Notes under the pieces: generated by a model
Told to the model about the DNA's origin: nothing
Database searches by the model: none
What the model saw: the letters and a program-made list of their open reading frames with translations, nothing else
Source of the DNA: an uncultured Eubacteriales bacterium
GTDB lineage: Bacteria > Bacillota > Clostridia > Oscillospirales > Oscillospiraceae
Assembly: GCA_900546075.1 (NCBI GenBank)
Contig: URBH01000002.1
Span: 15,263-79,262 of the forward strand
Direction of reading: 5' to 3'
DNA length: 64,000 nucleotides
Program-made: the position numbers and the translations under genes
Shown here: one piece after another, positions 1-64,000 of the stretch
Numbering within the stretch: the stretch's first letter is position 1
Layout: every line of letters begins with the position of its first letter

Positions 1-338
1 AATCACCAGCTTGGCGGCCTTGATGGTCATGGTGCCGTCCTTATAGCGGATCATGGCCTCACCCGGCGAACGGGCCAGGTCTTTGCGGTAAAGCCCTTTG
101 GAACCCTCCGGGGGCTTGTTCTTTTCGCTCCACGGTCGTCCCAGGACCACGCCCGCCTCCGTGCCGTTGGAGAGGTGAAGCACCATAACCATGTCGTCCA
201 CCTCCGGCATGAAATACTCCGATGAAATCAGGGGAATGGGGGCGGTCACGGCGTCGTCCTTTTCGTGGTACACCACGCGGACCGTGCCCGCGGCGTAATC
301 AACGGCTGAAATCTTTCCCAGCCGGATATTGTTTTCCA
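1..338 (-). CDS. phage baseplate-associated small protein (XkdR/gpV-like), 3' end cut by window edge
   Basis: Own translation of minus strand from ATG at 338: MENNIRLGKISAVDYAAGTVRVVYHEKDD...; lies immediately downstream of the late-control-D-like gene in PBSX-like order. Confidence 0.4.
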
Positions 339-354
339 TGCGTTCCTCCTCGCG

Positions 355-1353
355 TCATTCCTCCACCAGCGACATTTCCAGGTCCATGGTGTAGCCGCCG
401 GATCCGCTGACGCTGTGGGTAATGGTGTCAATGTAATACTTGCCGGACAGCTTCCCCAGGCCCACCACCTGGACGCATTGGGAGGCCACCAGGGAGGCGT
501 TTCCCACAATGGTGGCGGAAAGTTTGGTCTTTCCGTGGTTGGCCTTGGCCACCGCCGCCTTGATCTTCCGCTCCGCGTCGGCCTTGCTGTCGGCCTTGCC
601 GCTCTGCTTTAGGATCCGGCTGCCCTTGCCCACGGTCACCTTGATTTCCTTTTCCGTGGCCGGGCTGGTGTATGTGAACTCTCCGCCGGTGTAGGTTCCG
701 GCCTGATCCTGCTGCCATGACCAGGATTTCATACTGGACGGGGACAGCACCGCCGCCGCGCCCTTTTTCTTGTATGCCTCCCGGTCATACACCACGATCT
801 TTTGGGCGTAGACTTTCATGGCCAGCCCGTAGGTGTTGCACAGGTTCATGTAAAATTCACAGTCGGTTTGTTCCGATTGCTCCACGCTCTTGATCGTGAA
901 CGGGTCGCCCTCCACGTCCCAGGCCAGCGCGATCCCGGCGCGGCCTGCGATCTCGGTTCCGATCTCCTTTATGGTCACGTTTTCCCAGGTCTTTGTCCGC
1001 TGGGTGGTGGTGAAACTGCTGTCCAGCGGCGTGGAGATTGCGGAAATGCTCCCGGAAACCGGCCAGCCGGAAAAACTGAAACTGTCCACGATAAAGAAAC
1101 CGCACGGCAGGATCCGGTTGTCCCCGGAATACTGGCAGTTCAGCGCCCGGATCGTCGCGGCCAGGGTGTCACCGGCGACGGGGATCCATGCCCCCGTCCA
1201 CCGGCGATCCCGGTCTTGCAGCGTAATGTCCAGGCTGTCCGCCTCTCCGCTTGCCGGATCCGTGTATGAAATATCCGTCACGAAACCGGAAATTTCCGCC
1301 GTGGCTGCGGTTCCGTTGTAAATCAGGTCTACATACGCCCGCCGTGTATTCAT
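355..1353 (-). CDS. phage late control gene D-like / XkdQ-like tail protein
   Basis: 332 aa ORF located after tape measure and tail-protein-X genes; overall sequence character of gpD/XkdQ family. Confidence 0.55.
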   Translation of the reverse strand: MNTRRAYVDLIYNGTAATAEISGFVTDISYTDPASGEADSLDITLQDRDRRWTGAWIPVAGDTLAATIRALNCQYSGDNRILPCGFFIVDSFSFSGWPVSGSISAISTPLDSSFTTTQRTKTWENVTIKEIGTEIAGRAGIALAWDVEGDPFTIKSVEQSEQTDCEFYMNLCNTYGLAMKVYAQKIVVYDREAYKKKGAAAVLSPSSMKSWSWQQDQAGTYTGGEFTYTSPATEKEIKVTVGKGSRILKQSGKADSKADAERKIKAAVAKANHGKTKLSATIVGNASLVASQCVQVVGLGKLSGKYYIDTITHSVSGSGGYTMDLEMSLVEE

Positions 1354-1562
1354 ACCTTGCTCCTCCAGATCGGCAGGTCATTGGCCGCGGTCTGTTCCGG
1401 CGGGGCCGGGGTCTGGAGGACCACCCCGGCGTCAAACACGAACGTGTCCAGCAGCGGGAAATTGTTTTCCATCAGCCAGCCGGTGTATTCTTCGTCGCCG
1501 TACACCTCATAGGCGATTTTGTCCCATACGTCCCCCTGCTTGGTGGTGTAGGTGCTTTCCAT
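1350..1562 (-). CDS. phage tail protein X-like (LysM-like) small protein
   Basis: 70 aa, 4-nt overlap with downstream gene, directly after tape measure gene as in P2 gpX / PBSX xkdP position. Confidence 0.5.
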   Translation of the reverse strand: MESTYTTKQGDVWDKIAYEVYGDEEYTGWLMENNFPLLDTFVFDAGVVLQTPAPPEQTAANDLPIWRSKV

Positions 1563-1577
1563 GGTGTGGTCCTCCTC

Positions 1578-3785
1578 TTATGCCGGGCTGAATTGCTTGC
1601 GCTTCTCCTCGGCTTTCATCTGCCTATACAGTTTCTTGAACTCCGCGAAACTGATCCGCCCGGCCTCCTCGGCCTCCTCGCGGCTCGGCGTCCCGCCGTA
1701 GAAATTGAATACCGGGGAGAAAACGACGGTTTCACCGCCGCCGCCCGTTCCGCCGCCCGGTGTCGGCTTCGGCTTCGTCCATTCGTCCAGGAGGGCCGCC
1801 AGCTTGGACAGCGGCAGCACCGCCTCCGGCTCTCCGCCCTCACCGATCTGCGCCAGCGTGGGCGCCGTGGCAATACCACCGGCAGCCAGGGCGGGGATCG
1901 TCGGAATGTTAAAGCCCAGGGTTTTCCCGCCGACGCCCGGAACCCAGTCCGGGATTGTCACGGAAATGCTGTTGATCTTCTCCAGCACCCAGTTGATTGC
2001 GGAAATAACCCCGTTTATTGGGGCTTTCGCCAGGTTCACGATCATGCCAAACACGTTTCCGAAAATGGCCACGATATTGTCCCAGGCGGCGCTCCAGTTG
2101 CCTGCAAATACGTTCTGCACAAAGTCAATGATATTGGCAAAAATGGCCTTGACGTTTTCCCAGGCCGCCGAAACACTTTCCCACCACCCGCTCAAATAAG
2201 CGGACAGCAGGGGGAAATTAGACTGGAACGCAGAAACCAGGTTCGCCACGGCCTCGGAAACGCCGGTCTTGATGTTTCCCCATACCTCGGAGATCTTCGC
2301 GCCCAGTTCCGCAGCCTTGGCCTTGATCTTGTCCCAGTTCTTATAAATCAGGATCCCCGCCGCCACAGCCAGGCCGATGGCGGCCACAACTGCCAGCACG
2401 GGAAGATTTAGCGCCGTCATGGCGCCCGCCAGGGTAAAGGTGCCCGTGGCGCTTGCTGCGGTGACCACTTTATACACGGCCATAACTGCGTTGTAGGCGG
2501 TGATCGCCACTTTATACGCCTTGTAGGCCGCCACAGCGGTGGCAATACCCGCCGCCAGCGCCAGGATCAGGGTGCGGTGTTCCGAAATCCATTTCACCGC
2601 GGTTTCCGCCGCCGGAATGATGGTTCCGGTCATGTAGCTGCCGATCTTCTCCAGCGCCTCCGAAACCACCGGCAGGGCCGCCTCCGCGAACTCCCGCACA
2701 TACGGCAGAATGTTGGTGCCCAGCTGCGTCAAGAAATTGGCGCCCAGGTTTTTAATCATCTGAATGTCATATTTCAGGCTGTTGGTCTGCCGCTCAAAGG
2801 CGGTGTTTGCCGCGCCGGTGGCCTCGTACATTTCCGCCGTCTTGCTGGTCAGGTTTTCGGCCTGGTTGCCTGCCATAGCCAGCACCGCGGTTTGTGCCTC
2901 CACAGAGGAGAACAGGCCAGCAAACGCCAGTTCGTTGCCTCCCACAGCGTCCTTTAGGGCGTCCAGAGATCCCTGCAGGCCCTTGCTTTCAAGCAGCGCT
3001 TGGCCGCTTTCATAGCCCATGTTTTTAAGGGCAGCCTGCATATTCTTGGACGGGGAGAGGAACGCCTGCATTGTGGCTTTCATTTGCGTAACCACTTCCG
3101 CCGTGGAACCTGTAACGCCGGTCAGCGTGGCCATGGCGCCCCATAGCTGTTCTTGCTCCAGCCCCAGGGTACTGGCCAGGGGAATGACCTTTCCCATGCC
3201 TGCGGCCAGTTCCGGGAAAGAGGTTTGGCCCAGTCTTACGGTGGCAAATGCCAGATCCGCCGCCTGCTGCACCGCCTCCGCGGAGGTATCGCCGTAACCC
3301 TTGGTTACGGCAGAAAGTAGGTTGATACTGTCCGTCGTGGTCGCGTTTCCCGCCGCCGCGGATTTTGCCGCGGTTTCCAGAATGGCCGCGGCGTCTGCGC
3401 TGTCACCGAAAGCGGAAACCACCTGATACATTCCGTCCGTCAGGTCAGCCGTGGCCACGCCCGTGCGGTTGGAGATTTCCAGAACCTGATCCCCGATTTC
3501 CGCCGTTCGTGCGGCCACCTCTGCCTCCGTGCCGGTCAGCAGCGTGGAAACGTTGGCCAGCTGGGCCTCATACTCCGCCGCGGATTTCACCGCAGCGGTT
3601 CCCAGGGTCGCCACAGCGGTGGCGGCTGCTACCATGGCACCGGCAGCGATCTTTCCCGCGGTCTTTGCCGTTTTCCCCAGCGCAGCCAGGTTCTTGTCTG
3701 CGGTGCTGCAGGCGGTTTTCAGGGAACCGTCCACCTTGCCGCCGATTTTCAGCATTAACTCATACGTTTTATTTTTGCCTGCCAT
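1578..3785 (-). CDS. phage tail tape measure protein
   Basis: 735 aa, Ala/Gly-rich coiled-coil-like N-terminal region and TM helices, located between chaperone and gpX/gpD-like genes. Confidence 0.75.
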   Translation of the reverse strand: MAGKNKTYELMLKIGGKVDGSLKTACSTADKNLAALGKTAKTAGKIAAGAMVAAATAVATLGTAAVKSAAEYEAQLANVSTLLTGTEAEVAARTAEIGDQVLEISNRTGVATADLTDGMYQVVSAFGDSADAAAILETAAKSAAAGNATTTDSINLLSAVTKGYGDTSAEAVQQAADLAFATVRLGQTSFPELAAGMGKVIPLASTLGLEQEQLWGAMATLTGVTGSTAEVVTQMKATMQAFLSPSKNMQAALKNMGYESGQALLESKGLQGSLDALKDAVGGNELAFAGLFSSVEAQTAVLAMAGNQAENLTSKTAEMYEATGAANTAFERQTNSLKYDIQMIKNLGANFLTQLGTNILPYVREFAEAALPVVSEALEKIGSYMTGTIIPAAETAVKWISEHRTLILALAAGIATAVAAYKAYKVAITAYNAVMAVYKVVTAASATGTFTLAGAMTALNLPVLAVVAAIGLAVAAGILIYKNWDKIKAKAAELGAKISEVWGNIKTGVSEAVANLVSAFQSNFPLLSAYLSGWWESVSAAWENVKAIFANIIDFVQNVFAGNWSAAWDNIVAIFGNVFGMIVNLAKAPINGVISAINWVLEKINSISVTIPDWVPGVGGKTLGFNIPTIPALAAGGIATAPTLAQIGEGGEPEAVLPLSKLAALLDEWTKPKPTPGGGTGGGGETVVFSPVFNFYGGTPSREEAEEAGRISFAEFKKLYRQMKAEEKRKQFSPA

Positions 3786-3926
3786 GTTTTGCCACCTCCT
3801 CCGCGTACTGCGTCACCGTGTCCGCCAGTTCGTTCAAGTCCGAAACGGACAGGGCCAGAAGATAATCCAGCCCTGTCCGCAGTTGTATGGACAACCCGAC
3901 GCAGGCCCTGTTTATGACGGCGGGCG

Positions 3927-4301
3927 TTAGTTGTCCCCAGCCCCGCCGTAAAGAAAACCCACGACAATGCCTTTCAGCTTGATTGCCTCCTTTGCGGGGA
4001 GGCGCTCGAAAAACTCCAGCGGCAGGTGGGCGACGCGGGCCGCCATGAACTGGGCGTATTCCAGCGTCATTTCCACGGTTGCGGGGTTCGCCGCCGGGTT
4101 CTTCTTCGTCACGAAACGGCCCACGGCCTGCAGGTCTGCCGCCGTGGTGTCCTCCAGGCCGGACAGGTCCACCTCTGTGTACGTCTGCCCCTCAAAGGTG
4201 AAAGGCTTGTCCAGCTTCATAACCAGGGCGTTTTCCTCCGCCGCGGTGTTTTCGTCATTCTCCGCCAGCAGGGCGGTGTCCATTCTCTTTTCGTCGCTCA
4301 T
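3927..4301 (-). CDS. phage tail assembly chaperone (gpE/XkdN-like)
   Basis: 124 aa acidic protein between tube and tape-measure genes. Confidence 0.5.
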   Translation of the reverse strand: MSDEKRMDTALLAENDENTAAEENALVMKLDKPFTFEGQTYTEVDLSGLEDTTAADLQAVGRFVTKKNPAANPATVEMTLEYAQFMAARVAHLPLEFFERLPAKEAIKLKGIVVGFLYGGAGDN

Positions 4302-4302
4302 G

Positions 4303-4818
4303 TCAGCACATCTCCTTGATCTTGGCCAGAACGTCCACGCCGTTGACCTTGTAAACCTCGTTCAACTTGTCCAGTTCCACCACGGTCTTGCCGTCCACCT
4401 CAATGAGAATGTAAAGAGTGGTCAGCGTGATCTTAGTGTCCATGGAACTGCCTGCCTTGACCTTGCCGGTGGTCAGCTTTCCGCCGCGGCCACGAACCAC
4501 CACGCGCATGGGTCTGAACTCAATATCGCCCTCGGTATTGGTGGTCTGCTGGGCGCCGCGGATCTCCAGCTGCACGGCCTTGGTCATGTCCATCATATCG
4601 GCGGTTTCCTTGTCCAGCAGGCGGAACGGGATTTCCAGTTCCTGATTGCCGAAATAGCCCACGGTGGGGTCGTCGATCTCACCCAGGATCCCGGCGCCGG
4701 TCACGGTTTCGCTGGACGGCTCAAAGTCCGGCAGCGTCATTTCCTCACCGACACCCAGCAGGCGGTTTCCCTTGTTGTAGACGTTGTAACGGTTGATCTT
4801 AGTGGGGATCGTGTTCAT
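4303..4818 (-). CDS. phage tail tube protein (FII-like)
   Basis: 171 aa ORF immediately downstream of sheath gene. Confidence 0.6.
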   Translation of the reverse strand: MNTIPTKINRYNVYNKGNRLLGVGEEMTLPDFEPSSETVTGAGILGEIDDPTVGYFGNQELEIPFRLLDKETADMMDMTKAVQLEIRGAQQTTNTEGDIEFRPMRVVVRGRGGKLTTGKVKAGSSMDTKITLTTLYILIEVDGKTVVELDKLNEVYKVNGVDVLAKIKEMC

Positions 4819-4820
4819 CT

Positions 4821-6281
4821 TTATTCACCTCCGATTGCGCTTTCCAGGGCGTCCACGTCATACTCACGGATATTTTCGATATATTCCGCGGGAATGTACG
4901 GGGCCAGGTAGGTGTGTACGGTCAGGTGGCCGGCCAGCAGGTTGGTAACGGGGTTTTCGTCGCTGCGGAACTCCACGCGATAACCGGCGCAGTAGTCGCG
5001 GGCAACGTAGCCGTTGCCGATAATGTTCTGGCTGTCCACGATAGACTGGATCAGGCGCTTATTGCCCGGCTTGTCAACTTTCTGGAAATAAGTCTGAATG
5101 AAATTATTTCCGTCCCAGTCAAAGAAACGGCGCACGGCCCACCAGCGATCTTTCGGATCCGTGGTGGAGGGATAGGCCGCGGTGTTGTTGCCCCAGGACT
5201 TGAACCCGTTGGCGTTGATCGCGGTAATGACGCCGTTGGCGTTCAGCACGTCGTTGGCCTGCTGCTGATCCAGCGCCACCGTGGTGCCGTCTTTCAGAAC
5301 CGTGGCGGTGATCCGCAGGTCCTTATTGGACGGGCTTTCATAGGGCACATCTGCGTTGTTGGCGTCCGTGTAGGCCGTCAGGGCGGCAAACATGGCGGAG
5401 AAATAATATTTCTTCTCGCCCACGGCCACCATGGGCCACAGGGCCGCCGCATGGGCGGAACTGGCGCCCAGGGCTTCCTTGGCGCCCTTTACGCTGGTGT
5501 AAACCACCGCGCCGTCGCTGTCCGCGGAAATGTCCAAAAGGCAACTGCAATTAAAATTGCCGTTGATGTTCTCGGTCTTGGCCTGGAGGGCTGCCGCTAC
5601 GGTGGGGGTGTGGCTCCAGCCGGGTGCCAGGATCAGGCCGGGCACCATGCCCAGGGTGGGGTAAATCTGGCGGATCAGTTCCAGTCCGGTTTCCTTTCCC
5701 GTGGCAGCGTCCACGCCGCCCACAATGTCGGCAGCGGTCACGCCGGAGGGTTTCAGGCTGGTGCTGCTCACGGTCAGGCTGCTGGCCTCCTTGGCCGCCG
5801 TGGAAAGCAGCGTAATGGCCACGCTGCCGTCGTCCTCATGTGCCGCCTCGTAGTCGCTGCCGGCCACCAGGGTGGCGCTGCCGTTCTTCACGGCCAGGGT
5901 GTTCAGCAGCACATATTTCTTGTCATACAGCACCACGCCGTCCACAACGTCGCAGCTTTCCGCCTGGTTCTGCGTGACGTGGGCCGCCTTATTGGGATCC
6001 AGCACGTTCACCAGGATAATGGGCGCAACGTTGAAAACCTGGAAACAGGCGCTAATGCTCTGGCAAAGGGTGAAGTTCTCGAAATCGTCCGAATAGCCGA
6101 CAGCCTCCACAGCCTCCTTGTAGCTGTAAACCAGCTTGGGGGTGTTGACCGCCGCCGCGGGGTCTTTCGCCAGGTGAATGGGCGCCGTGCCGAAAATGAC
6201 CTGCAGGCCAGCGCTGCCCTGAATGGGTACGGTCAGGCTGGTGGCCTGCTCGGTGTTATATACACCGTGTTTGTATGCCAT
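4821..6281 (-). CDS. phage tail sheath protein
   Basis: 486 aa; C-terminal DRWWAVRRFFDWDGNNF... region typical of contractile sheath proteins. Confidence 0.8.
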   Translation of the reverse strand: MAYKHGVYNTEQATSLTVPIQGSAGLQVIFGTAPIHLAKDPAAAVNTPKLVYSYKEAVEAVGYSDDFENFTLCQSISACFQVFNVAPIILVNVLDPNKAAHVTQNQAESCDVVDGVVLYDKKYVLLNTLAVKNGSATLVAGSDYEAAHEDDGSVAITLLSTAAKEASSLTVSSTSLKPSGVTAADIVGGVDAATGKETGLELIRQIYPTLGMVPGLILAPGWSHTPTVAAALQAKTENINGNFNCSCLLDISADSDGAVVYTSVKGAKEALGASSAHAAALWPMVAVGEKKYYFSAMFAALTAYTDANNADVPYESPSNKDLRITATVLKDGTTVALDQQQANDVLNANGVITAINANGFKSWGNNTAAYPSTTDPKDRWWAVRRFFDWDGNNFIQTYFQKVDKPGNKRLIQSIVDSQNIIGNGYVARDYCAGYRVEFRSDENPVTNLLAGHLTVHTYLAPYIPAEYIENIREYDVDALESAIGGE

Positions 6282-6298
6282 GTTGTTCTACCTCCTGT

Positions 6299-6553
6299 TT
6301 AGTGTTTGACCTGTACCAGACGATACAGGCGGGAAATATGCCCCGTGCCGCTCCGCAGGTTCTTCATGGCCTCCGGTAACTGCTCCAGGGGCACCACCAG
6401 GCCCTCCATGGCCGGCTGCTTCACGATAGCCTCCGCCAGCGCGGTGGGGATCCCGTTGGTGTATGCGGTGTACTGCTTCGCCACGCCCGGAATGGACGGG
6501 CCGCAGTAAACCACAGTGGTGGCCTGTTCGGCCTTTTTGGGTTTCGCCATTAT
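6299..6553 (-). CDS. hypothetical phage protein (upstream of sheath)
   Basis: Start refined to internal MAKPKK; 4-nt overlap with upstream gene. Confidence 0.4.
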   Translation of the reverse strand: MMAKPKKAEQATTVVYCGPSIPGVAKQYTAYTNGIPTALAEAIVKQPAMEGLVVPLEQLPEAMKNLRSGTGHISRLYRLVQVKH

Positions 6554-7029
6554 GTTTCTGGCACCTCCTTGAAAATCGCCGGCGCGTAGAACGGCAGCCC
6601 CACGGCGGCGAAATAATACGGGTGTGTGTCCTCCTCCTGGGTCGCCCACCGGATCGGGTGCTGTGCTTCATAGCGGTTTGCCACGATCCCGTCACGTTCG
6701 TAATGCCTCACGATCTCGTTGACAATGTGGAGGGCGTCGCGGTAGCCCTGGCGGTTCGGGTCCGGGTCGCACACGCAAATGACCATGACCACGTTTACGG
6801 TCTGCCGTGCGTCCTGCGCCGTCACCTCTCCGTCCGAAAGTTTCACGGCCACATAAGGCTCCGGCGGCGCTTCCGCGTCGGTTTCTTCGTCGTCACCCTC
6901 ACGAATGGGGAGGCCCTGCGGGACGATTTTCACCGCCCGCTCGACGCCCAGGGAATTGGTCAGGGTATAGTGGGAAAAAAGCTGTTTCAGGTCCTCCACA
7001 ATGGCGTCCTGCAAAAACTCTTGTGTCAC
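6550..7029 (-). CDS. hypothetical phage protein, GTG start
   Basis: AAGGAGG lies 9 nt upstream of the GTG encoding VTQEFLQ; the longer ORF to 7065 has no RBS. Confidence 0.45.
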   Translation of the reverse strand: MTQEFLQDAIVEDLKQLFSHYTLTNSLGVERAVKIVPQGLPIREGDDEETDAEAPPEPYVAVKLSDGEVTAQDARQTVNVVMVICVCDPDPNRQGYRDALHIVNEIVRHYERDGIVANRYEAQHPIRWATQEEDTHPYYFAAVGLPFYAPAIFKEVPET

Positions 7030-7043
7030 GCGGTTGCGCCTCC

Positions 7044-7115
7044 TTGACTTGTTTCCGTTTGTCACTTATAATTGCGGTGTGGTAATAATCAGCATAATGT
7101 GGTAATAATCAGCAT
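7044..7115 (+). promoter_or_regulatory. sigma-A-like promoter (TTGACT-17-TATAAT) followed by two tandem 18-bp direct repeats TGTGGTAATAATCAGCAT (7078..7095, 7098..7115) = candidate operator
   Basis: Read directly from the sequence; the repeats lie between the -10 box and the RBS of the SWIM gene. Confidence 0.4.
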
Positions 7116-7129
7116 TGGAGGAAATAGAA

Positions 7130-7648
7130 ATGGGAAAGCCTAAAACTGTCATAACTGAAAACGGGGCCGTTTATCAGCTATCAGATCCCAGCGCCCTGCG
7201 GTTGGTGTATAGAATTGTTGGCGTGGCTTTGATCTTAATGGGGGCTGTGCTGACGTTGATTTCCCCCGCCGGTGTAGCTTTCGCGGCGCTCGGTTTGGCG
7301 CTTGTCTTTTGGTTGCCCAAAAAGATCCAGCCGGCAAAGAAATTTCTTCGCTTCACCGGTACGCCATGCGCCGGAAATTGCACGTTTGGGCATTGGGATC
7401 CCAAAGTACACACCGGGCAGGCGCAACTTGAACGCTTTGAAAAAGCTGTTCATCAGCCTATGGCCATACTGTCCTATAACGCCCAAAATGGTTTTGCGGA
7501 AATAAAGGGATCTGGTTCCGACACCTATATGACAAGCCTTGATGAATGTACTTGCCCCGATTTCGACAAACGGAGTAAACCGTGCAAGCACATATATTTC
7601 CTTGCCCTGCAAATGGGATATACAAGCGACGATTTTTATTCCTGCTGA
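7130..7648 (+). CDS. membrane-anchored SWIM zinc-finger protein
   Basis: GGAGG 8 nt upstream of ATG 7130; hydrophobic helices in residues ~30-65; C-terminal CxC-x(n)-CxH motif (CTCPDFDKRSKPCKH). Confidence 0.6.
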   Translation: MGKPKTVITENGAVYQLSDPSALRLVYRIVGVALILMGAVLTLISPAGVAFAALGLALVFWLPKKIQPAKKFLRFTGTPCAGNCTFGHWDPKVHTGQAQLERFEKAVHQPMAILSYNAQNGFAEIKGSGSDTYMTSLDECTCPDFDKRSKPCKHIYFLALQMGYTSDDFYSC

Positions 7649-7653
7649 TCTCC

Positions 7654-7681
7654 AGCGGCTCCTATATGGGGCCGCTTTTTC
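7654..7681. terminator. hairpin plus T-run between convergent genes (bidirectional terminator)
   Basis: AGCGGCTCC...GGGGCCGCTTTTT. Confidence 0.4.
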
Positions 7682-8267
7682 ATGCCCTTGCACCTGTCAG
7701 CTGCTCGATCCGCTTTCCGATTTCACGCTGCAGGGTTTCGTATGCCAGGGCCTCCGCCTCCGCTCTCACTTCCTCGTTTCCCATCATGTGGGGAACGGCA
7801 GGCGAAAGCAGCTTTTTGACGGGGAGGCGTTCCGCGCCGCGCCGCTGCACAATGGCGGTGTGCCCGGATCGGAACGTGGTAATAAACGCTTTCAGGCCGC
7901 CCGCCTCCAGCGGTTTCATGGCCCCGCTGTTCAGGACCTTTGCCGCCGCCGCGGCTGTGTCCGTGTTCGGCTGCGTCATAAAGTCCATAATGTCCCGCAT
8001 GGGGCCTTTGGCCAGCACGGCGGCCTCCAGGGTGGAGGCGCTGGCGGAAAGGATTTTGCTTTCTGATTGCAGCGCCTTTTTCTCTTTCAGCGCATACCGG
8101 CCTTTGCTGTCCTTTATGATTTGCCGGCGTACCTTTCTGGCGGTGCTGTTCAGGGCATTTTTCAGCACGTTGGGCGCCCCCAGCTGCTGGGGCAGCGTTT
8201 TCAGCTGCCGCATGACCCTGGCCAGTTCTTCGTCGGTGTCGATCCGCAAAATGCTTTGATCGCTCAC
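7680..8267 (-). CDS. putative phage neck/tail-completion protein (HK97 gp10-like?)
   Basis: 195 aa; ATGA overlap with upstream gene; same operon as the sheath-upstream genes. Confidence 0.35.
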   Translation of the reverse strand: MSDQSILRIDTDEELARVMRQLKTLPQQLGAPNVLKNALNSTARKVRRQIIKDSKGRYALKEKKALQSESKILSASASTLEAAVLAKGPMRDIMDFMTQPNTDTAAAAAKVLNSGAMKPLEAGGLKAFITTFRSGHTAIVQRRGAERLPVKKLLSPAVPHMMGNEEVRAEAEALAYETLQREIGKRIEQLTGARA

Positions 8268-8602
8268 GATCTCACCGCCTCCAGTTCAATGGCCAGCACT
8301 CCGGCCTCCTCGGTGCAGGTTTTCACCTTGTACGCCTTGCCGTCCAGCGTCAACACGACGCCCTGGGCGGGGCGTGGGCCAAAATCAGCCTTTGCCACAT
8401 AAACCAGGCGCCGGGCCTTGTATGTGCCCTCCGTCTGTGCGGCCATGATCTTGGCCTTGTCCCGCTCCAGCAGTTCGTTGTCGTCCACCACCGCGGCCAT
8501 TTCCTTACCGTTGACCGTGTGGGTGTCCGCGAACTCCAGGCAGTTCAGGAATGTGGTGGAAATGTCCGCCGCGATCTGTTCCTTGAACGTAGGGGCGCCC
8601 AT
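8264..8602 (-). CDS. putative phage head-tail connector-type small protein (Gp19-like?)
   Basis: 112 aa; TAATG overlap with the stop of the yitT-like gene. Confidence 0.35.
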   Translation of the reverse strand: MGAPTFKEQIAADISTTFLNCLEFADTHTVNGKEMAAVVDDNELLERDKAKIMAAQTEGTYKARRLVYVAKADFGPRPAQGVVLTLDGKAYKVKTCTEEAGVLAIELEAVRS

Positions 8603-9600
8603 TACTGGGCACCCCCGCCGTTATCCGCAGCAGGCGGCACAATGGCCGCCGCAGGGGTCTGGACGATAGCCGCCGCCAGGCGTTCCACGATCAGCGCCTT
8701 TGCAGCGCCGCGTGGGAGATCCACGCCCATGTCCTTGGCCAGCTTTTTCAGGTCGTCCTTGTTCATTTCTTCCAGCTGTGCAGGATCCAGGTGGCCCTCC
8801 ACCATGTCGGTGCTTTCACCGCTATGGTTGCCGTCGTGGTTCTCCTGGCTCTCCTGGGTGCCCTCTGCGGCGTCTGTTACCTCCTGGGTGTCCTGGGTGG
8901 TGTCGGCGTTCTCGGTGCCGTCCTGGCCGCCGTCAGCGTCCTGCGGGGGCATTGTGGCCTCCTCCACCGCGTCGTACTCCTTGGTAATGATCAGCGCCAC
9001 CTTGGAATAGTCGAACCGGTACACCACGGCGTCCAGCACCTTGCCCGTAACAAACACCGCCACGCCGGTATACAGCGCCTTGGTGATGTCCTGAAACACG
9101 ATGCCCGTCAGGACGGCCACCCCGGCGTCAAAGCACATGGAAATCTGTCCGATGGGAACATCCCGGTATTTGAGCTTCAGCAGCCGCACCACGATGTCCG
9201 AGCCGCCGGTGGAGGTGCCGCAGATGAACACCATGCCCAGCCCCAGCCCGCAGATCATGCCGCCGTAAAGGGCGCAGAGCAGCGAATCCATGGGCGGCAT
9301 CGCGACCTTGGCAAAAGCGTCGATCAGGATCGAGCTGAGAACCATTCCCAGCAGACTGCCGCAAAAGAACCGTCTGCCGATCTTCACACCGCCGAGGATA
9401 AACAGGGGCAAATTGATGATAATCGTCAGCACGCCCACGCTGCCGTAGCCCAGCAGCTCCACCGCCACCAGCGCAAGGCCGGAAATGCCGCCGGGGCTGA
9501 TCTCATTGGGTTGTAGGAACAGGGAAAAGCCCAGTGCGAAAATCGTGCTTCCCACAGCCGTCGCCAGAATCCAGCGGTAATCTTCCCAAATTTTGCGCAT
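8602..9600 (-). CDS. YitT-family (DUF161) membrane protein, truncated in the DUF2179 region and extended by an acidic low-complexity segment plus a Rho_N-like helix motif
   Basis: N-terminal 5-TM YitT-like region; the C-terminal ~110 aa is D/E/Q/T-rich then LEEMNKDDLKKLAKDMGVDL. Confidence 0.65.
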   Translation of the reverse strand: MRKIWEDYRWILATAVGSTIFALGFSLFLQPNEISPGGISGLALVAVELLGYGSVGVLTIIINLPLFILGGVKIGRRFFCGSLLGMVLSSILIDAFAKVAMPPMDSLLCALYGGMICGLGLGMVFICGTSTGGSDIVVRLLKLKYRDVPIGQISMCFDAGVAVLTGIVFQDITKALYTGVAVFVTGKVLDAVVYRFDYSKVALIITKEYDAVEEATMPPQDADGGQDGTENADTTQDTQEVTDAAEGTQESQENHDGNHSGESTDMVEGHLDPAQLEEMNKDDLKKLAKDMGVDLPRGAAKALIVERLAAAIVQTPAAAIVPPAADNGGGAQ

Positions 9601-9631
9601 AAACGTCCTCTTCTTTCCAATCTGTTCGTTT

Positions 9632-11872
9632 TTACACCTCGAAGGTCTGCTGCTTTTCCGCCGAGTCCTCTTCTTTCAGCAGCGCCCCGGCGGAGGGGAT
9701 GGTCTTGGTGCGGTAGCGGCTTTCGTTGACGATGCCGCTCTGACTCAGCAGCACCGCGTCCCGCAGCGTCGCCTTCTTTTTCAGCGTCATCACCGCCACG
9801 CCTTGGGTATTCCGCGTGGTCTTGGGCAGAAGCTGCGCCGTGGAGAAGATTGCCGCCCGGCCGTCGGTGGAGTACACCGCCATCTGCTCATCCGTATCCA
9901 GCGCCACCACTCTAATAAGCGGACTTCTGTCGCTGTAGGCGCCGGTGAGTTTTTTCCGGTTGGTTTTGGTCTCATAGGCGGACAGGGGAACCTTCGCCGC
10001 CTTGCCGTTTTCAAAGAAGAACAGAACAAAGCCCTTGTAGTCCCCGCAGAACACCAGCGCCACCAGATTCTCTCCCGCCTCGAAGCCCAGCTTCTGGGGC
10101 AGGTAATCGCCCAACTGGGACGCCTTGCCGTCGTCGAAGTCGGAAAGGCGGGATTTGTAGCACTGATACCGGTCGGTAAACACCAGAAATTCCGCCCTGT
10201 TGGTGGTCTCCTGGGAGAAGGACAGGCTGTCGCCCTCCTTGAATTTCTGCTCGCCGCTCATTCGCAGGGACTGGGCGGTCATCTTTTTCAGATACCCCTC
10301 CTTGGAGACGAACACCGTCACGCCGTAATCCGGCACGTCGTCCTCTTCCTCGGGGGCAGTCTCCTGGGCGTCATAGAGAATCTCCGTCCGCCGGGGCTGA
10401 CCGAACTTGTCGGCCACCGCCTGCAGTTCCTTGATGATGACGTTTTTCAGCTTCCGGGGGCTGTTCAGCGTGTCTCTCAGATCGGCGATCTCCCCTTCCA
10501 GGTCGTCGATGGCACGGGTCTGCTTGAGGATGTATTCCTTGTTGATGTTGCGCAGCTTGATCTCCGCCACGTAATTCGCCTGAATCTCGTCAATGCCGAA
10601 GCCGATCATCAGGTTGGGTACGACCTCGCTTTCCAGCTCCGTCTCCCGGATGATGGAAATGGCTTTGTCGATGTCCAGCAAAATCCGCTCCAGACCCTTT
10701 AACAGGTGCAGGCGGTCTTCCTTCTTCTGAACCTGGAAGAAAATCCGGCGCTTGACGCAGTCCGTGCGCCAGGCCGTCCACTCGTCCAGAATCTCCCCCA
10801 CGCCCATCACCCGGGGCATTCCCGCGATGAGGATGTTGAAATTGCAGGGGAAGCTGTCCTGCAAGGGCGTCAGACGGAACAGCTTCTGCATCAGCTTCTC
10901 CGGGTCAACGCCCCGCTTCAGGTCGATGGTCAGCTTCAGGCCGCCCAAATCCGTCTCGTCCCGCATGTCGGAAATCTCTTTGATTTTCCCCGCCTTGATC
11001 AGCTCCGCCACCTTGTCCATGATGACTTCCGTGGCGGTGGTGTAGGGGATCTCCGTGATTTCAATGAGATTGCCGTCCTTGACGTAGCGCCATTTTGCCC
11101 GGAGCCGGAAGCTTCCACGGCCTGTGGCATAGATTTCCCGTGTGGCGGCCTCGTCAAACAGCAGCTCGCCGCCGGTGGAAAAATCCGGGCCGGGCAGGGT
11201 CTCCAGAATGTCGTGGTCGGGATTTTTCATCAGGGCAATGGCGGTGTCGCACACCTCCCGCAGGTTAAACGAGCAGATGTTGGACGCCATGCCCACGGCG
11301 ATGCCCTGGTTGGCAGAAACCAGCACGTTGGGGAACGTGGTGGGCAGCAGCGCAGGCTCCTTCATGGTGGCGTCGTAGTTGTCCACCATGTCCACGGTGT
11401 CGCTGTCGATGTCCTTGAACACCTCGGCGCAGATGGAATCCAGCTTGGCCTCGGTGTAACGGGCGGCGGCGTAGGCCATGTCCCGGGAGTACACCTTGCC
11501 GAAGTTGCCCTTGGAATCCACAAAGGGATGCAGCAGCGTCTCGTTGCCCTTGGCAAGACGCACCATGGTCTCATAGATGGCGGCGTCGCCGTGGGGGTTC
11601 AGGCGCATGGTCTGGCCGACGATGTTGGCGGACTTCGTCCGTCCGCCGGTGAGCAGACCCATTTTGTACATGGTATACAGTAGCTTGCGGTGAGACGGCT
11701 TAAAGCCGTCGATCTCGGGAATTGCCCGGGAAACGATCACCGACATGGCATAGGGCATGTAGTTTAATTCCAGCGTCTCGGAAATGGCCTGCTCCGTGGT
11801 GGAGCCGTGCAGACCCATAATGCCGTCGGTGTTTATCTTCTTTTTTTCAGGTTCTTGCTTTTTCCGTGCCAT
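9632..11872 (-). CDS. gyrA: DNA gyrase subunit A
   Basis: 746 aa; contains the AIPEIDGFKPSHRKLLY active-site region. Confidence 0.95.
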   Translation of the reverse strand: MARKKQEPEKKKINTDGIMGLHGSTTEQAISETLELNYMPYAMSVIVSRAIPEIDGFKPSHRKLLYTMYKMGLLTGGRTKSANIVGQTMRLNPHGDAAIYETMVRLAKGNETLLHPFVDSKGNFGKVYSRDMAYAAARYTEAKLDSICAEVFKDIDSDTVDMVDNYDATMKEPALLPTTFPNVLVSANQGIAVGMASNICSFNLREVCDTAIALMKNPDHDILETLPGPDFSTGGELLFDEAATREIYATGRGSFRLRAKWRYVKDGNLIEITEIPYTTATEVIMDKVAELIKAGKIKEISDMRDETDLGGLKLTIDLKRGVDPEKLMQKLFRLTPLQDSFPCNFNILIAGMPRVMGVGEILDEWTAWRTDCVKRRIFFQVQKKEDRLHLLKGLERILLDIDKAISIIRETELESEVVPNLMIGFGIDEIQANYVAEIKLRNINKEYILKQTRAIDDLEGEIADLRDTLNSPRKLKNVIIKELQAVADKFGQPRRTEILYDAQETAPEEEDDVPDYGVTVFVSKEGYLKKMTAQSLRMSGEQKFKEGDSLSFSQETTNRAEFLVFTDRYQCYKSRLSDFDDGKASQLGDYLPQKLGFEAGENLVALVFCGDYKGFVLFFFENGKAAKVPLSAYETKTNRKKLTGAYSDRSPLIRVVALDTDEQMAVYSTDGRAAIFSTAQLLPKTTRNTQGVAVMTLKKKATLRDAVLLSQSGIVNESRYRTKTIPSAGALLKEEDSAEKQQTFEV

Positions 11873-11917
11873 GGTTGGCTCCTTTACAAGATTTATGAAT
11901 TCGCTGTCTGGCCGGCC

Positions 11918-13894
11918 TTACGAAATATCCGCCAGTTCCAGATACTTTGCGCCGTTTTCCGCGATAAAGTTCTTCCGCTCCTGCAAGCCGTCGCCCAGGA
12001 GGAAGTCAAAGTAATGCGCCGTGCGCTCCGCGTCCTCCGGCATGACCTTGATGAGGCGGCGGGTCTGAGGGTTCATGGTGGTCATCCACATCATCTCCGG
12101 GTCGTTTTCGCCGAGACCTTTGGAGCGTTGGATGGTGATCTTTTTGCCCTCCAATTCCTTGAGTATCTTCGTCTTCTCCTGCTCGTTGTAGGCGAACCAG
12201 GTCTTGTCCTTGCAGGTGATCTCAAACAGCGGCGATTCCGCGATATACACGTACCCGTCCCGGATCAGCGTCGGACACAGGCGGTAAAGCATGGTCAATA
12301 TCAGCGTCCGGATCTGGAAGCCGTCCACGTCGGCATCCGTACAGATGACCACCTTGCTCCAGCGCAGCTGAGAAAGGTCGAAGGACGACAGTTCCTTAGC
12401 TTTCTTGCCCTGCACCTCCACGCCGCAGCCCAAGACCTTCATCAGGTCGGTGATGATGGGCGAGGCGAAAATCTTGCCGTAATCCGCCTTCAGGCAGTTG
12501 AGGATTTTGCCCCGAACCGGCATGATGCCCTGAAATTCCGCGTCCCGGCTGAGTTTGACGCTGCCCAGAGCGGAATCGCCCTCCACGATATACAGCTCCC
12601 GCACCGAAGCGTCCCGGCTGCGGCAGTCCACGAATTTCTGCACCCGGTTGGCAATGTCGATGGAGCCGGAGAGCTTCTTTTTCACGCTGGACTTGGTCTT
12701 CTCGGCGGATTCCCGGGCGCGCTTGTTCACCAGAATCTGCTCCGACGCCTTGTCGGCCTCCTGCTTGTTCTCGATGAACCAGACCTGCAGCTGCTCCTTG
12801 AAAAAGGCAGTCATGGCGTCCTGGGTGAATTTGCTGTTGACGCTTTTTTTCGTCTGGTTTTCAAAGCAGCCGATGGTGGAGAAGCAGTTGGTCACCAGCA
12901 CCAGAGAGTCCTGAATGTCCTGGAAAATGATCTTATTCTCGTTTTTGGTGTATTTGTTATTGTCCCGGAGGTACTTGTCGAAGGCCGCGGTAAAGCCGGA
13001 GCGAACCGCCTTGTCCGGGCTTCCGCCGTATTCCAGCCAGGAGGAATTGTGGTAATACTCGATATGGCTGATTTGCTTGGAGAAGCAGAAGGAGGCCGTG
13101 ATCTTCAGCTTCATTTCCGGGCGGTTTTCCGCGTCACGACCCCGGCGCTCGGCTTCCCAGTAGACGGGCATGGTGAAGGCGTTGTCCCCCACCAGCTCCT
13201 CGATATACTGGCGGATGCCGTCGGCATAACAAAATTCCTCCGTCTCGAATTTGCCGCCCACCTGGTTGCGGAAGCGGAAGGTGATGCCCTTGTTCACCAC
13301 CGCCTGACGGCGCAGCACGTCCCGGTAGTATTCCACGGGGATGTTGATGTCGGTGAACACCAGCTTGTCCGGCTTCCAGTGAAAGCAGGAGCCGGTCTTT
13401 TTCCGGTCGGTGGGCTCCTTTTTCAGGCCGCCCTTGTTTCTGCCCTTTTCAAAGTGCAGATCGTACCGGTAGCCGTCCCGGCGGATGGTGGCGTCAAAAA
13501 ACTCCGAAGCGTACTGGGTAGCGCAGGAGCCAAGGCCGTTCAGGCCCAGGGAATACTCATAGTTTTCCCCGTTTTCCCCGTATTTGCCGCCGGCGTACAT
13601 TTCGCAGAACACCAGCTCCCAGTTGTAGCGCTTTTCCTTTTCGTTGTAGTCCACGGGGCAGCCCCGGCCGAAATCCTCCACCTCCACGCTTAAGTCTTCG
13701 TAGCGGGTGACGATGATGGTATCGCCGTAGCCTTCCCGCGCCTCGTCGATGGCGTTGGAGAGAATTTCAAACACCGCGTGCTTGCAGCCCTCCAGATCGT
13801 CCGAGCCGAAGATGACAGCCGGACGCTTACGCACCCGATCCTCGCCCTTGAGCATGGAGATACTGGAATTTCCGTATTGTTCCTGTTTTTTCAT
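11918..13894 (-). CDS. gyrB: DNA gyrase subunit B
   Basis: GHKL ATPase and TOPRIM motifs; start taken at MKKQEQY (alternative start 13945). Confidence 0.95.
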   Translation of the reverse strand: MKKQEQYGNSSISMLKGEDRVRKRPAVIFGSDDLEGCKHAVFEILSNAIDEAREGYGDTIIVTRYEDLSVEVEDFGRGCPVDYNEKEKRYNWELVFCEMYAGGKYGENGENYEYSLGLNGLGSCATQYASEFFDATIRRDGYRYDLHFEKGRNKGGLKKEPTDRKKTGSCFHWKPDKLVFTDINIPVEYYRDVLRRQAVVNKGITFRFRNQVGGKFETEEFCYADGIRQYIEELVGDNAFTMPVYWEAERRGRDAENRPEMKLKITASFCFSKQISHIEYYHNSSWLEYGGSPDKAVRSGFTAAFDKYLRDNNKYTKNENKIIFQDIQDSLVLVTNCFSTIGCFENQTKKSVNSKFTQDAMTAFFKEQLQVWFIENKQEADKASEQILVNKRARESAEKTKSSVKKKLSGSIDIANRVQKFVDCRSRDASVRELYIVEGDSALGSVKLSRDAEFQGIMPVRGKILNCLKADYGKIFASPIITDLMKVLGCGVEVQGKKAKELSSFDLSQLRWSKVVICTDADVDGFQIRTLILTMLYRLCPTLIRDGYVYIAESPLFEITCKDKTWFAYNEQEKTKILKELEGKKITIQRSKGLGENDPEMMWMTTMNPQTRRLIKVMPEDAERTAHYFDFLLGDGLQERKNFIAENGAKYLELADIS

Positions 13895-13982
13895 GTTGCA
13901 TACCTGCCTGCATAATCCATAATCGTTCGATTTTATTATATGCAAAAATCAGTCAAAAGTCAAGAAACGCCCCTTGGGGCAG

Positions 13983-14021
13983 AAAAAGCGTCCTGCATGT
14001 TCCGTGCAGGACGCTTTTTTC
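13983..14021. terminator. bidirectional rho-independent terminator
   Basis: AAAAAGCGTCCTGCA-loop-TGCAGGACGCTTTTTT, A-run 5' and T-run 3'. Confidence 0.5.
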
Positions 14022-14138
14022 AGGATTCATACTATTTCTCGATAAAATGGTTAACACCATTTTATCCTGCGAATCCTTCGCAGGCCGCCGGTGGCGGCGA
14101 GAAATGTATGGACTTACGTTTTTTGCGGCTACGCCGCT

Positions 14139-14190
14139 GGCTGCTGAAACAGCAGCCGAATAAAACGGTTTTTAACCGTTTTATTGAAAA
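14139..14190 (-). terminator. two tandem hairpins downstream of the histidine phosphatase gene
   Basis: GGCTGCTGAAACAGCAGCC and AATAAAACGGTTTTTAACCGTTTTATT. Confidence 0.35.
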
Positions 14191-14202
14191 CTAGTATCAT
14201 CG

Positions 14203-14931
14203 TCAATCGTGGCGCTGCTCCCAGTTTTCGTAGGTTTCGCAGAACCGGCCGGAGAAGGACGGCTCCCGTCCCGCCGCGTACAGGTGGGAGGTGTCCCCGA
14301 AGGCACTCATGCGGAACGACGTGATGCCCTCCCGGCGCTCCTCCGTGTTCAGGATGGTGACGGAGGTGGGCAGAGAACAGACGCCATGCCACAGCACCAT
14401 GGGGGAAATTCCCAGCAAATGGCTCAGCAGGACGCAGGTAACGCCAAAGTGGCAGAACAGGACAATCGTATCCTCGTTGGACCGCTCCACCCGGTAGTAA
14501 TCCCCCTCCCGGCGGTAGCCGTGGCGGGCAAGCAGCTCGTCCAGCCCGTCCCAGACCCACTGGGCTTCTTCACGCACCCCGGCGGCGGTGAAACGGTCGT
14601 TTTCCCACCAGTGTTCCCGGTCGTAAAAGCGCTTGTCTGCCGTCCAGTCCTGGGGCAGCCAGTCCCAGGCAACGCCCGGCTTGTCCTTCCCCGGTCGGAG
14701 CACCTGGGGGGAGAATTCCCGCAGCCAGGGAAGAATTTCCGCCTGCCGCCCCAGCTTTTCCAGGGTAGCCTTGGCGGTGTCCTGTGCCCGTCCCTTTGGG
14801 GAGCAGTAAAACGCTTTCACGTCCAGCTTGCACAGGCGCTGAGACAGCAGCTCCGCCTCTATCCAGCCGGTTTCGGTCAGGGAATCGATGGAATAGTCCG
14901 GGTCGCCGTGGCGCACAATTAACAGCTTCAT
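14203..14931 (-). CDS. histidine phosphatase family protein (phosphoglycerate mutase-like)
   Basis: N-terminal LLIVRHGDP (RHG) motif. Confidence 0.8.
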   Translation of the reverse strand: MKLLIVRHGDPDYSIDSLTETGWIEAELLSQRLCKLDVKAFYCSPKGRAQDTAKATLEKLGRQAEILPWLREFSPQVLRPGKDKPGVAWDWLPQDWTADKRFYDREHWWENDRFTAAGVREEAQWVWDGLDELLARHGYRREGDYYRVERSNEDTIVLFCHFGVTCVLLSHLLGISPMVLWHGVCSLPTSVTILNTEERREGITSFRMSAFGDTSHLYAAGREPSFSGRFCETYENWEQRHD

Positions 14932-14943
14932 GGATTTTCTCCT

Positions 14944-15951
14944 TTATTCTCCAAACTTTTCCGCAGCCTCTTTCAGCATACTGCGGATAGGCAGATGGTA
15001 GGGGCAGCGGCTTTCGCAGGCGCCGCAGCCGATGCAGTCCGACGCTTTTTTCGTAAGCGTCGCGTAGCGGCTTCTTGCCCAGTCCGCCAGACCGTACCGG
15101 GTCAGATATCCCTCAAACAGGAACACGCTGGAAATGCTGATGCCCGCGCTGCAGGGCTGGCAGTAATTGCACCGGCGGCAAAACTGGGTTCCCAGGGCGT
15201 CGCGGATGGCGCGGAGCTTCCCCTCTTCCTCATGGGACAGCGGGGAAGCGTCGTTTACTGCGGCGAGGTTCTGATTCAGCTCGGCAATGTCCGCCATGCC
15301 GGGTATCACCACGGTGACATCCGGGTTGGCGCAGACATAGCGCAGCGCCGTCACGGCGTCCTCAATCGCGCCGCCCGCCAGGGGCTTCATGGCAATGAAG
15401 CCTATGTTCTTTTCGGCGCAAGCGTGGATCAGTTCTTTTGCCTGATCTTCCACGATGTTGTAGGGGAACATGACGGTTTCCACCCATGGCAGCTCCAGCG
15501 CCATCCGGAAGGTTTCCAGAGAGTGGGCAGTGATGCCGATATGGCCGATCTTCCCGGCCGTTTTCGCCGCCGTCAGGGCTTCCAGCGCGCCGCCGGGGGC
15601 GCAGACCTTCTCCAAATCCACAGGGGGCGCGTTGTGAATCTGGTACAGGTCAATATAGTCGGTGCGGAGATTTTTCAGGCTGATGTCAATGTCCTTCGCC
15701 ATGGCCTCCGCCGTGCGGGACATACTCTTTGTGGCAAGCACAAAATGCTCCCGGATGCCCTCCAGACCGACCCCCAAGTATTCCTCGCTGACGGTATAGC
15801 CCCGGGCAGTATCGATGTAATTGACGCCGTTTTCCAGCAGCTTGTGCATAAGGGCTTTGGTTCCCTCCGCGTCGATGCGCTGGATGGGGATTCCCCCAAA
15901 GCCCATGCGGGAGATTTTCAGTCCGGTTTTGCCGAGGATTCTGTATTCCAT
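14944..15951 (-). CDS. aldo/keto reductase fused to a C-terminal 4Fe-4S ferredoxin-type domain
   Basis: AKR N-terminus MEYRILGKTGLKISRMGFG with AAAGGAG RBS; C-terminal CRRCNYCQPC...CIGCGACESRCP. Confidence 0.8.
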   Translation of the reverse strand: MEYRILGKTGLKISRMGFGGIPIQRIDAEGTKALMHKLLENGVNYIDTARGYTVSEEYLGVGLEGIREHFVLATKSMSRTAEAMAKDIDISLKNLRTDYIDLYQIHNAPPVDLEKVCAPGGALEALTAAKTAGKIGHIGITAHSLETFRMALELPWVETVMFPYNIVEDQAKELIHACAEKNIGFIAMKPLAGGAIEDAVTALRYVCANPDVTVVIPGMADIAELNQNLAAVNDASPLSHEEEGKLRAIRDALGTQFCRRCNYCQPCSAGISISSVFLFEGYLTRYGLADWARSRYATLTKKASDCIGCGACESRCPYHLPIRSMLKEAAEKFGE

Positions 15952-16018
15952 AGTCACGCGCTCCTTTCCGTTTCTGACATTATACGGCAAAATCGCTGAA
16001 AAAACAACCTGTCCGATC

Positions 16019-16050
16019 ATAAAAAACGGGTCAGCTTCCGCTGACCCGTT
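16019..16050 (-). terminator. rho-independent terminator after proC
   Basis: AACGGGTCAG-loop-CTGACCCGTT followed by U-run on the minus strand. Confidence 0.5.
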
Positions 16051-16053
16051 CCG

Positions 16054-16839
16054 TTACTTTCCAAGCTCTTTGTTCTTCTTATAGGTATCAATCACACAGT
16101 CCATTGCCGCGCCGCGGAAGCCGTGGTTTTCCAGCGTCTGAACACCGACAATGGTGCTGCCCCCGGGAGAACACACCGCATCCTTCAATGCGCCGGGGTG
16201 CTGACGGGTGGCAAGCAGCATTTCCGCCGAACCCGCCATGGTCATGGCGGCGTATTCCATTGCCTTGGCTCTGGGAAGGCCGCAGGCCACCGCGCCGTCG
16301 GCCAGTGCCTCCACGAACATGTACAGAAAGGCCGGGCCGCTGCCGGACAGAGCGCTCGCCGCGTCGATCAGCCGCTCCTCCAGTGCGTCCAGCAGACCGC
16401 AGAAGCGCATGTCCTCCCGCCAGTCCTTCAGCGTTTCCTCCGCCACAAGCGCGTTGCGGCAATAGGGAATCACGCCTTTGCCGATGGCCGTGGGGGTGTT
16501 GGGCATGATGCGGATGACGGGCAGCTCCGCCGCGGCAAGCTGCTCCAATCTTGCAATTTCCATGCCCGCCGCCATGGTGATGATCAGCGGCTTGCGCTTT
16601 CCCAGAACCTTTTGCAGCGGAGACAGCACCTCCTGCACCATATGGGGCTTCACTGCGATAAAGATCCGGTCACACCGGGCGGCGACGGTTTCCGCGTCGG
16701 AATAGACGATGCCCAGCTCCTCGGCAAACGCCTTTGCCTTGCCGGAACGGTCGGACACCATGATTTCCTTTGTGGCCTTGCTCAGGGCTTTGGCAATGGC
16801 GCCGCCCATGTTGCCGCAGCCGATAAATCCGTACTTCAT
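16054..16839 (-). CDS. proC: pyrroline-5-carboxylate reductase
   Basis: MKYGFIGCGNMGGAI Rossmann N-terminus; operon with proBA. Confidence 0.85.
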   Translation of the reverse strand: MKYGFIGCGNMGGAIAKALSKATKEIMVSDRSGKAKAFAEELGIVYSDAETVAARCDRIFIAVKPHMVQEVLSPLQKVLGKRKPLIITMAAGMEIARLEQLAAAELPVIRIMPNTPTAIGKGVIPYCRNALVAEETLKDWREDMRFCGLLDALEERLIDAASALSGSGPAFLYMFVEALADGAVACGLPRAKAMEYAAMTMAGSAEMLLATRQHPGALKDAVCSPGGSTIVGVQTLENHGFRGAAMDCVIDTYKKNKELGK

Positions 16840-16850
16840 ACGTTTCCTCC

Positions 16851-18089
16851 TCAGCGGATATGTCCGTTTCCGTGAATGATGTATTTATAGGTGGTCAGCT
16901 CCTGCAAGCCCATGGGGCCCCGGGCGTGGAGCTTCTGGGTGGAAATGCCCATCTCGCACCCTAAGCCGAATTCGCCGCCGTCGGTGAACCGGGTGGAGGC
17001 ATTGACATACACCGCCGCGCTGTCCACATTGGCGGTAAAATACCGCTCCGCCTCCGGACTGCGGGTCACAATGGCCTCGCTGTGGCCGGTGGAGTGCGCC
17101 GCGATATGGGCAACCGCCTCCTTCACATCCTCCACGCATTTGACGGCAAGGATATAGTCCAGAAATTCCGTATCAAAATCCTTCTCCCCGGCCTTTTTTC
17201 CGGGAATGATGGCAGCCGCCGTCTCGTCCAGGCGAAGCTCCACCGCCTTTTCCCGGTCAGTGACCAGACGTTTATAAAGCATGGGCAGGAACTTGGGGGC
17301 AATGGCCTTGTCCACCAGCAGAACCTCCTCGGCGTTGCAGACGCTGGGGCGGCTGGTTTTGGCGTTTTCCACGATGTTCAGCGCCATGTTCAGGTCGGCG
17401 GACTTCTCCACATATACGTGGCAGATGCCGATGCCGGTGGCGATGCAGGGCACGGTGGCAGTGCTTACACAGGCGTTAATCAGCCCCGCACCGCCCCGGG
17501 GAATCAGCAGGTCAATATAGCCGTTTGCGGTCATCAGCGCAGCGGCGCTTTCCCGGGATGTGTCCTGCACCAGATTCACCGCATTCTCCGTAACCCCCAC
17601 CGATTTAAGACCGGAGCGGAGGGCGTCCACAATGGCGTTGGCACTGCGGAACGCCTCTTTCCCGCTTCTGAGGACGCAGACGTTCCCGCTTTTCAGTGCC
17701 AGAGCGGCGGCGTCGCTGGTGACGTTGGGGCGGCTTTCGTAGATAATGGCAATGACGCCCATGGGGACGGATACCTTCTGAATTTCCAGACCGTCCGGCC
17801 GGGTGTGGGTCTGCAAAATCCGCCCCACCGGGTCAGGCAGCGCCGTCACCTCCCGGATGCCCTGCGCCATCCCGGCAATGCGCTCCTTTGTCAGCTTCAG
17901 TCTGTCCAGCATGACCGGGGAGATATGCGCCTTCGCGGATTCCATGTCCAATGCGTTCGCGCCGAGAATTGCGTCCTGCCAGGCAATCAATGCGTCCGCC
18001 ATGGCGTTCAGCGCGGCGTTCTTCTGCTCCGTGGTCAGGCCAGCGACTTCCCCTTTTGCCGCCTTGGCGGCTTCCAGCATTTCTTTCAC
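16851..18089 (-). CDS. proA: gamma-glutamyl phosphate reductase
   Basis: 412 aa aldehyde-dehydrogenase-like protein between proB and proC. Confidence 0.9.
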
Positions 18090-18856
18090 AAGCGTTCCTC
18101 CGAAAACGTGGTGCCAACGGCCTTTCCTTCCAGAATGTCATAGAGATTTCCCGGATTATTTCCGTTGGCAATGACCATTTTGCAGCCGCAGCCCAGGCAG
18201 ATTTCGGCGGCATGGAGCTTCGTGACCATTCCCCCGGTTCCCTGGGCAGAACTGCTGATCCCGGCAATTTCCCGGATATGGTCGTCAATTCCGGCGACGT
18301 GGTGCAATAGCTTCGCCTCCGGGTGGGTGTGTGGGTCGGCGGTGTACAGGCCGTCGATATCGGAAAGGAGAATCAGCATTTCGGCGTGGACGCTCCTTGC
18401 CACGATGGCGGCGAGGGTATCGTTGTCGCCGATGACGATCTCATCGGTGGCGACGGTGTCGTTCTCATTGATGATAGGCAGCGCCCCCAGCTCCAGAAGC
18501 CTGTTCAGGGTGTTGGTGAAGTTGAAGCGCCGGGTATTGCTGGCAGTATCGTCGCCGGTGATCAGCAGCTGCGCCACCGTGTGGTGGTACTCGCTGAACA
18601 GCTTGTCATATACATACATCAGCTCGCACTGCCCAACAGCGGCGGCGGCCTGTTTGGACGGGATGTCCTTTGGCTTTTCCCGCAGTCCCAGCTTCCCCAC
18701 CCCCATGCCGATGGCGCCGGAGGAAACCAGGATCAGCTCATGTCCGGCATTTTTGATATCGCTCATGATCTCGCAAAGCTGCTCCACCCGGCGGATATTT
18801 AAGTGGCCGGTGGGATGCGCCAGAGTCGATGTGCCGATTTTGATTACAATGCGCAT
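18086..18856 (-). CDS. proB: glutamate 5-kinase (short form, no PUA domain)
   Basis: [12 protein letters not shown]...; amino-acid kinase fold; TTTACT-17-TATAAT promoter upstream. Confidence 0.9.
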
Positions 18857-18985
18857 TTGCGTTCTCCCCTAAAACAATTTCGTTCATTATATCACTTTAG
18901 CATAATGAAGTAAATAGTCTGAAAGCAAGTTTCCGGTAAATGTTTTTACATATAAAATACTGACGGGCAGCATTTAGGGGAGCGT

Positions 18986-19163
18986 AAAACAGCGAATGGA
19001 GCGTATCGGTACAGATACGCTCCATTTCCCGTGACACCATACGCAGCCCCTTGGCTCTCCCTCTGGGAGAGCTGTCACCGAAGGTGACTGAGAGGGTACT
19101 GCACCCCGGTTTTCCCTCTCCGTCCTCGCTGCGCTCGGCCACCTCTCCCAAAGGGAGAGGCAA
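18986..19163 (-). repeat. ~180 bp multi-hairpin intergenic repeat, copy A (reverse complement of copy B)
   Basis: Near-identical by eye to 30235..30420 after reverse-complementing; four stem-loops reusing CTCTCCC/GGGAGAG arms. Confidence 0.7.
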
Positions 19164-19207
19164 GAGATGATCGCATTGAGCCCCGTCTATTCTGCCGCCC
19201 GTCAGGG

Positions 19208-20362
19208 TTATTTCTTTTCCAGCAGCTCCAGCGCCGCCTGAATCTGAGGATCCTCCTCCGGTTCCAGTTGGTCGTAGTAGATGGCGGCGGCGGTTTCCCC
19301 GTCCACCGGCACAACCACGTCCGGCGTGATTCCCACTCCCGCCAGGCTGACGCCCTTGGGGGTAAAATACTTCCCCACGGAGAGACCCACCGCGGAGCCG
19401 TCACTCAGGCGCATGGTATTCTGAAAATACCCTTTGCCGCAGGTTTTCTCTCCCACCACGTCGGCAACGCCGTACTCGCTTAAGGCCGCCGCGAAGAACT
19501 CCGCTGCGGAGTAGGAGTCCCCGTTCACCAGCACCGCCATGGGAATGTCCAGGCAATCCGCGTCGGAATAGTCCACCTTCTCCTTCCCGGCATAGTCCAC
19601 CGTGCGGAACAGCTCTCCCTCGGGCAGCAGATAGTCCAGCACCTTTACCAGCTCCTTGGCATAGCCGCCGGGGTTGTTGCGCACGTCGAAAATCAGCTTT
19701 TCCGCCCCCTGTGCAAGCAGCCCGTCAATGGCCGCGATGGCTTCCTCGGCGCACCGGGCGTCGAAATTCCCGATGGTCACAAGCCCGATATCGCCGCTCA
19801 GCATCCGTCCGCTGGCAACGACGGTCTGCACCTGCCGCCGCTCCACGGACAGCGTCACCCGCTCCCCGCGCCTGAGAACCGTCAGGGACACATAGGTGCC
19901 TTCCTCTCCCCGCACCAGATTCCGAACCTCCGCGGCGGTCATTTCCCGGACGTCCTGGCCTTCCACTTCGACCAGCAGATCGTCCACCTGAACGCCCGCG
20001 ACCTCGGCAGAGCTGCCCTCGTTCACGGCCTTAACCAGGAAGCCCTCCTGCTCCTTGGCCTCGATGGTGATGCCGACGCCCACGTAGGCGTTGTTCACCT
20101 GCTCCTCATGGGCGGCATATTCGCTGGCAGGGATATAGTAGCTCCACCGGTCATTCAGGGATTTGACCATGGCGGCCGCCGCAGCGTCCTCCATGGACAT
20201 CTGATCTGCGTCCCCGATAAAGCGTTCCAGAATCAGGCTTTCCAGCTGCTCCAGCTTAGAGCCGTAGGCATACCCCGGATAGCCCACCGCCGCCAGGGTC
20301 GCCACCGTGGCCAGCACTGCGACCAAAAGATAGCTTAAAGAGATCAGGATTTTCTTTTTCAC
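19208..20362 (-). CDS. ctpA: carboxy-terminal processing protease (S41) with PDZ domain
   Basis: Signal peptide, PDZ region and S41 catalytic region. Confidence 0.85.
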   Translation of the reverse strand: MKKKILISLSYLLVAVLATVATLAAVGYPGYAYGSKLEQLESLILERFIGDADQMSMEDAAAAAMVKSLNDRWSYYIPASEYAAHEEQVNNAYVGVGITIEAKEQEGFLVKAVNEGSSAEVAGVQVDDLLVEVEGQDVREMTAAEVRNLVRGEEGTYVSLTVLRRGERVTLSVERRQVQTVVASGRMLSGDIGLVTIGNFDARCAEEAIAAIDGLLAQGAEKLIFDVRNNPGGYAKELVKVLDYLLPEGELFRTVDYAGKEKVDYSDADCLDIPMAVLVNGDSYSAAEFFAAALSEYGVADVVGEKTCGKGYFQNTMRLSDGSAVGLSVGKYFTPKGVSLAGVGITPDVVVPVDGETAAAIYYDQLEPEEDPQIQAALELLEKK

Positions 20363-20427
20363 GGAATAACCACCTCATAGAAAGGATTCCCACAGTCCAT
20401 AGTATGAACTGTGGGAATGGTATTGAA

Positions 20428-21726
20428 TCAGTACAGGGCGACGTAATTACACGGATTGACGTAGACGCCGTTGTAGGAGATGCCGAAGTGCAGATGGTCG
20501 CCGGTGGTAATGCCGGTGGCGCCGGTAGCGCCGATCAGCTGTCCCGCGCTGACGATCTGTCCGGCGGATACGCAGGAGCTGCTTAAGTGCATGTAGATGG
20601 ACGAGAAGCCGTCCTGATGGTTGATCTGCACGTAGTTGCCGGCGGCATTGCCCCAGCCCGCTACGGTGACGACGCCCGCACGGCTCGCGTACACAGGATC
20701 GCCGGTGCCGGTATCCAGGTCAACGCCCTGATGGTATGTAGACGCACCCGAGGTGGGGGAAACACGGTTGCCGAAGGGACTGGTGATGGAGGTGTAGCTG
20801 CAGGGAACCAGCCAGCCGCCACTTCCACCGCTGCCGCCGCCGCTGCTCCCGGACGTTCCGCCGGAGCTGCTTCCGCCGGTGCCGCCGGCCTGGGTCGTGG
20901 GAGGTACGGAGGTTGCCTTCCAGGCTTCCCATTCCCGCTGCTTCGCCGCGTTGAACTGTACTTCCATGGCGGCGATCTGCTTCAGGAACGCATTTTCCTG
21001 CTCCTTGCATTCCTCTTCCAGCGCCTGGAGATCGTCGGCCTTTTGCAGCAGCTCCTGGAGCAGCGCCTCCGATTCCTTGCTTTTCTCGTTCATTTCCGCC
21101 TGGGTGTCGTCCAGGTCTTTCTTGGTGGTTTCCAGCTCGCCCTTTTCCGTTTCCAGCTCGGCCTGGGCTTCCTCCACCTTGTTGGCGGCGTCGCTCAGCT
21201 CCTGCAAACGGCGCTTGTCGGAGGCCGCGATCTCCTCCACCATGTTCAGCCTGTCCAGAAGGTCGGAGAAGCTGTTGGCCTTGAAGAGAACTTCCCAGTA
21301 GGAAACCTCCCCCTCCTCCTCCATGGTGCGGATGCGCTCCTTGTTTTCCTGATTCAGGGCTTCCAGACGATCCTCCGCCGTGTCCAGCTCGTCCTGCTTG
21401 TCGGCAATGAGCAGATTGTAGGCGGAGATCTGTTCGTTGATGTTGATGATCTGGGTATTCAGAAGCTGAATTTCCTGATCGACCACGTTCTTCTGGGCAA
21501 TCAGATCCGCAATTTCGTTCTCGTTCTCCTTGTACTGCTTCTTCACATCCGCAATCTGATTCTGTACCTCCTTGCGCTCCTGCTGCAAGGCAATGATCTG
21601 CTTGCGGATCTCGCCGGAGGATGCCGCACCGGCGAAGGTGGGCAGAATGCTCATCAGAAGCGTCAGCAGCAGTACCGCCGCCATGACGCCGGCGAGGACG
21701 GATACCAAACGTTTGCGATTTTTCAT
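20428..21726 (-). CDS. M23 family peptidase with N-terminal coiled coil (EnvC-like)
   Basis: Signal peptide, long coiled coil, C-terminal M23 motifs (HQGVDL...GDHLHFGI). Confidence 0.8.
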   Translation of the reverse strand: MKNRKRLVSVLAGVMAAVLLLTLLMSILPTFAGAASSGEIRKQIIALQQERKEVQNQIADVKKQYKENENEIADLIAQKNVVDQEIQLLNTQIININEQISAYNLLIADKQDELDTAEDRLEALNQENKERIRTMEEEGEVSYWEVLFKANSFSDLLDRLNMVEEIAASDKRRLQELSDAANKVEEAQAELETEKGELETTKKDLDDTQAEMNEKSKESEALLQELLQKADDLQALEEECKEQENAFLKQIAAMEVQFNAAKQREWEAWKATSVPPTTQAGGTGGSSSGGTSGSSGGGSGGSGGWLVPCSYTSITSPFGNRVSPTSGASTYHQGVDLDTGTGDPVYASRAGVVTVAGWGNAAGNYVQINHQDGFSSIYMHLSSSCVSAGQIVSAGQLIGATGATGITTGDHLHFGISYNGVYVNPCNYVALY

Positions 21727-21787
21727 AGGAATCTCCTTTTCACGATGGGGACGGGCATTGTCATCAGCAGACGCAATGCCAATGGAT

Positions 21788-23011
21788 TTACAAGATATAT
21801 GCCAATGGGTTTACATAAGTTCCTGCGTAAGAAATACCGAAGTGAAGGTGCGGGCCGGTGGAAAGGCCGGTGCTGCCCACATAGCCAATGAGCTGCCCCT
21901 GGGACACGCTCTGTCCCGCGGAGACAACGTAGTTGGTCATGTGCATATAGATGGAGGCGAAGCCGTCCAAATGGTTGATGCTGACATAGTAGCCTGCGCC
22001 GCCGGCCTGATAGGAGGCCACCGTGACGGTGCCGGCTCTCGTAGCGTAGATGGGTGTTCCCTGATTGCAGGCCATATCAATGCCGTTGTGCATTCTCTGG
22101 GTGCCCAAAATCGGGTGGGTACGCATTCCGAAGGGACTGGTGATGGTATAGCCGGACACCGGGGTCGTCCAGGAGGCGTTGGAGGGCGGGTTTTCCCCCT
22201 GCATGGCCAGCTTGGCCAGATACTCGTCGTACTTTGCCTGCTTGAGGTCTTTTTCCTTGGCGGCAATTTCCTGCATCAGGTCGTCCTGAAGGGCTTCCGA
22301 CTCGTCCATCATCCGCTGGTATTCCTCGGACTTCTTTTCCAGCTCCCGGAGCATGTCGTCGGATTCCGTGCGTTTTTCCTCCAGCTCGGCCTCCGCCGCC
22401 GTCAGCTCCTCCCAAGTGCCCTCCAGCTCGGTTTTTTCCGATTCCAGGCTCATGCGGGTGGCGGCAACAATGTCCGACGCAATGCGCATTTCCTGAAGAC
22501 GGCGCTGGTCGGCCTGGGAAATCTCCTGCATCATGTTCAGCCGATCAAGGAGGTCAGTAAAGCTGTTGGCCTCGAAAATGACCTGCCAGTAAGTAATGCT
22601 GCCGCCTTCCTCCATCGCCCGGATACGCTCCCGGTGCTGCTCGCTCAGGGTGCGCAGCTCCTCCTCGGCGGCGTCCAGCGTGTCCTGGGTGTCCGCAATG
22701 AGCTGGCTGTAGGCGGAAATCTGGGCGTTGGTGGTCTCAATCTTGCCTGTCAGAAGGGCGATTTCCTCGTCGATGGCTTCCTTCCTGCTCACGATATCGG
22801 CCATGTCGCTATAATTGGCGTCGTACTGGCTTCGCACAGCGTCGATCTGCGCCTGGATGGCCTTGTTCTTTTCCTCCAGTGCGTCAATCTCCTTCTGGAT
22901 TTCACCGGAGGTGGCGGCATCCGCCGGAACCGGCGCGATGCTCACCGCCATCACCGCCGCCAGACATAGGGCGACCAGCGATCTCACGGTTATCTCTCTG
23001 TGTTTGCTCAT
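21788..23011 (-). CDS. M23 family peptidase with N-terminal coiled coil (EnvC-like), paralog
   Basis: Same architecture; HNGIDMA...GPHLHFGI. Confidence 0.8.
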   Translation of the reverse strand: MSKHREITVRSLVALCLAAVMAVSIAPVPADAATSGEIQKEIDALEEKNKAIQAQIDAVRSQYDANYSDMADIVSRKEAIDEEIALLTGKIETTNAQISAYSQLIADTQDTLDAAEEELRTLSEQHRERIRAMEEGGSITYWQVIFEANSFTDLLDRLNMMQEISQADQRRLQEMRIASDIVAATRMSLESEKTELEGTWEELTAAEAELEEKRTESDDMLRELEKKSEEYQRMMDESEALQDDLMQEIAAKEKDLKQAKYDEYLAKLAMQGENPPSNASWTTPVSGYTITSPFGMRTHPILGTQRMHNGIDMACNQGTPIYATRAGTVTVASYQAGGAGYYVSINHLDGFASIYMHMTNYVVSAGQSVSQGQLIGYVGSTGLSTGPHLHFGISYAGTYVNPLAYIL

Positions 23012-23013
23012 AG

Positions 23014-23901
23014 TTATACGTCCATAAACTTTCGGATAGAAGTCCAGCTGCCCACGATACCGACGAACATACCGGCGGCGGCGAAGGTAGCAACCATGGG
23101 GAGCAGCAGCTCCTGGAAGGGTACGAAGTTGAACAGCTGCAAGGCGTCCACGCTGCCGATCTTATTCAGCATCGCGTCGTAGCCCAGCCATTCCAGGCCG
23201 AAGGCCAGGATGGCGCCGATCATGCCCAGGGAAAAGCCCTCCACCACGAAGGGCAGCCGGATAAAGCCGTTGGTGGCGCCCACCATTTTCATAATGGCGA
23301 TCTCGTCCCGCCGGTCGTACATGGCCAGCTTGACGGTGTTGGAAATAATCAGCAGGCTGACCACCAGCAGCACCGCGATCACCGCCACGGAGACGATGTG
23401 CAGCACGCTCTGAATGGTGGTGAAGCCCTCCGCCAGCTCGTAGGCCGCGTTGATCTTATCCACGCCGGGCAGCTGCAAAAGCAGCTCGGCGGTCTGCTGC
23501 ATTTTGGTGTTGTCCTCCAGGGTGACCACATAGCGGTGGCGCAGATCCTGTGGCTGAACGCCGCTGAAGGCGCTGTCGTTGTCGTGGTCGCTGACAAAGC
23601 TTTGAAGCGCTTCCTCACGGGAAACGAACTTTGCCTCCAGAACGTTGTCCAGGAGGTTAATTTTGGTGCCGATCGACCTTGCTTCGGCGTCGGACAGGCT
23701 GCTGTCGATGTACACAAGAATTTCGCTGGTCTTATTTAAGTCCTGCACCATGATGTCCAGGTTATAGGCCAGCGCGGAGAAGCTGCCCACGATGATCAGA
23801 CACGCCACCGTGACGCAGATAGCGGCAAAGGACATAAAGCCGTGCTGGAAAATGCTGCGGAAGCCCTCCTTGAGCAGATATCCGATATTATTGAGCTTCA
23901 T
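23014..23901 (-). CDS. ftsX: cell division permease FtsX
   Basis: 4-TM FtsX-like topology; 14-nt overlap with ftsE. Confidence 0.85.
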   Translation of the reverse strand: MKLNNIGYLLKEGFRSIFQHGFMSFAAICVTVACLIIVGSFSALAYNLDIMVQDLNKTSEILVYIDSSLSDAEARSIGTKINLLDNVLEAKFVSREEALQSFVSDHDNDSAFSGVQPQDLRHRYVVTLEDNTKMQQTAELLLQLPGVDKINAAYELAEGFTTIQSVLHIVSVAVIAVLLVVSLLIISNTVKLAMYDRRDEIAIMKMVGATNGFIRLPFVVEGFSLGMIGAILAFGLEWLGYDAMLNKIGSVDALQLFNFVPFQELLLPMVATFAAAGMFVGIVGSWTSIRKFMDV

Positions 23902-24577
23902 GTTTGCTTTCCTCCCCGATTCCGTCTCTCACCACGACGCCCTCATTGATGGCAATGGTGCGTTTATGGAACAGCTTTGCCAGATTCTGATCGTGGGTGA
24001 CCACCAGCATGGTGGTTCCCAGATTGTTGATCTCCTGCAGCAGCGCCATAATTTCAAAGGAGCGCTCCGGATCCAGGTTGCCGGTAGGCTCGTCGGCGAT
24101 GATGGTGGACGGATTGTTCACCAGGGCGCGGGCGATGGCAAGTCTCTGCTGCTCGCCGCCGGACATCTCGTTGGGGTGGCGGTTCATCTTGCCTTCCAGA
24201 CCCACCAGCTCCAGCACATAGGGAACCCGTTCCTTGATCTCGGATTCCTTCGCGCCCACGACCCGCATGGCGAAGGCCACGTTCTCATAGACCGTCATTT
24301 TCTCGATCAGGCGGTAGTCCTGGAACACGACGCCGACGGTGCGGCGCAGATAGGGAACCTCACGCTTGCGAACCCGCTCCAGGGAATAGCCGTTGACGTG
24401 GACGGTGCCGGAGGTGGGCTTCAGCTCGCCGGTGATCAGCTTGATGATGGTGGACTTACCGGAACCGGAAGGACCGATCAGGAAGCAGAACTCGCCGTCC
24501 TCGATCTGCATGGTAACGCCGTTAAGGGCTTTGTTACCCTGCGTATAGGATTTTACAACATCAGTAAATTCAATCAT
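23888..24577 (-). CDS. ftsE: cell division ATP-binding protein FtsE
   Basis: Walker [10 protein letters not shown] and ABC signature LSGGEQQR. Confidence 0.9.
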
Positions 24578-24871
24578 ATTCGCATCTTTCTCCCGTCATA
24601 GGCGGTATCGGAATTGCCGTCAACGCAACCCCATACCGCCCGCAGTGTAACCGAATTGTAACACATCACAAAATCAATGTCAATCACATTCCGAAATAAA
24701 TGGGGCAAAAGCGCAGATTTAACAGATTATCCACAATTATTCCCCCGATTTTTTCAGCTTTCTTTCATATTTCTCCTATATTACGCCCCAAAAACAGGAA
24801 ACTCCTTCCGCAAAACCGGGTCAGGCATACAGAAGCGGGGCTGCAAATGCAGCCCCGCAGGATATGCTTCT

Positions 24872-25960
24872 TCACCGGGTCTCCCGGGAAGTGAGGTACT
24901 TGCGCACCATCAGCGCCACCTTGAAGACAATGGCGTGGTCAAACTGCCGCAGATCCAGTCCCGTGAGCTTTTTGATCTTTTCCAGACGGTAGACCAGGGT
25001 GTTGCGGTGGACAAAGAGCTTCCGGGAGGTCTCGGAGACGTTCAGGTTGTTCTCAAAGAACTTGTTGATGGTGAACAGGGTCTCCTGGTCAAGAGAATCG
25101 ATGGAATTCTTCTTGAACACCTCGCTGAGGAAGATCTCGCACAATGTGGTTGGCAGCTGGTAGATCAGACGGCCGATGCCCAGGTTTTCGTAGTCGATGA
25201 TGCTCTTTTCGGTGTCGAACACCTTGCCCACGTCAATGGCGGTCTGGGCTTCCTTGTAGGAATCCGCCAGCTCCCGCAGATGGTCGGACACGGTGCCGAT
25301 GCCGATGACGGTCTTGATCCGCAGCTCGTTTTTCAGGGTGTCCTCCATAGACTTGGCGATCTTCTCCAAGTCCTCGGGGGTCGTCCCGCCGGTGATCTGC
25401 TTGATGACCGCCACGTCGCTTTCGTTGATGGACAGGACAAAGTCCTGCATCTTGTCCGGGAACATCCCCGCCAGCACGTCCACGGTGGCCACGTCGCTGT
25501 GACCCACCTGCCGGATGAGGAACACCGCCCGGGGGGCGTCGGTGGCAAAGTGCAGCTCCTTGGCGCGGATGTAAATATCACCGGGCAGGATATTGTCCAT
25601 GATGATATTCTTTACAAAAGTTCCCCGGTCATGCTTCTCCTCATAGAAGGTCTTGGCATCGTTCAGGGCGATATAGGCCATCTGGCAGAAGCTCCGTGCC
25701 ATCTCGTCGTCGCCGGAGCAGAAAACGGCGTATTCCAGCACGTTGGAATTGCCCAGAATGGCCTTGAAGCTGCGCTGGCCGAAGGTGACGATGCTGTCGG
25801 CGGCGTTCGCCACCTTCAGCGCGGCGTCCGTCCAGCGCTCACCCAGAATGGACATATCGGTGCAGGAAACCACACACCCCTCGGTATCGATTACGCCGAA
25901 GCTGCGGTCCGTAATATCCCGCAACTGAACAATGACACTCTGAAAAACGCTGTTGGACAT
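24872..25960 (-). CDS. PucR/CdaR-family transcriptional regulator
   Basis: C-terminal HTH (SETSRKLFVHRNTLVYRLEKI); start refined to MSNSVF (TAAGGAG, 11-nt spacing). Confidence 0.7.
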   Translation of the reverse strand: MSNSVFQSVIVQLRDITDRSFGVIDTEGCVVSCTDMSILGERWTDAALKVANAADSIVTFGQRSFKAILGNSNVLEYAVFCSGDDEMARSFCQMAYIALNDAKTFYEEKHDRGTFVKNIIMDNILPGDIYIRAKELHFATDAPRAVFLIRQVGHSDVATVDVLAGMFPDKMQDFVLSINESDVAVIKQITGGTTPEDLEKIAKSMEDTLKNELRIKTVIGIGTVSDHLRELADSYKEAQTAIDVGKVFDTEKSIIDYENLGIGRLIYQLPTTLCEIFLSEVFKKNSIDSLDQETLFTINKFFENNLNVSETSRKLFVHRNTLVYRLEKIKKLTGLDLRQFDHAIVFKVALMVRKYLTSRETR

Positions 25961-26156
25961 ATCTACAGTCACTCCTTAGTATCTTGCATAAATGCGCATT
26001 TCACAAAAACGCATTATTATTATACACAGCTTTTGCGCACATTGCAAGTGCCTTTTGACATTTTATTGCAAAATCTCTTATGTTTTTTAGATAATATACC
26101 AAGGTTTACCGGCAAGCGGTCCCTACGCAGTCTGTTTCTTCCAGCAAAATGACCGT

Positions 26157-26867
26157 TCATGGCTGGGGCTTCTCCTCCAATTGGGCAATCTCCTCTTCCG
26201 TCAGCTCCCGGCTCCGGCCTCTCGGCAGATCGCCAAGGGTCAGCGCTCCCTCCTGTCTGCGCTCCAGGTAGGTCACGGTCATATTCCGGGAGGCCATCAT
26301 CCGCCGCACCTGGTGGTATTTCCCCTCCCGGACAGTGATCCGGCTCTCCCCCGCTCCCAGCGGCTCTAAAAGCGCGGGCAGGCATACCGTGCCGTCCCGG
26401 AGGGTCAGCCCCGCGGCAAAGGCGGCTGCGTCGTCGGCATTTGCCTGTCCCTCGTGGCGGGCATAGTAAATTTTCGCCACTTCCTTTTTCGGCGAAATCA
26501 GCCGGTGGAGCAGCTCGCCGTCGTTGGTAAACAGCAGCAGCCCCTCGGTGGCCTTGTCCAGGCGGCCTACGGGCTTTAAGTCCATGTGCCGCCACGCCTC
26601 CGGCAGCAGCTCCATGACGGTTTTTTCGTTCGCGTCCTCCGTGGCCGTGACGTAGCCCGCCGGCTTGTTGAGCATCACCACCATCCGGCGCTTTCCGCTT
26701 AAGGCTTCTCCGTCCAGGGCAACCGTGTGGACGGCGGGGTCGATCTTCCGGGAGCCGTCCTTCTCAGGATTTCCGTCCACGGTCACCCGTCCGGCTTTCA
26801 GGATGGTCTTCACCTGAGAGCGGGTGCCTGTGCCGCTGTCGCACAGGAATTTGTCCAGTCGTTCCAT
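26157..26867 (-). CDS. pseudouridine synthase (RsuA/RluB family) with S4 domain
   Basis: Start refined to MERLDKFLCDSG (S4 domain); conserved catalytic-Asp GRLD motif present. Confidence 0.8.
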   Translation of the reverse strand: MERLDKFLCDSGTGTRSQVKTILKAGRVTVDGNPEKDGSRKIDPAVHTVALDGEALSGKRRMVVMLNKPAGYVTATEDANEKTVMELLPEAWRHMDLKPVGRLDKATEGLLLFTNDGELLHRLISPKKEVAKIYYARHEGQANADDAAAFAAGLTLRDGTVCLPALLEPLGAGESRITVREGKYHQVRRMMASRNMTVTYLERRQEGALTLGDLPRGRSRELTEEEIAQLEEKPQP

Positions 26868-26940
26868 AGCTCCTCCGTTCTGCTTCCCGCTTCCGGCGCA
26901 TAGGCTGTACCACCGAAATATGAACCGGGAGGGATTTATT

Positions 26941-27471
26941 ATGATGGTTATGACCGCGAAGGTCAATCTGAAAAAGGCAATGATCGCCCTTGCTGCCGTG
27001 GCGGCGCTGATCGTGGCGCTGATTCTGCTGCTGGGCGGGGGCGGGGACTCCGCCGAGACTTCCGCGCCCACGGCCTCCAGCAACGACGGCCGGGTGAAAT
27101 TTCTGACGGATCTCGGCTGGGACGTCACCACGTCCCCCACAGATTCCAGTCAGGTACGCATCCCCGCGGCGTCCAGCGACGTATTCGAGCGCTACAACGC
27201 CCTGCAAAAGAGCCAGGGCTACGACCTGGGGCAGTACGCCGGGAAGAAGGTCATGCGCTACGTCTACAAGATCAACAACTACCCCGGCGCCACCGAGCCG
27301 GTGTACGCGACGCTGCTGGTCTACAAGAATCAGATCATCGGCGGCGACATAACGGACACCGCCGCCCAGGGAAAGATCCGCGGCTTCAAAATGCCGGAGG
27401 CCACGACCGTCCCCACCATTCCCAGCCTCCCCACGGAAACCGCCGCCACCACGCCGGAAACCACGCAGTAA
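26941..27471 (+). CDS. DUF4830-like secreted/membrane-anchored protein
   Basis: GGGAGGG RBS; N-terminal TM helix; Thr/Pro-rich C-terminus. Confidence 0.55.
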   Translation: MMVMTAKVNLKKAMIALAAVAALIVALILLLGGGGDSAETSAPTASSNDGRVKFLTDLGWDVTTSPTDSSQVRIPAASSDVFERYNALQKSQGYDLGQYAGKKVMRYVYKINNYPGATEPVYATLLVYKNQIIGGDITDTAAQGKIRGFKMPEATTVPTIPSLPTETAATTPETTQ

Positions 27472-27564
27472 GCAAAGAGAAGCCGCCGTATTTTATCTAT
27501 GGTATCACACAATTCCGCTCTTGACAAGCGCCCCGCTCTGTGCTACTGTGTAACCGAACTGAAC

Positions 27565-27905
27565 AGTATCTTCAGGGCGGGGCGAAATTCCCCACCGGCG
27601 GTAAAGGAAGCTCTGATTCAATCGGCGAGAGCTGACAGCGAGAGATTTTTCTCTGGACGAAAGCTTCAAAAGTGGAGAAATACTGTATGTATTTCCCGCT
27701 TTTGAAGCTGCACGGATAGAGGAAAAGATTCGCTGCTCAGCCGAAGACGATTGATTCAGAGGTTCCCAAGTCCGCGAGCGCGTCAGCGTTGAATCGGTGA
27801 AACTCCGATACCGACAGTACAGTCTGGATGGAAGAAGATACGCAAAGGATATTTGCGTTTTTTTCACGCCCTGAGTGTAAACTCAGGGCGCATTTTTGTT
27901 TTGAG
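27565..27905 (+). ncRNA. FMN riboswitch (RFN element) with an enlarged variable stem, plus terminator expression platform (27848..27900)
   Basis: CAGGGCGGGGCGAAATTCCCCACCGGCGGTAAAG ... GGTGAAACTCCGATACCGACAGTACAGTCTGGATGGAAGAAG; terminator CGCCCTGAGTgtaaaCTCAGGGCG+T-run; ribU directly downstream. Confidence 0.8.
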
Positions 27906-27914
27906 GTGATACCA

Positions 27915-28634
27915 ATGACCGATCTGTGGAAACAAATTTTAGACAATCTGTCCTTTGTAGGCGTGAGCCTCGCCATCGTGGTGGGGCTTGCCCTGCTGGC
28001 ACGGCTGGAGGAGCGTTTTCTCCCGGAAAAGCGGAAGGTCAGTCCCGCCCGGCGGGTCAGCATCATCGGCATCAGCGCCGCCATCGCCGCCGTGCTCCAT
28101 GTGCTGGACTTTCCTCTGGTGGTTCTCGCGCCGGAATTCTACAAGCTGGACTTTTCCGAGCTGCCCGTGCTGCTGTGCGGATTTTACCTGGGGCCCAGCG
28201 CCACCGTAATTTGCGAGGGCGTGAAAATTCTGCTGAAGCTGCTTCTGAAAGGCACTTCCACCGCCTTTGTGGGCGATCTTGCCAACTTCGTGGTGGGATG
28301 CTCCCTGGTTCTCCCCGCCACCGTTTTCTACCACGCCCACAAGAGCAAGCACAGCGCCATCATCGGCCTTGCCATCGGCACGCTGGTCATGACCGTGTTC
28401 GGCAGCGCCTTCAACGCCGTCTACCTTCTGCCCAAGTTTGCCCAGCTGTACGGCATTCCCCTGGACACCATCATCGCCATGGGAACGGCCATCCGGGGCG
28501 GGGTCAGCAATATCTCCACCTTTGTTCTGCTGTGTGTTGCGCCCCTGAACCTGCTGAAAGGCACCGTCGTCTCCGTGCTGACGATGCTGCTGTATAAACG
28601 GGTGGCAAGGCCTCTGTTCGGGCTGCATCAATAA
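27915..28634 (+). CDS. ribU: ECF transporter S component for riboflavin
   Basis: GAGGTGA RBS; polytopic membrane protein directly downstream of the FMN riboswitch. Confidence 0.75.
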   Translation: MTDLWKQILDNLSFVGVSLAIVVGLALLARLEERFLPEKRKVSPARRVSIIGISAAIAAVLHVLDFPLVVLAPEFYKLDFSELPVLLCGFYLGPSATVICEGVKILLKLLLKGTSTAFVGDLANFVVGCSLVLPATVFYHAHKSKHSAIIGLAIGTLVMTVFGSAFNAVYLLPKFAQLYGIPLDTIIAMGTAIRGGVSNISTFVLLCVAPLNLLKGTVVSVLTMLLYKRVARPLFGLHQ

Positions 28635-28726
28635 CTACCAAAACTGCCGGGGTATCTCTCCGGCAGTTTTCCTTTGCCTTTCTCGGGAAATTGTGGTATA
28701 GTATTCAGAAAAAGGAGGTATTTTCT

Positions 28727-29233
28727 ATGTGTGAACTTCTGAAACCCCGCCGCAGCGTCCGCAAGTACCGCCCCGAGCAGGTGCCGGACGCGCTGCTGGA
28801 CGCCGTGCTGGAGGCCGGGCTTTACGCCCCCTCCGCCATGAATAACCAGAAGCCCGTCATGGTGGCCGTCCGGGACAAGGCTATCCGGGATCAGCTTTCC
28901 CGGATGAACGCCGCCGTGATGGGTACCGACCGTGACCCCTTCTACGGCGCACCCTGCGTCATCGTCGTGCTGGCCGACCCCGGCTATCCCACCTGGGTGG
29001 AGGACGGCTCTCTGGTGCTGGGCAATCTGCTCAACGCCGCCCACGCCGCGAAACTTGGCAGCTGCTGGATCAACCGCGCCCGGGAGATGTTCGACACCCA
29101 GGAGGGCAAGGCGCTTCTCGGTAAGTGGGGCGTTCCGGAACACTACCGGGGCATCGGCTGCTGCATTCTGGGCTACGCCGACGAGAACCCCGCCCCCAAG
29201 GAGCGGGCGGCGAACCGCATCCTGAAAATCTGA
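28727..29233 (+). CDS. nitroreductase family protein
   Basis: AAGGAGG RBS; RRSVRKY N-terminal nitroreductase motif. Confidence 0.8.
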   Translation: MCELLKPRRSVRKYRPEQVPDALLDAVLEAGLYAPSAMNNQKPVMVAVRDKAIRDQLSRMNAAVMGTDRDPFYGAPCVIVVLADPGYPTWVEDGSLVLGNLLNAAHAAKLGSCWINRAREMFDTQEGKALLGKWGVPEHYRGIGCCILGYADENPAPKERAANRILKI

Positions 29234-29248
29234 CAAAAAAGGAGAAGA

Positions 29249-29779
29249 ATGATGGACTTTCTGGAAATTGCCCGCGCCCGGCAATCCTGCCGCAGCTATG
29301 ACGAGACCCGGCCTGTAGAACAGGAAAAGCTGGACGCCGTGCTGGAAGCCGCCCGTTTGGCTCCCTCCGCCTGCAACGCCCAGCCCTACCATTTCACCGT
29401 CTGCCGGGGGCAGGCCGCCAAGGCCGTGGTCGCCGGTGTGACCGGCATGGGCATGAACAAATTTACCGCTCAGGCGCCGGTGCTCATCGTAATCTCCGAG
29501 CGTTCCTACAATAAAACCGCCGCTCTTGGCTCCAGAGTCACGAAGGTAGACTACCGCTCCATCGACATCGGCATTGCCGCTGCCTATCTCACCGCCGAGG
29601 CCACCGCTCAGGGGCTTTCCACCTGTATCATCGGCTGGCTGGACGACGCCAAGCTCCGGGCAGCCTGCGGCCTGAATCAGCCGGTGCGGCTGGTGATCGC
29701 TCTGGGCTACGCGAAGGAGGGCGATCCCCTCCGGGAGAAAAAGCGCCGGGACATGGGAGAGCTGGTGGATTACCGATGA
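29249..29779 (+). CDS. nitroreductase family protein (paralog)
   Basis: RQSCRSYDE motif; tandem with the previous gene. Confidence 0.8.
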   Translation: MMDFLEIARARQSCRSYDETRPVEQEKLDAVLEAARLAPSACNAQPYHFTVCRGQAAKAVVAGVTGMGMNKFTAQAPVLIVISERSYNKTAALGSRVTKVDYRSIDIGIAAAYLTAEATAQGLSTCIIGWLDDAKLRAACGLNQPVRLVIALGYAKEGDPLREKKRRDMGELVDYR

Positions 29780-30204
29780 ACCGTCCCATTGTGACCGCAT
29801 CCGGCGCTTTGGTCTGCCACTGCGTCCGTCTTCACCGGGGAGACGATCTGCTTCTCTCCATCCGGGAGCTTGCCCGGGAAAAGCATATTGCCGCGGGCGT
29901 GGTGCTTTCCGCCGTTGGCTGCGTCACGGAGGCGAAGGTGCGGGACGCCGGCGGCGTGAACATCCGCTCCATCGGGGAACACTGCGAGATCGTCAGCCTG
30001 AACGGCACCGTCAGCGAGCAGCGGTGCCACCTGCACATTGCCCTGTCCCGGGAAGACCTCTCCACCCTGGGTGGTCATCTCTGCCCCGGCTGCATCGTCA
30101 ACACCACCTGCGAGCTGGTGATCGGGGAGCTTCCCGGCGTCCGCTTCGGCGTGGAGCAGGACGGAGAAACCGGGTATGACGAGCTGGTTTTTGAATCTAT
30201 CTGA
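29776..30204 (+). CDS. PPC-domain (DUF296) DNA-binding protein
   Basis: 142 aa with the conserved H.H/G.V..G pattern of PPC domains. Confidence 0.6.
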   Translation: MNRPIVTASGALVCHCVRLHRGDDLLLSIRELAREKHIAAGVVLSAVGCVTEAKVRDAGGVNIRSIGEHCEIVSLNGTVSEQRCHLHIALSREDLSTLGGHLCPGCIVNTTCELVIGELPGVRFGVEQDGETGYDELVFESI

Positions 30205-30234
30205 CTACATGGGCGGCCATAATGAGCTGCACCC

Positions 30235-30420
30235 CTTGCCTCTCCCTATGGGAGAGGTGGCTGAGCGAAGCGAAGACGGAGAGGGTACACATGGGCGCAA
30301 CACCCTCTCAGCCACCTTCGGTGACAGCTCTCCCAAGGGGAGAGCCAAGGGGCTGTACTAATCGCATGTTTGCACGGGAAATGGAGCGTATCCGCACCGA
30401 TACGCTCCACTCACTGTTTT
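30235..30420 (+). repeat. ~180 bp multi-hairpin intergenic repeat, copy B
   Basis: See copy A; its 3' end is the hairpin GGAGCGTATCCGCACCGATACGCTCC followed by CTGTTTT. Confidence 0.7.
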
Positions 30421-30456
30421 ATGACCACCCGTTAAATTGCCGCTCCTTTTTTCCTC

Positions 30457-30513
30457 TTGACAAAGAGCCGTTTCCGTTGTACAATACATTTAACAATTCA
30501 GCTAATTGTTAAA
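30457..30513 (+). promoter_or_regulatory. TTGACA-17-TACAAT promoter plus perfect palindrome TTTAACAATTcagctAATTGTTAAA (30489..30513), likely ArsR/SdpR-type operator
   Basis: Read directly from the sequence. Confidence 0.55.
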
Positions 30514-30535
30514 TGTTTGATCGGAGGTGAATCCC

Positions 30536-30808
30536 TTGGCATTACAGCAGACCCTAAAAGCCCTGTCCGACCCGACCCGGCGGGAAATTCTGAATCTGCT
30601 CAAGTCCGGCAGACTGTCCGCCGGGGAAATTGCCGACCATTTTAGCATCACCCCCGCCGCCGTTTCCCGGCATCTGTCCGTTCTGAAGGATGCCGACCTG
30701 ATCTGGGACACCCGGGAGGGAAAATTCATCTTTTATGAGCTGAACACCTCGGTCTTAGAGGAGATCATGCTCTGGCTCACGGATTTGAAAGGAGGCGCTG
30801 CCCCATGA
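30536..30808 (+). CDS. ArsR-family (SdpR-like) transcriptional repressor
   Basis: TTG start 6 nt after GGAGGTG; wHTH (LSAGEIADHFSITPAAVSRHLSVLKDADLI). Confidence 0.75.
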   Translation: MALQQTLKALSDPTRREILNLLKSGRLSAGEIADHFSITPAAVSRHLSVLKDADLIWDTREGKFIFYELNTSVLEEIMLWLTDLKGGAAP

Positions 30809-31869
30809 TAAAGCAGTACAAAAAAGAACTGATTGTCTCCACGCTGCTTGCCCTTCTCCCCATCGCCGCAGGGCTGCTTCTGTGGAACCGGCTTCCCGGC
30901 CAGCTTGCCACCCATTGGGGCATGAGCGGCGCGGACAGATGGAGCGGCAAGGCCGCCGCCGTGTTTCTTCGGCCGCTGTTGCTGCTGGCCGCCCATTATC
31001 TGGTGCTGTTTCTCGTTTTCCGCGACGCAAAGAACCGGAATCAGAGCAAAAAAGTGGTGGGGCTGCTGTTCTGGATGATTCCCGCCGTCTCCATCCTCGT
31101 CAGCGGCATCACCTACGCGGTGGCGCTGGGGTGGAAATTCCGGCTCGCCGGCCTTCTTTTCGCGGGGCTGGGACTGATGTTCGCCGCCATCGGCAACTAT
31201 CTCCCCAAGTGCCGCCCCAACCGCACCGTGGGCATTCGGGTCTCCTGGACGCTGGGCAGCGAGGAAAACTGGAATGCAACCCACCGCTTCGCCGGTAAGG
31301 TCTGGGTCATCGGCGGTCTTATAATGGTGCTTGCCGCTCTGCTTCCGGAGGTGCCGAGGATTATCGTCACCATTCTCGCCGTGGCCGCTCTGTCCATCCT
31401 TCCCATTGCCTATTCCTACCGCTACCACCGGATCCACGGAACGAAAAGTGAACCCGACCCGCTGTCCAAGAAAATCTCCGTTGGCATGCTGATCTTCACG
31501 GCGGTGATTGCGGTGTTCGTCGCGGTCATGCTGTTCACCGGCAATCTCCATTACCGGTTCGACAGCGACAGCTTTACCGTGGAAGCCTCTTATTTCGACG
31601 ACCTCACCGTAAAATACGACGCCATCGACTGCATTGAATACCGGGAGGGCAACGTGGACGGCACCCGAACCTTCGGCGTGGGCAGCTTCCGGCTGCTGCT
31701 GGGAACGTTTGAAAATGCGGAATTCGGCACCTATACCCGCTACACCTACTACCGTCCGGAGGCCTGCGTCATTCTGTCGGTGAACGGAAAAACGCTGGTT
31801 CTCAGCGGCAGCAGCGCGGACAGCACCCGAACTCTCTACGATACCCTTGTGGCAAAAACCGGCTTATAA
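30805..31869 (+). CDS. SdpI/YhfL-family membrane protein (DUF1648) with C-terminal PH-like domain
   Basis: 4-nt overlap with the ArsR gene; multi-TM N-terminus; SdpR/SdpI-like gene pair. Confidence 0.6.
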   Translation: MIKQYKKELIVSTLLALLPIAAGLLLWNRLPGQLATHWGMSGADRWSGKAAAVFLRPLLLLAAHYLVLFLVFRDAKNRNQSKKVVGLLFWMIPAVSILVSGITYAVALGWKFRLAGLLFAGLGLMFAAIGNYLPKCRPNRTVGIRVSWTLGSEENWNATHRFAGKVWVIGGLIMVLAALLPEVPRIIVTILAVAALSILPIAYSYRYHRIHGTKSEPDPLSKKISVGMLIFTAVIAVFVAVMLFTGNLHYRFDSDSFTVEASYFDDLTVKYDAIDCIEYREGNVDGTRTFGVGSFRLLLGTFENAEFGTYTRYTYYRPEACVILSVNGKTLVLSGSSADSTRTLYDTLVAKTGL

Positions 31870-31887
31870 CGGAAAGGAGAAAACGAT

Positions 31888-32682
31888 ATGAACACCGTAT
31901 CTTCTGCAAGCATTACCGGCATGGTCGTCAGCCTGATTCTCTGCGTAGCGGCGCCCGTGGCGCTGTGCGTCCTGCTGAAACGCAAAACCGCCGCGAAGCT
32001 TTCCGACATGTTCCTTGGCGTGGTGATTTTCATCCTCTTCGCCCGGTTTCTGGAGCAGCTGCTCCACATGGCCATGCTCTCCGCCTTTGGGGAAAGGCTG
32101 ACCGGCAATCTGTGGCTGTCCGCCCTGTACGGCGGCGCGGCGGCTGCGGTATTTGAGGAATTCGGTCGCCTTATCGCCATGAAGTATCTGCTGGACAACC
32201 AGCTGGAAAAGGATACCGCCCTGATGTACGGCGTAGGCCACGGCGGCATTGAAGCGCTGACCATCGGCGCCCTGACCTGCGTTTCCAACCTTGCCACCGT
32301 TTCCATGATCAACGGCGGCAAGCTGGAAAGCGCCCTCGCCGGGCTGGACGAAGCCGCCCGGGCGACCTCCCTGGAGACAATCTCTCAGCTGTGGACGCTT
32401 CCCTCCTACCTATTCTACATGGTCGGCGTAGAGCGACTCATTGCGTTTGCTCTGCAAATCTGCCTGTCGTATCTGGTGTACCGCGCCGTGCGGTATCACC
32501 GCCGGGGCTTCTTCCTCGCCGCCATGGGCATCCACTTCGCCGTGGACGCCCTGGCCGCGCTGCTCAAGGACGCCGTTCCCATCCCCGCTCTGGAGGCCAT
32601 TCTGGCGGTCATCGTCATCGTGACCGTGGTCTTCACCGTCCGGCTGTACCGGGCGGAATCGGAGAACGCCGTCAGCAACTGA
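31888..32682 (+). CDS. YhfC-family intramembrane metalloprotease
   Basis: EEFGR motif and H..VD motif in a polytopic membrane protein. Confidence 0.65.
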   Translation: MNTVSSASITGMVVSLILCVAAPVALCVLLKRKTAAKLSDMFLGVVIFILFARFLEQLLHMAMLSAFGERLTGNLWLSALYGGAAAAVFEEFGRLIAMKYLLDNQLEKDTALMYGVGHGGIEALTIGALTCVSNLATVSMINGGKLESALAGLDEAARATSLETISQLWTLPSYLFYMVGVERLIAFALQICLSYLVYRAVRYHRRGFFLAAMGIHFAVDALAALLKDAVPIPALEAILAVIVIVTVVFTVRLYRAESENAVSN

Positions 32683-32697
32683 TTCTCCCATATTATC

Positions 32698-32734
32698 GTC
32701 CGCCCGTGGCTCTCCCACGGGCGGACATTCTTTC
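32698..32734 (+). terminator. rho-independent terminator
   Basis: GTCCGCCCGTGGctctcCCACGGGCGGAC followed by ATTCTTT. Confidence 0.55.
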
Positions 32735-32821
32735 CCCGAAAACCGCAAATAAAACTTGACTATGGGGCATAATTCTTCTATAATATCTGGAGCTATTGAT
32801 ATTTTTATCTGAGAAAGGATT

Positions 32822-33304
32822 TTGAATATGGCAAAAGAATTTAAGATCACCAGTCTGCGTCTTGCCGACCTGGAAAAGGAACTGAATTACCTGAAAACCA
32901 CCCGTGAGCGCGAAGTCGCCGCCATGATCGCCGAAGCCCGCTCCTACGGCGACTTGTCCGAAAACTCCGAGTACGATGCCGCCAAGAACGAGCAGGCCAA
33001 GCTCTACGGCCGTATTGCTGAGATTGAGGACGTTCTGTCCCACGCCGTCATCATTGAGGACGAGAACGAAGCCAACGGCCGGGTGGGTCTGGGCTGCACC
33101 GTGGTAGTCGAGGACGAGCACGGCAAGCAGACCGAGTACCGCATCACCGGTTCTCAGGAGGCCAACCCCATGGAGTTCAAGCTTTCCGACGACTCCCCCT
33201 TCGGCCGCGCCGTGGTTGGCAAGGCCGCAGGCGAGACCTTCACCGTCAACGCCCCCGCCGGCTCCTTCACCATGAAGGTGGTCAGCGTTTCCCGTGAGGG
33301 CTGA
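32822..33304 (+). CDS. greA: transcription elongation factor GreA
   Basis: 160 aa; TTGACT-TATAAT promoter upstream; lysS follows. Confidence 0.9.
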   Translation: MNMAKEFKITSLRLADLEKELNYLKTTREREVAAMIAEARSYGDLSENSEYDAAKNEQAKLYGRIAEIEDVLSHAVIIEDENEANGRVGLGCTVVVEDEHGKQTEYRITGSQEANPMEFKLSDDSPFGRAVVGKAAGETFTVNAPAGSFTMKVVSVSREG

Positions 33305-33307
33305 GCC

Positions 33308-34801
33308 ATGGCAAAGTTTATACCGCAGCCGGAGCTGTCTCTGAATGACCAGATGCAGATCCGGCGGGAAAAGCTGGCGGCGCTTCAGGCCGAGGGGCGC
33401 GACCCCTTCATCCAGACGAAATTCGATTTCAATGCCGATTCCGCTGCCATCAAGGCCGACTACGAAGCCTTCGAGGGCAAGACCGTCAAGGTCGCGGGAC
33501 GTCTGATGAGCAAGCGCGGTCAGGGCAAGGTCATGTTCTGCGATCTGCAGGACCGCGCCGGCCGCATCCAGATCTTCGTGAAGATCGACGAGCTGGGCGA
33601 GGAAGAATACAACCGCTTCAAAAAGTACGACATCGGCGACATCGTCGGCGTGGAGGGCGAGGTCTTCAAGACGAAGACCGAGGAAATTTCCATCCGCGCC
33701 AAGGTCGTCACCCTGCTGAGCAAGTCTCTGCTGCCCCTGCCCAACAAGTTCCACGGCCTGACCGACAAGGAAGCCCGTTTCCGTCAGCGCTATGTTGACC
33801 TGATGGTGAACCCCGAGGTCAAGCGGAATTTTGTCATCCGCTCCAAGTTCATCAAGCACCTGCGCAACTATCTGGACAGCATGGGCTACATTGAAGTGGA
33901 GACCCCCGTGCTGAACACCATTGCCGGCGGCGCTGCCGCCCGTCCCTTCGTCACTCACCACAACACGCTGGATATCGATATGTACATGCGCATCGCCACG
34001 GAGCTGCCCCTGAAGCGGCTGATCGTCGGCGGCATGGATCGGGTGTACGAGGTCGGCCGCATTTTCCGCAACGAAGGCATGGACCCCAAGCACAACCCGG
34101 AGTTCACCACCGTGGAGCTGTACCAGGCCTACGCCGATTTCCACGACATGATGGACATTGCCGAGGGCATCTACACCACCTTCGCCAAGGAGGTTATGGG
34201 CAGCTACGAGCTGGAATGGATGGGCGAGAAGATCGACCTGACCCCCGGCTGGCCCCGGCTGACCATGGTGGAAGCGGTCAAGAAGTACGTAGGCGTTGAC
34301 TTTGGCGCCATCACCGACGACGCCGAGGCCGTAGCCGCCGCCAAGGCCGTGGGTGTTGAGCTGGCCGACGCCGCCGAGAAGACCTGGGGCAACGCCCTGT
34401 ATGCCTGCTTCGACCAGAAGGTCGAGGAGCATCTGGTGCAGCCCACCTTCATCACCATGTACCCGGTGGAGGTCTCCCCTCTGACCAAGAGGTCCCCGGA
34501 AGATCCCCGTCTGACGGAGCGCTTCGAGTTCTTCATCAACCGCAGCGAGATGGGCAACGCCTATTCCGAGCTGAACGACCCCATTGACCAGCGGGAGCGC
34601 TTCATGAAGCAGGTCGAGCAGCGCGAGCGGGGCGACGACGAGACGGAGATGCTGGACGAGGATTTCCTGACCGCGCTGGAATACGGCATGCCCCCCACAG
34701 GCGGCATGGGCATGGGCATCGACCGCGCCGTCATGCTCTTCACCGGCGCCGATACCATTCGGGAGGTTATTTTGTTCCCCACTATGAAGCCCCAAGACTA
34801 A
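33308..34801 (+). CDS. lysS: lysine--tRNA ligase (class II)
   Basis: 497 aa; class II aaRS motifs; conserved greA-lysS arrangement. Confidence 0.95.
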   Translation: MAKFIPQPELSLNDQMQIRREKLAALQAEGRDPFIQTKFDFNADSAAIKADYEAFEGKTVKVAGRLMSKRGQGKVMFCDLQDRAGRIQIFVKIDELGEEEYNRFKKYDIGDIVGVEGEVFKTKTEEISIRAKVVTLLSKSLLPLPNKFHGLTDKEARFRQRYVDLMVNPEVKRNFVIRSKFIKHLRNYLDSMGYIEVETPVLNTIAGGAAARPFVTHHNTLDIDMYMRIATELPLKRLIVGGMDRVYEVGRIFRNEGMDPKHNPEFTTVELYQAYADFHDMMDIAEGIYTTFAKEVMGSYELEWMGEKIDLTPGWPRLTMVEAVKKYVGVDFGAITDDAEAVAAAKAVGVELADAAEKTWGNALYACFDQKVEEHLVQPTFITMYPVEVSPLTKRSPEDPRLTERFEFFINRSEMGNAYSELNDPIDQRERFMKQVEQRERGDDETEMLDEDFLTALEYGMPPTGGMGMGIDRAVMLFTGADTIREVILFPTMKPQD

Positions 34802-34945
34802 AAAGTCATTGCGCTGCAATAACTTTTGCCCTCATATTCTTCAGTTGACAACAAATTGACAACAATTTCGTATATCAATACGAAGTGATGTGACGCAGGA
34901 TGAAGTTTTGTTAGACCCCAGCGCAAAACAGCATGTATCATTTGA

Positions 34946-34990
34946 GGACACTTTCTGTACGAATTTCCAGAAAGTGTCCTTTTCTTTTTG
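34946..34990 (+). terminator. strong rho-independent terminator at the chromosome/ICE junction
   Basis: GGACACTTTCTGtacgaatttcCAGAAAGTGTCC followed by TTTTCTTTTT. Confidence 0.55.
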
Positions 34991-35042
34991 CAGGTTGCAG
35001 CATCTGTCTTGACAAATTCCAATTTGAAAGGATTTTGAACGA

Positions 35043-35315
35043 ATGATCAGTGAACAGACAAAAGAATACTTTGAACTTGGAAAGCGAAACGATGTTCGTG
35101 AGCATGCAAAGAGGCTGCGCCGGCAATTTCTAAGGTATAAAGACGCGGAGATTGTTTACAGCATCCACCATAAGAAGCTTCTGGAGATGGCCAACAAAGC
35201 AGGCGCTATTTATCGTATCGATGGCACTGTGCTGATTAACCGGGATATCTTCGATCAGTATCTGGAGCAGTTTCACGAGCCCAGTACCCTTACGCAAGCG
35301 GAGGAAAAACAATGA
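35043..35315 (+). CDS. excisionase-like HTH (HTH_17-type) small protein
   Basis: Motif AGAIYRIDGTVLINRDIFDQYLEQF, shared with the N-terminus of the next gene. Confidence 0.45.
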   Translation: MISEQTKEYFELGKRNDVREHAKRLRRQFLRYKDAEIVYSIHHKKLLEMANKAGAIYRIDGTVLINRDIFDQYLEQFHEPSTLTQAEEKQ

Positions 35316-35824
35316 GCGGGAACCTGTGGATGTTTTCTGATAAGCTGGATGATGAGGATATTGAGATCATGAAGCATGAGTTTATCACCTACTATCAAGG
35401 CGCAGATTATTACGGTTTGGGCTTGAAGATGTTCACCAGATTGGCTCACGAAGCAGGCGCTGTCTACAAGATAGGCAAGAAGGTACTAATCCGCCGTACT
35501 ATCTTTGATGAATACCTTCGGCAGCAGTATCATATTGAGCAAATGGCGTCGCTTGCCGCCGATGGAAAAGAGGCGTCCACAAGGCAGGGAACGCTTGTAC
35601 TGGACACCGATAGCGGTCGCATGAACATTCGGTTTGGCTTAAATGACTACTACGGTTTTCTCTCCTGCGGAACGCGAATGGAAGTGCGGGTAGACGGAGA
35701 ATGGATCCCGACACGGCTTGAGATGGCTGACAACTGGATCCTGATTGGTATTGAAACAAAAGATATCACCGGCCTGACAGTCAGAATCAAAAAGCGATGC
35801 AGCAACAAATGCAACTATGCATAG
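35312..35824 (+). CDS. excisionase-like HTH fused to a DUF5348-like domain
   Basis: AGAVYKIGKKVLIRRTIFDEYLRQQY plus a C-terminal domain similar to the 36020..36232 protein. Confidence 0.45.
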   Translation: MSGNLWMFSDKLDDEDIEIMKHEFITYYQGADYYGLGLKMFTRLAHEAGAVYKIGKKVLIRRTIFDEYLRQQYHIEQMASLAADGKEASTRQGTLVLDTDSGRMNIRFGLNDYYGFLSCGTRMEVRVDGEWIPTRLEMADNWILIGIETKDITGLTVRIKKRCSNKCNYA

Positions 35825-35957
35825 CTGTGTACTCCGGGAAGTCCGATTCTTAACTTCTCCCACATTGGAGGTGATAATTTCTCATTTGCTCGGAGCATCC
35901 GAATAGCTCCACATAATTTGATATAGCGCAACTTTCCAAATCCTGCCACACAGGATG

Positions 35958-35996
35958 GGACCCCGGACGGTTTCTGTCACACCGTTCGGGGCCTTT
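35958..35996 (+). terminator. rho-independent terminator
   Basis: CCCCGGACGGtttctgtcacaCCGTTCGGGG followed by CCTTTT. Confidence 0.5.
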
Positions 35997-36019
35997 TAGC
36001 ATAGTGACATATTCGGATT

Positions 36020-36232
36020 ATGAAAATAGGAACATTGGTGCCGCAGCGAGACACAGGCCGGATGGACATTCGCTTCTCTCCCAATAACTATTACGGAGGA
36101 TTGCATTGCGGTGAAACCTTAGATGTAAAGATCAATGGGAGATGGGTTTCCACTCGTATTGAAATGGGAAACGATTGGTATCTCGTCGGCGTCGATACGG
36201 ATGATCTCGTCGGTTTGATCGTCCGAATCTAA
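36020..36232 (+). CDS. DUF5348-like small protein
   Basis: 70 aa; paralog of the C-terminal domain of the 35312 gene (GRMDIRF...YYGGLHCGE...GLIVRI). Confidence 0.45.
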   Translation: MKIGTLVPQRDTGRMDIRFSPNNYYGGLHCGETLDVKINGRWVSTRIEMGNDWYLVGVDTDDLVGLIVRI

Positions 36233-36295
36233 AAGCATAACTGGCCAGTAGGAGCATCCTGCTGGCCTTTTCTATTTCACAGGGAGGAAAGCAAC

Positions 36296-37369
36296 ATGAA
36301 GTGTCTGCGCAAATATCAGTGGGTCAAGCTGCCCAGAGATATTCCGGATATGGGAAAAGGGCTGATGGCCTACTGGGCCATGCTTGCCTTCCGCGCAGCC
36401 TTCCGCAAGGGCAATGCCAGTTACTGCGGCCACAGCAATCCCGTAGCACCCGGAATGTGGGCGGGTGGTGTTGTCGGTCTCAAGAGTATTCTGGGTGTCA
36501 GGAGCCGTACCAAGGCGCTGCAGATACTCGGCGAGCTTTCCTCCCTTGGCTTTCTGAAATACTCTCTTGACAGCCAGACAAAAAAGCTGACCTATGAGAT
36601 CACCGATTGGGTGGTTAAGTGTTCCGGGGCTGAATGTATGTCCGGGACCGTTTACGCTTCCACAGGGTATGGTTTTCTATGCCTGCCGCGGAACATTACG
36701 CAGCGGCTGGCAAACGCTAAGAGAGTTTTCGATGAAGCGGATGCATGGCTTGATCTGTGGTGTCATACCACCTATGAGGACTATGGGAACGCCTTCTCGT
36801 TTCTTGCACCTGTCGTGCAATACGGTAGATTCGGGAGCGTCCTGACTTTGGAAACGCTGGGAGAGCGTTGGGGCTGGGAGAAAACAAAGGTATGGAGGTT
36901 CTTCAAAAAGCATGGGGATGTCTTTTCTCTGTACCGGCTGCCCAGTTCCTATGGCTGTCTCGTGTTTAACGCTTCCTACCCGACCGGAGCTGATATTCAG
37001 CTTCCGGAGCAGGAGATAGTTATGCGTATTTTGCGTAAAATACTTATTTGCTCAGCTTATAAGTGCAAGGGCGGCAGTGAGAACCTACGTGTAAATCACA
37101 TGGTTGCATGGTATAGCAGAGCGGTCATTTTGTCTCAGCAGATGCAACCTGTCCCTGAGATTTCAGAATGCCGCGTTGCGCTTTCTGACCCCATAACGCG
37201 CGCGTATCTTTCTCATGGTTGGAACTGTGAGCATTGTAGGAACTACCATTATGCCTGCCCGGGTACGTTAGAGGGAACCCCCTGCTTTTTCCGTTCTGGG
37301 CATGAAATCAGAGGACCATGTACACAAGTTGAAAACCACAATTACAACAACGAGGAGATTTTGCCATGA
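36296..37369 (+). CDS. hypothetical ICE protein, Cys/His-rich C-terminus
   Basis: GGGAGG RBS; C-terminal CEHCRNYHYACPG...C...C; 4-nt overlap with the next gene. Confidence 0.5.
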   Translation: MKCLRKYQWVKLPRDIPDMGKGLMAYWAMLAFRAAFRKGNASYCGHSNPVAPGMWAGGVVGLKSILGVRSRTKALQILGELSSLGFLKYSLDSQTKKLTYEITDWVVKCSGAECMSGTVYASTGYGFLCLPRNITQRLANAKRVFDEADAWLDLWCHTTYEDYGNAFSFLAPVVQYGRFGSVLTLETLGERWGWEKTKVWRFFKKHGDVFSLYRLPSSYGCLVFNASYPTGADIQLPEQEIVMRILRKILICSAYKCKGGSENLRVNHMVAWYSRAVILSQQMQPVPEISECRVALSDPITRAYLSHGWNCEHCRNYHYACPGTLEGTPCFFRSGHEIRGPCTQVENHNYNNEEILP

Positions 37370-37992
37370 AAAGTAAAAAGCCGTCACTATACGATGCACA
37401 GGAGGAGCAGATTCAGCTGCAATCTGCCTCCTTTGTAGATTTCCTGACACGGAAAGGTGTCCTTGAAGATCATAACATCGACAACGAGCGTGTCCGGAAG
37501 GCCAAAAAGGATACTGCACAGAGAGCATATCACAATACCGAGGTCTTGCTGAGCCAGTATCGTCTGATTATCTGGGTATTGGAATGCATCCCCGGAGAAC
37601 TGTCCGATGAGCTGGAAGTCCCTGTACATGACATCGATGCTCTGGCGGAGAAAATCGATATCCAGACCTCCCTTGAAAATGCGCGGATCGAAAGTCGGGT
37701 AAATGCCATGATGAAGACCCGATATCTGGTAGATCGCATCCATGAAGCTCTTGCGGTTATCCGGAAGAAACCCGGCAACGGAGAAGATCTGTACTCCGTC
37801 CTTTATACGACATATCTTGACCCTGTTGAGAGAAAACATGAAGAAATCCTCAAAGAGCTTCGCATGACGTCAAGAACCTATTACCGCTTACGAAGGGAAG
37901 CCATCACAATCATGTCCATTCGGCTGTGGTCTGCCCCTTCCGGGGAAACTGCCTCGTGGCTTGAAGTCCTCACTATCCTCGAAGAGATGTAA
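37366..37992 (+). CDS. sigma-70 region-4-like HTH protein (ICE regulator)
   Basis: C-terminal LRMTSRTYYRLRREAITIMS helix-turn-helix. Confidence 0.45.
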   Translation: MKSKKPSLYDAQEEQIQLQSASFVDFLTRKGVLEDHNIDNERVRKAKKDTAQRAYHNTEVLLSQYRLIIWVLECIPGELSDELEVPVHDIDALAEKIDIQTSLENARIESRVNAMMKTRYLVDRIHEALAVIRKKPGNGEDLYSVLYTTYLDPVERKHEEILKELRMTSRTYYRLRREAITIMSIRLWSAPSGETASWLEVLTILEEM

Positions 37993-38188
37993 AAGATGGG
38001 ATGACAAACGGGATGAAACATGCGAAAACATTTTGGCAGGTCTTTGCTGATGACTAGAGAATGGCAATGTGATATAATCTTATCGTCCAAAGTGGACGAA
38101 ACGATCAGGCACTGTTTTGAGAGCTGATTCTGGCTCCTCAGAATGGTGCCTTTTGTCGTTTCATCACCAAGAAAGGAGGAAGTAGCAC

Positions 38189-38548
38189 ATGGTTAAACAG
38201 ATTACCAGAGGCAAAGACATCGCCAGAAACACCTACTGGTCCGCAGTTGGTATGACCGCGGCTACCATGCTGGCAGTCCAGCCCGTTTTCGCAGACACCA
38301 TCTGGGATCGTTTCTCTACGATCCTGAAGGATGTTTACGGTCAGGTCGTTGCCATCAGCACCATCGTTGCCGTCACAGTCGCAGCCATTGCACTGCTGAT
38401 CCGCATGATTTCCCGCAATCAGCGAGCCGTTGAAGAAGCTACCAGCTGGCTGAAGCGCATCGTCGTGACCTGGATCATCCTGAACTCTCTGGGCTTCGTT
38501 GTAGCCTACCTGCAGCCCTTGATTCAGGGCGGCAGTTACTCCGGCTAG
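38189..38548 (+). CDS. small membrane protein, Maff2-like / conjugative pilin-like
   Basis: 119 aa; signal peptide plus two hydrophobic helices; immediately upstream of the VirB6-like gene. Confidence 0.4.
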   Translation: MVKQITRGKDIARNTYWSAVGMTAATMLAVQPVFADTIWDRFSTILKDVYGQVVAISTIVAVTVAAIALLIRMISRNQRAVEEATSWLKRIVVTWIILNSLGFVVAYLQPLIQGGSYSG

Positions 38549-38583
38549 GCGAGGCATAGGGAATATCCAGACTTACCAAGGAG

Positions 38584-41085
38584 GTGATACCCATACTAGA
38601 CTGGATATTCGAGGGTATCGTCAATTGGGTGGCAAGTGTCGTCTCCCAGCTGTTTGACGCGGTGTCCGGGCTGTTCCTTGAAGCGCTCGGTACCGATATG
38701 ACGGCGATGGAAGAATACTTCCCCTTCGTCACCAAGGCCTACGATGTCATGCAGGTAACAGCATGGGCAATCTTAATTCTGATTACCATATGGCAGCTGT
38801 TTCGAGCATTCGGAGGGCCTATTACAGAAGCCGAAAACCCTTGGCATCTGCTGGTCCGGAGTTCTGTCTACGGCCTTCTGATTGGCTACGCCAAACCCAT
38901 TTTCTCCCTGTGCCTGAACATTGCGCGGGCGCCCTATACAACCCTTATGGAGTTATCCATGACCGCAGAGGATTTCACCTTTGCGGGCGTGGAGCAAACC
39001 CTCACCAATGGCCTGTTGACGATTGTGTCAGCTGCAACCGTTGTCGGTCTGATCCTGATCCTCATTCTGGAAATCGCTCTGGGCTGGAACTACTTCAAGC
39101 TCCTGCTGGAAACTGTAGAACGGTACATCGTTGTTGGTGTTCTGTGCTATACCTCACCTCTCGCCTTTTCTATGGGCGGCTCCAAAACCACGAGTACCGT
39201 GTTCAAATCCTGGTGCAGAATGGTTGGTTCCCAACTGCTGCTCCTTGTCATGAACGTCTGGTTCCTTCGTGGTTTTGCCTCGTCCATGGGACAGTTCATC
39301 GCAAACGGTGGTGCGCTGACCACCGGTAAAGGAAGCATTTTCCTGTGGATGTTCTGCGCACTGGCTTATCTGAAGTGCGCCCAGCGATTCGACAGCTATC
39401 TGGCCTCCATCGGCTTGAATGTGGCGCAGACCGGGTCCAGCATGGGCATGGAACTGATGATGGCTGCCAGAGTCATCTCCGGGGCAGGCAGCAGTGTTCG
39501 CAGCGCGGGCAGTGTCTTCGGCCGGGGCGGAAATGCCGCTGCTACCGGAACCGGTGCTGCCGCAAATGGCTTTGCCTCCGGTTTCGCTTCCAGATTCAGC
39601 CCCAACTCCTATGTCCGTGATGCCGTTGTAGAAGGTGGCTCCCGCATGGGCTTCAATGGCGGTGCCGGATTCGTTGGCCGCGCCTTCGGTGGTATCGCCG
39701 CCCGGAATGGTGCTACCCTGAATGGGAACTCCATTTCCTCTGTAGCGGCCAGAGCGCCCAGCACTTCCGGCACGATTGCCGGTGATATAGCGGACAGGAG
39801 CCTTGGCAACTATATGCCCCAGATGCAGGGATTCCAGCTTCAGGGAACGCAAATCACAGGAGGCCATATCAGTACGACCGCAGTTTCCGCGGATGGCAAA
39901 TCGGCTTCTTTGGATATGTTCAACGCCTCTCAGTTTGAAAAGCCAGAAGTTCCCCACAGCGTGGTTACTGCGGCGGATGGAAGCCAGTGGTATCAGATGG
40001 CCAGCGGCGAGGGCCGCGGCGCCTTTTACGATGTACCCACCTTCCATGGTGTTGGAGCAGATATCCCCAACACAGCAGCAGGTGATGGCGTGTCCGGAGC
40101 ATCTCAGCCCGGCGAAAGCGGCCAGAGCTTCGGCGAGACGCTTACCCACGATGGCGTTGAAGGCCATCCCGGCATGGTGACTTACCCCGGCGCAGCAGAC
40201 GGAATTGGTGCAGCGGATACCCCGGCTCCGGAGAGTACCCTGCTTACAGGAGTTGCCGCATCCCCTGTGGGCGGAGGAGATCAACCGCCCATTGGATACG
40301 GCAACGGCGCTCCCTCCGTGGATACCGTTTACGGCAACGCCCCCGAAGCACAACACTTTGGTGCTGCATATGCGGGTGGCTTTGGCGAGTCTCCCCAGAA
40401 CGGCGCTCAATTTGCAGATCATGGAGAAAACGTTGGTCAGGGATTCTATTCCGAGGCGCCCCTTGTGGCAGCAACCTTCCCCAGCGCACCGGAGGGTACT
40501 TCCCTGCGCACCGTGGGCGACGGCGTTATCGAAGCCAGTTCCCCGGATGGAGGCAACACGCTCTGGTACAACAGCGCCTATTATCAGGAACCCGATGCGC
40601 CCCACAGCGTCATGCAGTCTTCCAACGGTGTGGATTGGTATGCCATGCAGCAGCAGGGCAACATTCCCCAGTTTGAAGTTGGCGAGGCCGCAGCTGCTTA
40701 TAATCAGGCGGCATTCCAGAACTTTATGCCCGGTTATGATCTTCCTGTTTCTCAGGTTGATGGCACACACCGTCAGGACGGCTACTTTGAAGTCCGGCAC
40801 GAGGATGGCTCTGGCACGAAGTTCTATGATATCGCCAGATATGCCGCACCTCGTGGTGACTATCAGGTCTTCGAGGATTCCCGCGGCAGTCAGTGGTACG
40901 CAATTCAGGGCGATGCCGCTGTCGACCGCAAACCCGTCTACGAGAACGGTAAGCCTGTCTATGACAACGGAAAACTCCGCACGACCAATGTGGAAACCAT
41001 TCGTTACAAGCAGACGCCCACCCGATTCGCTGAGCCTGAAAAGCGCGGAGATATCGAACGAAAGCCCCCAAAAAGAAAAATGTAA
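38584..41085 (+). CDS. VirB6/TrbL-like polytopic T4SS channel protein with ~500 aa repetitive C-terminal extension
   Basis: N-terminal multi-TM domain; C-terminal Gly/Ala-rich region with repeated ...G(S/N)QWY... modules; GTG start abuts the RBS (start uncertain). Confidence 0.55.
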   Translation: MIPILDWIFEGIVNWVASVVSQLFDAVSGLFLEALGTDMTAMEEYFPFVTKAYDVMQVTAWAILILITIWQLFRAFGGPITEAENPWHLLVRSSVYGLLIGYAKPIFSLCLNIARAPYTTLMELSMTAEDFTFAGVEQTLTNGLLTIVSAATVVGLILILILEIALGWNYFKLLLETVERYIVVGVLCYTSPLAFSMGGSKTTSTVFKSWCRMVGSQLLLLVMNVWFLRGFASSMGQFIANGGALTTGKGSIFLWMFCALAYLKCAQRFDSYLASIGLNVAQTGSSMGMELMMAARVISGAGSSVRSAGSVFGRGGNAAATGTGAAANGFASGFASRFSPNSYVRDAVVEGGSRMGFNGGAGFVGRAFGGIAARNGATLNGNSISSVAARAPSTSGTIAGDIADRSLGNYMPQMQGFQLQGTQITGGHISTTAVSADGKSASLDMFNASQFEKPEVPHSVVTAADGSQWYQMASGEGRGAFYDVPTFHGVGADIPNTAAGDGVSGASQPGESGQSFGETLTHDGVEGHPGMVTYPGAADGIGAADTPAPESTLLTGVAASPVGGGDQPPIGYGNGAPSVDTVYGNAPEAQHFGAAYAGGFGESPQNGAQFADHGENVGQGFYSEAPLVAATFPSAPEGTSLRTVGDGVIEASSPDGGNTLWYNSAYYQEPDAPHSVMQSSNGVDWYAMQQQGNIPQFEVGEAAAAYNQAAFQNFMPGYDLPVSQVDGTHRQDGYFEVRHEDGSGTKFYDIARYAAPRGDYQVFEDSRGSQWYAIQGDAAVDRKPVYENGKPVYDNGKLRTTNVETIRYKQTPTRFAEPEKRGDIERKPPKRKM

Positions 41086-41151
41086 CCAGATGGCCATGGT
41101 TGTGAATCTCACGATCATGGCCTTTTTTCATTCCAAAACGGAGGTGATTCC

Positions 41152-43176
41152 ATGGCCGAGCCGGAAAAAGATCAGATCGGCGATGGTCAAGACAATTTTG
41201 GTCAAGCTGCCGGGAAAGCAATTCAGGCAGCGAAGCAAATCTCTCATGATGCTGCCGCAGAGGCAGCCGTAAAAGGTGCGGAAGCAACAGCAAATGCGGC
41301 CGCTGCAGTGGTTCAAGCCGGTGCGGAAAGCGGCAAAGCCGTTGCTGAAATCGCCGCAGGTACTGCCGCCGGAGGCCCGTGGGGCGCAATTCTTTCCGCC
41401 GCGTGGGCAATGCGCCACAGCTTGTTCAAGGTTCTGGTCTGCATCTGCCTGTTCCTCCTGATTATCGTCATCCTTATCTGCTCCATCCCGAGTATCGTTC
41501 TGGACAGTGTGTTTGGCCTGAACGGGGTTCCTCCCGCAGAAGAAGTCACGCTGGAATCGTCCTACTCTGAAATGTCCAATGCGGTATCGGCAGTGATCGA
41601 CGCAGGGTATGACCAGTCCCTTGCCAGAGTCGAGGAAATTATTCTGGATGGCGGTTATGACTATGACCTTTCCATGGATGCCCTTATCAACCATGCGCAA
41701 TCGTCTGCCGGTTATGATGTTTGTTACATTCTGGCCGCCTATTCCGCTTCCTTACAGCAGAAAGGCATATCCGTGGAGGATATGGTGGCGAAGCTGGCCA
41801 GAATCTCCGATCAGATGTTTCCGGTATCCTACGTAGAACGGCAGCAGGAAAGGCTCGTACCTGTAAGTTATTCCACTTACAAGCCCGTGACAGTAACCGT
41901 TGTGACACACATTGAATCGGCAGGCATTGTCAATAACGTTCCCCGCTATAACTACACCACTGAACGGCGGCACTACTATCTTCCGGACGAGGCAAGGGAA
42001 TCTGATGAAGAAATCACGGTTCCCAAGTACAAAGCAGTTTCCGTGACGGTACCGATCTATTCTGGCAGTAAGATTTCCGGCACCCGGACAGAGACCTATT
42101 ATGAAGCAGACGGTGACGAAACGCTTGAACCAACCACCGAAATTATCAAGTATGTGGAATGTACCATTTCGCCCTTCGACAATTCGGTGATCCTGGAAGC
42201 CTTTGGCATTGACACCTCAGCACAATACCCCCAATTCAATCTGACCTACGGTGAGGTAATTCAGAATATGGCAAATGCCTTAAAGATGACCCTGTACGGC
42301 ACTTTGGGAAGCGGCACGTCCGTTCCCCTCACAGATGCTGAGCTGATCGCATTTGTCAACAGCCTCAGCTGTAATGACACCAGAAAGCATATCGTCACAA
42401 CCGCTCTGTCGCTGGTAGGAAAGGTTCCTTATTTCTGGGGCGGCAAAAGCGAAGCCGGATGGAATGACGAATGGAACACTCCCAAGCTGGTTACCGCTGC
42501 CGGATCAAGTTCCACGGGAACGATTCGTCCGTATGGGCTGGATTGCTCCGGGTTTACCGACTGGGTGTACAAAACCGCCCTTGGCATCAGCATTCAGGCC
42601 GGCTCTTGGGCGCAGTACACAAGCTCTACTCCCATTTCCGAAGCGGAGCTTCTTCCCGGTGATCTGGGTTTCCTCCTGAATGACGGCGGCACTACAGACC
42701 ATGTTCTTATTTTCGCCGGTTACGATGAGGGCGGCAACCGGAAATGGGTGCATTCGGAGGGTGGCATTGGCGTCCATATCAACACCCCCGGCTATGACTC
42801 CAAACTGGTTCTGCGAAGACCTTCCGGGGTTAATTTCGAGCAGGATGTCAGCAGTCCAGCCTATGGCGAACCGCTTTACTCCCTTGAAGTCAATGTGACC
42901 CATTACTGTGCCTGCACCAAGTGCTGCGGCCCCAATGCCAAGGGCATTACTGCCAGCGGCAAAAGAGTCGCGGTCGGTATGGTTGCCATGTCCAGCTACT
43001 ACCCATTCGGTACCCAAATTATGATCAACGGCATCATGTACACAGTTGAGGACCGGGGTGGCTCCGGTATCGAGAACAACATTGCCCGCGTCGATATCTT
43101 TGTCCCGGATCACAACGAAGCACTGCGGTTGGGACGCTTTAACACCACCGCTTACATTTACAGAATTGGAAGGTGA
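41152..43176 (+). CDS. conjugation cell-wall hydrolase: TM anchor + NlpC/P60 (CHAP-like) + C-terminal 3D domain
   Basis: GLDCSGFTDWVY catalytic-Cys motif; C-terminal Cys-rich 3D-like region VTHYCACTKCCG. Confidence 0.75.
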   Translation: MAEPEKDQIGDGQDNFGQAAGKAIQAAKQISHDAAAEAAVKGAEATANAAAAVVQAGAESGKAVAEIAAGTAAGGPWGAILSAAWAMRHSLFKVLVCICLFLLIIVILICSIPSIVLDSVFGLNGVPPAEEVTLESSYSEMSNAVSAVIDAGYDQSLARVEEIILDGGYDYDLSMDALINHAQSSAGYDVCYILAAYSASLQQKGISVEDMVAKLARISDQMFPVSYVERQQERLVPVSYSTYKPVTVTVVTHIESAGIVNNVPRYNYTTERRHYYLPDEARESDEEITVPKYKAVSVTVPIYSGSKISGTRTETYYEADGDETLEPTTEIIKYVECTISPFDNSVILEAFGIDTSAQYPQFNLTYGEVIQNMANALKMTLYGTLGSGTSVPLTDAELIAFVNSLSCNDTRKHIVTTALSLVGKVPYFWGGKSEAGWNDEWNTPKLVTAAGSSSTGTIRPYGLDCSGFTDWVYKTALGISIQAGSWAQYTSSTPISEAELLPGDLGFLLNDGGTTDHVLIFAGYDEGGNRKWVHSEGGIGVHINTPGYDSKLVLRRPSGVNFEQDVSSPAYGEPLYSLEVNVTHYCACTKCCGPNAKGITASGKRVAVGMVAMSSYYPFGTQIMINGIMYTVEDRGGSGIENNIARVDIFVPDHNEALRLGRFNTTAYIYRIGR

Positions 43177-43180
43177 AGAA

Positions 43181-43396
43181 ATGTATTTGCAGGAATTCAA
43201 AATCTATCTGATTGGCGGCCATGTGCTCAAGGCCGCCGAGGAAGTGACCATCCCCGCCGAGCATCGGCTCCTCAACCGGTTCAAGAAAGCCAAACCTGAT
43301 GATATCCTTTCTGTCGGCAGTGAGGAAACCAGTCAGGCTTACATTCCTGTCCGGAACATTCTATACATCTCCACCGGCGATGTGATTCGGTGGTGA
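43181..43396 (+). CDS. small hypothetical ICE protein
   Basis: 71 aa; GGAAGGTGAAG RBS. Confidence 0.35.
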   Translation: MYLQEFKIYLIGGHVLKAAEEVTIPAEHRLLNRFKKAKPDDILSVGSEETSQAYIPVRNILYISTGDVIRW

Positions 43397-43401
43397 GCAG
43401 T

Positions 43402-43785
43402 ATGGAAGAAAAGGAATACAGCAACGTGTATGCCATCCCGGCAAACTACACCGATTCCGGCAAGCTGCTGGGCGGTATGGTAGAACCCCGGAACGCGGTT
43501 GAGGCCGTTGCCCTCGTGATCATGGTGGGCTACCCGGAAGTCAAATGGATTCCGATGCCCACTACAATTCGCATTGTCATCATGACCGTGACCCTGATTC
43601 CGCTGGCAGTGGTCGCGTTCATGGGAATTGGCGGAGACTCTCTGCTCCAGTATCTGGGGCATATCCTCTCTTTCTGGGAAAACCGGCGGATATTACACTT
43701 CAGGAGGATCGGATACAAGTATGACCCAAAACAGCTCAAAAAGCCCGGGCGCAAAGGCAAGAAGAAAGAAGCCGGAAAAGCTTGA
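43402..43785 (+). CDS. PrgI/VirB3-like small membrane protein
   Basis: Two TM helices; immediately upstream of and overlapping the VirB4 gene. Confidence 0.45.
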   Translation: MEEKEYSNVYAIPANYTDSGKLLGGMVEPRNAVEAVALVIMVGYPEVKWIPMPTTIRIVIMTVTLIPLAVVAFMGIGGDSLLQYLGHILSFWENRRILHFRRIGYKYDPKQLKKPGRKGKKKEAGKA

Positions 43786-46246
43786 GTTTGTTCAGCCTTT
43801 CATCCCGGTCAAGGATATCCGCAACGGCATCGTGGAAACAACCGATGGCCGGTATGTAAAAATTCTTGAAATCGAACCCATCAACTTTATGCTCCGGTCT
43901 TCCGAGGAGCAGTACAACATCCTATCGTCCTTTGCCAGCTGGCTGAAGATATCGCCCATGAAGCTGCAGTTCAAATCCATTACCCGGAAAGCAGACTCTG
44001 ACAAGCACATCGCTATGATCCGAAAAGAGCTTTCCATAGAGGACAACGCGCAGTGCAAAGCCATGGGGGAAGATTACATCCGGCTGATTAAGGATGTGGG
44101 CTCCAGAGAAGCGCTGACTCGGCGCTTCTTTTTGATTTACCAGTATGAAGCCATCGGCAGAAGTGAATCGGATGACTATTCCAAAATCTACAGCATGTTG
44201 GTCAGCGCGGAGCAAAATGCACGCGCTTATTTCATGCAGTGCGGAAATAACATCATCCAGCCCCAAAATCCCGATCAGGCGGTAGCGGAGATCTTGTATA
44301 TGTTCTTCAATCGCCGCTCCTGCGTGGATGAACCGTTCACCGATCGCGTCAACCGGGTGATCATCGACACCATGGCCGCTAAGGGAAAAATTATTGGTAT
44401 TGACCCCATCCCGCATATCTCTGTCCGTCACTTTATTGCCCCCAGAGGTCTGGATTTATCCCATTACAACTACATCGTCATGGATGGCAGATATTACTGC
44501 TTCCTCTACATCAAGGGGAACGGATACCCCAGCACCGTGCGTGGTGGTTGGATGTCCAGCCTCATCAATGCCGGTGAGGGTATCGATATTGATGTCCACC
44601 TCTCCCGGGAGAACCGAAGCAAAACCATCGACAAAGTAGCCCAGCGCATCCGCTTAAACCGCACCAAGCTCAAAGGTATGCAGGACACCAGTACCGATTA
44701 CGAGGAACTGACCAACTCCATTCAGGCAGGCTATTACATTAAAAATGGCATTGCCAACCACAACGAGGATCTGTTCTACATGTCGGTGTTCGTGACCATT
44801 TCCGCCAAAACCTATGACGAGCTTCTATGGCGCAAGCAGCAGATGACCGATATGCTCAAGTCCATGGATATGTACCTCAGCGATTGCCGATTCCAGCAGG
44901 AGGATGCCTTGCGCAGCGTCATGCCTTTCCTCCAGATCAGCCCCAAGCTGCAAAAGAAAACCCAGAGGAATGTCCTGACCAGCGGCGCAGCATCCACCTA
45001 TATGTTCACCAGTTTCGAGATGTCCGACGATTCCGGTGTGCTTCTGGGCGTCAACCGGCATAACAATTCTCTCTGCATTGTTGACCTCTTTAATACGAAG
45101 ATCAACAAGAACGCGAACCTGACCATGTGCGGCACCAGCGGCACCGGTAAGACCTTTACGCTCCAGCTTTTGGCCCTGCGTATGCGAATGCGCGGTATTC
45201 AGTGTTATATTATCGCCCCCATCAAGGGTCATGAATTCAAGCGGGCCTGCAGCAAAATCGGCGGCGAGTTTATCAAGATCGCCCCCGGTTCTCCCCACTG
45301 CATCAATGTCATGGAGATCCGGCACACGATTTCTCCAGAAATGGAACTGATTGACGAGGTTGACTACAACGACATGGACTCCATGCTGGCCAGAAAAATT
45401 CAGCAGCTCATGATCTTCTTCTCCCTGCTGATTCCCGACATGACCAACGAGGAGGAGCAGATGCTGGATGAAGCGCTGATCAAAACATACAACGAGTTTG
45501 GCATTACCCATGACAACAACTCACTGTATGCCGACGCAACGTGCTTCCCTCCCAAGCTGAAGAAAATGCCCATTCTGGGTGATCTTCATAAGCATCTGCT
45601 GGAGAATCCCATGACCACGCGCATCGCCGCCATCGTCAGCCGTTTTGTGACGGGCTCCGCTCAGAGCTTCAACCGGCAGACCAATGTGGATCTGACCAAC
45701 AAGTACATCGTTCTGGACCTTTCCGAGCTGAAAGGCAAGCTGCTCCCCGTAGGGATGATGATTGCGCTGGATTATGTCTGGGACAATATCAAGGCTGACC
45801 GGGTCAAGAAAAAGGCCATTATGATTGACGAGATCTGGCAGCTCATTGGTGCGTCTTCCAATAAACTGGCCGCCGAGTTTTGTCTGGAGATCTTCAAGGT
45901 CATCCGTGGTTATGGCGGTGCCGCCATAGCAGCGACGCAGGATCTCAGCGATTTCTTCAGTCTGGATGACGGCAAATACGGACGGGCCATCATCAACAAC
46001 TCCAAGAACAAGATCATCCTGAATCTGGAGCAGGATGAGGCTCAGTACGTCAAAGACGTACTGAAGCTGACCCGCACCGAGGTGCGCTCCATTACCCAGT
46101 TTGAGCGTGGCGAGGCTCTGATCCACAGCAACAACAATAAGGTTCCTGTGGTTATCAAAGCCTCCGTGGAGGAAAAAGAAATGATTACCACCGACCGGGC
46201 AGAGCTGGAAGCGATTCTACGGAAGCGCCAGAAAGAAGCCACATAA
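43721..46246 (+). CDS. VirB4-family T4SS ATPase
   Basis: Walker A GTSGTGKT; Walker B (IMIDE) motif; ~840 aa. Confidence 0.85.
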   Translation: MTQNSSKSPGAKARRKKPEKLEFVQPFIPVKDIRNGIVETTDGRYVKILEIEPINFMLRSSEEQYNILSSFASWLKISPMKLQFKSITRKADSDKHIAMIRKELSIEDNAQCKAMGEDYIRLIKDVGSREALTRRFFLIYQYEAIGRSESDDYSKIYSMLVSAEQNARAYFMQCGNNIIQPQNPDQAVAEILYMFFNRRSCVDEPFTDRVNRVIIDTMAAKGKIIGIDPIPHISVRHFIAPRGLDLSHYNYIVMDGRYYCFLYIKGNGYPSTVRGGWMSSLINAGEGIDIDVHLSRENRSKTIDKVAQRIRLNRTKLKGMQDTSTDYEELTNSIQAGYYIKNGIANHNEDLFYMSVFVTISAKTYDELLWRKQQMTDMLKSMDMYLSDCRFQQEDALRSVMPFLQISPKLQKKTQRNVLTSGAASTYMFTSFEMSDDSGVLLGVNRHNNSLCIVDLFNTKINKNANLTMCGTSGTGKTFTLQLLALRMRMRGIQCYIIAPIKGHEFKRACSKIGGEFIKIAPGSPHCINVMEIRHTISPEMELIDEVDYNDMDSMLARKIQQLMIFFSLLIPDMTNEEEQMLDEALIKTYNEFGITHDNNSLYADATCFPPKLKKMPILGDLHKHLLENPMTTRIAAIVSRFVTGSAQSFNRQTNVDLTNKYIVLDLSELKGKLLPVGMMIALDYVWDNIKADRVKKKAIMIDEIWQLIGASSNKLAAEFCLEIFKVIRGYGGAAIAATQDLSDFFSLDDGKYGRAIINNSKNKIILNLEQDEAQYVKDVLKLTRTEVRSITQFERGEALIHSNNNKVPVVIKASVEEKEMITTDRAELEAILRKRQKEAT

Positions 46247-46319
46247 TCAACGGGCGTTGTACGCATTTTCCCGTTTATGCGTATAACGCCCAAAATAAGT
46301 ACAAGGAGGAATATAAATC

Positions 46320-46838
46320 ATGGCTCTTATGGAAGACGAACGCCTGATCCTACGGTGGCTCAGTCAGTACGGGCCTTTGCGTTGGCCGCAAATTCGCGGA
46401 TTGCTCTACTACAGACCGCAGCGCTCTGTCAACAGGCTTGTGCAGAACATGAAGCATACCCGCAGGATTGCCGCTATAGAAGATGGTGAATATCTGGCAG
46501 TCGATCAATACTGCGAGCCGAAGCAGCGAATGATTACCGCCGTCTGGGTATTGCTCCAGTTTATTGAGCAAATTGCTCCCGAAGCCCACTGGCAAGCAGA
46601 TGCCCCGGCACAGATTTCCTTCCTGAAGGATAAAACAGCTTACGAAATCGTGGTTCTGTATGAAGACGAGGACCATTTGGTTCGACTTCTTCAGCCTCAA
46701 GAGGATACAAAGTACATTCTCGTTGTCCCGAATATGGAATTTGCGAATAAACTGATTCTCCCGGATGCGCCGTGCCTTTTCGCAACAGTCGATCAAACCG
46801 AATGTGAGGCTCCCAAAATCACTTTTTATTCCAGTTAG
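46320..46838 (+). CDS. hypothetical ICE protein (possible wHTH N-terminus)
   Basis: AAGGAGG RBS; no confident family assignment. Confidence 0.45.
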   Translation: MALMEDERLILRWLSQYGPLRWPQIRGLLYYRPQRSVNRLVQNMKHTRRIAAIEDGEYLAVDQYCEPKQRMITAVWVLLQFIEQIAPEAHWQADAPAQISFLKDKTAYEIVVLYEDEDHLVRLLQPQEDTKYILVVPNMEFANKLILPDAPCLFATVDQTECEAPKITFYSS

Positions 46839-46850
46839 GAGGAAAGCAAT

Positions 46851-47576
46851 ATGCCCGAAGAAAATTCCATCTTTATGAAAACCTCCAGCAGAGCACTGGG
46901 CATTCTGACCCAGCTCCATAGCGAAACCGCTCAGGCAATGTACGCATACACAGTCGGACGGCAGCAGGGAGCAAACGAAATGGCTCTCAGCAATGCAATC
47001 CTTGCGGAAAGGCTGATTGGCTGTTACCGGGTGATTCCCTCTCTGCTGGGTTCTCCCCATGCAAGGAAGAACATCGAGCACATCATGCAGGATGAAATTC
47101 CCGTTGAGGTTGGCTTTACCGAGGATGGCTGGTTTTCCCTCCGGATTCCCCGACTGCTTCCCCGAAAGGAGCGTGGCAAAGGCTCCGTCGAATACATCCG
47201 GGGCTTTTTGGGGCCTGCCATGCAGCGCTTTTTCAATGAGGGATCTCCCGTCCGCTTTGACGACTGTGTAATCATCTACCGTCACATCTATGACCGGGAG
47301 GAACCGGAGCGCAGGCACCGGGATCACGACAACATTGAAACCAATTTCGTAACGGACATTGTAGCCCTGTATGTCATGACAGATGACGCGCCGCTGCGCT
47401 GTCGGCATTACTACTGCAGCGCTGCGGGCAGCACGGAACGCACCGAGGTTTATGTCGTACCTGAGCAGGACTTTATGCGTTGGTATGAAGCAGAAAAGAA
47501 TTTCCCGGACGAGGGGGTGAAGCTCCATGCGCAAACCACTTTTTGGCAAGAAAAAGCTATCCCAAAACAGGGGTAA
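46851..47576 (+). CDS. hypothetical ICE protein
   Basis: TAGGAGG RBS; no confident family assignment. Confidence 0.45.
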   Translation: MPEENSIFMKTSSRALGILTQLHSETAQAMYAYTVGRQQGANEMALSNAILAERLIGCYRVIPSLLGSPHARKNIEHIMQDEIPVEVGFTEDGWFSLRIPRLLPRKERGKGSVEYIRGFLGPAMQRFFNEGSPVRFDDCVIIYRHIYDREEPERRHRDHDNIETNFVTDIVALYVMTDDAPLRCRHYYCSAAGSTERTEVYVVPEQDFMRWYEAEKNFPDEGVKLHAQTTFWQEKAIPKQG

Positions 47577-47717
47577 ATTCCCGCAGCGACTTATCTACAC
47601 GCCCCGAAATGCGAAAAAGCTCTGTGTCCCAAGGAAAATCCCGTCTCCGAATCGATCCGATTTAGCCAAGAGGAGCAGGCATGGGGACGAAAATGCTCCA
47701 CTTCGAGGTAAGGAAAC

Positions 47718-48869
47718 ATGACCACCATAAAGCAGGATTCTCATGTGTACAGATTGCTCACGTTTCTTTCCTATGTTGGGGAGTACCCGCTGTGTTCTTT
47801 GCAGCTTTTCGGAAGCAAAGAGGTGTGGCGCAAATTGATCCACAAACATTCCCAACGGCAGGAGTATCGCATCCCCGGCCATGCCGACAAGATTATTTGC
47901 CGCCTTCTTCTGATTACAGGCAAAGGCAAAAGCAAATCTGTCCGCTTATCCAAGGGAGGGCAGAATATCCTTGAAATCGTCAATCCCAATGCCGCCCTTT
48001 ACTATACCCAGAATTACCTTCGCCATAATCATGCCGGTGAGGCCAAACGGTTGGATCGTTTCCATCGGGTGGCCGAATCCGCTGCCCTAATCAATCTGGC
48101 CGGATTTGAGACCTGCCCCTATAGGCTGCCCCAGCTTCAAATGGTCACAATCCGCAAGGTCGTTACGGATGCGCCTTCGTTCTATATCAGCAAAGAACTC
48201 AAGTATGTGGGCGATGATGATGTCAACAAAACCAGCTTCTCCAGAATAACAGGGGCTCTGTTCTGCCCCGGCGGATGTTACGCCGTGTACAACAGCCGTG
48301 ACTACCTGATGAACTGGAATGGCAGAGGCGAGGCAAAGGTCAGGCTCCACCTTACGGAGATTGCACGCATGAATGCAGATGTGGATGATGTACAGTCGGC
48401 TATTCTTTTGGGTACAGGGTACGAAATCGCTGAAATAACCTTGCGTACCCTATGGAAGACCAAACGGGCTGAAACAGAGTTTACCGTCATCTACGACCAT
48501 CTCCATTTCATCCCTCTGAATGGATTCGGCGTGCGCCTTCTGAAAATACTGACCACCCCAGACTGGAATGAAACATTGCTGGATCTTCTGTTCGATCCGA
48601 ATGACAGATCCTATGGTAAAGGCGTTTTCGAGTATGACGCCCGTGAGAACGGCATTTATTTGTTTTCATTTCTGGACAGCGACATCACCCGATTGAATCA
48701 TTTCATAGATGGGACAAAAGGAATCGAACGGGAAACAGCCGTTATCTGTTTCCCGGAACAAACCGCTTTTGTCCGGAATGTCGTTGGGCCGAAAGTCAGC
48801 ATTAAGACGGTAATAATGGATATGGTAGAAGATGCCCTCTGCCCGAAAGGCGGTGATGCAGATGAATGA
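47718..48869 (+). CDS. hypothetical ICE protein, translationally coupled to the T4CP (relaxase/accessory candidate)
   Basis: Its stop overlaps the T4CP start (ATGAATGA); no HUH motif recognised. Confidence 0.45.
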   Translation: MTTIKQDSHVYRLLTFLSYVGEYPLCSLQLFGSKEVWRKLIHKHSQRQEYRIPGHADKIICRLLLITGKGKSKSVRLSKGGQNILEIVNPNAALYYTQNYLRHNHAGEAKRLDRFHRVAESAALINLAGFETCPYRLPQLQMVTIRKVVTDAPSFYISKELKYVGDDDVNKTSFSRITGALFCPGGCYAVYNSRDYLMNWNGRGEAKVRLHLTEIARMNADVDDVQSAILLGTGYEIAEITLRTLWKTKRAETEFTVIYDHLHFIPLNGFGVRLLKILTTPDWNETLLDLLFDPNDRSYGKGVFEYDARENGIYLFSFLDSDITRLNHFIDGTKGIERETAVICFPEQTAFVRNVVGPKVSIKTVIMDMVEDALCPKGGDADE

Positions 48870-50727
48870 AAAACAGCGCAAGGCCGCAATTATAGTCGCC
48901 TCCATCCTCGGATGCGGGGCGCTTTTCTATCTTGGCGGTCTGCTGGGGCAGGTGTTTACCAACTATACTATCTGGATGGAGTCCGGCGGTATGTGGGGGC
49001 AAACACAGATTGCTGCCCCAGACTGGAATCCGGCTGTGTGCCTTCTGAATGCCTTCAGTTGGAACGGCGTCAAAGCGATCTTCCTGATCGTGGTCATCGG
49101 AGCCGGTATTGTGATCTATGTAAAGGTTCACGAGAAGTTCTCCCAAAACCAGTATGACGACCGGGGCTTCACCAAGAGCAAGGCCGGCACTTACGGTACC
49201 GCGGATTGGATGACAGAGAAGGAACTGAAATCCGTTTTGGAACTATCCACACCGGAAAGGGCTACCGGTATGATTCTTGGTGAGCGAAAAGGCCAGCTGG
49301 TATGTTTGCCGGAGAACACCCGCCTCAACCGTCACTGCGCCATCTTCGGCGCATCCGGCACCATGAAGTCCAGAGCCGTCATTCGCAATGCACTCTTTTC
49401 CATCATACGCCGAGGCGAGTCCGCTCTGATTGCGGATCCGAAATCAGAGATGTACAGCGATACTTCCGAGCTATTCCGAAAAAACGGGTATGAGGTCAAG
49501 GTGCTGAACTTGGTTGACCCCCTGCACGGTGACTCATGGAACTGCATGTCCGACCTGAACGGAAACACCATGATGGCTCAGGTCCTCACAAACGTCATTA
49601 TCGGCAACACAAGCAACGGCAAAAGCGATCATTTCTGGGATAACGGCGAGGCGAACCTGCTGAAAGCGCTGGTTCTCTACACCGATTTGGACAAGACGCT
49701 CCCGCCGGAGCGGAAGAATCTGGCCTATGTCTACCAGCTGCTGACCCACAATTCCGAGAAAACGCTGACCATCATGTTCGAGAAACTGCCGCCGGATCAT
49801 CCGGCCCGGGCGCCTTTCAATCTGTTTTCCCAGTCCAGTGATACGGTCAAATCCGGCATCATTCTCGGTCTGGGTACCAGATTGCAGGTACTCCAGAACG
49901 AAGCTGTGAAGCAGCTTGTCTCTTTCTCCGACATTGACCTTACCGCACCGGGCAGTCACAAATGCGCCTACTACATCATTCTCAGCGATCAGGAAACATC
50001 CATGGCATTCCTTTCCTCGCTTTTCTTTTCATTCCTGTTTATCAAGCTAACCCGCTTTGCAGACCTTTCCCCCGGCGGACGGTGTCCTGTACCCGTGAAT
50101 CTGATTCTGGACGAGTTCAACAACATCGGCCGGATCGGCGGCGCACCGGACGGCTCAGATTTCTGCCGTTCCCTGAGCGTCATCCGCTCCCGGGATATTC
50201 GGGTCATGCTCGCCGTTCAGAGCCTTGGTCAGCTTCAGAACCGGTATCCCAACAACCTTTGGTCCGAAATCATCGGCAACTGCGACATCCAGCTTATGCT
50301 CGGCTGTACGGATGACGTCACTGCGGATTACATATCTGACCGCAGCGGCGAAATGTGCATCGTTGTGGATTCTACCATGACCGTGAAGAAAACCGTTGCC
50401 GTCACGCAGGTGATTCCCCAGTACCGGGAAACACAGGGTCAGGGGAAGCGCAAGCTTCTCACCCCGGATGAAGTTCTTCGGCTTCCGCATGAACAAATGC
50501 TGGTCATTATCCGCGGTCAGAATCTACTGCTGCTGAACAAGTTTGACTATACCCGCCATCCCATGTCCAAGGAAATGGTCCGGGCTTCCATCATGGATTA
50601 CTGCCCGAGAACCAGTTATGCGCCCACACCCCAGACCGGTTCTGAAAATGAGCCGGACAAAAAGCCACAACGGGAGTCACGCGGCAGGAAACTCAGTCGC
50701 TCTGATACGCCACCCGTCGAGTTTTAA
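48862..50727 (+). CDS. type IV coupling protein (VirD4/TraG-like)
   Basis: N-terminal TM helices; Walker A GASGTMKS; Walker B LILDEF. Confidence 0.8.
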   Translation: MNEKQRKAAIIVASILGCGALFYLGGLLGQVFTNYTIWMESGGMWGQTQIAAPDWNPAVCLLNAFSWNGVKAIFLIVVIGAGIVIYVKVHEKFSQNQYDDRGFTKSKAGTYGTADWMTEKELKSVLELSTPERATGMILGERKGQLVCLPENTRLNRHCAIFGASGTMKSRAVIRNALFSIIRRGESALIADPKSEMYSDTSELFRKNGYEVKVLNLVDPLHGDSWNCMSDLNGNTMMAQVLTNVIIGNTSNGKSDHFWDNGEANLLKALVLYTDLDKTLPPERKNLAYVYQLLTHNSEKTLTIMFEKLPPDHPARAPFNLFSQSSDTVKSGIILGLGTRLQVLQNEAVKQLVSFSDIDLTAPGSHKCAYYIILSDQETSMAFLSSLFFSFLFIKLTRFADLSPGGRCPVPVNLILDEFNNIGRIGGAPDGSDFCRSLSVIRSRDIRVMLAVQSLGQLQNRYPNNLWSEIIGNCDIQLMLGCTDDVTADYISDRSGEMCIVVDSTMTVKKTVAVTQVIPQYRETQGQGKRKLLTPDEVLRLPHEQMLVIIRGQNLLLLNKFDYTRHPMSKEMVRASIMDYCPRTSYAPTPQTGSENEPDKKPQRESRGRKLSRSDTPPVEF

Positions 50728-50749
50728 TTTATCAAAAGGAGGAAAACCT

Positions 50750-51853
50750 ATGTCCACAACCGAAAACAGCCTACCGCCCGACGATATGCCCGTAACCCCA
50801 AACAGTGAACCGTCCCAGACCGATTCTGTCCTGAAAGTTCCGCCCCGGCATCAAGCATCCACCGGCGAGATCGCCGGAAATCCCGAAGGCAGCAACGAAG
50901 CTCCTCATTCCACCATATCTCCCCGGCAGGCAAGGCAACGGCTCAATGTTCCCATGCCCAATATGGAAGTTTTGGCGATTGATGACGCGCTCGGCATCCA
51001 AACTGAGATCGATAAGGCCAGAGATAAGTTTCTGGATCTGGTCGAGTCTCTGAAAACCGGCCGCTACCTTACCGATAAGATTCAGGGCGTTGAAAAGCAC
51101 TCTGGCTTGGGGGAACCCCGCGCCGTGATTTTCCACGGCGATTATAAGGTCATCATTATGGCTTCCATGATCGTCGATCTGCCCAAGGATTTACGGGGAC
51201 AGGATCCCTATGAAGTCTACCATTACCTGCTTACCAAGCGACTCGGATCTGAAATCGATTATGTTGTCAAAGGCATTGACCGCAATACCGGTCTGGCAGT
51301 CGGCAGCCGGAAGGATGCTATGGCCACGAAGCGCCGGCATTACTACCTGAATCAGACCCGTGACGGCACATACCGGATCTACGAAGGACTCTGCTGCGAA
51401 GCGAGAGTCATGTCCGTCATTCCATATGGCATTTTCGTGGATCTGTTTGGTATCGACGTTTACATTCCCTTGCGGGAGCTGAGCTATGTACGGCTTACCG
51501 ATGCCATGGGCTACTATGAACCCGGCGACCGGGTACTGGTGAAAGTCACCCAACTCAATCGGGATGACCCGGATGACATCCGTGTAGCTGCTTCCGTAAA
51601 ACAAGTTGCTGCCAATCCTGTGGATAAAGCTCTCGAAAAAATCGAGGTGAACAGCAACTATGCCGGTACCGTTACGCTGACGGACAGCACCGGTATCTTC
51701 GTGCGTCTGGATATGGGTGCTGAATGCAGATGTAGGTTCCCATATCGCGCAAGGCCGCCCAAGGGCGCCCGCGTAGTCGTGAAAATCGCAGGTGTCGATA
51801 TGGAGCAGAAGACTGTTTGGGGAAATATCACCTATGTCACCATTCCCAAATAA
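50750..51853 (+). CDS. protein with two S1-like OB-fold repeats
   Basis: GIFVDLFGIDVYIPLRELS...GDRVLVKV and GIFVRLDMGAE...GARVVVKI. Confidence 0.45.
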   Translation: MSTTENSLPPDDMPVTPNSEPSQTDSVLKVPPRHQASTGEIAGNPEGSNEAPHSTISPRQARQRLNVPMPNMEVLAIDDALGIQTEIDKARDKFLDLVESLKTGRYLTDKIQGVEKHSGLGEPRAVIFHGDYKVIIMASMIVDLPKDLRGQDPYEVYHYLLTKRLGSEIDYVVKGIDRNTGLAVGSRKDAMATKRRHYYLNQTRDGTYRIYEGLCCEARVMSVIPYGIFVDLFGIDVYIPLRELSYVRLTDAMGYYEPGDRVLVKVTQLNRDDPDDIRVAASVKQVAANPVDKALEKIEVNSNYAGTVTLTDSTGIFVRLDMGAECRCRFPYRARPPKGARVVVKIAGVDMEQKTVWGNITYVTIPK

Positions 51854-51873
51854 CTCTGAAAGAAGGTATCCTT

Positions 51874-52284
51874 ATGACCCAATGCGAACTGCCGAAAGAG
51901 GAATTGGTTCGCCGAAAGGAGCTGTCTGATAATACCCGGAAAATGATTTACAGCTTGCTGGATGTTGCTGCCGAGGATGAAACCTCGCTCATGACGACCT
52001 ACCGTGACTTTTACCTCCAGATCAGCTTCTCGGAGCTGCATCCGCTGATGGTTTTTTACCTCGCACGGCCTCTGGACGGAGAGAAAGCCATGCTGGCAGA
52101 TCGTTCCAACGAGATGAATCTGCGCAGCGTTCTGGGCAGTCATTCCGTCAACGAAAACTTCAGCTGCTATAACTATCGTGCGACGCACTGGCTTGATGCT
52201 CAGATGACCAAAACCAGATTTTTTGAAATTCTTGACCGGTGTGTTGATGAAGCTGTACGCGGGTATTATCAGCTCGCACACTGA
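51874..52284 (+). CDS. hypothetical ICE protein
   Basis: 136 aa from the ATG with GAAAGAAGG RBS. Confidence 0.4.
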   Translation: MTQCELPKEELVRRKELSDNTRKMIYSLLDVAAEDETSLMTTYRDFYLQISFSELHPLMVFYLARPLDGEKAMLADRSNEMNLRSVLGSHSVNENFSCYNYRATHWLDAQMTKTRFFEILDRCVDEAVRGYYQLAH

Positions 52285-52641
52285 GCACTGCAATTCCCTG
52301 CAATTTTGATTAGATCATGCAAGCAGGAGGAAATGTACATGTAAAAAAGCGATTGCTGCTCTATCCGCTGCCGTAATACTGGTTTTGGCCGTCTGCCGGT
52401 ATCCCAGACTGATTCCGAAACGACCGCAGGCGCCTCAGCCTTCCGTGAAGAGGGTCCTGAATTCCCGCAGATAAAGCCCGTACACCAGACTGATTCTGAC
52501 AGAACGCTCAGCGGAAAAGCCGGCCCGCCAAGCCAAGGCAGTCACTCAGGCAGTGACACCAATTCCACATTTGAAGTCAATGCCTCAGTTCTTTGGACTG
52601 GGGCCTTTTTCTACCCCAACTTGAGAAAGGATGACAACCAC

Positions 52642-55600
52642 ATGAAAACACCTTGTCAGCGGCTGCTTTCGTTGCTGCTGGTATTTGTGCTGGTGCTAAG
52701 CCTCATCCCGTCGGTTTATGCAGCCGACAATGATGAAAGTACCCCCACAGAACCGGAAGCCACGGAAACAACTGCATCCACCGAATCCCCCACGACCACA
52801 CCCCCTCAGTCAGATCCTTCTGAAGAAACAGAAGGCAGCTCCGCAGGCGCACCTGATTCCCAGCCTGACAATGAATACGGGATTGCGACAACCGCCAGCA
52901 CATCTGCAGGCGTCCTGCTGTTTGACTATGCCGACCACGGCAACTACACAACGGTGCTGAACAGTCAGGTCTCGGTTACTTATAAGCCCAACGGAACCGG
53001 TTCCGCGAAAACGGCATATATCAAAAATCTGGGCTGGCATTTCGCCCGGTACAATAACATTGCCTATGCAGACGATCCGCTGTACTGTATTGAGCCTTAC
53101 AAAAACTATGCCGCAAGTACATCCGGCAACTCTGTCGACCGGGATGTCACACTTACCGGCAGCGGCAGCACCGCCGGTGCAACCGCATGGTATTCCCTGC
53201 CGGAAGCAAGGCGAAAGGCCATTGGTCTGATTCTTCTTTACAGCGACGAAATGTGGGATCACTCCATCAGCGTCACCACGACGTACAAAGACGACAATCC
53301 CAACGTCCCGCTCAGAATCGCAACGCAGTTCCTCATTTACGAAATTGTGTGCGGCCTCCGGGATCCGGAAACATTCGTCCTGAATTCTGCCAACGAAAGC
53401 GGAACTGCAGGCAACATTTTCTACAACGCCGGTGCTGCCTCCGTATCTTACTTTGCTCCGAACTATAACACTCTGGTCAGCTGCGTTCAGGCTGCCCTGA
53501 AGATTCCGAGCTTCACCTCCAGCTCCAGCAGCTCCGCACCCACCATTACGCTGACCGGAGATGAAACCAGTGTCTATGACTCCAATGGAGTTCTGTCCGG
53601 GTTCAGCTTCACGAACGGCAATGGCGCAGAGTTCCGTAAATCCGGCAACACACTTTATATCTCCCAGACTGGCACCATCTCCGAGTCTACTGTCTTCAAA
53701 GCGACGAAGACGATTCCTTCTGCTGAAAACTCGGCCTATTCTCTTTGGTACATGTCCGGCTCCTCTTACCAGACAACGATCAACCTGTACCGTCCTGAGT
53801 CCGGTACGCTGAACGCCTATTTCAAATTAAAAGGTCAGGCGATTGGCAATCTGAGCCTGACGAAAACCACGGAAGATGGTAAGAACTTATCCGGATGGAA
53901 GTTTGGGATCTATTCCAACTCCGCCTGCACCAGCCTCGTTTCCGGCCCTCACACGACAGATTCCAGCGGCAGGATCTCCGTTACCGGTCTTACCGCTGGC
54001 ACCTATTATGTCAAAGAATTGGGGCATACCAATTCCGGTATTGAGGGCCTGTACGTATGCTCCAGCACAAATCCTCAGAAGGTTACGATTATCAACGGCA
54101 GCACGGCATCTGTCAGCTTCGTGAACAAGCTCAATACCGGCAGGCTGGCTTTGACAAAGAAAACGGATGACGGGTCGAATCTTTCCGGCTGGCGATTTGG
54201 CATTTATTCCGATTCCGGCTGCACGACTCTGGTTTCCGGCCCTCATACAACGGATGCCAACGGCAGCATTTCGGTCGACGGCATCACCCCGGGTACCTAC
54301 TATGTGAAAGAAATCGGCCACACGGATTCCTCTGTAAACGAGAAGTATGTGTGTTCCGGCACCAATCCGCAGAAAGTAACCATCGCCGGGGGTGCAGCAG
54401 CCTCTGTTACCTTCATCAATAAGATCAAAACCGGAAACTTCAGTCTGACCAAAACGACCAGCGATGGGCTGAATCTGGCAGGCTGGGAATTTGGAATCTA
54501 CTCCGATTCCGGTTGCACCACATTGGTGTCCGGTCCCCATACAACAGATTCCAAGGGTGCCATATCCGTTACCGGTCTGGAAATCGGCACCTACTATGTC
54601 AAGGAGCTTGGACACCGTGACGATGATATTGAGGCAATGTACAGCTGTGCAAGCGACAACCCCCAAAAGGTGACGATTACCTACGGTACCACCGCCTCTG
54701 TCAGCTTCCATAACTCTCTGGAACCCGGTTCCGTCAGACTGATCAAGCAGACCAATACAGGAAAGAACCTCTCCGGCTGGCAGATTGGGATCTATACGGA
54801 TGTCGCCTGCACGCAACCAATCGAAGGTTCCCCCTTTACAACAGGCAAAGACGGCACCATTGTGATAGATGGCTTGTCTCCCCAGAAGCTGTATGCAAAG
54901 GAAATTGCGGTGGATGATCCCTACTGGGTCTGTGATTCTTCTGTCAAGGCCATCACCGTCAAAGCGAATGCGACGGTATCTGTGACCTTCAGCAATACCC
55001 ACAATGGCGATCTTCGCGTAAAAAAGAATGCCGTTGACGGAAGCCCCGAAGGGTGGAATTTCCATATTTTGGATGCCAATCGGGAGCTGGTAGAAACCAT
55101 TACAACCGGTGAGGACGGCTATGCAGCATCCAGTAAGCTCGAACCCGGCACGTATTACGTCGTTGAGATTCACGACAGAGATGAAACATACTGGACTTAC
55201 GATGCTGTTGTCGAAAAGCAGGTTACAGTTACTGCCGGTACACAGTCCGAAGTCGAATACACCAACGAACAATTTGGCATTCTGGTTTTCTGTAAGACGA
55301 CGAACACTGGCAATCAGCTCGGCGGCTGGACGTTCCGCGTTCAGGATTCGGACGGGAATGTCGTGGGCGACTATACCACCGACGAAACGGGGTATGCCAG
55401 CACCGGCAAACTCAAGCCCGGCAGCTATACCGTTCTGGAGCTTTCCAACGGTGACGACTACTGGAACTGCGAGCTGGGATACCACTCCGTCACGATCATT
55501 GCAGGCAAGGCCACAGAAGATGCATGGCATAACCGTGAGCAGGGATTGGGCTGGTTCCATAAGTCTACCAACACCGGCGAGTCCCTTGAAGGCTGGGAGA

Positions 55601-56568
55601 TCACCATTTACTCCGATAAAGAATGTACCCAAAAGGTGACTACCGTTACCACAAATGCCGACGGCAAGGTCGGTATATATCTTGACCCCGGCATCTATTA
55701 TGCCAGAGAATCCGGAGACACCGAAGGCCGCTTTGAAAATGAGTACTGGCTTGTGGATGAGTCCATTAAAGAGTTTGAAATTCTGCCCCACAAAGATGTG
55801 GATATCACCTTTGTCAACACCCAGTACGGCAAAATCAAAGTCATAAAGTCCATGCCCTCCAGCGGCTCTCTTGAGGGATGGACCTTCATCGTCAGAGACA
55901 TCAACGGTGACGAAATAAAAGGCTCGCCCTTCATCACAGACGCATCCGGTCTCATTGTCAGTGAGAACCTCTATCCTGGTACTTATGCCGTTGAAGAGGT
56001 AATCCCCGATGACAGTCCTTACATCTGCGTTTCGGAAAATCCCCAATCCGTCACTGTCGTCCAAGGGAGGACTGCTGAGGTACGCTTCACAAATTCTCTC
56101 CGCTCCGGCAAGATTGCAATTCGGAAGGTCGATACCACAGGTGAGCCTCTGGCTGGCGCTGAGTTCCTGCTGGAATGGTCCGTGGACGGTACCTCTTGGC
56201 TACCCGTTGTTTATTCCAACTCCGGTTATGCGAAAGAAGGCACCTGCTCCAGCGAGGGCCTCACAGATGGCCGCCTCATCTCGGATAAAACCGGTCTGGT
56301 AGAATTCACCGGTCTGCATCCGGAACGCCTTTACCGTCTGACCGAAACTGCCGCACCCGATGGTTTCCAGCTGCTTGCGGATACCGCCTATGAAGGCGGG
56401 CTGCCCGACGATAAGGAGTACACCGTTGATTTGACCGTCGTAAATGTACGTACCTATGAGCTTCCCGAAACCGGCTCCAAGTCTCTGGTACTCATGCCCA
56501 TCGCATTGATTCTGGCCTGCAGCCTGTGCGGTGCGATTCTGTTCGTAACCAAGCGTAAGAAGCAGTAA
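52642..56568 (+). CDS. LPXTG-anchored surface adhesin: signal peptide + N-terminal thioester domain (TED) + 8-10 SpaA/CnaB-type repeat domains + LPETG sorting signal
   Basis: YCIEPY (thioester Cys) and IATQFLIYE (thioester Gln) motifs; repeated ...LSGW.FGIYSDSGCTTLVSGPHTTD..G.ISV.GL..GTYYVKE... modules; C-terminal YELPETGS + TM + KRKKQ. Confidence 0.75.
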   Translation: MKTPCQRLLSLLLVFVLVLSLIPSVYAADNDESTPTEPEATETTASTESPTTTPPQSDPSEETEGSSAGAPDSQPDNEYGIATTASTSAGVLLFDYADHGNYTTVLNSQVSVTYKPNGTGSAKTAYIKNLGWHFARYNNIAYADDPLYCIEPYKNYAASTSGNSVDRDVTLTGSGSTAGATAWYSLPEARRKAIGLILLYSDEMWDHSISVTTTYKDDNPNVPLRIATQFLIYEIVCGLRDPETFVLNSANESGTAGNIFYNAGAASVSYFAPNYNTLVSCVQAALKIPSFTSSSSSSAPTITLTGDETSVYDSNGVLSGFSFTNGNGAEFRKSGNTLYISQTGTISESTVFKATKTIPSAENSAYSLWYMSGSSYQTTINLYRPESGTLNAYFKLKGQAIGNLSLTKTTEDGKNLSGWKFGIYSNSACTSLVSGPHTTDSSGRISVTGLTAGTYYVKELGHTNSGIEGLYVCSSTNPQKVTIINGSTASVSFVNKLNTGRLALTKKTDDGSNLSGWRFGIYSDSGCTTLVSGPHTTDANGSISVDGITPGTYYVKEIGHTDSSVNEKYVCSGTNPQKVTIAGGAAASVTFINKIKTGNFSLTKTTSDGLNLAGWEFGIYSDSGCTTLVSGPHTTDSKGAISVTGLEIGTYYVKELGHRDDDIEAMYSCASDNPQKVTITYGTTASVSFHNSLEPGSVRLIKQTNTGKNLSGWQIGIYTDVACTQPIEGSPFTTGKDGTIVIDGLSPQKLYAKEIAVDDPYWVCDSSVKAITVKANATVSVTFSNTHNGDLRVKKNAVDGSPEGWNFHILDANRELVETITTGEDGYAASSKLEPGTYYVVEIHDRDETYWTYDAVVEKQVTVTAGTQSEVEYTNEQFGILVFCKTTNTGNQLGGWTFRVQDSDGNVVGDYTTDETGYASTGKLKPGSYTVLELSNGDDYWNCELGYHSVTIIAGKATEDAWHNREQGLGWFHKSTNTGESLEGWEITIYSDKECTQKVTTVTTNADGKVGIYLDPGIYYARESGDTEGRFENEYWLVDESIKEFEILPHKDVDITFVNTQYGKIKVIKSMPSSGSLEGWTFIVRDINGDEIKGSPFITDASGLIVSENLYPGTYAVEEVIPDDSPYICVSENPQSVTVVQGRTAEVRFTNSLRSGKIAIRKVDTTGEPLAGAEFLLEWSVDGTSWLPVVYSNSGYAKEGTCSSEGLTDGRLISDKTGLVEFTGLHPERLYRLTETAAPDGFQLLADTAYEGGLPDDKEYTVDLTVVNVRTYELPETGSKSLVLMPIALILACSLCGAILFVTKRKKQ

Positions 56569-56599
56569 CGGGAGAAAATGAATATGCGTTTTTTCTACT

Positions 56600-56633
56600 G
56601 GCGCCGAGGTCCCCCCGGCGCCTTTTCTTTTTC
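56600..56633 (+). terminator. rho-independent terminator after the adhesin gene
   Basis: GGCGCCGaggtccccCGGCGCC followed by TTTTCTTTTT. Confidence 0.55.
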
Positions 56634-56692
56634 CAAAATGGATGCCAACCAACAAACTACTTTTTCAACACTGAAAGGATGTATTAACCATT

Positions 56693-58798
56693 ATGAAGTC
56701 TGTCAAAAAGATTCTGGCCATGTGCCTTGCGATCATGATGATCGTTTCCTGTATCCCCGCCGCCCATGCTGCTGATGTCCCCAACACAGCCATTGACCTC
56801 GATGCCAAGGGCAGCCTTACTCTGTATAAATACGACCTTACAAACGCGGAAAAGGATGGTGTGTGGGATTCCTCCTACGTCTCCACCGGCGTATACGACG
56901 AGAACGTCAACAAAACTCTGGGCGAGTCCAAACGTGCCGGCGATAATGATAACAGCGCTGATCTTGGCAATGGCGAGGTTAGCTACGGTTATGCCGTGAA
57001 GGGCGTCGAGTTCACATACCTGCGCGTCGGTGACATTGTTCAGTACACCGAGTCCGCCAACGATGGTGATGCCGATAACCATATTGAAATTCTGTATGGC
57101 ATCGACAAGGCTGTCGGTGCAGACCTGCTGACTGTTTTGGGGCTGGAAAATGGCGCTGATCGTTATACCAATGCTGACCATCTGGATAACGCGAAATACT
57201 ACTATCAGAGCGACGTTCTGATTGACGCTCTGGCACAGGCTCTGCAGAACAATTCCACCACCGTTAAGAATGCACTGGAAACCTACGTTGCCAACAATGG
57301 CGGTACCGCAATGCCCCTGACCGGTGCCTACGGTAAGTCTCAGGCCAACAATCTGGATCTTGGCCTTTATATCATTGCCGAGACCAAGTGTCCTGAAATG
57401 GTCACTTCCACCTGCGCCCCCTTCTTCCTCAGCATCCCAATGAGTCCCGTTTCCGGTAGCAATGCCACCGATGGCAATACCCGTTGGCTCTACGATGTGA
57501 CCATTTATCCGAAAAACCTGACCGGCATTCCTACCCTCACCAAAAGCCTGCGGGAAAATGTGAACGACACCGGCAAACACAAGGGCGCCACCAATGACGT
57601 CACCGATGGCTATGCCAACACCGGAACCGCTTCTGACGGCGACGTCATCGACTACCAGATCCTCTCCACGCTCGCCTCCATTACCAGCAAAAGTACCTAC
57701 TACAGCGAGCTGGCGTTTATTGATACATTGTCTCCCGGTCTGAGCTATAACAAGAACGATATTCTCATTGAGTTCTTCTCCGATGCCGCCTGCACCAATT
57801 TGCTGGATAGCTGGGATGAGTCTAAGGGCTACTTCAAGGTATCCTATTCCAGCACCTCCAAGAACGAGTCCGTTATGACCATTGAAATGACCGCTCAGGG
57901 CCTGAATGAAATCAACACCAACAAGCGCGTTTACACCGGTGCCTCCATGATAAACTCCGGTTACTCCGACTGCACCGTCCGTATCACTTACAAGGCTACC
58001 ATGCACTCTGATGATTCCGTTGTTTACGGCAATTCCGGTAATCCCAACGAGGTCGTCATGCTTTGGAAGCGTTCCTCCCAGGATTACTACGACACGCTGG
58101 TTGACGATGCGCACATTTTCACCTATGCCGTAGAGCTGGTAAAGCTCTTCTCCGACGCCAAGGGCGACTATGCCAACGTTGAATTCATCATGCAGAATGA
58201 TTCCGATAAGTACTATGTCAAGGCGGAGCTGAACAAAGACGAGGGTGTCTACTATGTGGTCGGCCATGTAGCCGACAAGAAAGACGCTACGCACTTCATT
58301 CCCGTCAAGAACGCTGACGGTGAGGGGCTGGTCATTGTCAAGGGATTGGAGGACGATGCTTATACTGTAACTGAAGTCCGAACCGATAATGGCTATACGC
58401 TGCTCAAGGACAACATCAAAATCGTCATTTCTCAGGTCGAAGCCACGGAACTGTGTGACATCTACTCCTCCGACCTGCTGGGGCTGGTTCAGAACGATCC
58501 CCGGTATGCAGCCATTATCAAAGACACCGGCAACCTCAAGAATATGCCTCAGCCCCATCTGGAGCACCACCTGCTGACCGCATCCGCCACTGTCGACAGC
58601 AAGAATGTCAACATGCTGGACGATGACGGCAGTGCAAATGCCATCGTTCCTCTGAAAGTCATCAATACCCGCGGTTTTGATTTGCCGCAGACCGGCGATT
58701 CCGGCACTATGGCATTCAGTATCATCGGCATCCTGCTGATGGCCTGCGCAGCCGTTGTCATCGTGATGGTTTTCCGGAAGAAGTGTAATTCCAACTAA
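56693..58798 (+). CDS. sortase-assembled major pilin (backbone subunit)
   Basis: Signal peptide; pilin motif WLYDVTIYPKN; E-box-like YTVTEVRTDNGYTL; C-terminal LPQTG + TM + RKK. Confidence 0.7.
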   Translation: MKSVKKILAMCLAIMMIVSCIPAAHAADVPNTAIDLDAKGSLTLYKYDLTNAEKDGVWDSSYVSTGVYDENVNKTLGESKRAGDNDNSADLGNGEVSYGYAVKGVEFTYLRVGDIVQYTESANDGDADNHIEILYGIDKAVGADLLTVLGLENGADRYTNADHLDNAKYYYQSDVLIDALAQALQNNSTTVKNALETYVANNGGTAMPLTGAYGKSQANNLDLGLYIIAETKCPEMVTSTCAPFFLSIPMSPVSGSNATDGNTRWLYDVTIYPKNLTGIPTLTKSLRENVNDTGKHKGATNDVTDGYANTGTASDGDVIDYQILSTLASITSKSTYYSELAFIDTLSPGLSYNKNDILIEFFSDAACTNLLDSWDESKGYFKVSYSSTSKNESVMTIEMTAQGLNEINTNKRVYTGASMINSGYSDCTVRITYKATMHSDDSVVYGNSGNPNEVVMLWKRSSQDYYDTLVDDAHIFTYAVELVKLFSDAKGDYANVEFIMQNDSDKYYVKAELNKDEGVYYVVGHVADKKDATHFIPVKNADGEGLVIVKGLEDDAYTVTEVRTDNGYTLLKDNIKIVISQVEATELCDIYSSDLLGLVQNDPRYAAIIKDTGNLKNMPQPHLEHHLLTASATVDSKNVNMLDDDGSANAIVPLKVINTRGFDLPQTGDSGTMAFSIIGILLMACAAVVIVMVFRKKCNSN

Positions 58799-58807
58799 GC
58801 GCAGATA

Positions 58808-58842
58808 ACGGAGGGGAACCAGCGTCCCCTCCGTTTCCGTCC
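58808..58842 (+). terminator. hairpin terminator (weak U-tract)
   Basis: ACGGAGGGGAaccagcgTCCCCTCCGT followed by TTCCGT. Confidence 0.4.
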
Positions 58843-58923
58843 TATGGTTCATAAGCTATAACTGATGAACTGGCTTTTCCTTCCCGTCTCTACACCTATA
58901 AAGGAAAGGATTTTGACATCTTT

Positions 58924-59889
58924 ATGCCGAAAAAAGTTCCGAAATCCATCCGTCTCTCTTCCAAAGCGCGTAAGAAGCTCACAATCGCCTGCGCCATACT
59001 GGTATTTTTGTTTGCCCTCGGGATCACTTTGTATCCGCTGATCAGCAACTGGTATAACAGCCGGCACCAGTCTGAGATCCATACACAGTATCTGGAAGTG
59101 CTGCGGCAGGTCGACAACTCTGAGATCATTCTGGCCGAACGTTATGCAAATGAGTATAACACAGCCATCGCCCCCGGCACACAGCTCAGTGATGCATTCT
59201 CCAAAGAGGCACTGCTGTGGGCATCTGAGGACTACGAGAACCTGTTGAATCTGGCAGGTGATGGGATCATGGGCTATATTGAAATTCCCATGATTCAGGT
59301 AAATCTGCCAATCTATCATGGTACTGATTCAAAAACTCTGGATATCGGCGTTGGCCATCTTCTTGGCAGTTCTCTGCCGGTCGGCGGCAAAGGTACGCAC
59401 ACCGTCCTGACGGGGCATTCCGGTATGGCCACACAGAAGATGTTTTCCGATCTGGACAAACTGGAGCTGGGCGATGTGTTCTACCTGCAGGTATTGGACG
59501 AAACCCTTGCTTATCAGGTGGATGCCATCCATACCGTCCTGCCTTACGATACCTCTTTCCTCGGAATCACCGAGGGTGAGGACTATTGCACGCTGGTCAC
59601 CTGCACCCCCTTTGGCATCAATACCCACCGCCTGCTCGTTCGCGGGACACGCATCCCCTACGAGGAGGCCGAAGTCATCACCGCAGAGAAACTGCAGGTG
59701 GAAGATACCCCCGCATCCACTTGGGAACAGCAGTATATCAAAGGCATCCTGCTTGGCATCGCAACTGTTGCTGTAATTTTAGTCTTCTGCATCTGGGGCA
59801 GCCATTGCCAGAAGCGCAGACGCCGTAGAAAAACACGTCAGCGTGAGCAATTCCGGCCGAGAAAGCGAGGCAAGTATGAAAAAGCTTAA
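58924..59889 (+). CDS. class C (pilus-polymerising) sortase
   Basis: N-terminal TM; conserved catalytic His (VLTGHSG); active site TLVTCTP; C-terminal TM plus basic tail. Confidence 0.8.
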   Translation: MPKKVPKSIRLSSKARKKLTIACAILVFLFALGITLYPLISNWYNSRHQSEIHTQYLEVLRQVDNSEIILAERYANEYNTAIAPGTQLSDAFSKEALLWASEDYENLLNLAGDGIMGYIEIPMIQVNLPIYHGTDSKTLDIGVGHLLGSSLPVGGKGTHTVLTGHSGMATQKMFSDLDKLELGDVFYLQVLDETLAYQVDAIHTVLPYDTSFLGITEGEDYCTLVTCTPFGINTHRLLVRGTRIPYEEAEVITAEKLQVEDTPASTWEQQYIKGILLGIATVAVILVFCIWGSHCQKRRRRRKTRQREQFRPRKRGKYEKA

Positions 59890-60649
59890 ATACCTTGTAC
59901 TTATCCTTATGATCCTTGTTTTTCTTTCCGGTCTGGGAGTTCTCCTATACCCATATATTCGAGGATATCTGGTCGACCGGCAAATCGAACGGACCGCTGA
60001 GGAATTCCTGAGTCGCGTTGAAACTGACCCAATTTCACCATACCCATCTGAAAGTCAGTTGGATCAGGATACGCCTTCAGATTCGCCGGAACCTACCGAG
60101 CCGGATACCTATACTGACTTATGGCGGGATATGGTCGATTACAATAAAGAAATCTATATCAATGGCCAAAAAGGGCTGGATTGCAAACTTGCGTATGAAG
60201 ACCCCAGTTTCGTTCTGGCTGACTACGGTCTGGAAAGCGAAGTCTTTGCCGTGATTTCTATCCCCGCCTTGGAGCTGGAGATGCCGGTGTTTCTGGGCGC
60301 AAACTACCGTCACATGGCCGATGGTGCTGCTCTTTTAGGTCAAACCAGTATCCCCATCGGAGGAAAGAACACAAATTGTATCATTGCCGGCCATCGGGGA
60401 TGGGGCGGCGCCTCTTACTTCCGGTATGTGGATAAGCTGCAGCCCGGCGACGAGGTCATCATTACGAACCTCTGGGAAACGCTCCAGTATAGGGTGGCCG
60501 AAATCCAGATTATTCAGCCAAACGAAGTTGAGCAGATCCTGATCAAGCCCGGTCAGGAACTTGTCACACTGTTGACCTGCCACCCTTACGCATCCGGAGG
60601 CAGGCAGCGATATCTTGTGATCTGTGAAAGGGTAAATGAAAATAATTAA
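59876..60649 (+). CDS. second class C sortase
   Basis: ATG 59876 after GAGG; N-terminal TM; conserved catalytic His (IIAGHRG); active site LVTLLTCHP. Confidence 0.75.
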   Translation: MKKLKYLVLILMILVFLSGLGVLLYPYIRGYLVDRQIERTAEEFLSRVETDPISPYPSESQLDQDTPSDSPEPTEPDTYTDLWRDMVDYNKEIYINGQKGLDCKLAYEDPSFVLADYGLESEVFAVISIPALELEMPVFLGANYRHMADGAALLGQTSIPIGGKNTNCIIAGHRGWGGASYFRYVDKLQPGDEVIITNLWETLQYRVAEIQIIQPNEVEQILIKPGQELVTLLTCHPYASGGRQRYLVICERVNENN

Positions 60650-60694
60650 AAAACATCACATTTTTTACTGACTACAAATAACGGAGGTACTTAC

Positions 60695-61282
60695 ATGAAA
60701 ACGAAAATTATGAAATGTCTGGCGCTTGTTCTGGCAATGACCTGCATCCTGTGCTTTCCCACCCCTGCATCTGCGGCCGCCCAAGGTACTGACGGTACCG
60801 AGCTGGAAGTGGTTCAGCCTGAACAGCTGGAGATTCAGCTGGGCGAAAGCTGGGCCGGTGTTGCGTTTGAACTGAAAACCGATGCCGGCATGTACCCTGG
60901 GGTGATTCTCGTTGGCGAAGATGGCATCCTGCGTCTGGAAATCGGCGGCAGCACCAGCTACATTCTCACCTGCATGAACTCTGAAGTCGAAATACCCGAG
61001 CCTGATGCAGCACAGCGTACAGAAGGAGTTTCTGAAGCGGAAGATACAGCTGATACCTTACCCACCGAGGATACGGAAGCAGCTGCGTATCCTGAGGAGA
61101 GTACAGCTCCTGTCGAAGCAGATATGGCTGATGGCACCGTCTCCGGCATTCCCATCGCACATCTAGCACTGTTTGGCGGCGGTCTGATCGTTGCTGTTGG
61201 TGTCCTTATCGGCATCCATATCTTCCAAAAGCGCCGTGAGGGTAGCTGCGCTGAGGACGATGATGAAAATGACGAAATCTGA
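60695..61282 (+). CDS. secreted acidic protein with C-terminal TM anchor
   Basis: Signal peptide MKTKIMKCLALVLAMTCILCFPTPASA; acidic middle region; TM near the C-terminus. Confidence 0.5.
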   Translation: MKTKIMKCLALVLAMTCILCFPTPASAAAQGTDGTELEVVQPEQLEIQLGESWAGVAFELKTDAGMYPGVILVGEDGILRLEIGGSTSYILTCMNSEVEIPEPDAAQRTEGVSEAEDTADTLPTEDTEAAAYPEESTAPVEADMADGTVSGIPIAHLALFGGGLIVAVGVLIGIHIFQKRREGSCAEDDDENDEI

Positions 61283-61352
61283 GCCTGAAATGGGTATGGG
61301 AAGCAGGAAATTGTGCGATAAGTAGAACTTTTTTCATTCGTTTCCCAAACCA

Positions 61353-61631
61353 TTGACTATCTGAAACCCGGGTGCTACAATGCAAGTGTGGCAGGGGCTT
61401 GCACCCAGGCTTTCGATCCGCCGGAAGAGCTCCCGGCGTTTGACGCACCCGGGTGGGTAGCGGAATCGTTACGGACTTAGCGTTGTTATAGCGGTCCCCA
61501 ATGGTGCAAGTCAATTGAACATGATTACCGGAAGGTTGCTTACTTTAGGCCTCGGTCGGATCCGACCCCATCGAGCGTGCTTTAGTATTGCTTCCTTCCG
61601 GTATTTTTTAATTTTACGGAGGTATATCACA
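61353..61631 (+). promoter_or_regulatory. TTGACT-17-TACAAT promoter + ~240 nt structured leader ending in an intrinsic terminator (61528..61609) = riboswitch/attenuator candidate
   Basis: Promoter at 61353..61381; hairpins CGCCGGaagagctcCCGGCG and GGTCGGATCCGACC; terminator CCGGAAGG...CCTTCCGG + TATTTTTT immediately before the RBS of the 61632 gene. Confidence 0.45.
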
Positions 61632-62102
61632 ATGAAACCTAAAAACAAACGAAAGGGAATCGACAGAACCGCCCCTCGCTGTCCCTACTGCGGCAGTCAT
61701 ACCATTCTAAGAAGTGCCGATGGCATCTACCGGGAAAATGCGCGCAACGACATGCTCTACGTGTGCAAGAACTACCCTGTGTGCGACTCCTATGTCCGTG
61801 TCCAGCGCGGCACCAAGATACCCCTTGGAACTGTGGCGAACCGGGAACTGCGGGAGCTGCGGGCGGAAGCGCACCGCCAGTTCGACAAATTATACAAGCA
61901 CGGCTATATGAGCAAGCACGATGCCTACCAGTGGCTCGGAGGTATCCTTAGTGTTCCCGCGAAACAGGCACACATTGCCCAGCTCAGTCTATTGTCCTGT
62001 AATCTGGTCATTCGGGAAGCCAAGAAGCAGGTCAATTGGTACCATATGCGTAAAATGGCCGCTCTACAGCAGACTCAGGAAGGGGATGTGAAGGCGTCAT
62101 GA
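61632..62102 (+). CDS. zinc-ribbon protein (CPYC...C..C)
   Basis: GGAGG RBS; CPYCGS...CKNYPVC motif; 4-nt overlap with the sigma factor gene. Confidence 0.5.
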   Translation: MKPKNKRKGIDRTAPRCPYCGSHTILRSADGIYRENARNDMLYVCKNYPVCDSYVRVQRGTKIPLGTVANRELRELRAEAHRQFDKLYKHGYMSKHDAYQWLGGILSVPAKQAHIAQLSLLSCNLVIREAKKQVNWYHMRKMAALQQTQEGDVKAS

Positions 62103-62641
62103 CACCGGAGCAGCAGAAAATCGTGGAAGCGAATATGGGTCTGGTGGGAAAGGTCATCAAGGAGAAGGTCCGTCGACTCGGTCAGCCCGGGACCCCCAGT
62201 TATGAGGATCTGTTCCAAACCGGTTGTGTCGGTCTGTGCAAAGCTGCCATGACAGACAAGGGCGGCTGCTTCTCGACCTATGCGTATAGACTGATCTGGA
62301 ACGAGATCTGCGATGAATTGATCCGAAACACCAGACTGGTTCTGAACGAGCAGTCTACAGATGCAGTCGACGTTCTTTCCGAAGCAGCGTCGGCGCATCC
62401 GGATCCTTTGACGACCTCCGACCTGCGTCATACCATTGGGCAGGCAAAAGTGAAGGCTCAGGGAGGAACCGCAAAAGGCATCCAGTGCCTTGAGTTGACG
62501 GTTCAGGGATACACCAGCAAGGAGATCGGCACCATCGTAGGTGCCGATCCCGGTACTGTCCGAATGTGGATGACCAGAGCAAGGAAGTACCTCAAGGGTC
62601 TTCCAGAACTGCGGGCATTGGGATACCCGGAGGCCGTATGA
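62099..62641 (+). CDS. sigma-70 family (ECF-like) RNA polymerase sigma factor
   Basis: Region 2 (YEDLFQTGCVGLCKA...YAYRLIWNEI) and region 4 HTH (YTSKEIGTIVGADPGTVRMWMTRARKYL). Confidence 0.7.
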   Translation: MTPEQQKIVEANMGLVGKVIKEKVRRLGQPGTPSYEDLFQTGCVGLCKAAMTDKGGCFSTYAYRLIWNEICDELIRNTRLVLNEQSTDAVDVLSEAASAHPDPLTTSDLRHTIGQAKVKAQGGTAKGIQCLELTVQGYTSKEIGTIVGADPGTVRMWMTRARKYLKGLPELRALGYPEAV

Positions 62642-63102
62642 GAAAATCAATATGGCAGAGGGTCAAGCCATGGTGTGTACCACTGGTCTTGACCCTCTTA
62701 ATATATATCATGCTGCGCTCTGTTTTTCTGATTGGCTATGTTCCTTCCGCTTCCATGGAACCCACTTTGCATGAGGGGAGCTTCATCCTCGGCCTGAGGC
62801 TATATAGCGAGCCGAAAGTGGGAGACATCATCATTTTTGAGAAAGATGGTGTTTTGCTGGTAAAGCGAATTGCTGCCTGCCCGGGTGATTCGGTAGATCT
62901 GTCACAGCTGGAATATATGATGTCCACCCCAATCCCGGTTTGGGAGGAGGCAGTGCTGACCGTACCGGATGGGTGTTATTTCGTTCTCGGCGACAACGCC
63001 CAGAATTCCTGGGACTCACGCTATTGGGAGCAGCCGTATGTTCCCAGCCAGCAGATTGTTGCAAAGCTGATAAATTCATTTTACCATTGTTCAGACAAAT
63101 AG
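62638..63102 (+). CDS. signal peptidase I (S26)
   Basis: N-terminal TM, SMEPTL catalytic Ser box, VLGDNAQNSWDSRYW box; GGAGG RBS; start overlaps the sigma gene stop. Confidence 0.8.
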   Translation: MRKSIWQRVKPWCVPLVLTLLIYIMLRSVFLIGYVPSASMEPTLHEGSFILGLRLYSEPKVGDIIIFEKDGVLLVKRIAACPGDSVDLSQLEYMMSTPIPVWEEAVLTVPDGCYFVLGDNAQNSWDSRYWEQPYVPSQQIVAKLINSFYHCSDK

Positions 63103-63113
63103 CAGAGGGAGTT

Positions 63114-63827
63114 TTACGCATCATTTATGCTGTTAAGAGCATAGTATAGTTTCCCATCGAAATCCTTTAATTCAAAACGCTGAAACATCTCATTGCCATC
63201 AACATCTTCGTAGTTGACATTGAACCATGTAGGAACACCTTGGTCATTACGCTCGTATTCGTCAGTCAACACTGCCATCTGCTTTGGCCATTTCTTCGCA
63301 TCAACTGAGTCGTAATATGCGCAGTGAACGTATTGTATCTCATTGCACTTCAGAAGTGGAGTGATGTACTTGTCAAATACAATCATATGCTTAATGGGAA
63401 ATCTATTGACATTCTCAACACTAATTTTCACATTTTTGTGAATGGGGTTCGTAGCTTTATCATATAAGCTAAATGCCTCAGCCGTTCCATCCAACTGCAT
63501 ATCTATAGAAACTATTTTAACAGAGAAAATTGGCTGTATCTCTTTCTTCCTATTTTCAGCATCCTTTCTTTCATTCAATTCACTATAATAAATGCTCTGA
63601 AATATCGCAATCAAGCTTACAATTACAGTACCAATAAAAGACAGATAAGCTCCTAAAAATGAGAGCCAATCACTCTTTTCTAGGCCTGTCCCAACAGGGA
63701 AAATACCATTCTCCTTGAATACAAGGTAGATAATGACATAGACGATAGCAGAAAAAGCAACTATAGCAATAATAGGCATCTTGTATTTTGACCAAAATGT
63801 TAGCTTTTTTCTTTTTTGTTTACTCAT
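63114..63827 (-). CDS. hypothetical 2-TM membrane protein, AT-rich cargo gene
   Basis: ~40% GC against ~58% flanking; two N-terminal TM helices then a ~140 aa soluble domain; convergent with the pilus/sigma operon. Confidence 0.5.
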   Translation of the reverse strand: MSKQKRKKLTFWSKYKMPIIAIVAFSAIVYVIIYLVFKENGIFPVGTGLEKSDWLSFLGAYLSFIGTVIVSLIAIFQSIYYSELNERKDAENRKKEIQPIFSVKIVSIDMQLDGTAEAFSLYDKATNPIHKNVKISVENVNRFPIKHMIVFDKYITPLLKCNEIQYVHCAYYDSVDAKKWPKQMAVLTDEYERNDQGVPTWFNVNYEDVDGNEMFQRFELKDFDGKLYYALNSINDA

Positions 63828-63840
63828 AATAAATTACCTC

Positions 63841-64000
63841 TCACGCCTTAATATACCGTGCCGCCCGCCCCGCACCGATCCGCTTTATTGATCCAGTTTT
63901 AACCATGGCACCGAGCACGGCCTCAACAGTTGTGGGACTGACATCGGGGAGAATCTTGCAAATTTCGGCTTTAGAAATTGGAGTAAGGTTATTCAGAACA
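63841..64000 (-). CDS. 3' end of a gene encoding a C-terminal winged-HTH domain (partial, 5' part outside window)
   Basis: Own translation: ...LNNLTPISKAEICKILPDVSPTTVEAVLGAMVKTGSIKRIGAGRAARYIKA*. Confidence 0.35.
   Translation of the reverse strand, partial: VLNNLTPISKAEICKILPDVSPTTVEAVLGAMVKTGSIKRIGAGRAARYIKA

Follow-up and report, generated by a model that had tools for sequence, protein, structure and literature searches.

Does a run of contractile-tail genes that adjoins a bacterial housekeeping operon, and that lacks capsid, portal and terminase genes, represent a tail-only element long domesticated by its host, or is it a fragment of something else? This question is raised by a 64-kb stretch of DNA (termed here the window, to which all positions refer unless otherwise indicated) from a Faecousia-like uncultured member of the Oscillospiraceae, the genus of which is known mainly from metagenome-assembled genomes (MAGs). 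Positions 1-8602 consist of co-oriented minus-strand contractile-tail genes supported by Pfam and PHROG matches; these, along with the adjoining features, are arranged as follows:

1-339, minus strand: V-like baseplate spike (OB-fold), N-terminal ~113 codons of a 147-aa gene (Pfam Phage_base_V, weak; PHROG baseplate assembly protein)
355-1353, minus strand: gpD/YqbQ-like tail or baseplate hub, 332 aa (phrog_52, 1e-83; Pfam YQBQ and Phage_GPD)
1350-1562, minus strand: tail X-like small protein, 70 aa (Pfam Phage_tail_X; phrog_46)
1578-3785, minus strand: tape measure protein, 735 aa (Pfam PhageMin_Tail, 2e-24; phrog_991, 2e-89)
3755-4301, minus strand: tail assembly chaperone (3927-4301) with its putative -1 frameshift extension (Pfam Phage_TAC_7; phrog_3140)
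4303-4818, minus strand: tail tube protein, 171 aa (Pfam Phage_tube, 1e-38)
4821-6281, minus strand: tail sheath protein, 486 aa (phrog_23, 6e-75)
6299-6550, minus strand: small structural gene, 83 aa (phrog_4089)
6550-7029, minus strand: small structural gene, 159 aa (phrog_2581, 'virion structural protein')
7044-7676, plus strand: SWIM-zinc-finger ORF cassette (ORF 7115-7648; precomputed PF04434 SWIM match on equivalent genes)
7680-8267, minus strand: tail completion or Neck1 protein, 195 aa (phrog_27, 6e-18)
8264-8602, minus strand: 112-aa protein, the first intact phage gene past the junction (phrog_2551, 4e-33; family label 'minor tail protein')
8602-8975, minus strand: 3' ~124 codons of a phage 167-aa gene (blastn against L001 and L242; tblastn; PHROG)
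8955-8975, no strand: recombination junction (three-way alignment; ends of homology)
8976-9600, minus strand: 5' ~208 codons of host yitT, membrane domain only (Pfam YitT_membrane, 1.5e-53, aa 11-215)
9632-11872, minus strand: host type IIA topoisomerase A gene (profile searches)
11918-13894, minus strand: host type IIA topoisomerase B gene (profile searches)

The gene calls made for this tail module in the first-pass annotation are borne out, but its description of the module as complete is not, the run being cut at position 1 within the V-like gene. The 112-aa gene and, after it, those for neck, sheath, tube, chaperone, tape measure and hub are intact, up to the V-like spike; the window stops inside the spike gene, and the baseplate J/I, fibre and lysis genes are observed in relatives only. 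Nor are all of the genes on the minus strand, as had been stated: the tail run is, but the SWIM-type ORF is on the plus strand, within a moron-like cassette that has a promoter-like site (7044-7072) and a terminator-like hairpin (7654-7676) and that varies allelically among phage copies (the stretch is replaced in L002, L003, L004 and L006). Within the chaperone gene, a slippery heptamer, G_GGT_TTT, occurs at 3960-3954, and the shifted frame reaches the tape-measure start; together with an overlapping ORF (3755-3967) this suggests that a -1 frameshift would extend the chaperone. The sheath is recognized by phrog_23 only, with no Pfam sheath model matching at E<=0.01, and its sequence is exactly that of WP_187015716.1 ('MULTISPECIES: phage tail sheath family protein [Oscillospiraceae]'). 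Each of the three small ORFs (83, 159 and 112 aa) falls into a PHROG family of phage virion, minor-tail or unassigned type, and the first two are unchanged in length relative to intact phages; indeed, no tail ORF differs in length from its counterpart there, and amino-acid identity is 97-100%. Rfam and tRNA scans of 1-16 kb returned nothing.

One reading of such a locus is that it is a domesticated R-type tailocin--in other words, that selection has long maintained a tail-only locus whose product is a bacteriocin-like particle. Consistent with this, all of the tail ORFs are intact, the cluster reads in the same direction as the host operon upstream of it and is separated from this by no strong terminator-like site, and, as had been claimed, the locus lacks capsid, portal and terminase genes: searches of the 64-kb window (tblastn and blastn) using the genes of the parent phage described below found no head or packaging homologue save the 3' part of the 167-aa gene. 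Moreover, the tails of myophages assemble independently of their heads. The tailocin reading is nevertheless scarcely tenable, both in view of the locus's relationship to an intact phage and of its absence from close relatives of the host.

Judged by nucleotide comparison, positions 1-8975 derive from a ~43-kb temperate phage with a contractile tail that inhabits human-gut Oscillospiraceae, and cover its internal-to-right part. By blastn this segment shows 0 mismatches in 8,975 bp (100.000%) to one phage contig (L242) and a single mismatch to another (L246), both of which carry the full head module; the V-like fragment (1-339) is likewise 100% identical to positions 11015-11353 of a third (L001). 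Identities between the window and intact copies range over 98.0-100%, as compared with 97.5-100% among the intact copies themselves, and the window segment thus falls inside intact diversity. It begins at codon ~44 of the 167-aa gene, just past the capsid-decoration gene (the order in the parent being the cement gene, the 167-aa gene and then the 112-aa gene), and ends in the V-like spike gene. The parent phage carries a cos-type (GpA-like) terminase, portal, protease, capsid, baseplate, fibre, reverse transcriptase, lysin and an IS30-family transposase. Protease, capsid and cement genes are present at all 24 places that share an identical gpD, 112-aa or tape-measure protein and that were examined in detail (these being drawn from the 70 contigs read, some of which recur), as are portal and terminase genes wherever the locus extends far enough. 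Places that extend downstream also hold gpU, baseplate J, P2-I, a 902-aa fibre and the reverse transcriptase, and loci with the identical gpD protein terminate in a CHAP/LysM lysin. The phage is widespread in the human gut, occupying thousands of blocks of the collection searched--the identical gpD-like protein is recorded in 3,914 of these and the identical 112-aa protein in 8,196, the latter in full phage context in 24/24 contigs read--and is found in several Oscillospiraceae, including Dysosmobacter segnis.

Several earlier claims may be reconsidered in this light. That the element is a remnant and not an intact prophage stands: the contig lacks the parent's genes for head, packaging, early functions and late regulation, and neither its DUF1492 gene nor the region upstream of terS has a counterpart in the window. 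The local GC content (~0.59-0.61) does equal that of the adjoining host DNA, as noted previously, but is uninformative as evidence of residence because the GC content of the free phage is the same as that of its Oscillospiraceae hosts. Most importantly, long residence and domestication of the tail cluster are refuted: the segment is identical to an intact phage over its entire 8,975 bp; in strains whose flanks are 99.98% identical, yitT is intact and a transglutaminase-core gene comes next, phage DNA being absent from the compared stretch; and the breakpoints fall within genes on either side, phage and host alike, the junction being found on one contig only. Against the tailocin reading, too, are the retention of head-tail joining genes and of an unrelated moron, the loss of a possible late regulator (the DUF1492 gene that precedes terS) together with any promoter there, and the lack of an independent second occurrence.

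The junction lies within an ORF (8602-9600) that had been taken for a yitT-like gene to which the most upstream tail gene is translationally coupled. Phage homology ends at 8975, inside the 167-aa gene, whereas host homology (to L012 and L016, at 99.98%) reaches 8955, inside yitT. Between them is a 12-bp exact host/phage microhomology, ACGACGCGGTGG, at 8964-8975, which is the longest exact match at the junction and beyond which come a single mismatch at 8963 and then a shared GGAGGCCA at 8955-8962; phage variants with T enter into the evidence for this alignment. Because the two homologies end inside genes and overlap in the microhomology, the ORF is a chimera, its N-terminal ~208-212 codons being those of host yitT and its last ~124 codons the 3' end of the phage 167-aa gene. 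And because its C-terminal part is phage-derived, the ATGA overlap at 8602 is phage-internal--the native overlap of the 167-aa and 112-aa genes--and the supposed TAATG coupling to a host gene dissolves. The truncated yitT lacks the DUF2179 domain, which is present in the intact 287-aa YitT orthologues of L009-L013 and L016.

The topoisomerase operon, with a promoter-like site at 13963-13935, is directly upstream of the phage fragment. Of its earlier designation as gyrBA, the assignment to type IIA topoisomerase B and A subunits is retained but that to gyrase is not: the pair is below every NCBIfam gyrase and topoisomerase IV cutoff, nearly lacks the GyrA C-terminal repeats, and adjoins proBAC without a dnaA-gyrB context. 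On the other side, HTH genes follow the transglutaminase-core gene where the contigs of relatives extend far enough. The ends of relatives' contigs downstream of yitT might be thought due to the phage; this was rejected, as two of these (L010 and L016) hold no phage DNA and their ends align with a 174-bp dispersed repeat. Phage DNA is likewise absent from the loci fetched around topoisomerase-yitT from 80 GTDB species-representative genomes. Further into the window, GC content drops at ~34 kb, the low-GC half corresponding to a conjugative element; the notion, suggested by this drop, that the whole of 1-34 kb is foreign was discarded inasmuch as 9-34 kb is conserved host DNA.

These observations are probably, though by no means certainly, best explained by a very recent deletion-type truncation of a prophage, rather than by a domesticated tailocin. 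According to this explanation, a copy of the prophage would have resided downstream of yitT, in the same orientation, in an Oscillospiraceae host; insertion there is plausible because the parent phage inserts at many sites. The 12 bp of microhomology, occurring once at codon ~209-212 of yitT and again within the phage 167-aa gene, would then have served as the endpoints of a deletion. Lost in this way would have been the 3' end of yitT, whatever host DNA separated that gene from the prophage, and ~21 kb from the left side of the prophage, a portion that includes the early genes, the DUF1492 gene upstream of terS, cos, and the terminase, portal, protease, capsid and cement genes; the in-frame fusion of YitT to the 167-aa protein would have arisen by chance. 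The same-strand topology of the junction would be the outcome expected of a deletion between directly oriented sites. We infer that the junction is real in the cell and that the event was a simple deletion. The remnant should be unable to make virions, and its tail genes, having presumably lost their own late promoter and regulator, would be transcribed only via read-through from the topoisomerase-yitT' operon.

A possible, though more doubtful, explanation is that no cell contains the headless element: a host strain with intact yitT and a complete phage located elsewhere--in this or another host, or free--may have been wrongly joined, through a chimeric fragment or a scaffolding error at a GC-rich 20/21-bp similarity, during library construction or assembly. 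The junction and its fusion protein are restricted to a single 79,549-bp contig (NCBI/ENA); a junction 36-mer has 0 matches in GTDB species representatives, JGI metagenomes and IMG/VR, as compared with 17 IMG/VR contigs for the equivalent intact-phage 36-mer, which served as a positive control. Such restriction is as expected of an artefact, as are the zero divergence of the phage side from an intact phage and a host genus known mainly through MAGs. Four other in-frame chimeras of the same YitT N-terminus occur in public metagenome assemblies, in short or low-coverage contigs and with unrelated partners (sigma-70, an F420-ligase-like protein, the isopropylmalate/isocitrate dehydrogenase family (PF00180) and a PBP), and two of these four break within 6 codons, and within ~10 bp, of the window junction; because artefactual or unexplained joins thus occur at the same spot, caution over the junction is called for. 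In addition, two contigs (L240 and L241) break off a few bases upstream of the junction, at a strain polymorphism, marking a known trouble point for the assembly graph. Counting against a deletion as well, none of the intact prophage copies examined adjoins yitT: the upstream host flanks of 13 of 14 long prophage contigs have no match to the window or to yitT loci, and that of the remaining one (L230) resembles two unrelated GTDB loci only weakly (~71%). On the other hand, k-mer collapse cannot make this junction because the de Bruijn k values in usual use all exceed the 12-bp match, which would not suffice for a collapse at k>=21. Moreover, on the phage side the contig continues for at least 9 kb and on the host side for at least 55 kb, which normally requires that there be no better-covered competing path; and the partner is a temperate phage of the same bacterial family, joined in the orientation that a deletion would give.

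If the junction is real, it might still be due to something more complex than a deletion--either illegitimate insertion during an abortive infection or a transposase-associated rearrangement, with the rest of the phage perhaps surviving elsewhere. The IS30 family, to which the parent's transposase belongs, is known for causing rearrangements, and the failure to find an intact copy beside yitT bears on this explanation too. It is decidedly unlikely, however, given that a transposase-mediated rearrangement would place an end of the element at the junction, whereas the break observed uses a microhomology ~21 kb inside the phage, and that the 55 kb of host DNA in the window contains no further phage piece. 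The position of the break also led to rejection of a Mu-like transposition end as its cause. An aberrantly excised circle, of the specialized-transduction type, was rejected because the host DNA attached (at least 55 kb) exceeds the 43-kb capacity of the capsid.

Under the preferred deletion, the junction would be a very recent event and no more than the earliest stage in the grounding of a prophage; if real, it would date that stage and show a 12-bp microhomology deletion destroying at once the DUF2179 domain of YitT. A further extension of this explanation--namely, that the deletion gave birth to a tailocin, by putting a perfect tail operon behind a constitutive housekeeping operon so that headless tails are made via read-through--is very improbable, though if true it would catch tailocin domestication at its first step, in an uncultured gut member of the Oscillospiraceae. 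Otherwise the locus is one more truncated prophage, or assembly error, from a class of phages described in 2025. It also provides a caution: a tail-only run, host-like GC content and an apparent coupling mimicked a domesticated tailocin until a single comparison with public contigs exposed a zero-divergence fragment of an active phage.

Comparison with known systems sharpens these distinctions. R-type tailocin loci keep a fixed chromosomal position across strains and have diverged from phages; they carry regulators and a lysis cassette of their own but no genes for head-tail joining. Like those encoding R-pyocins, diffocins and xenorhabdicins, the window locus has sheath, tube, tape-measure and baseplate genes without a capsid, portal or terminase gene nearby (here, within 64 kb). 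It departs from them in that no conserved headless locus was found in relatives, nor any divergence from functional phages, and in that it retains head-tail joining genes; the window holds no counterpart of the parent's possible late regulator, and lysis genes would lie beyond position 1. Defective ('grounded' or cryptic) prophages (Bobay et al. 2014 PNAS; PMC6379469) are a closer parallel: essential modules have been lost, the deletion ends inside genes and not at an attachment site or element end, and the genes remaining in the window are co-linear with an intact relative. Typical remnants, however, are diverged and often shared between strains, whereas the window copy has zero substitutions and is seen once. 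The tail itself, for which PBSX was the other comparison drawn in the first-pass annotation, is of the P2 type in gene order (sheath, tube, chaperone with its presumed -1 frameshift, tape measure, X, D, V, U, W, J, I and fibre) and in sharing the Phage_tube FII, Phage_tail_X, GPD, P2_GpU, Baseplate_J and Tail_P2_I families; it differs in that the parent has a head module of Phage_capsid_4, Peptidase_S78 and a GpA-type terminase and integrates by means of a DDE transposase instead of a tyrosine integrase.

This transposase (L017, 13862-14962) matches NCBIfam transpos_IS30 at 2e-65, above the cutoff, as well as Pfam HTH_38 and rve; it is encoded outside the window by the last gene, directed outward, at one end of the prophage, ~46 bp from the right end. 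The true prophage ends map to ~13816 (left) and ~13819 (right) of L017. The right end, beyond which host DNA begins, reads ...CCTATTGACATTTGCC. Fourteen left flanks of prophage copies have no detectable mutual similarity, and 11 right-end junctions run into 11 different non-phage sequences; in circle junctions the two ends are abutted with a variable 3-nt spacer. A 228-aa protein at the left end was considered as a possible IS30 derivative, but this was rejected: it has no Pfam, NCBIfam or PHROG match, and BLASTP against the transposase gives E=2.7.

These properties place the parent phage, as one that moves by an IS30-family DDE transposase into many chromosomal sites, with the IScream phages, which are IS30-transposase-mobilized prophages of gut Clostridia (Wirbel, Hickey et al., Nature 2025, PMC12823448); it is likened to this class and not matched to any phage named there. 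Shared with that class are the outward-directed IS30-family transposase as the last gene at the prophage end (PMC12823448), many insertion sites, circle junctions with a variable 3-nt spacer, high prevalence in the gut and several Oscillospiraceae hosts. There are two differences: the inward IS30-derived ORF (often truncated) at the other end was not recognized by sequence, the parent's 228-aa protein being unlike IS30, even though 'IS30 at both ends' is a criterion for the class (PMC12823448); and the window holds an internal tail fragment only, without the transposase or the element ends. The element ends, 3-nt variable spacers and many insertion sites of the parent independently corroborate the IS30-type mobilization proposed for IScream phages.

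Phage tail genes form an unbroken minus-strand series across window positions 1-8602, and gene-by-gene family assignments confirm the contractile tail cluster that the first-pass annotation had proposed for this strand:

1-339, minus strand: V-like OB-fold spike, truncated at the window edge
355-1353, minus strand: gpD/YqbQ-like protein
1350-1562, minus strand: tail X
1578-3785, minus strand: tape measure, 735 aa
3927-4301, minus strand: Phage_TAC_7 chaperone
4303-4818, minus strand: FII-type tube
4821-6281, minus strand: sheath, 486 aa (phrog_23 only)
6299-6550 and 6550-7029, minus strand: two small structural genes
7680-8267, minus strand: Neck1/tail-completion protein
8264-8602, minus strand: 112-aa protein (phrog_2551, family label 'minor tail protein')

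The sheath (4821-6281) matches no Pfam sheath model at E ≤ 0.01. The chaperone gene contains a slippery heptamer, G_GGT_TTT, at 3960-3954, and the -1 frame is open up to the tape-measure start; judging from its sequence, it probably uses the usual G/GT-type -1 frameshift. No head or packaging gene was found across the whole 64-kb window, which bears out the observation that none lies beside the tail cluster. Between the neck genes, an ORF on the opposite strand (7115-7648, plus strand) encodes a CxC...CxH SWIM-type zinc-finger motif and is flanked by a sigma-70-like promoter (7044-7072, 11/12) and a strong terminator-like hairpin (7654-7676); a minus-strand ORF overlapping it (7235-7693) was rejected as spurious. 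In phage copies that are otherwise 98-99% identical, the stretch 7044-7676 is swapped for alleles of 140, 172, 211 or 225 aa, and it appears to be a variable moron slot in the phage.

The gpD-like protein is sequence-identical in 3,914 blocks of a public collection, and all eight of the long contigs carrying it that were read in detail hold the window's genes inside a complete phage (termed here the parent phage) at 98-99% nucleotide identity. There the run is preceded by a prohead protease (Peptidase_S78), a Phage_capsid_4 major capsid protein, a Phage_cement_2 protein and a 167-aa gene, and is followed by gpU, a W-like wedge protein, Baseplate_J, Tail_P2_I, a 902-aa Big_3 fibre, a reverse transcriptase (phrog_1423) and a CHAP/LysM lysin. 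Queries with the 112-aa protein and with the tape measure returned a matching phage context and added, upstream, a large terminase of the GpA type, a portal of the lambda type (Phage_portal_2), DUF1064 and DUF1492. A sheath protein of exactly this sequence is on record as MULTISPECIES Oscillospiraceae, Dysosmobacter segnis included. The whole parent-phage genome is covered by MT835543.1, a 43,080-bp phage scaffold deposited from a human faecal source, whose two ends adjoin in prophage contigs, 81 bp apart, a short way upstream of terS; these end positions would fit a cos-ended linear genome.

Window 1-8975 is 100.000% identical to one intact copy, L242 (0 mismatches in 8,975), and differs from another, L246, at 1 base. 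Over 7.1 kb, identity between the window and intact copies (98.0-100%) covers a range equal to that among the intact copies themselves (97.5-100%); every tail ORF retains the length that it has in intact phages, and no decay is seen. The window's arrangement lacks ~21 kb of phage sequence, everything between the left end and codon 44 of the 167-aa gene.

Phage homology stops midway through the 167-aa gene, at window 8975, and homology to the host locus in other samples starts at 8955, within yitT; the closest host loci (contigs L012 and L016) are 99.98% identical over 5-13 kb. In these host-locus relatives yitT encodes 287 aa (YitT_membrane plus DUF2179) and is followed by a transglutaminase-core gene and then, where the contig reaches (L016, L009-L011), by two HTH genes; the stretches covered in these relatives contain no phage DNA. 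In a three-way alignment of the junction, using phage variants with T at a polymorphic site (L167, L170, L242), the host side reads ...GGAGT-ACGACGCGGTGG-C-GGAGGCCA-TCGG and the phage side ...GACCG-ACGACGCGGTGG-A-GGAGGCCA-CAATG, which places the crossover inside a 12-bp exact microhomology (8964-8975) within a 20/21 match. Because the two homologies end, and share this microhomology, inside both genes, the 'yitT-like' ORF 8602-9600 is a chimera of ~212 YitT membrane-domain codons, the last four of which fall in the 12 bp common to host and phage, and the last ~124 codons of the phage 167-aa gene. The translational coupling of a tail gene to a host yitT-like gene, as first annotated, therefore falls away: the ORF is chimeric, and the overlap of its stop with the start of the 112-aa gene belongs to the phage itself.

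At the join, the 5' part of a host gene runs on into the 3' part of a phage gene, both on one strand, a topology that points to deletion between directly oriented sites and not to inversion. That it arose instead as an artefact of assembly or of the library seems somewhat unlikely: exact identity over 12 bp falls below any usual k and cannot cause a de Bruijn collapse; the contig extends at least 9 kb on the phage side and at least 55 kb on the host side; and the partner is a temperate phage of the same bacterial family, oriented as a deletion requires. A copy of the parent phage near yitT is moreover plausible, because this phage inserts almost anywhere. In favour of an artefact, the fusion protein (the 332-aa product of the chimeric ORF) was found once, on a single 79,549-bp NCBI/ENA contig; the junction 36-mer occurs 0 times in GTDB species-representative genomes (185,579 species), JGI metagenomes and IMG/VR, and its intact-phage equivalent is present in 17 IMG/VR contigs. 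In four further in-frame chimeras from public assemblies, the same YitT N-terminus is joined each time to an unrelated protein (a sigma-70 fragment, an F420-ligase-like domain, an isopropylmalate/isocitrate dehydrogenase-family domain (PF00180) and a PBP transpeptidase). In two of the four, yitT similarity ends within ~10 bp of the window junction; both are SPAdes contigs (2x and 11.7x coverage) that share synteny with no relative in their downstream parts. Two more contigs, which likewise speak for an artefact, stop a few bases upstream of the junction at a TAC/TAG strain polymorphism, which in contig L239 is a nonsense codon (codon 209) splitting YitT at its domain boundary. Taken together, this evidence makes a real junction the probable explanation.

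These fusions and breaks lie at yitT codons 176-218 (window ~8955-9075; contigs L237, L238, L239, L240 and L241, proteins P0002, P0003, P0011 and P0046). The GC-rich spot at the YitT domain boundary is either recombination-prone or a trouble spot for assembly or library construction.

The final gene before the right end of the parent prophage encodes a 366-aa IS30-family transposase (NCBIfam 2e-65, above cutoff; Pfam HTH_38 and rve), relatives of which, at 42-99% identity, lie at the ends of 27-45-kb IMG/VR contigs. Of the 14 long contigs examined, 13 have phage homology starting at an identical base (GAAAATGCTATCAATAAGAG...) at the left end, and in the other, L207, it starts about 150 bp further in; the 14 host flanks that precede it have no detectable similarity among them. 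The right end (...CCTATTGACATTTGCC) runs into a different non-phage sequence in each of 11 contigs, and in 10 further sequences it abuts the left end across a 3-nt spacer that varies between copies. The left end GAAAATGCTATCAATAAGAG and the right end CCTATTGACATTTGCC have imperfect ~30-bp inverted repeats (MT835543.1 13753-14962; contigs L101-L164 and L171-L230). About 25 phage/non-phage junctions were examined, and the flanking sequence is different in each. The parent phage thus behaves as an IS30-type element that forms joined-end circles and has low target specificity, and it mobilises by means of its IS30-family transposase. In two contigs (L106 and L120), a further ~865 bp are inserted exactly at the end junction.

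A class of 'IScream' phages was described in Nature in 2025 (PMC12823448), and the parent phage fits this class by its IS30-type transposase, joined-end circles and many insertion sites. By sequence it differs from the paper's description of IS30 at both ends (PMC12823448), because the 228-aa protein at its left end has no IS30 similarity. The element ends, variable 3-nt spacers and distinct flanks independently corroborate the mechanism proposed for IScream phages (PMC12823448).

Beyond window position 1, in the region at 13894-19358 of contig L001 and its equivalents in contigs L002-L008 and L242-L251, the 374-aa parent-phage reverse transcriptase (phrog_1423) is flanked on one side by the 902-aa Big_3 fibre gene and a gene for a 152-aa protein, and on the other by a gene for a CBM_5_12 protein of 203-227 aa; by its gene arrangement, this layout is a candidate diversity-generating retroelement.

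In the intact phage, the window's genes would build a contractile tail whose length is set by the tape measure and which would be completed by the frameshifted chaperone, sheath, tube, hub and spike. There the tail genes belong to a long co-oriented structural operon that starts at terS, just downstream of the DUF1492 gene, a member of a family linked to phage late-gene control. The window's arrangement is without the DUF1492 gene, all else upstream of terS, the replication genes and the head genes; it is acceptable to call it a remnant rather than an intact prophage, and the element presumably makes no virions. The sole promoter-like site placed to drive the tail genes is that of the topoisomerase operon (13963-13935), and no convincing minus-strand terminator-like site was found between it and the tail genes; read-through expression from this putative promoter is possible.

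A long-resident, domesticated tailocin, as first suggested, is refuted by the 0 substitutions relative to an intact phage, by the unique junction and by the retention of neck genes and a moron. Nothing in the sequence indicates selection for a tail-only function, since the segment is too young, is unique and still carries its neck genes and the unrelated moron. The object is a freshly truncated prophage of an IS30-mobilised gut phage class, or else an artefact of one assembly; that the junction shows a tailocin at the moment of its birth, placed behind the promoter of a housekeeping operon, is highly improbable.

By its topoisomerase-yitT locus, the window belongs to an uncultured member of GTDB genus Faecousia (Oscillospiraceae), the closest species representative being ~95.8% identical in nucleotide sequence. 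The B/A pair at 9632-13894, first named gyrBA, is a type IIA topoisomerase pair whose scores fall below every NCBIfam equivalog cutoff for gyrase and topo IV. The A subunit best matches the generic 'DNA topoisomerase (ATP-hydrolyzing)' subfamily, with a single weak GyrA C-terminal (beta-pinwheel) repeat detected, and the pair is preceded by proB-proA-proC, an aldo-keto reductase and a histidine phosphatase, and is not beside dnaA-recF. In Faecousia-like genomes the pair is conserved, as a divergent paralogue among type IIA topoisomerases.

At ~34-35 kb, GC falls from 0.59 to 0.52. This fall marks a conjugative element that lies downstream of both greA and a gene for a class II aminoacyl-tRNA synthetase, and host GC is therefore ~0.58-0.61. 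The match in GC between tail genes and host is real; it is uninformative on residence time, for which it had been taken as a sign, because the free phage has host-like GC too.

The conjugative element (~34,900-64,000, GC 0.51-0.53) encodes a VirB4/TraC-like ATPase, a TraG/VirD4 coupling protein, a 1,300-aa SpaA-type surface protein and an NlpC/P60 hydrolase that is sequence-identical in 5,541 collection blocks; a DUF3268 RNA motif (Rfam RF02966, 98 bits) lies at 61390-61512. In the host-locus relative L009, a different integrated element (16675-20925), with a tyrosine integrase bearing an HTH domain, an AAA_14 protein and a Fic/RhuM protein, lies past yitT and the transglutaminase and HTH genes, and the neighbourhood therefore serves mobile DNA in general as a landing zone. 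A ~174-bp dispersed repeat, with copies 96-99% identical, lies between the topoisomerase B and histidine-phosphatase genes (14026-14199) and recurs downstream of the HTH genes in relatives (L009 15736-15909, L016 8189-8358); contigs L010 and L016 end near the position of its second copy.

Follow-up and report, generated by a model that had tools for sequence, protein, structure and literature searches.

In the 64-kb stretch of DNA analysed here (hereafter, the window) two copies of a hairpin-rich repeat are located in intergenic regions. Copy A lies between ctpA, which encodes an S41 peptidase (19208-20362, minus strand), and proB (18086-18856, minus strand), and copy B between a gene for a PCC-domain protein (29776-30204, plus strand) and arsR (30527-30808, plus strand). 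In both cases the two neighbouring genes are co-directional and the repeat is in sense orientation relative to the local transcription, so the gene context and orientation given in the preliminary description of this DNA were correct. Promoter-like sites were observed downstream of the copies, at 18914-18886 for proB and at 30457-30485 for arsR. The source organism is a member of the Oscillospiraceae close to Faecousia, with a CtpA that shares 80% identity with its counterpart in a Faecousia MAG. Two spurious ORFs, 18897-19163 and 30176-30361, read through copies A and B, respectively.

The repeat search within the window revealed two adjoining pairs of inverted repeats, the first one of 126 nt (19044-19169 with 30230-30355, 87% complementary) and the second one of 59 nt (18985-19043 with 30363-30421, 86% complementary). 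The identity between both copies was 84.5% over 187 nt by BLAST, with a mean column identity of 85% in the MAFFT alignment. The existence of two inverted copies of ~180 bp, ~85% identical, was thus confirmed by the three approaches. The inverted pair stands as it had been proposed, but the limits of the copies had to be extended: considering the homology together with the inserted DNA, copy A spans 18972-19191 (220 nt) and copy B 30219-30437 (219 nt). The motif CTCTCCC-N3-5-GGGAGAG is present four times in the window, always within the copies, with 0 occurrences expected from shuffled sequences, and an HMM built from the whole family matched copies A and B only, with no third copy in the 64 kb. 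Both strands of the copies fold far better than their shuffled versions (z = -6.5 to -7.7), and the antisense strand does so as well as the sense strand.

Read in the sense direction, the element presents a module Y, a spacer of 17 nt, a module X, a linker, a hairpin Z and a tail (Table 1). Module Y is composed of the hairpin GCCTCTCCC-loop-GGGAGAGG, a short hairpin with tandem G.A pairs and the tail GACGGAGAGGG; module X starts with a CCCTCTC tail, continues with AGTCACC-TTCG-GGTGAC and ends with AGCTCTCCC-loop-GGGAGAGCC. Hairpin Z, which had been described with 9 bp, has 13 (ATGGAGCGTATC...GATACGCTCCAT), and the tail that follows it is TCRCTGTTTTAYG.C.CCC..TAAAT. We counted six local hairpins where four stem-loops had been reported, and the CTCTCCC/GGGAGAG arms are used by two of them and not by three, the third one being GAGAGGG/CCCTCTC, of opposite polarity. 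Module X is approximately the reverse complement of Y, with few fixed differences. The mutually exclusive pairings noticed previously are real, and they arise because X and Y are inverted copies of one unit, the module tails being a Shine-Dalgarno sequence and its complement. In the inner hairpin of module Y, a C-G pair of copy A is replaced by U-A in copy B, a compensatory change (columns 35/47: UA, n=9; CG, n=7). Compared with full-length members of the family, the left terminal repeat is recognisable in neither of the copies, which keep the right terminal repeat only.

Table 1. Features of copies A and B of the element and of the predicted host terminators that surround them (window positions).
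Copy	Feature	Position	Strand	Remark
A	5' arm of the host ctpA intrinsic terminator (CTGACGGGCGGCAG)	19192..19205	-	pairs with 18960-18971 (whole-spacer fold)
A	degenerate left end of the insert	19167..19191	-	without the AGACAGTTAA core of full-length members
A	module Y: hairpin CCTCTCCC/GGGAGAGG, tandem G.A hairpin, tail GACGGAGAGGG	19114..19161	-	
A	17-nt spacer, apparent ORF-deletion remnant: leader AAAAC plus last codons GGGGTGCAGTA	19097..19113	-	alignment with L167
A	module X: CCCTCTC tail, UUCG hairpin GTCACC/GGTGAC, hairpin CTCTCCC/GGGAGAG	19053..19096	-	
A	linker from module X to the Z hairpin	19026..19052	-	
A	Z hairpin, 13 bp, subterminal (ATGGAGCGTATC...GATACGCTCCAT)	18996..19025	-	
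A	right terminal repeat, tail TCGCTGTTTTACGCTCCCCTAAAT	18972..18995	-	
A	3' arm of the ctpA terminator (GCTGCCCGTCAG) and T-run TATTTTAT	18952..18971	-	
B	5' arm of the host terminator of the PCC-domain gene (GGGCGGCC)	30211..30218	+	arms pair in the fold
B	truncated left end of the insert	30219..30231	+	
B	module Y	30238..30285	+	
B	17-nt apparent ORF-deletion remnant	30286..30302	+	
B	module X	30303..30346	+	
B	linker and Z hairpin	30347..30410	+	Z at 30381-30410
B	right terminal repeat, tail TCACTGTTTTATGACCACCCGTTAAAT	30411..30437	+	
B	3' arm of the host terminator (TGCCGCTCC) and T-run TTTTTT	30438..30452	+	

The comparison with related genomes allowed us to identify empty sites at both loci. 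The ctpA-proB spacer measures 351 nt in the window versus 140 and 166 nt in syntenic relatives, and in L140-L143 the arms of the ctpA terminator are closed by a loop of 5 nt, with no insert. While L140 reads ATGCGGGCGGCC-GAAAA-GGCCGCCTGCAT-TTTTG, the window reads CTGACGGGCGG...insert...CTGCCCGTCAG-TATTTTAT, and in the alignment the extra ~220 nt fall precisely where one arm of an ordinary terminator gives way to the other. At locus B, the relative L150, whose flanks are 92% identical to the window, has a spacer of 117 nt in which the PCC stop codon is immediately followed by GGGGCGGCC-GTAAC-GGCCGCCC-TTTTT, that is, an intact terminator and no element. In the relative L148 the element is present and is 94.6% identical to copy B, with flanking genes 90-93% identical to those of the window. 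L148 and L150 have about the same divergence from the window and are ~95% identical to each other; one of them being filled and the other one empty, close relatives are polymorphic at locus B for the presence of the element. The higher conservation of copy B with respect to its flanks (94.6% vs 90-93%) could reflect constraint or simply homogenisation. In the minimum-free-energy folds of the whole spacers the host arms are paired around the insert, both at locus A and at locus B (z = -8.2 and -5.9, respectively). The features of an intrinsic terminator are found in the interrupted host arms with their T-runs and not in the element as a whole, and hairpin Z together with CGCTGTTTTA scores as terminator-like in copy A and not in copy B. 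These alignments show each copy as an insertion in the apical loop of a predicted intrinsic terminator that was already present behind the upstream gene.

In one of the related loci (L162), Y and X are separated by an ORF of 114 codons instead of 17 nt. The ORF belongs to DUF559 (PF04480, Pfam E = 2.9e-27; "DUF559 domain-containing protein" in NCBIfam) and is a clear candidate gene for a Vsr-like PD-(D/E)XK endonuclease. At least 11 intact cassettes with constant junctions were found, with sizes from 0.47 to 1.2 kb, in which Y and X bracket a DUF559 gene of 114-126 aa. In these intact cassettes Y, or an X-type unit in Y orientation, ends with GGAGAGGG (GAGAGGG) 6 nt before the ATG, a position from which it would provide the Shine-Dalgarno sequence. 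At the opposite side, the canonical end of the ORF is ...RKRLQGPLSHLR-stop, and its last seven codons plus the TGA are contained within the first half of X. A bare cassette of 0.47 kb, devoid of Z and of the outer repeats, was observed between convergent genes (L424). The longer elements with shared ends (714-1204 nt) encode a DUF559 gene with or without a GNAT gene, and no known transposase domain was detected in the elements bounded by terminal repeats. A RAYT or another transposase was also considered as the partner of the modules, and it was rejected given that DUF559 and GNAT are the only genes inside such elements.

When aligned with an intact cassette (L167), the window copies lack ~370 nt of ORF and otherwise correspond to the cassette. 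In the 17-nt spacer the leader (nAAAC) is directly followed by the final codons that precede X, and module X of copy A still reads P-L-S-H-L-R-stop, the C-terminus of DUF559. Module Y of copy A is, as judged by the same alignment, the left bracket of a former DUF559 cassette and bears the putative Shine-Dalgarno sequence of that cassette. Intermediate deletion forms were also observed (L180, L188 and L252), and other members of the family keep longer C-terminal or N-terminal remnants of the ORF, which indicates that its decay happened repeatedly. Since no DUF559 ORF was found in the 64-kb window by phmmer and Y and X are only 17 nt apart, the copies are derivatives and not intact cassettes. 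An intact gene next to X was found at 2 of the 120 listed genome X loci and at 1 of the 120 listed viral X loci; therefore, ORF-less modules greatly outnumber the gene. Taken together, the alignments show a derivation of the window copies, by ORF loss, from a predicted protein-coding mobile cassette. The DUF559 subfamily to which the cassette genes belong comprises 7,356 clusters at 90% identity (E <= 1e-20), some of them with thousands of members, mostly on contigs shorter than 2 kb.

The element is not restricted to the window. Fragments of it match 21 records of human-faecal "bacteriophage" and one plasmid of Haliovirga (Fusobacteriota); the latter carries an X-Y doublet that is 91.5% identical to the X of the window, and a tblastn search against plasmids showed no DUF559 relative on it. 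A pattern scan for the X module gave at least 120 matches in IMG/VR viral contigs and at least 120 in GTDB contigs (one genome per species). The listed GTDB matches belong mostly to Oscillospiraceae, Faecalibacterium, Faecousia, Ruminococcaceae, Monoglobus and Acutalibacter, and include one complete F. prausnitzii chromosome and a few Negativicutes and Lachnospiraceae. A similar scan for the Z hairpin gave at least 120 matches in metagenomes, all the listed ones from human gut, and after orientation and dereplication the listed matches presented at least 54 distinct 3' flanks (54-56). Most of these listed Z loci have Y-X upstream of Z, all of them have the conserved tail ATTSACTGTTTTAYGAMCACCCATCWAA, and 37 of 54 have a T-run within a few bases 3' of the tail. 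It should be noted that these scans of sequence collections are pattern-ascertained, that counts taken from listed matches are lower bounds, and that the comparison loci are mostly metagenome contigs, some of which have chimeric flanks. The search for copies beyond the window thus leaves no room for the idea of a repeat with two copies only, and the term used for it in the preliminary description, a modular multi-hairpin intergenic repeat that is REP/BOX-like in a broad sense, fits a multi-copy element made of two inverted modules.

In full-length members the left end is an imperfect inverted repeat of the tail, of ~23 bp (AATGCGGGTGGTCGTAAGACAGT vs TAGATGGGTGTTCATAAAACAGT). An automatic split-arm search (duplexfold / perfect complements) was noisy, because many elements are longer than its span of 300 nt, and both ends were then defined explicitly. 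For 11 elements (405-1204 nt) both ends could be fixed, and every one of these is enclosed by complementary GC-rich arms that have an A-tract on the upstream side and a T-run on the downstream side, which places them in terminator loops. Regarding target-site duplications, the junctions are A-rich loop residues and no duplication of a constant length could be assigned; in L200 and L238 a 13-nt loop plus the 3' arm is repeated on both sides, and in L187 it is not. Short-read contigs of the window's own species break off after ~70 nt of copy A, as is typical of contigs that run into a repeat. A terminal-repeat scan of viral contigs, in search of a larger autonomous element, gave four uninformative matches. 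As additional observations, X modules were found in frame inside very large ORFs of gut-phage contigs, in at least two reading frames and with the ORFs unbroken, and a nested insertion was present in L160. The X arrays of L061, with a periodicity of 66-67 nt, had a CRISPR appearance, an interpretation that was rejected because the "spacers" are constant.

The nature of the hairpins was evaluated through their pattern of substitutions. Among 157 distinct inner stems of X-type modules, pairing is kept in 112, versus 6 after shuffling, and the pair classes of these stems are 585 Watson-Crick, 4 G.T and 9 A.C. In the second hairpin of X-type modules we counted 199 T-A, 175 C-G, 2 T.G and 1 C.A, and the Y-X-Z composite presents three compensatory pairs (RNAalifold). 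Covariation across the copies therefore reveals a pairing that is kept almost purely by Watson-Crick changes. As to orientation, the listed loci of the Z family, with crude heuristic gene calls, are 12 sense, 9 antisense, 12 convergent and 5 divergent. In the listed viral contigs the X modules are mostly sense to the neighbouring genes (50 vs 12 antisense), a bias that agrees with a position of X at the 3' end of a gene cassette. Palindromes with Watson-Crick pairs only, together with the lack of orientation bias of the composite family, point to an element acting at the DNA level over a selected RNA, and on these grounds we favour the DNA palindromes of a mobile element rather than a functional RNA.

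The latter possibility had been raised in the preliminary description, with the copies as candidate sRNAs or insulating terminators, and it can be widened to any cis-acting RNA, including an extended terminator or an mRNA-stabilising 3' structure selected as RNA. Very stable predicted folds (z ~ -7, besides the values of the whole spacers given above), the sense orientation of both window copies and of most viral X modules among the listed matches, the terminator-like Z of copy A and the slightly better conservation of copy B than of its flanks are what could be expected from such an RNA. We nevertheless consider it unlikely, as close relatives without the element keep ordinary terminators, the composite family is found in both orientations in similar numbers (12 sense vs 9 antisense among the listed loci), the covarying stems are nearly devoid of G-U, the antisense strand folds equally well, the Z of copy B is not called terminator-like, and the sequence is accounted for by a lost gene that left behind its leader, its Shine-Dalgarno and its C-terminal codons. 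In addition, Rfam 15, with gathering and with permissive thresholds, contains no family matching copies A and B or 15 related loci; the best score for the copies corresponded to Whalefall-1 (18.1 bits, E = 0.035), whose gathering score is 37. The single Rfam match in the window is a DUF3268 RNA at 61390-61512, unrelated to the repeats. A tRNA-Ser-like appearance of GGGAGAGGTGGCCGAGCG was dropped, as no tRNA or Rfam call was obtained for it.

The Watson-Crick palindromes, located between transcription units, would also suit a DNA site of the REP/BIME type domesticated by the host, where a host protein (a nucleoid protein or gyrase) or a cruciform would help in chromosome organisation or in the decoupling of operons; furthermore, the copies are fixed in the sampled strains (copy B in 10/10 contigs, copy A in 2/2 full contigs). 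We find this quite improbable, given that presence and absence vary among relatives of similar divergence, that the family inserts at unrelated loci and that the window copies are decaying coding remnants with a truncated end; neither a binding motif nor a partner protein was identified. Another role that could be assigned to two inverted repeats of ~190 nt separated by 11 kb is that of a recombination substrate which would flip the segment between them (19.2-30.2 kb) as a genome-structure switch, and there are chimeric flanks among the family members and an enrichment of DUF559 genes among the predicted targets of programmed inversion (PMC9881135). This appears extremely improbable to us: all the contigs spanning either copy (12 or more) have the orientation of the window, an identity of ~85% is poor for homologous recombination, there is no adjacent invertase gene, and flipping the segment would part ctpA from proB, and the PCC gene from arsR, for no obvious benefit.

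The explanation that best accounts for these observations, to which we assign a probability of about three in four, is that each copy, of ~220 bp, is the non-autonomous fossil of a small mobile DNA element frequent among Oscillospiraceae/Faecalibacterium of the human gut. We infer the mobility of the family from presence/absence and dispersal, the only two sources for it. The element would spread as DNA, mobilised in trans by a protein encoded by the family, for which the DUF559 nuclease is the sole candidate seen; the window copies would now be immobile. They would be transcribed as the 3' parts of the mRNAs of ctpA and of the PCC gene, and their self-folding would bring the arms of the host terminators together, so termination could persist; the copies may be tolerated for the same reason, that the folded insert keeps the host arms paired. 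The pairing of GAGAGGG with CCCTCTC could sequester the ribosome-binding site in the intact cassettes and would be a plain hairpin in the window copies. Any effect on expression would be a by-product and not the reason for the existence of the element. There are some aspects that this explanation accommodates with difficulty. Two left-truncated copies, in terminators that share the GGGCGGCC arms, are a poor fit to a transposition that depends on terminal repeats, and may be the result of ectopic gene conversion between similar terminators or of a one-ended copying mechanism. In addition, to our knowledge DUF559 is not a known transposase.

We also analysed whether the relationship between DUF559 and inverted hairpins extends beyond the gut family. 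In a sample of 21 diverse DUF559 loci from viral contigs and plasmids, seven are flanked by inverted repeats that exceed the 99th percentile obtained with 2,150 control ORFs. In Deinococcus, a 56-nt repeat with 98% complementarity surrounds a DUF559 gene located between paaD and paaZ; three viral DUF559 loci have repeats of 22-29 nt, where the hairpin sequences are unlike those of the gut type and the layout is retained; in Sinorhizobium a perfect 39-nt doublet, similar to X..Y, adjoins a DUF559 gene; and the stop codon of a ycjD-like gene of E. coli lies within CCCTCTCCCTGA. The 21-locus sample is suggestive of a general partnership between DUF559 and inverted hairpin modules. A broader proposal, which we put forward tentatively and would rather doubt than assert, is that DUF559 proteins are the mobility or maintenance enzymes of widespread selfish elements made of hairpin modules, an analogue of RAYT/REP with another nuclease fold. 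The 45-nt modules would then be the terminal repeats of the cassettes and the seeds of doublets, arrays and in-frame insertions, and some lineages would home into terminator loops.

The elements of the window are themselves, most likely, ordinary decayed selfish DNA, and neither an sRNA nor a small ORF should be annotated at copies A and B. The family to which they belong breaks short-read assemblies of abundant gut Clostridia and creates thousands of spurious "hypothetical proteins" and extended gene calls. Its location presents the loops of intrinsic terminators as a tolerated, possibly targeted, landing site, and the uncharacterised and very abundant DUF559 family gains a testable role. The family, its location in terminator loops and its link with DUF559 appear to be undescribed: no published description was found with sequence strings, which returned primers only, or in the literature on gut palindromic repeats, RIME/Bru-RS and MITEs, and endonucleases and Clostridia are both absent from a 2024 review of prokaryotic MITEs (PMC10969869).

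Bacterial MITEs include the Correia elements of Neisseria, RUP, BOX and SPRITE of Streptococcus pneumoniae, and ERIC (PMC10969869). Like them, the element is small and non-autonomous, forms hairpins, is present in multiple copies, lies mostly between genes, would be co-transcribed with its neighbours and shows nested insertions (as in L160). As to terminal inverted repeats, its full-length members have imperfect ones of ~23 bp and the window copies keep the right one only. The element is also below ~600 bp (220 and 219 nt), non-coding and present at unrelated loci (at least 54 flanks). An autonomous parent with shared ends encoding a transposase, as expected for a MITE, was not observed, since the elements with shared ends encode only DUF559 with or without GNAT. 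Unlike MITEs, the element has left ends that vary among its members, with none in the window copies, and its target is the loop of an intrinsic terminator. The X modules in frame in giant phage ORFs recall the Rickettsia palindromic elements (PMC10969869), with which there is no sequence relation; unlike those, the window copies are intergenic. The VSR/DUF559/DUF2726 group of PD-(D/E)XK nucleases includes a homing endonuclease of group I introns (PMC3424549), which is therefore a precedent for selfish mobility by the DUF559 fold. In contrast to the Vsr-like homing endonucleases, the predicted DUF559 gene is here free-standing between inverted modules, with no intron or intein context. The programmed-inversion survey found DUF559 genes as enriched targets (PMC9881135), in agreement with the inverted repeats that flank them.

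The target site of the element also has parallels among insertion sequences that target palindromes, where the insertion takes place in the apex or body of a pre-existing hairpin whose arms are left flanking it. Such is the case of IS1397 and ISKpn1, which insert into REP loops. ISPpu9 is presented as an IS110-family element inserting into REPs (PMC12288879). The difference is that those elements use DDE/DEDD transposases and REP targets, whereas here the targets are Rho-independent terminators and the associated gene is DUF559. With respect to BOX, judged by its description, the element seems to resemble it in modularity only. The BOX elements of Streptococcus pneumoniae are composed of boxA-boxB(n)-boxC modules that follow a pneumococcal consensus.

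The closest functional analogue of the element is, by its organisation, the REP/REPIN-RAYT system of Proteobacteria, in which RAYT is the REP-associated tyrosine transposase, an enzyme of the IS200/IS605-like Y1 (HUH) type. In both systems short palindromic units occur singly, as inverted doublets and in arrays, two inverted units bracket a small gene of nuclease type, and doublets without the ORF are much more numerous than the gene (here, as mentioned above, 2/120 listed genome X loci with the gene). The palindromes of REP act at the DNA level, as those of the element probably do. Doublets of the two types, Y..X and X..Y, were found on one strand, and the units flank the gene. The element does not belong to REP/REPIN-RAYT, because the bracketed gene is a DUF559 PD-(D/E)XK gene and not an HUH Y1 transposase; no Y1_Tnp match was obtained for the bracketed ORF with Pfam. 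Furthermore, the units of the element are ~45 nt long with two hairpins and without a GTAG head, they give the gene its ribosome-binding site and its last codons, and those of the present subfamily are located inside terminator loops. If it is true that DUF559 propagates these modules, they would represent a second, independent solution to the REP/RAYT lifestyle.

When the flanks of the element were compared among element-bearing metagenome contigs, we found cases in which the 5' flank comes from one locus of insertion and the 3' flank from another (L243 versus L162 and L255, and L167 versus L245). These mixed flanks reflect either recombination between the 1.2-kb copies of the element or chimeras of metagenome assembly. 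The gene order around the two inverted copies in the window also differs from that in relatives. In L144 and L149 (73-75% identity), the nitroreductase gene pair and the PCC gene come directly after ctpA, all on the same strand; in the window (19208-30204), the ctpA block and the nitroreductase/PCC block are opposite in orientation and about 8 kb apart. Comparison with these two relatives indicates that a rearrangement occurred in this region. This rearrangement is not what a single inversion across copies A and B would produce.

Another aspect of this locus is a near-perfect palindrome, CATTTAACAATTCAG(C/T)TAATTGTTAAATG, at window 30480-30512, in the stretch that separates the arsR promoter from the start codon. 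The palindrome occupies the equivalent position in L144, L148, L149 and L150 and is almost invariant across relatives of 73-96% identity, and therefore it is likely to be the ArsR/SdpR operator. In L149, whose PCC protein is 87% identical, the equivalent spacers (1500-1940 and 3700-3990) carry different palindromic repeat families: a 436-nt block rich in GCAAAATGCTGAATGC is present after ctpA, and a second palindromic insertion lies between the candidate arsR operator and the start codon. Intergenic palindromic insertions seem to be common in the clade of the window. Furthermore, an otherwise full-length element in L160 presents an extra palindromic insertion (minus strand, approximately 2150-2290; …CCAATTAAAATC…GATTTTAATCAGG…) within its X module, one of the two-hairpin modules that bracket the DUF559 endonuclease gene in intact cassettes, and it therefore represents a nested insertion.

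It should be noted that mechanically called ORFs of 88 codons (18897-19163, minus strand) and 61 codons (30176-30361, plus strand) run through the element (…PLPLGEVAERSEDGEG…SVTFGDSSPRGRAKGL…). Such translations are a likely origin of spurious "hypothetical proteins" when genomes of this kind are annotated.

Other repeats and RNAs were also observed in the window. A full-length match to the DUF3268 RNA (Rfam RF02966; 98.1 bits, gathering score 65.3) is located at 61390-61512 on the plus strand, and has no relation to the inverted repeats. A repeat search revealed 294-nt units arranged head-to-tail at 53812-54812 (3-4 copies, 61-77% identity), which are probably part of a surface-protein gene and specify its repeated domains, because related contigs have SpaA and Gram-positive anchor genes. 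The window also contains a 37-nt inverted repeat with 86% complementarity (1707-1743 and 14580-14616, 12.8 kb apart).

Plasmid pHIC of Haliovirga abyssi, a marine member of the Fusobacteriota, carries a compact X-AAAAA-Y doublet between thiG and thiH (L019, 1502-1593), with 91.5% identity to the window X over 46 nt. The DUF559 tblastn search of the plasmid collection gave no Haliovirga match.

In viral contigs, the stop codon of the upstream gene (TAG, TGA or TAA) very often directly abuts the 5' end of X (CCCTCTC), as observed among the matches listed (e.g. L022, L028, L039, L049 and L054), which fits with X carrying or replacing the 3' ends of genes. The contig L061 (minus strand, 1695-2006 and 6452-6630) contains head-to-tail arrays of 3-5 X modules each, with a period of 66-67 nt and a constant 20-nt linker, AAGGACGCTGCGGCGGGTTA; neighbouring units show compensatory changes (GTCCCGC/GCGGGAC versus GTCTCGC/GCGAGAC).

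X modules located within large open frames of gut viral contigs
Contig	Position	Sites
L023	7121-7173	
L038	10323-10367	
L089	10620-10664	
L133	1991-2035	
L082		2
L098		2
L122		3

Other viral X modules are located, sense-oriented, within open frames of 1,500-3,200 codons, which they leave unbroken in at least two reading frames, and a conserved extension, ACTGGCGTG.CGGGCAG..., is often found 3' of them. These modules inside unbroken viral frames resemble the in-frame insertion of the Rickettsia palindromic elements (RPEs).

Follow-up and report, generated by a model that had tools for sequence, protein, structure and literature searches.

A Putative Thioester-Tipped Sortase Pilus Encoded Among the T4SS Genes of a Gut Oscillospiraceae Element

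The Pilus Cassette and Its Setting

The stretch of DNA analysed here (64,000 nucleotides, hereafter the window) belongs to an uncultured gut Clostridia bacterium of the family Oscillospiraceae and harbors a cassette of four pilus genes at 52642-60649, namely an adhesin, a major pilin and two class C sortases (Table 1). The cassette lies directly 3' of genes for VirB4 and a CD1115-family coupling protein (T4CP) on the same strand, the first-pass annotation having likewise put it downstream of VirB4 and T4CP genes, and every gene from VirB4 through the signal peptidase is encoded on the (+) strand. Pilus and T4SS genes occupy a low-GC island beside lysS (33308-34801), just past which the GC content falls from 0.59 to 0.52. 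None of the four pilus ORFs or of the T4SS ORFs of the window is disrupted, and no catalytic or motif residue is missing. The pilus operon described in that annotation is confirmed, all of the listed sequence features being found where it had placed them, and the features are not due to chance, because profile scores far exceed thresholds and homologues as distant as 22-45% identity carry the motifs without change.

Table 1. Features of the pilus cassette and of the neighboring element genes (window coordinates; adhesin residues counted from the TTG start)
Feature	Position	Strand	Evidence or remark
Xis-like DUF6462/DUF5348 protein	35312-35824	+	left part of element (35312-43176)
orf357 and ArpU/DUF1492-like regulator	within 35312-43176	+	left part of element
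VirB6/TrbL-like membrane protein, 833 aa	38584-41085	+	left part of element
NlpC/P60 cell-wall hydrolase	41152-43176	+	left part of element
VirB4-like ATPase	43628-46246	+	profile searches
DUF5697, DUF6100, orf383	between VirB4 and T4CP	+	T4SS gene run
CD1115-family T4CP	48862-50727	+	373 bits vs cut-off 250
S1-domain protein	50750-51853	+	
orf136	51874-52284	+	
Terminator-like hairpin	52582-52604	+	9-10 bp stem, 3-nt loop, then CUUUUUCU
Putative pilus tip adhesin, 1308 aa	52642-56568	+	ORF from ATG; profile matches
Class II thioester domain, residues 84-407	52870-53841	+	fold, profile, Cys conservation
Cys156 (YCIEPY)	53086-53088	+	predicted thioester residue
Gln236 (TQFLIYE)	53326-53328	+	accessory motif
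Gln384	53770-53772	+	predicted thioester residue
LPETG sorting signal	56461-56475	+	then transmembrane segment and KRKK tail
Major (shaft) pilin, 701 aa, SpaH/EbpB family	56693-58798	+	NCBIfam, Pfam, motif conservation
Lys274 (IYPKN)	57512-57514	+	pilin motif
Glu561 (YTVTEVRTDNGY)	58373-58375	+	E-box
LPQTG sorting signal	58682-58696	+	
Class C sortase 1, 321 aa	58924-59889	+	NCBIfam class_C_sortase 260.3 vs cut-off 160; Pfam Sortase 2e-27
Cys227 (TLVTC)	59602-59604	+	motif of sortase 1
Class C sortase 2, 257 aa from ATG	59876-60649	+	NCBIfam class_C_sortase 169.5 vs cut-off 160
Cys (TLLTC)	60578-60580	+	motif of sortase 2
Secreted/membrane protein, 195 aa	60695-61282	+	signal peptide, acidic middle, C-terminal transmembrane segment, without LPXTG
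DUF3268 RNA motif (RF02966), 5' of DUF3268 gene	61390-61512	+	Rfam 98.1 bits vs gathering 65.3, E 3e-19
DUF3268 zinc-finger protein	61632-62102	+	Pfam DUF3268 7e-52
ECF-like sigma-70 factor	62099-62641	+	TIGR02937 53.6 vs 42.9
Signal peptidase I	62638-63102	+	TIGR02227 91.7 vs 47

The T4SS genes at 43628-52284 are tightly packed, with gaps of -8 to 141 nt, and a 357-nt spacer parts the T4CP-S1-orf136 genes from the pilus genes. Within it, a terminator-like hairpin ends 37 nt 5' of the adhesin ATG; this is the strongest such site in the 47-64 kb region, its folding gives z = -1.8, and an Rfam search of 52200-52700 returned no match. With this hairpin-containing spacer between them, the T4SS and pilus genes are not necessarily co-transcribed. 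On the other side of the cassette, the 195-aa protein, for which Pfam, NCBIfam and PHROGs gave no match, follows the sortases in elements with the same gene order and is conserved in two of them, L009 and L022. Both also carry, 3' of the cassette, the trio of DUF3268, sigma factor and signal peptidase genes that overlap one another in the window, and in Vescimonas the cassette is followed, past intervening genes for an ATP-binding and a hypothetical protein, by genes for a zinc-finger protein and a sigma factor. We infer a link of this trio to the pilus, whose secreted proteins it may regulate and process.

The assignment of the locus to an ICE holds only in part: a T4SS cluster sits on the low-GC island by lysS and relatives carry a tyrosine integrase adjoining the signal peptidase gene, whereas neither an integrase nor a relaxase was recognised across the window and the 10 kb flanking it on the right.

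The Adhesin and Its Thioester Domain

Public assemblies' gene calls give the adhesin as an identical 1308-aa product, while an alternative in-frame TTG start at 52621 yields 1315 aa. The protein comprises, in this order, a signal peptide, an acidic Thr/Pro/Ser-rich segment of ~50 aa, a class II thioester domain, a stalk of SpaA/CnaB-type modules and the LPETG signal. The first-pass annotation had counted at least eight such modules, and Pfam recognises nine (E 8e-90); each bears the Lys...Glu...Asn signature, and the last contains a pilin-type E-box, YRLTETAAPDGF. The YPK pilin motif is absent from the adhesin on reading its sequence.

The identification of the N-terminal domain as a thioester domain, already proposed from the YCIEPY and TQFLIYE motifs, is supported by its fold, by profile comparison and by cysteine conservation. 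When its profile is matched to the SaTIE sequence, the alignment takes in the Cys strand, the TQ helix and also the β-sandwich insert typical of class II, and among relatives the cysteine is invariant (63/63), with Gln384 and Gln236 each conserved in 98%. Profile searches placed the pilin and both sortases above curated cut-offs; the adhesin's own sequence scored 21.0 bits against Pfam TED, 1 bit below the gathering score of 22, and matched no thioester model in NCBIfam. The glutamine originally assigned to the bond was the wrong one, as TQFLIYE is of the TQxxΦW type, an accessory motif of thioester domains whose Gln is not bond-forming, and Gln236 was rejected for this reason (PMC6194298). 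The predicted thioester pair is instead Cys156-Gln384, separated by 228 residues as in class II thioester domains, and the earlier argument from spacing was right only by accident.

The Major Pilin and the Sortases

The description of the second gene product as an LPQTG major pilin with IYPKN motif and E-box stands, and the protein is of the SpaH/EbpB type, scoring 108.7 against NCBIfam NF033902 (cut-off 95) and 31.5 against TIGR04226 (cut-off 30), with the Pfam domains GramPos_pilinD1, SpaA and Gram_pos_anchor. Its profile matches the solved pilins Spa2 (6e-18), SpaD (4e-13) and FimP with W.YDV..YPKN aligned, and 17/17 homologues (45-94% identity) retain both YPKN, with its lysine, and the E-box Glu. 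The family is extremely diverse and falls into thousands of 90% clusters. Many species have conserved homologues, and the identical 701-aa pilin is found on at least 1000 contigs. Gene content and synteny suggest that the pilin polymerises into a pilus.

Both sortases, noted earlier for their TLxTC motifs, pass the curated class C model. Sortase 1 has an N-terminal transmembrane segment and a C-terminal one with a basic tail; sortase 2, which has an alternative GTG start at 59843, overlaps it by 14 nt and shares 26% identity with it. Two sortase genes are present in 14 of the 16 related loci having sequence past the pilin. A housekeeping sortase was not identified in the window.

Comparative Synteny

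In at least 15 of 18 informative Oscillospiraceae loci, the cassette has T4SS genes (T4CP, VirB4 or NlpC/P60 hydrolase) no more than 10 kb away, although the T4CPs of these loci are only 25-30% identical to that of the window. Four gene orders occur: the cassette follows T4CP-S1-orf136, separates T4CP from VirB4, separates VirB4 from the hydrolase, or precedes T4CP. The adhesin precedes the pilin in every related locus retaining sequence upstream of the pilin, and this order also holds for thioester relatives at only 33-38% identity. A cassette of the same architecture is carried by the cultured isolate Vescimonas fastidiosa MM35, where it was independently annotated by NCBI's pipeline. In some related elements the thioester head is replaced by unrelated heads, and deletion variants without VirB4, T4CP and the thioester head keep the pilin and sortase genes intact. 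This persistent embedding within divergent T4SS operons makes the cassette look less like 'cargo', and this comparative result, the chief new one here, reaches further than the first-pass annotation.

Proposed Assembly and Role

Conjugation systems of Gram-positive bacteria are said to lack pili, and here a complete pilus operon sits among DNA-transfer genes. The structure encoded is very probably a thioester-tipped sortase pilus. The adhesin and pilin would be exported by Sec, possibly with processing by the signal peptidase I that the element itself encodes. A class C sortase would cut the adhesin at LPET|G and join its Thr to Lys274 of a pilin, and as the adhesin has no pilin-motif lysine, nothing could be added distal to it, which would place it at the tip, a position that gene content and synteny likewise suggest. 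The shaft would grow by repeated LPQT|G-to-Lys274 joining of pilins, and the finished fibre would be transferred to the cell wall. The tip would display a class II thioester domain, carried by nine isopeptide-type stalk modules, and a covalent bond would form when the internal Cys156-Gln384 thioester reacts with an amine of the target surface.

The target may be a recipient cell and the pilus a device for mating-pair formation, because the cassette stays among T4SS genes in very divergent elements and because the class II thioester adhesin TIEpLS20 (gene 34 of the Bacillus subtilis plasmid pLS20) is needed for conjugation in liquid (PMC8092201). On gene content, synteny and the pLS20 precedent, we consider a mating-pair pilus the best reading, with moderate confidence. 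That the locus encodes a two-subunit sortase-assembled pilus belonging to an integrated element's conjugation module is an even call, and that conjugation is the main role of the pilus is a tentative proposal, falling just short of even.

The main rival, which we consider rather unlikely, is colonisation cargo: a real thioester-tipped pilus would bind host mucus or epithelium, dietary fibre or community members to the benefit of the bacterium, the element being only a carrier and the closeness to T4SS genes merely reflecting where cargo tends to insert. Several observations count against a mating role. Known plasmid-borne sortase pili, such as those of Clostridium perfringens pNetB and of the bee and pilA loci in enterococci, are viewed as cargo for colonisation or virulence, and pilin and sortases survive in the deletion variants that have lost the T4SS ATPases. 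Head swaps are also what diversifying selection would be expected to produce in adhesins directed at hosts or substrates, and the pilin diversity together with swapped heads is typical of surface antigens and adhesins; the hairpin-containing spacer suggests separate transcription. In pNetB-NE10, the virulence-plasmid region that combines a thioester protein and a pilin with a class C sortase holds no T4SS genes in the 21 kb shown. The experimentally studied thioester pilus and class I thioester adhesins all bind host molecules, for example Cpa, or SfbI with fibrinogen (PMC4450167; PMC5817068). However, cargo would not be expected inside T4SS operons that diverged independently, where the cassette occupies sites flanked by VirB4 and the hydrolase or by T4CP and VirB4. 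The association holds in at least 15 of 18 loci despite such dissimilar T4CPs, and the head is of class II, the class tied to conjugative plasmids and acting in pLS20 mating. Colonisation is also not exclusive of a mating role, as PrgB of pCF10 does both (PMC8092201).

It is improbable that the locus encodes two separate structures, with the adhesin an independently wall-anchored fibrillar adhesin of the TIE type (like BaTIE, SaTIE and TIEpLS20), the pilin a homopolymer or an other-tipped fibre, and one sortase for each substrate. Those class II TIE proteins that have been studied are individual proteins anchored to the wall rather than pilus subunits (PMC6194298; PMC8092201). The nine stalk modules already make the adhesin a long fibre alone, and the low identity between the sortases and the differing signals LPETG and LPQTG could mean two pathways, but both sortases belong to the polymerising class, adhesin-pilin adjacency is conserved even at 33% head-domain identity, and the last adhesin module has a pilin-type E-box. 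A large tip adhesin on a heterodimeric pilus is a well-established arrangement, as in BcpA/BcpB of Bacillus cereus, and the separate-structures reading alters the anatomy, not the likely function. A decaying remnant, immobilised in its host species with pilus genes no longer expressed or functional, would fit the absence of a recognised integrase or relaxase from the window and the 10 kb to its right, the flanking repeats that were not found, and the several deletion derivatives at the same chromosomal site in public assemblies, but is very improbable given the intact ORFs and catalytic residues, the wide occurrence of the identical pilin, the conservation of homologues across many species, and the unassigned orf357 and orf383, which could include an unrecognised relaxase.

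Comparison With Known Systems

Neither pili tipped with a thioester domain nor sortase pili borne on plasmids are new, and the novelty claimed in the first-pass annotation was overstated in view of Cpa, pNetB-NE10 and the NCBI-annotated Vescimonas cassette. The Streptococcus pyogenes FCT pilus consists of the tip adhesin Cpa/Spy0125 and the shaft Spy0128, with SrtC and SipA. The class I thioester domains of Cpa are inserted in an isopeptide domain, whereas the window head is class II; the FCT region is a chromosomal pathogenicity locus and encodes a basal pilin, FctB, whereas the cassette lies in a T4SS cluster and no basal pilin was seen in the window locus, whose signal peptidase, compared with the FCT system, keeps the catalytic Ser/Lys boxes and passes its equivalog model. 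The SpaH/EbpB pilins Spa2 (7woi), Corynebacterium diphtheriae SpaD (4hss) and Actinomyces oris FimP (3uxf) align with the window pilin over D1 and W.YDV..YPKN and share its E-box, LPXTG signal and isopeptide D2 signature, but similarity outside the motif region is low, and the window pilin is ~200 residues longer, with the extra sequence before D1 and inside the last domain.

The conjugative plasmid pNetB-NE10 likewise has a sortase-pilus operon with a Cys-Gln thioester surface protein 5' of a SpaH/EbpB pilin, yet with a fragmented thioester gene, a single sortase and a pilin only 23% identical to the window's, in a locus that lies among cargo genes (GGDEF proteins and a large NPCBM protein). 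The bee locus of Enterococcus faecalis and pilA of Enterococcus faecium, on megaplasmids, are further sortase pili on conjugative plasmids. Unlike the window cassette, none of the pNetB, bee and pilA loci is described as part of a T4SS operon.

The class II TIE proteins SaTIE, BaTIE and EfmTIE86 are single wall-anchored proteins, whereas the window adhesin, only ~17% identical to SaTIE, sits with a pilin and sortases. TIEpLS20 has no sorting signal, and pLS20 has no sortase and involves no pilin, in contrast to the LPETG adhesin followed by a pilin and two class C sortases. LPXTG proteins of the PrgB/aggregation-substance type, encoded in Gram-positive T4SS operons and promoting mating pairs, are the accepted substitute for a conjugative pilus (PMC12857230), but PrgB of pCF10 is a single wall-anchored, unpolymerised protein with a non-covalent, lectin-like polymer-adhesin domain and no thioester.

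Organization of the pilus locus

Four intact genes on the + strand between 52642 and 60649 (see the table) very probably encode a thioester-tipped sortase pilus. The first-pass annotation had listed here a thioester-domain adhesin with at least 8 SpaA/CnaB-like modules, a YPKN major pilin and two class C sortases, and all of these features were recovered, with the number of modules rising to nine.

The start of the adhesin can be placed at the ATG or at an in-frame TTG at 52621, which adds 7 residues and from which adhesin residues are numbered here. A signal peptide is followed by an acidic Thr/Pro/Ser-rich segment of ~50 residues, a head of 320 residues that contains YCIEPY and TQFLIYE, nine stalk modules and a sorting signal (LPETG, a hydrophobic segment and KRKK). 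The stalk modules are of the SpaA/CnaB type (Pfam PF17802, E 8e-90, nine stretches), and each bears the signature GxΦxΦxK ... YYxxE ... ΦxFxN. In neither the adhesin nor the pilin gene did Tandem Repeats Finder detect tandem repeats at the DNA level, hence the stalk repeats have diverged in nucleotide sequence. The first four stalk modules (window 53926-54933, adhesin residues 436-771) have two cysteines each, 41-44 residues apart (436/480, 534/578, 632/676 and 730/771). These could form intradomain disulfides additional to the isopeptide signature, which would be unusual on the surface protein of a strict anaerobe.

Coordinates of the pilus genes and neighbouring features in the window
Feature	Position	Strand	Remarks
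lysS	33308-34801		GC ~0.59 changes to ~0.52 just past the gene
VirB4-like ATPase	43628-46246	+	
CD1115-family coupling protein (T4CP)	48862-50727	+	
S1-domain protein and orf136	50750-52284	+	367 aa with a single S1 RNA-binding domain; 136 aa
Non-coding spacer	52285-52641		357 nt, orf136 to adhesin
Terminator-like hairpin	52582-52604		strong; 37 nt before the adhesin ATG
Adhesin	52642-56568	+	1308 aa from ATG; GAAAGGA ribosome-binding site precedes ATG
Pilin	56693-58798	+	701 aa; IYPKN, E-box YTVTEVRTDNGY, LPQTG
Sortase 1	58924-59889	+	TLVTC
Sortase 2	59876-60649	+	TLLTC; overlaps sortase 1 by 14 nt
DUF3268 RNA motif RF02966	61390-61512	+	98.1 bits vs gathering score 65.3; in the 349-nt gap after the pilus cluster
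DUF3268 zinc-finger protein, ECF-like sigma factor, signal peptidase I	61632-63102	+	overlapping genes
orf237	63114-63827		

The adhesin head and its predicted thioester

On its own sequence, the adhesin scores 21.0 bits with the Pfam thioester domain (TED) model PF08341, below the gathering score of 22, and none of the NCBIfam thioester models matches it at E <= 0.01. Among 1.84 billion representative proteins searched exhaustively with HMMER, 298 relatives turned up, and in a non-redundant set Cys156 (YCIE, corresponding to the [YFL]CΦζ motif) is shared by 63/63 of them, including those with as little as 22% identity. Among ten distant relatives (22-35% identity), eight are matched by the Pfam model and seven exceed the PF08341 threshold, hence the membership of the adhesin in the TED family holds via these intermediates. 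The structural model of the head displays the TED fold, with a β-barrel, a three-helix bundle and a class II β-sandwich insert, and places Cys156 in strand 71-73. Compared with known thioester domains, the head scored highest against SaTIE (14.1, with 224 of 237 residues aligned), followed by PnTIE (11.6), FNE (11.3), CpTIE (11.2), Cpa (10.8), SfbI (9.4), BaTIE (9.2) and EfmTIE86 (7.9). SaTIE is also matched by a sequence profile (E 4e-7), in an alignment that pairs YCIEP with FCIEP, runs through the ATQxLIWE helix, where TQFLIY faces ATQMLIWE of SaTIE, and takes in a segment of the class II β-sandwich insert. As the coverage of SaTIE is near-complete and the β-sandwich lies at model residues 225-321, the head is, by sequence and model, assigned to the class II thioester domains.

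While the thioester domain of the first-pass annotation is thus upheld by fold, cysteine conservation and the SaTIE profile match, though not by direct Pfam or NCBIfam matches, the proposal that TQFLIYE supplies the thioester glutamine has to be abandoned. The glutamine of the TQxxΦW motif adjoins the thioester bond but does not form it, and the bond-forming glutamine sits in a weak ΦQζΦΦ motif well to the C-terminal side of the cysteine (Miller et al. 2018, PMC6194298). The two residues are 171-204 positions apart in solved class II domains. They are Cys296 and Gln467 in SaTIE (PMC6194298), Cys88 and Gln292 in EfmTIE86 (PMC6194298) and Cys68 and Gln256 in TIEpLS20 (PMC8092201). TQFLIY corresponds to this accessory TQxxΦW motif in helix α2, with Tyr replacing Trp in the subfamily, while distant relatives have TQxxΦW. 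Exactly two glutamines are near-invariant among the 63 aligned head sequences, namely Gln236 in the TQ motif and Gln384 in SSYQTTINL. The latter (YQTTI) is 98% conserved and lies 228 residues after Cys156, where the last β-hairpin of the model begins. Since the bond-forming glutamine is expected far downstream and only Gln236 and Gln384 are near-invariant, the internal thioester of the head is predicted to be Cys156-Gln384; TQFLIYE was rejected on the published role of the TQ motif (PMC6194298) and on the conservation of Gln384.

Major pilin and class C sortases

The 701-aa protein passes the SpaH/EbpB major-pilin model NF033902 (108.7 bits vs a cut-off of 95), the isopeptide D2 model TIGR04226 (31.5 vs 30) and Pfam GramPos_pilinD1 (PF16555; 32.3 vs 23.1). 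A profile built from the pilin and 19 homologues matches the solved major pilins Spa2 (7woi, 6e-18), SpaD (4hss, 4e-13) and FimP (3uxf), and the W.YDV..YPKN segment is aligned residue for residue with those of Spa2 and SpaD. YPKN (Lys274) and the E-box Glu561 (YTVTE) do not vary among 16 homologues of other species that are full-length or nearly so (45-94% identity), and LPxTG is missing from one of these; in a count over 17 homologues, YPKN is invariant in 17/17 and LPxTG present in 16/17. The LPQTG of the pilin itself is followed by a hydrophobic stretch and RKK. Judged from profiles and motifs, the protein is a SpaH/EbpB-family major pilin, and the lysine and sorting signal that it carries are those with which a pilin can polymerise.

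Both sortases pass the class C model NF033745 (260.3 and 169.5 vs 160) and remain far under the cut-offs of the class A, B, D and E models. They share 26% identity, and their catalytic residues are found in TLVTC / TLLTC, TGH / AGH and RLLVRG / RYLVICER. For the DP[FWY]-type lid there are only approximate candidates identified by eye, SDAF in sortase 1 and EDPSF in sortase 2.

The type IV secretion neighbourhood

The low-GC island that begins beside lysS supports integration. From 35.3 kb rightward all genes lie on the + strand, beginning with an Xis-like DUF6462/DUF5348 protein, two unassigned ORFs, a VirB6/TrbL-like membrane protein and an NlpC/P60 hydrolase. These are followed by the VirB4-like ATPase, DUF5697, DUF6100, orf383, the T4CP, the S1-domain protein and orf136, and then by the four pilus genes, a 195-aa membrane protein, the DUF3268 RNA motif and the overlapping zinc-finger, sigma factor and signal peptidase genes. 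The parts of a Gram-positive type IV secretion system (T4SS) are represented by a coupling protein (NF045973, 373 bits vs 250), a VirB4-type ATPase (Pfam P-loop_TraG, 70.9 vs 25.8, with the CD1110 equivalog below its cut-off at 278 vs 325), a VirB6-like channel protein, for which the TrbL_4 match is weak, and a cell-wall hydrolase (NlpC/P60, 47.4 vs 23). No function was assigned by Pfam, NCBIfam or PHROGs to orf357, orf383, orf136, orf195 or orf237.

The window thus carries a T4SS gene cluster on an integrated island. This falls short of demonstrating a complete ICE: no relaxase and no integrase or recombinase were recognised in 35-64 kb (Pfam, NCBIfam and PHROGs) or in the 10 kb further right. 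No direct or inverted repeats of >= 11 nt are common to the left (34.7-35.4 kb) and right (62.9-64 kb) junctions, hence the ends of the element are undefined. In relatives, a tyrosine integrase adjoins the signal peptidase gene, and in one related locus (L005) homology to the window ends at ~63464, after which a Tn916-type Int/Xis module follows. A megablast search of 52285-60649 against PLSDB plasmids gave no match. The architecture proposed in the first-pass annotation stands, including a pilus within a T4SS cluster on an integrated low-GC island, whereas the thioester glutamine was mis-assigned and the ICE lacks recognisable integrase, relaxase and terminal repeats.

To the right of the signal peptidase gene (window 63114-64000 and the flanking sequence L034 1-10000), orf237, a Fic-domain protein and a GH53/ABC-transporter galactan-utilisation locus are found. 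The GC content of this region is mixed (0.43-0.57), under the 0.59 of window 1-33 kb, and the region could belong to the same element as cargo or form an island of its own.

The genes from VirB4 to orf136 are tightly spaced, and the non-coding spacer then precedes the pilus genes. Besides the hairpin, the spacer has a reading frame that resembles a signal peptide (KKAIAALSAAVILVLAVC...) but lacks a usable start codon; it may be what is left of a small lipoprotein gene. Rfam found no match in the spacer, so that a known riboswitch such as c-di-GMP is unsupported, and promoter- or terminator-like sites in 47-64 kb show no enrichment over shuffled sequence. RF02966 lies directly upstream of the zinc-finger, sigma factor and signal peptidase genes, and is thus placed, as a candidate cis-regulatory RNA, between the pilus genes and the sigma factor on a conjugative element. 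The S1-domain protein between the T4CP and the pilus genes is an unexpected member of a T4SS operon.

Related loci in other genomes

A scan of one genome per GTDB species yielded 23 loci that encode pilin homologues (45-94% identity). Almost all come from the guts of humans and animals, where their hosts are Oscillospiraceae and related Clostridia. These loci were then searched with the proteins of the window and with iterated profiles. The order adhesin-pilin-sortase-sortase holds wherever the contig is long enough, and of the 16 loci whose sequence continues past the pilin, 14 have a pair of sortase genes. A T4CP, VirB4 or NlpC/P60 hydrolase gene lies within 10 kb of the cassette in at least 15 of 18 informative loci. 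In three others (L025, L027 and L030) no T4SS gene was detected, and these have other mobile-element hallmarks or too little flanking sequence; L025 encodes a large polyvalent protein, and L027 two large serine recombinases and a recombinase-domain fragment.

The cassette occurs in four gene orders. In order A (T4CP-S1-orf136-cassette-Zn finger-sigma-SPase), found in the window, L009 and L022 and, as the upstream part before the contig ends, in L018 and L019, the pilus genes follow the S1 protein and orf136. Order B (T4CP-cassette-...-VirB4-hydrolase) is that of L010 and L016. Order C (T4CP-...-VirB4-cassette-hydrolase) is that of L015, of L029 as far as its contig extends (upstream part) and probably of L013 and L014. 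In order D (cassette-T4CP-...-VirB4-hydrolase; L026), the T4CP comes after the cassette, as it does in L017, L023, L024 and L028. The T4CPs of orders B-D are only 25-30% identical to that of the window, hence the pilus genes sit between core T4SS genes of long-diverged operons.

Type A architecture is also found in a cultured isolate, Vescimonas fastidiosa MM35 (record pMM35_02, PGAP annotation). A PrgI-family protein, DUF5697, DUF6100, a CD1115-family VirD4-like protein and an S1 protein are followed there by a SpaA pilin-related protein, a SpaH/EbpB major pilin and two class C sortases and, after two more genes, by a zinc-finger protein and a sigma factor; genes for an S26 peptidase and a tyrosine integrase follow ~30 kb beyond. 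The S1 protein has the same position in Vescimonas and the type A loci.

At least 13 loci have a thioester domain as adhesin head. Four others (L022 5785-9864, L023 5727-9818, L024 5504-8824 and L025 5307-7988) keep the SpaA stalk but have no head domain that Pfam recognises. In these loci the pilin and sortases persist along with the stalk, which suggests that head domains are swapped on a conserved pilus chassis. Thioester relatives at 33-38% identity likewise have a GramPos_pilinD1 pilin after them, and plasmid-type genes (RepA_N, ParB, LPD28) surround one of these relatives. In a 584-aa database protein (P0265), a thioester domain at the N-terminus is joined to a TraG/VirB4 P-loop domain. 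A mis-called or frameshifted ORF is the probable cause, and the fusion places thioester and TraG/VirB4 genes next to each other in yet another element.

Distribution and deletion variants

The identical 701-aa pilin was found on at least 1000 contigs and in 4495 blocks of the assembly collection, labelled by NCBI as Oscillospiraceae MAGs. Most of these copies share the right flank of the window, which indicates one common host species. The wider pilin family comprises matches to >7800 clusters at 90% identity, many of which are singletons at 74-78% identity. orf237 is indexed in 11620 blocks, and judged from the pilin and orf237 counts the element is extremely prevalent.

Deletion derivatives of the same element occupy this chromosomal site in public assemblies. 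In two of them (L004 and L007), VirB4 through T4CP and the thioester head are lost, leaving a chimeric SpaA protein of 849-886 aa and an intact pilin. In a third (L036), nearly everything up to the pilin is lost and the Xis-like gene abuts a 997-aa pilin fusion. All three keep two sortase genes.

A possible mating or colonisation pilus

As judged from their sequences, the encoded components would be enough to build a heterodimeric pilus. With a sorting signal but no YPK lysine, the adhesin could be joined to the pilin yet would offer no acceptor for the next subunit, hence it is taken as the tip. Class C sortases would catalyse both the joining of the adhesin to the pilin and the polymerisation of the pilin, and the two paralogues may split tip incorporation and shaft polymerisation, a division that we infer from other multi-sortase pili. 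At the tip, the thioester would bind covalently to an amine of the target. The recipient cell is the favoured target because of the synteny with T4SS genes and because a class II thioester adhesin, TIEpLS20, is required for conjugation of pLS20 in liquid, its cysteine mutant being inactive (PMC8092201).

From this synteny and analogy, a role in mating-pair formation appears possible, with a probability a little short of even. The main rival is that the pilus is colonisation cargo and adheres to host, mucus or fibre, as would fit the known biology of Cpa and SfbI. Such a role is favoured by the swapping of adhesin heads and the extreme diversity of the pilin, by the retention of pilin and sortases in variants that have lost the T4SS genes, and by the possible transcriptional separation of the pilus genes from the T4SS genes. 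The two roles are compatible, however, as PrgB of pCF10 has both (PMC8092201). If colonisation were the function, the element would still spread a covalent adhesin horizontally among commensals, though the result would be an ordinary one.

The mating role can be put more broadly, and tentatively: in a widespread family of Oscillospiraceae conjugative elements, a class II thioester-tipped, sortase-polymerised fibre may be an integral T4SS component that reaches recipients and covalently locks onto them, so that Gram-positive conjugation would make use of pili in at least one large lineage. Such a fibre would be the counterpart of the Gram-negative conjugative pilus without being homologous to it, and would contradict current reviews, which describe surface adhesins but no conjugative pili in Gram-positive systems (PMC12857230; PMC5817068). 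Little is understood of how Gram-positive donors locate recipients and keep hold of them, and the locus with its T4SS embedding leads to the hypothesis that gut Oscillospiraceae mount a class II thioester mating adhesin on a covalently polymerised pilus. As the element is very common in human gut metagenomes, this could matter for gene flow among abundant, hard-to-culture anaerobes. The hypothesis is testable because the cultured MM35 carries the same module, and any mechanistic surprise depends entirely on experiments that are feasible.

Comparison with known systems

A full-text literature search in a library with few subscription journals, whose negative outcome is weak evidence for that reason, returned no description of a class II thioester adhesin on a sortase pilus, nor, within the same limit, of a sortase pilus as a conserved embedded part of Gram-positive T4SS operons. 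The sortase module of the 'Hodor' megaplasmid (PMC12934698) was considered as a precedent and set aside, as it differs in having giant S-layer/MBG proteins and class A/B sortases. The pilus genes of Vescimonas were already correctly named by automatic annotation.

On the necrotic-enteritis plasmid pNetB-NE10 (NC_019688.1, L039), genes for GGDEF proteins and diguanylate cyclases border a thioester-pilus locus at positions 7368-12075. Upstream of its SpaH/EbpB major pilin lies a fragmented gene for a 'Cys-Gln thioester bond-forming surface protein'; SpaA fragments and a class C sortase are also present, and the locus appears partly decayed.

The combination and context of the pilus genes appear undescribed in the literature searched, while the parts themselves are ordinary: a thioester-tipped sortase pilus is already known from Cpa of S. 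pyogenes, a class II thioester conjugation adhesin from TIEpLS20, and a sortase pilus on a conjugative plasmid from C. perfringens pNetB-NE10.
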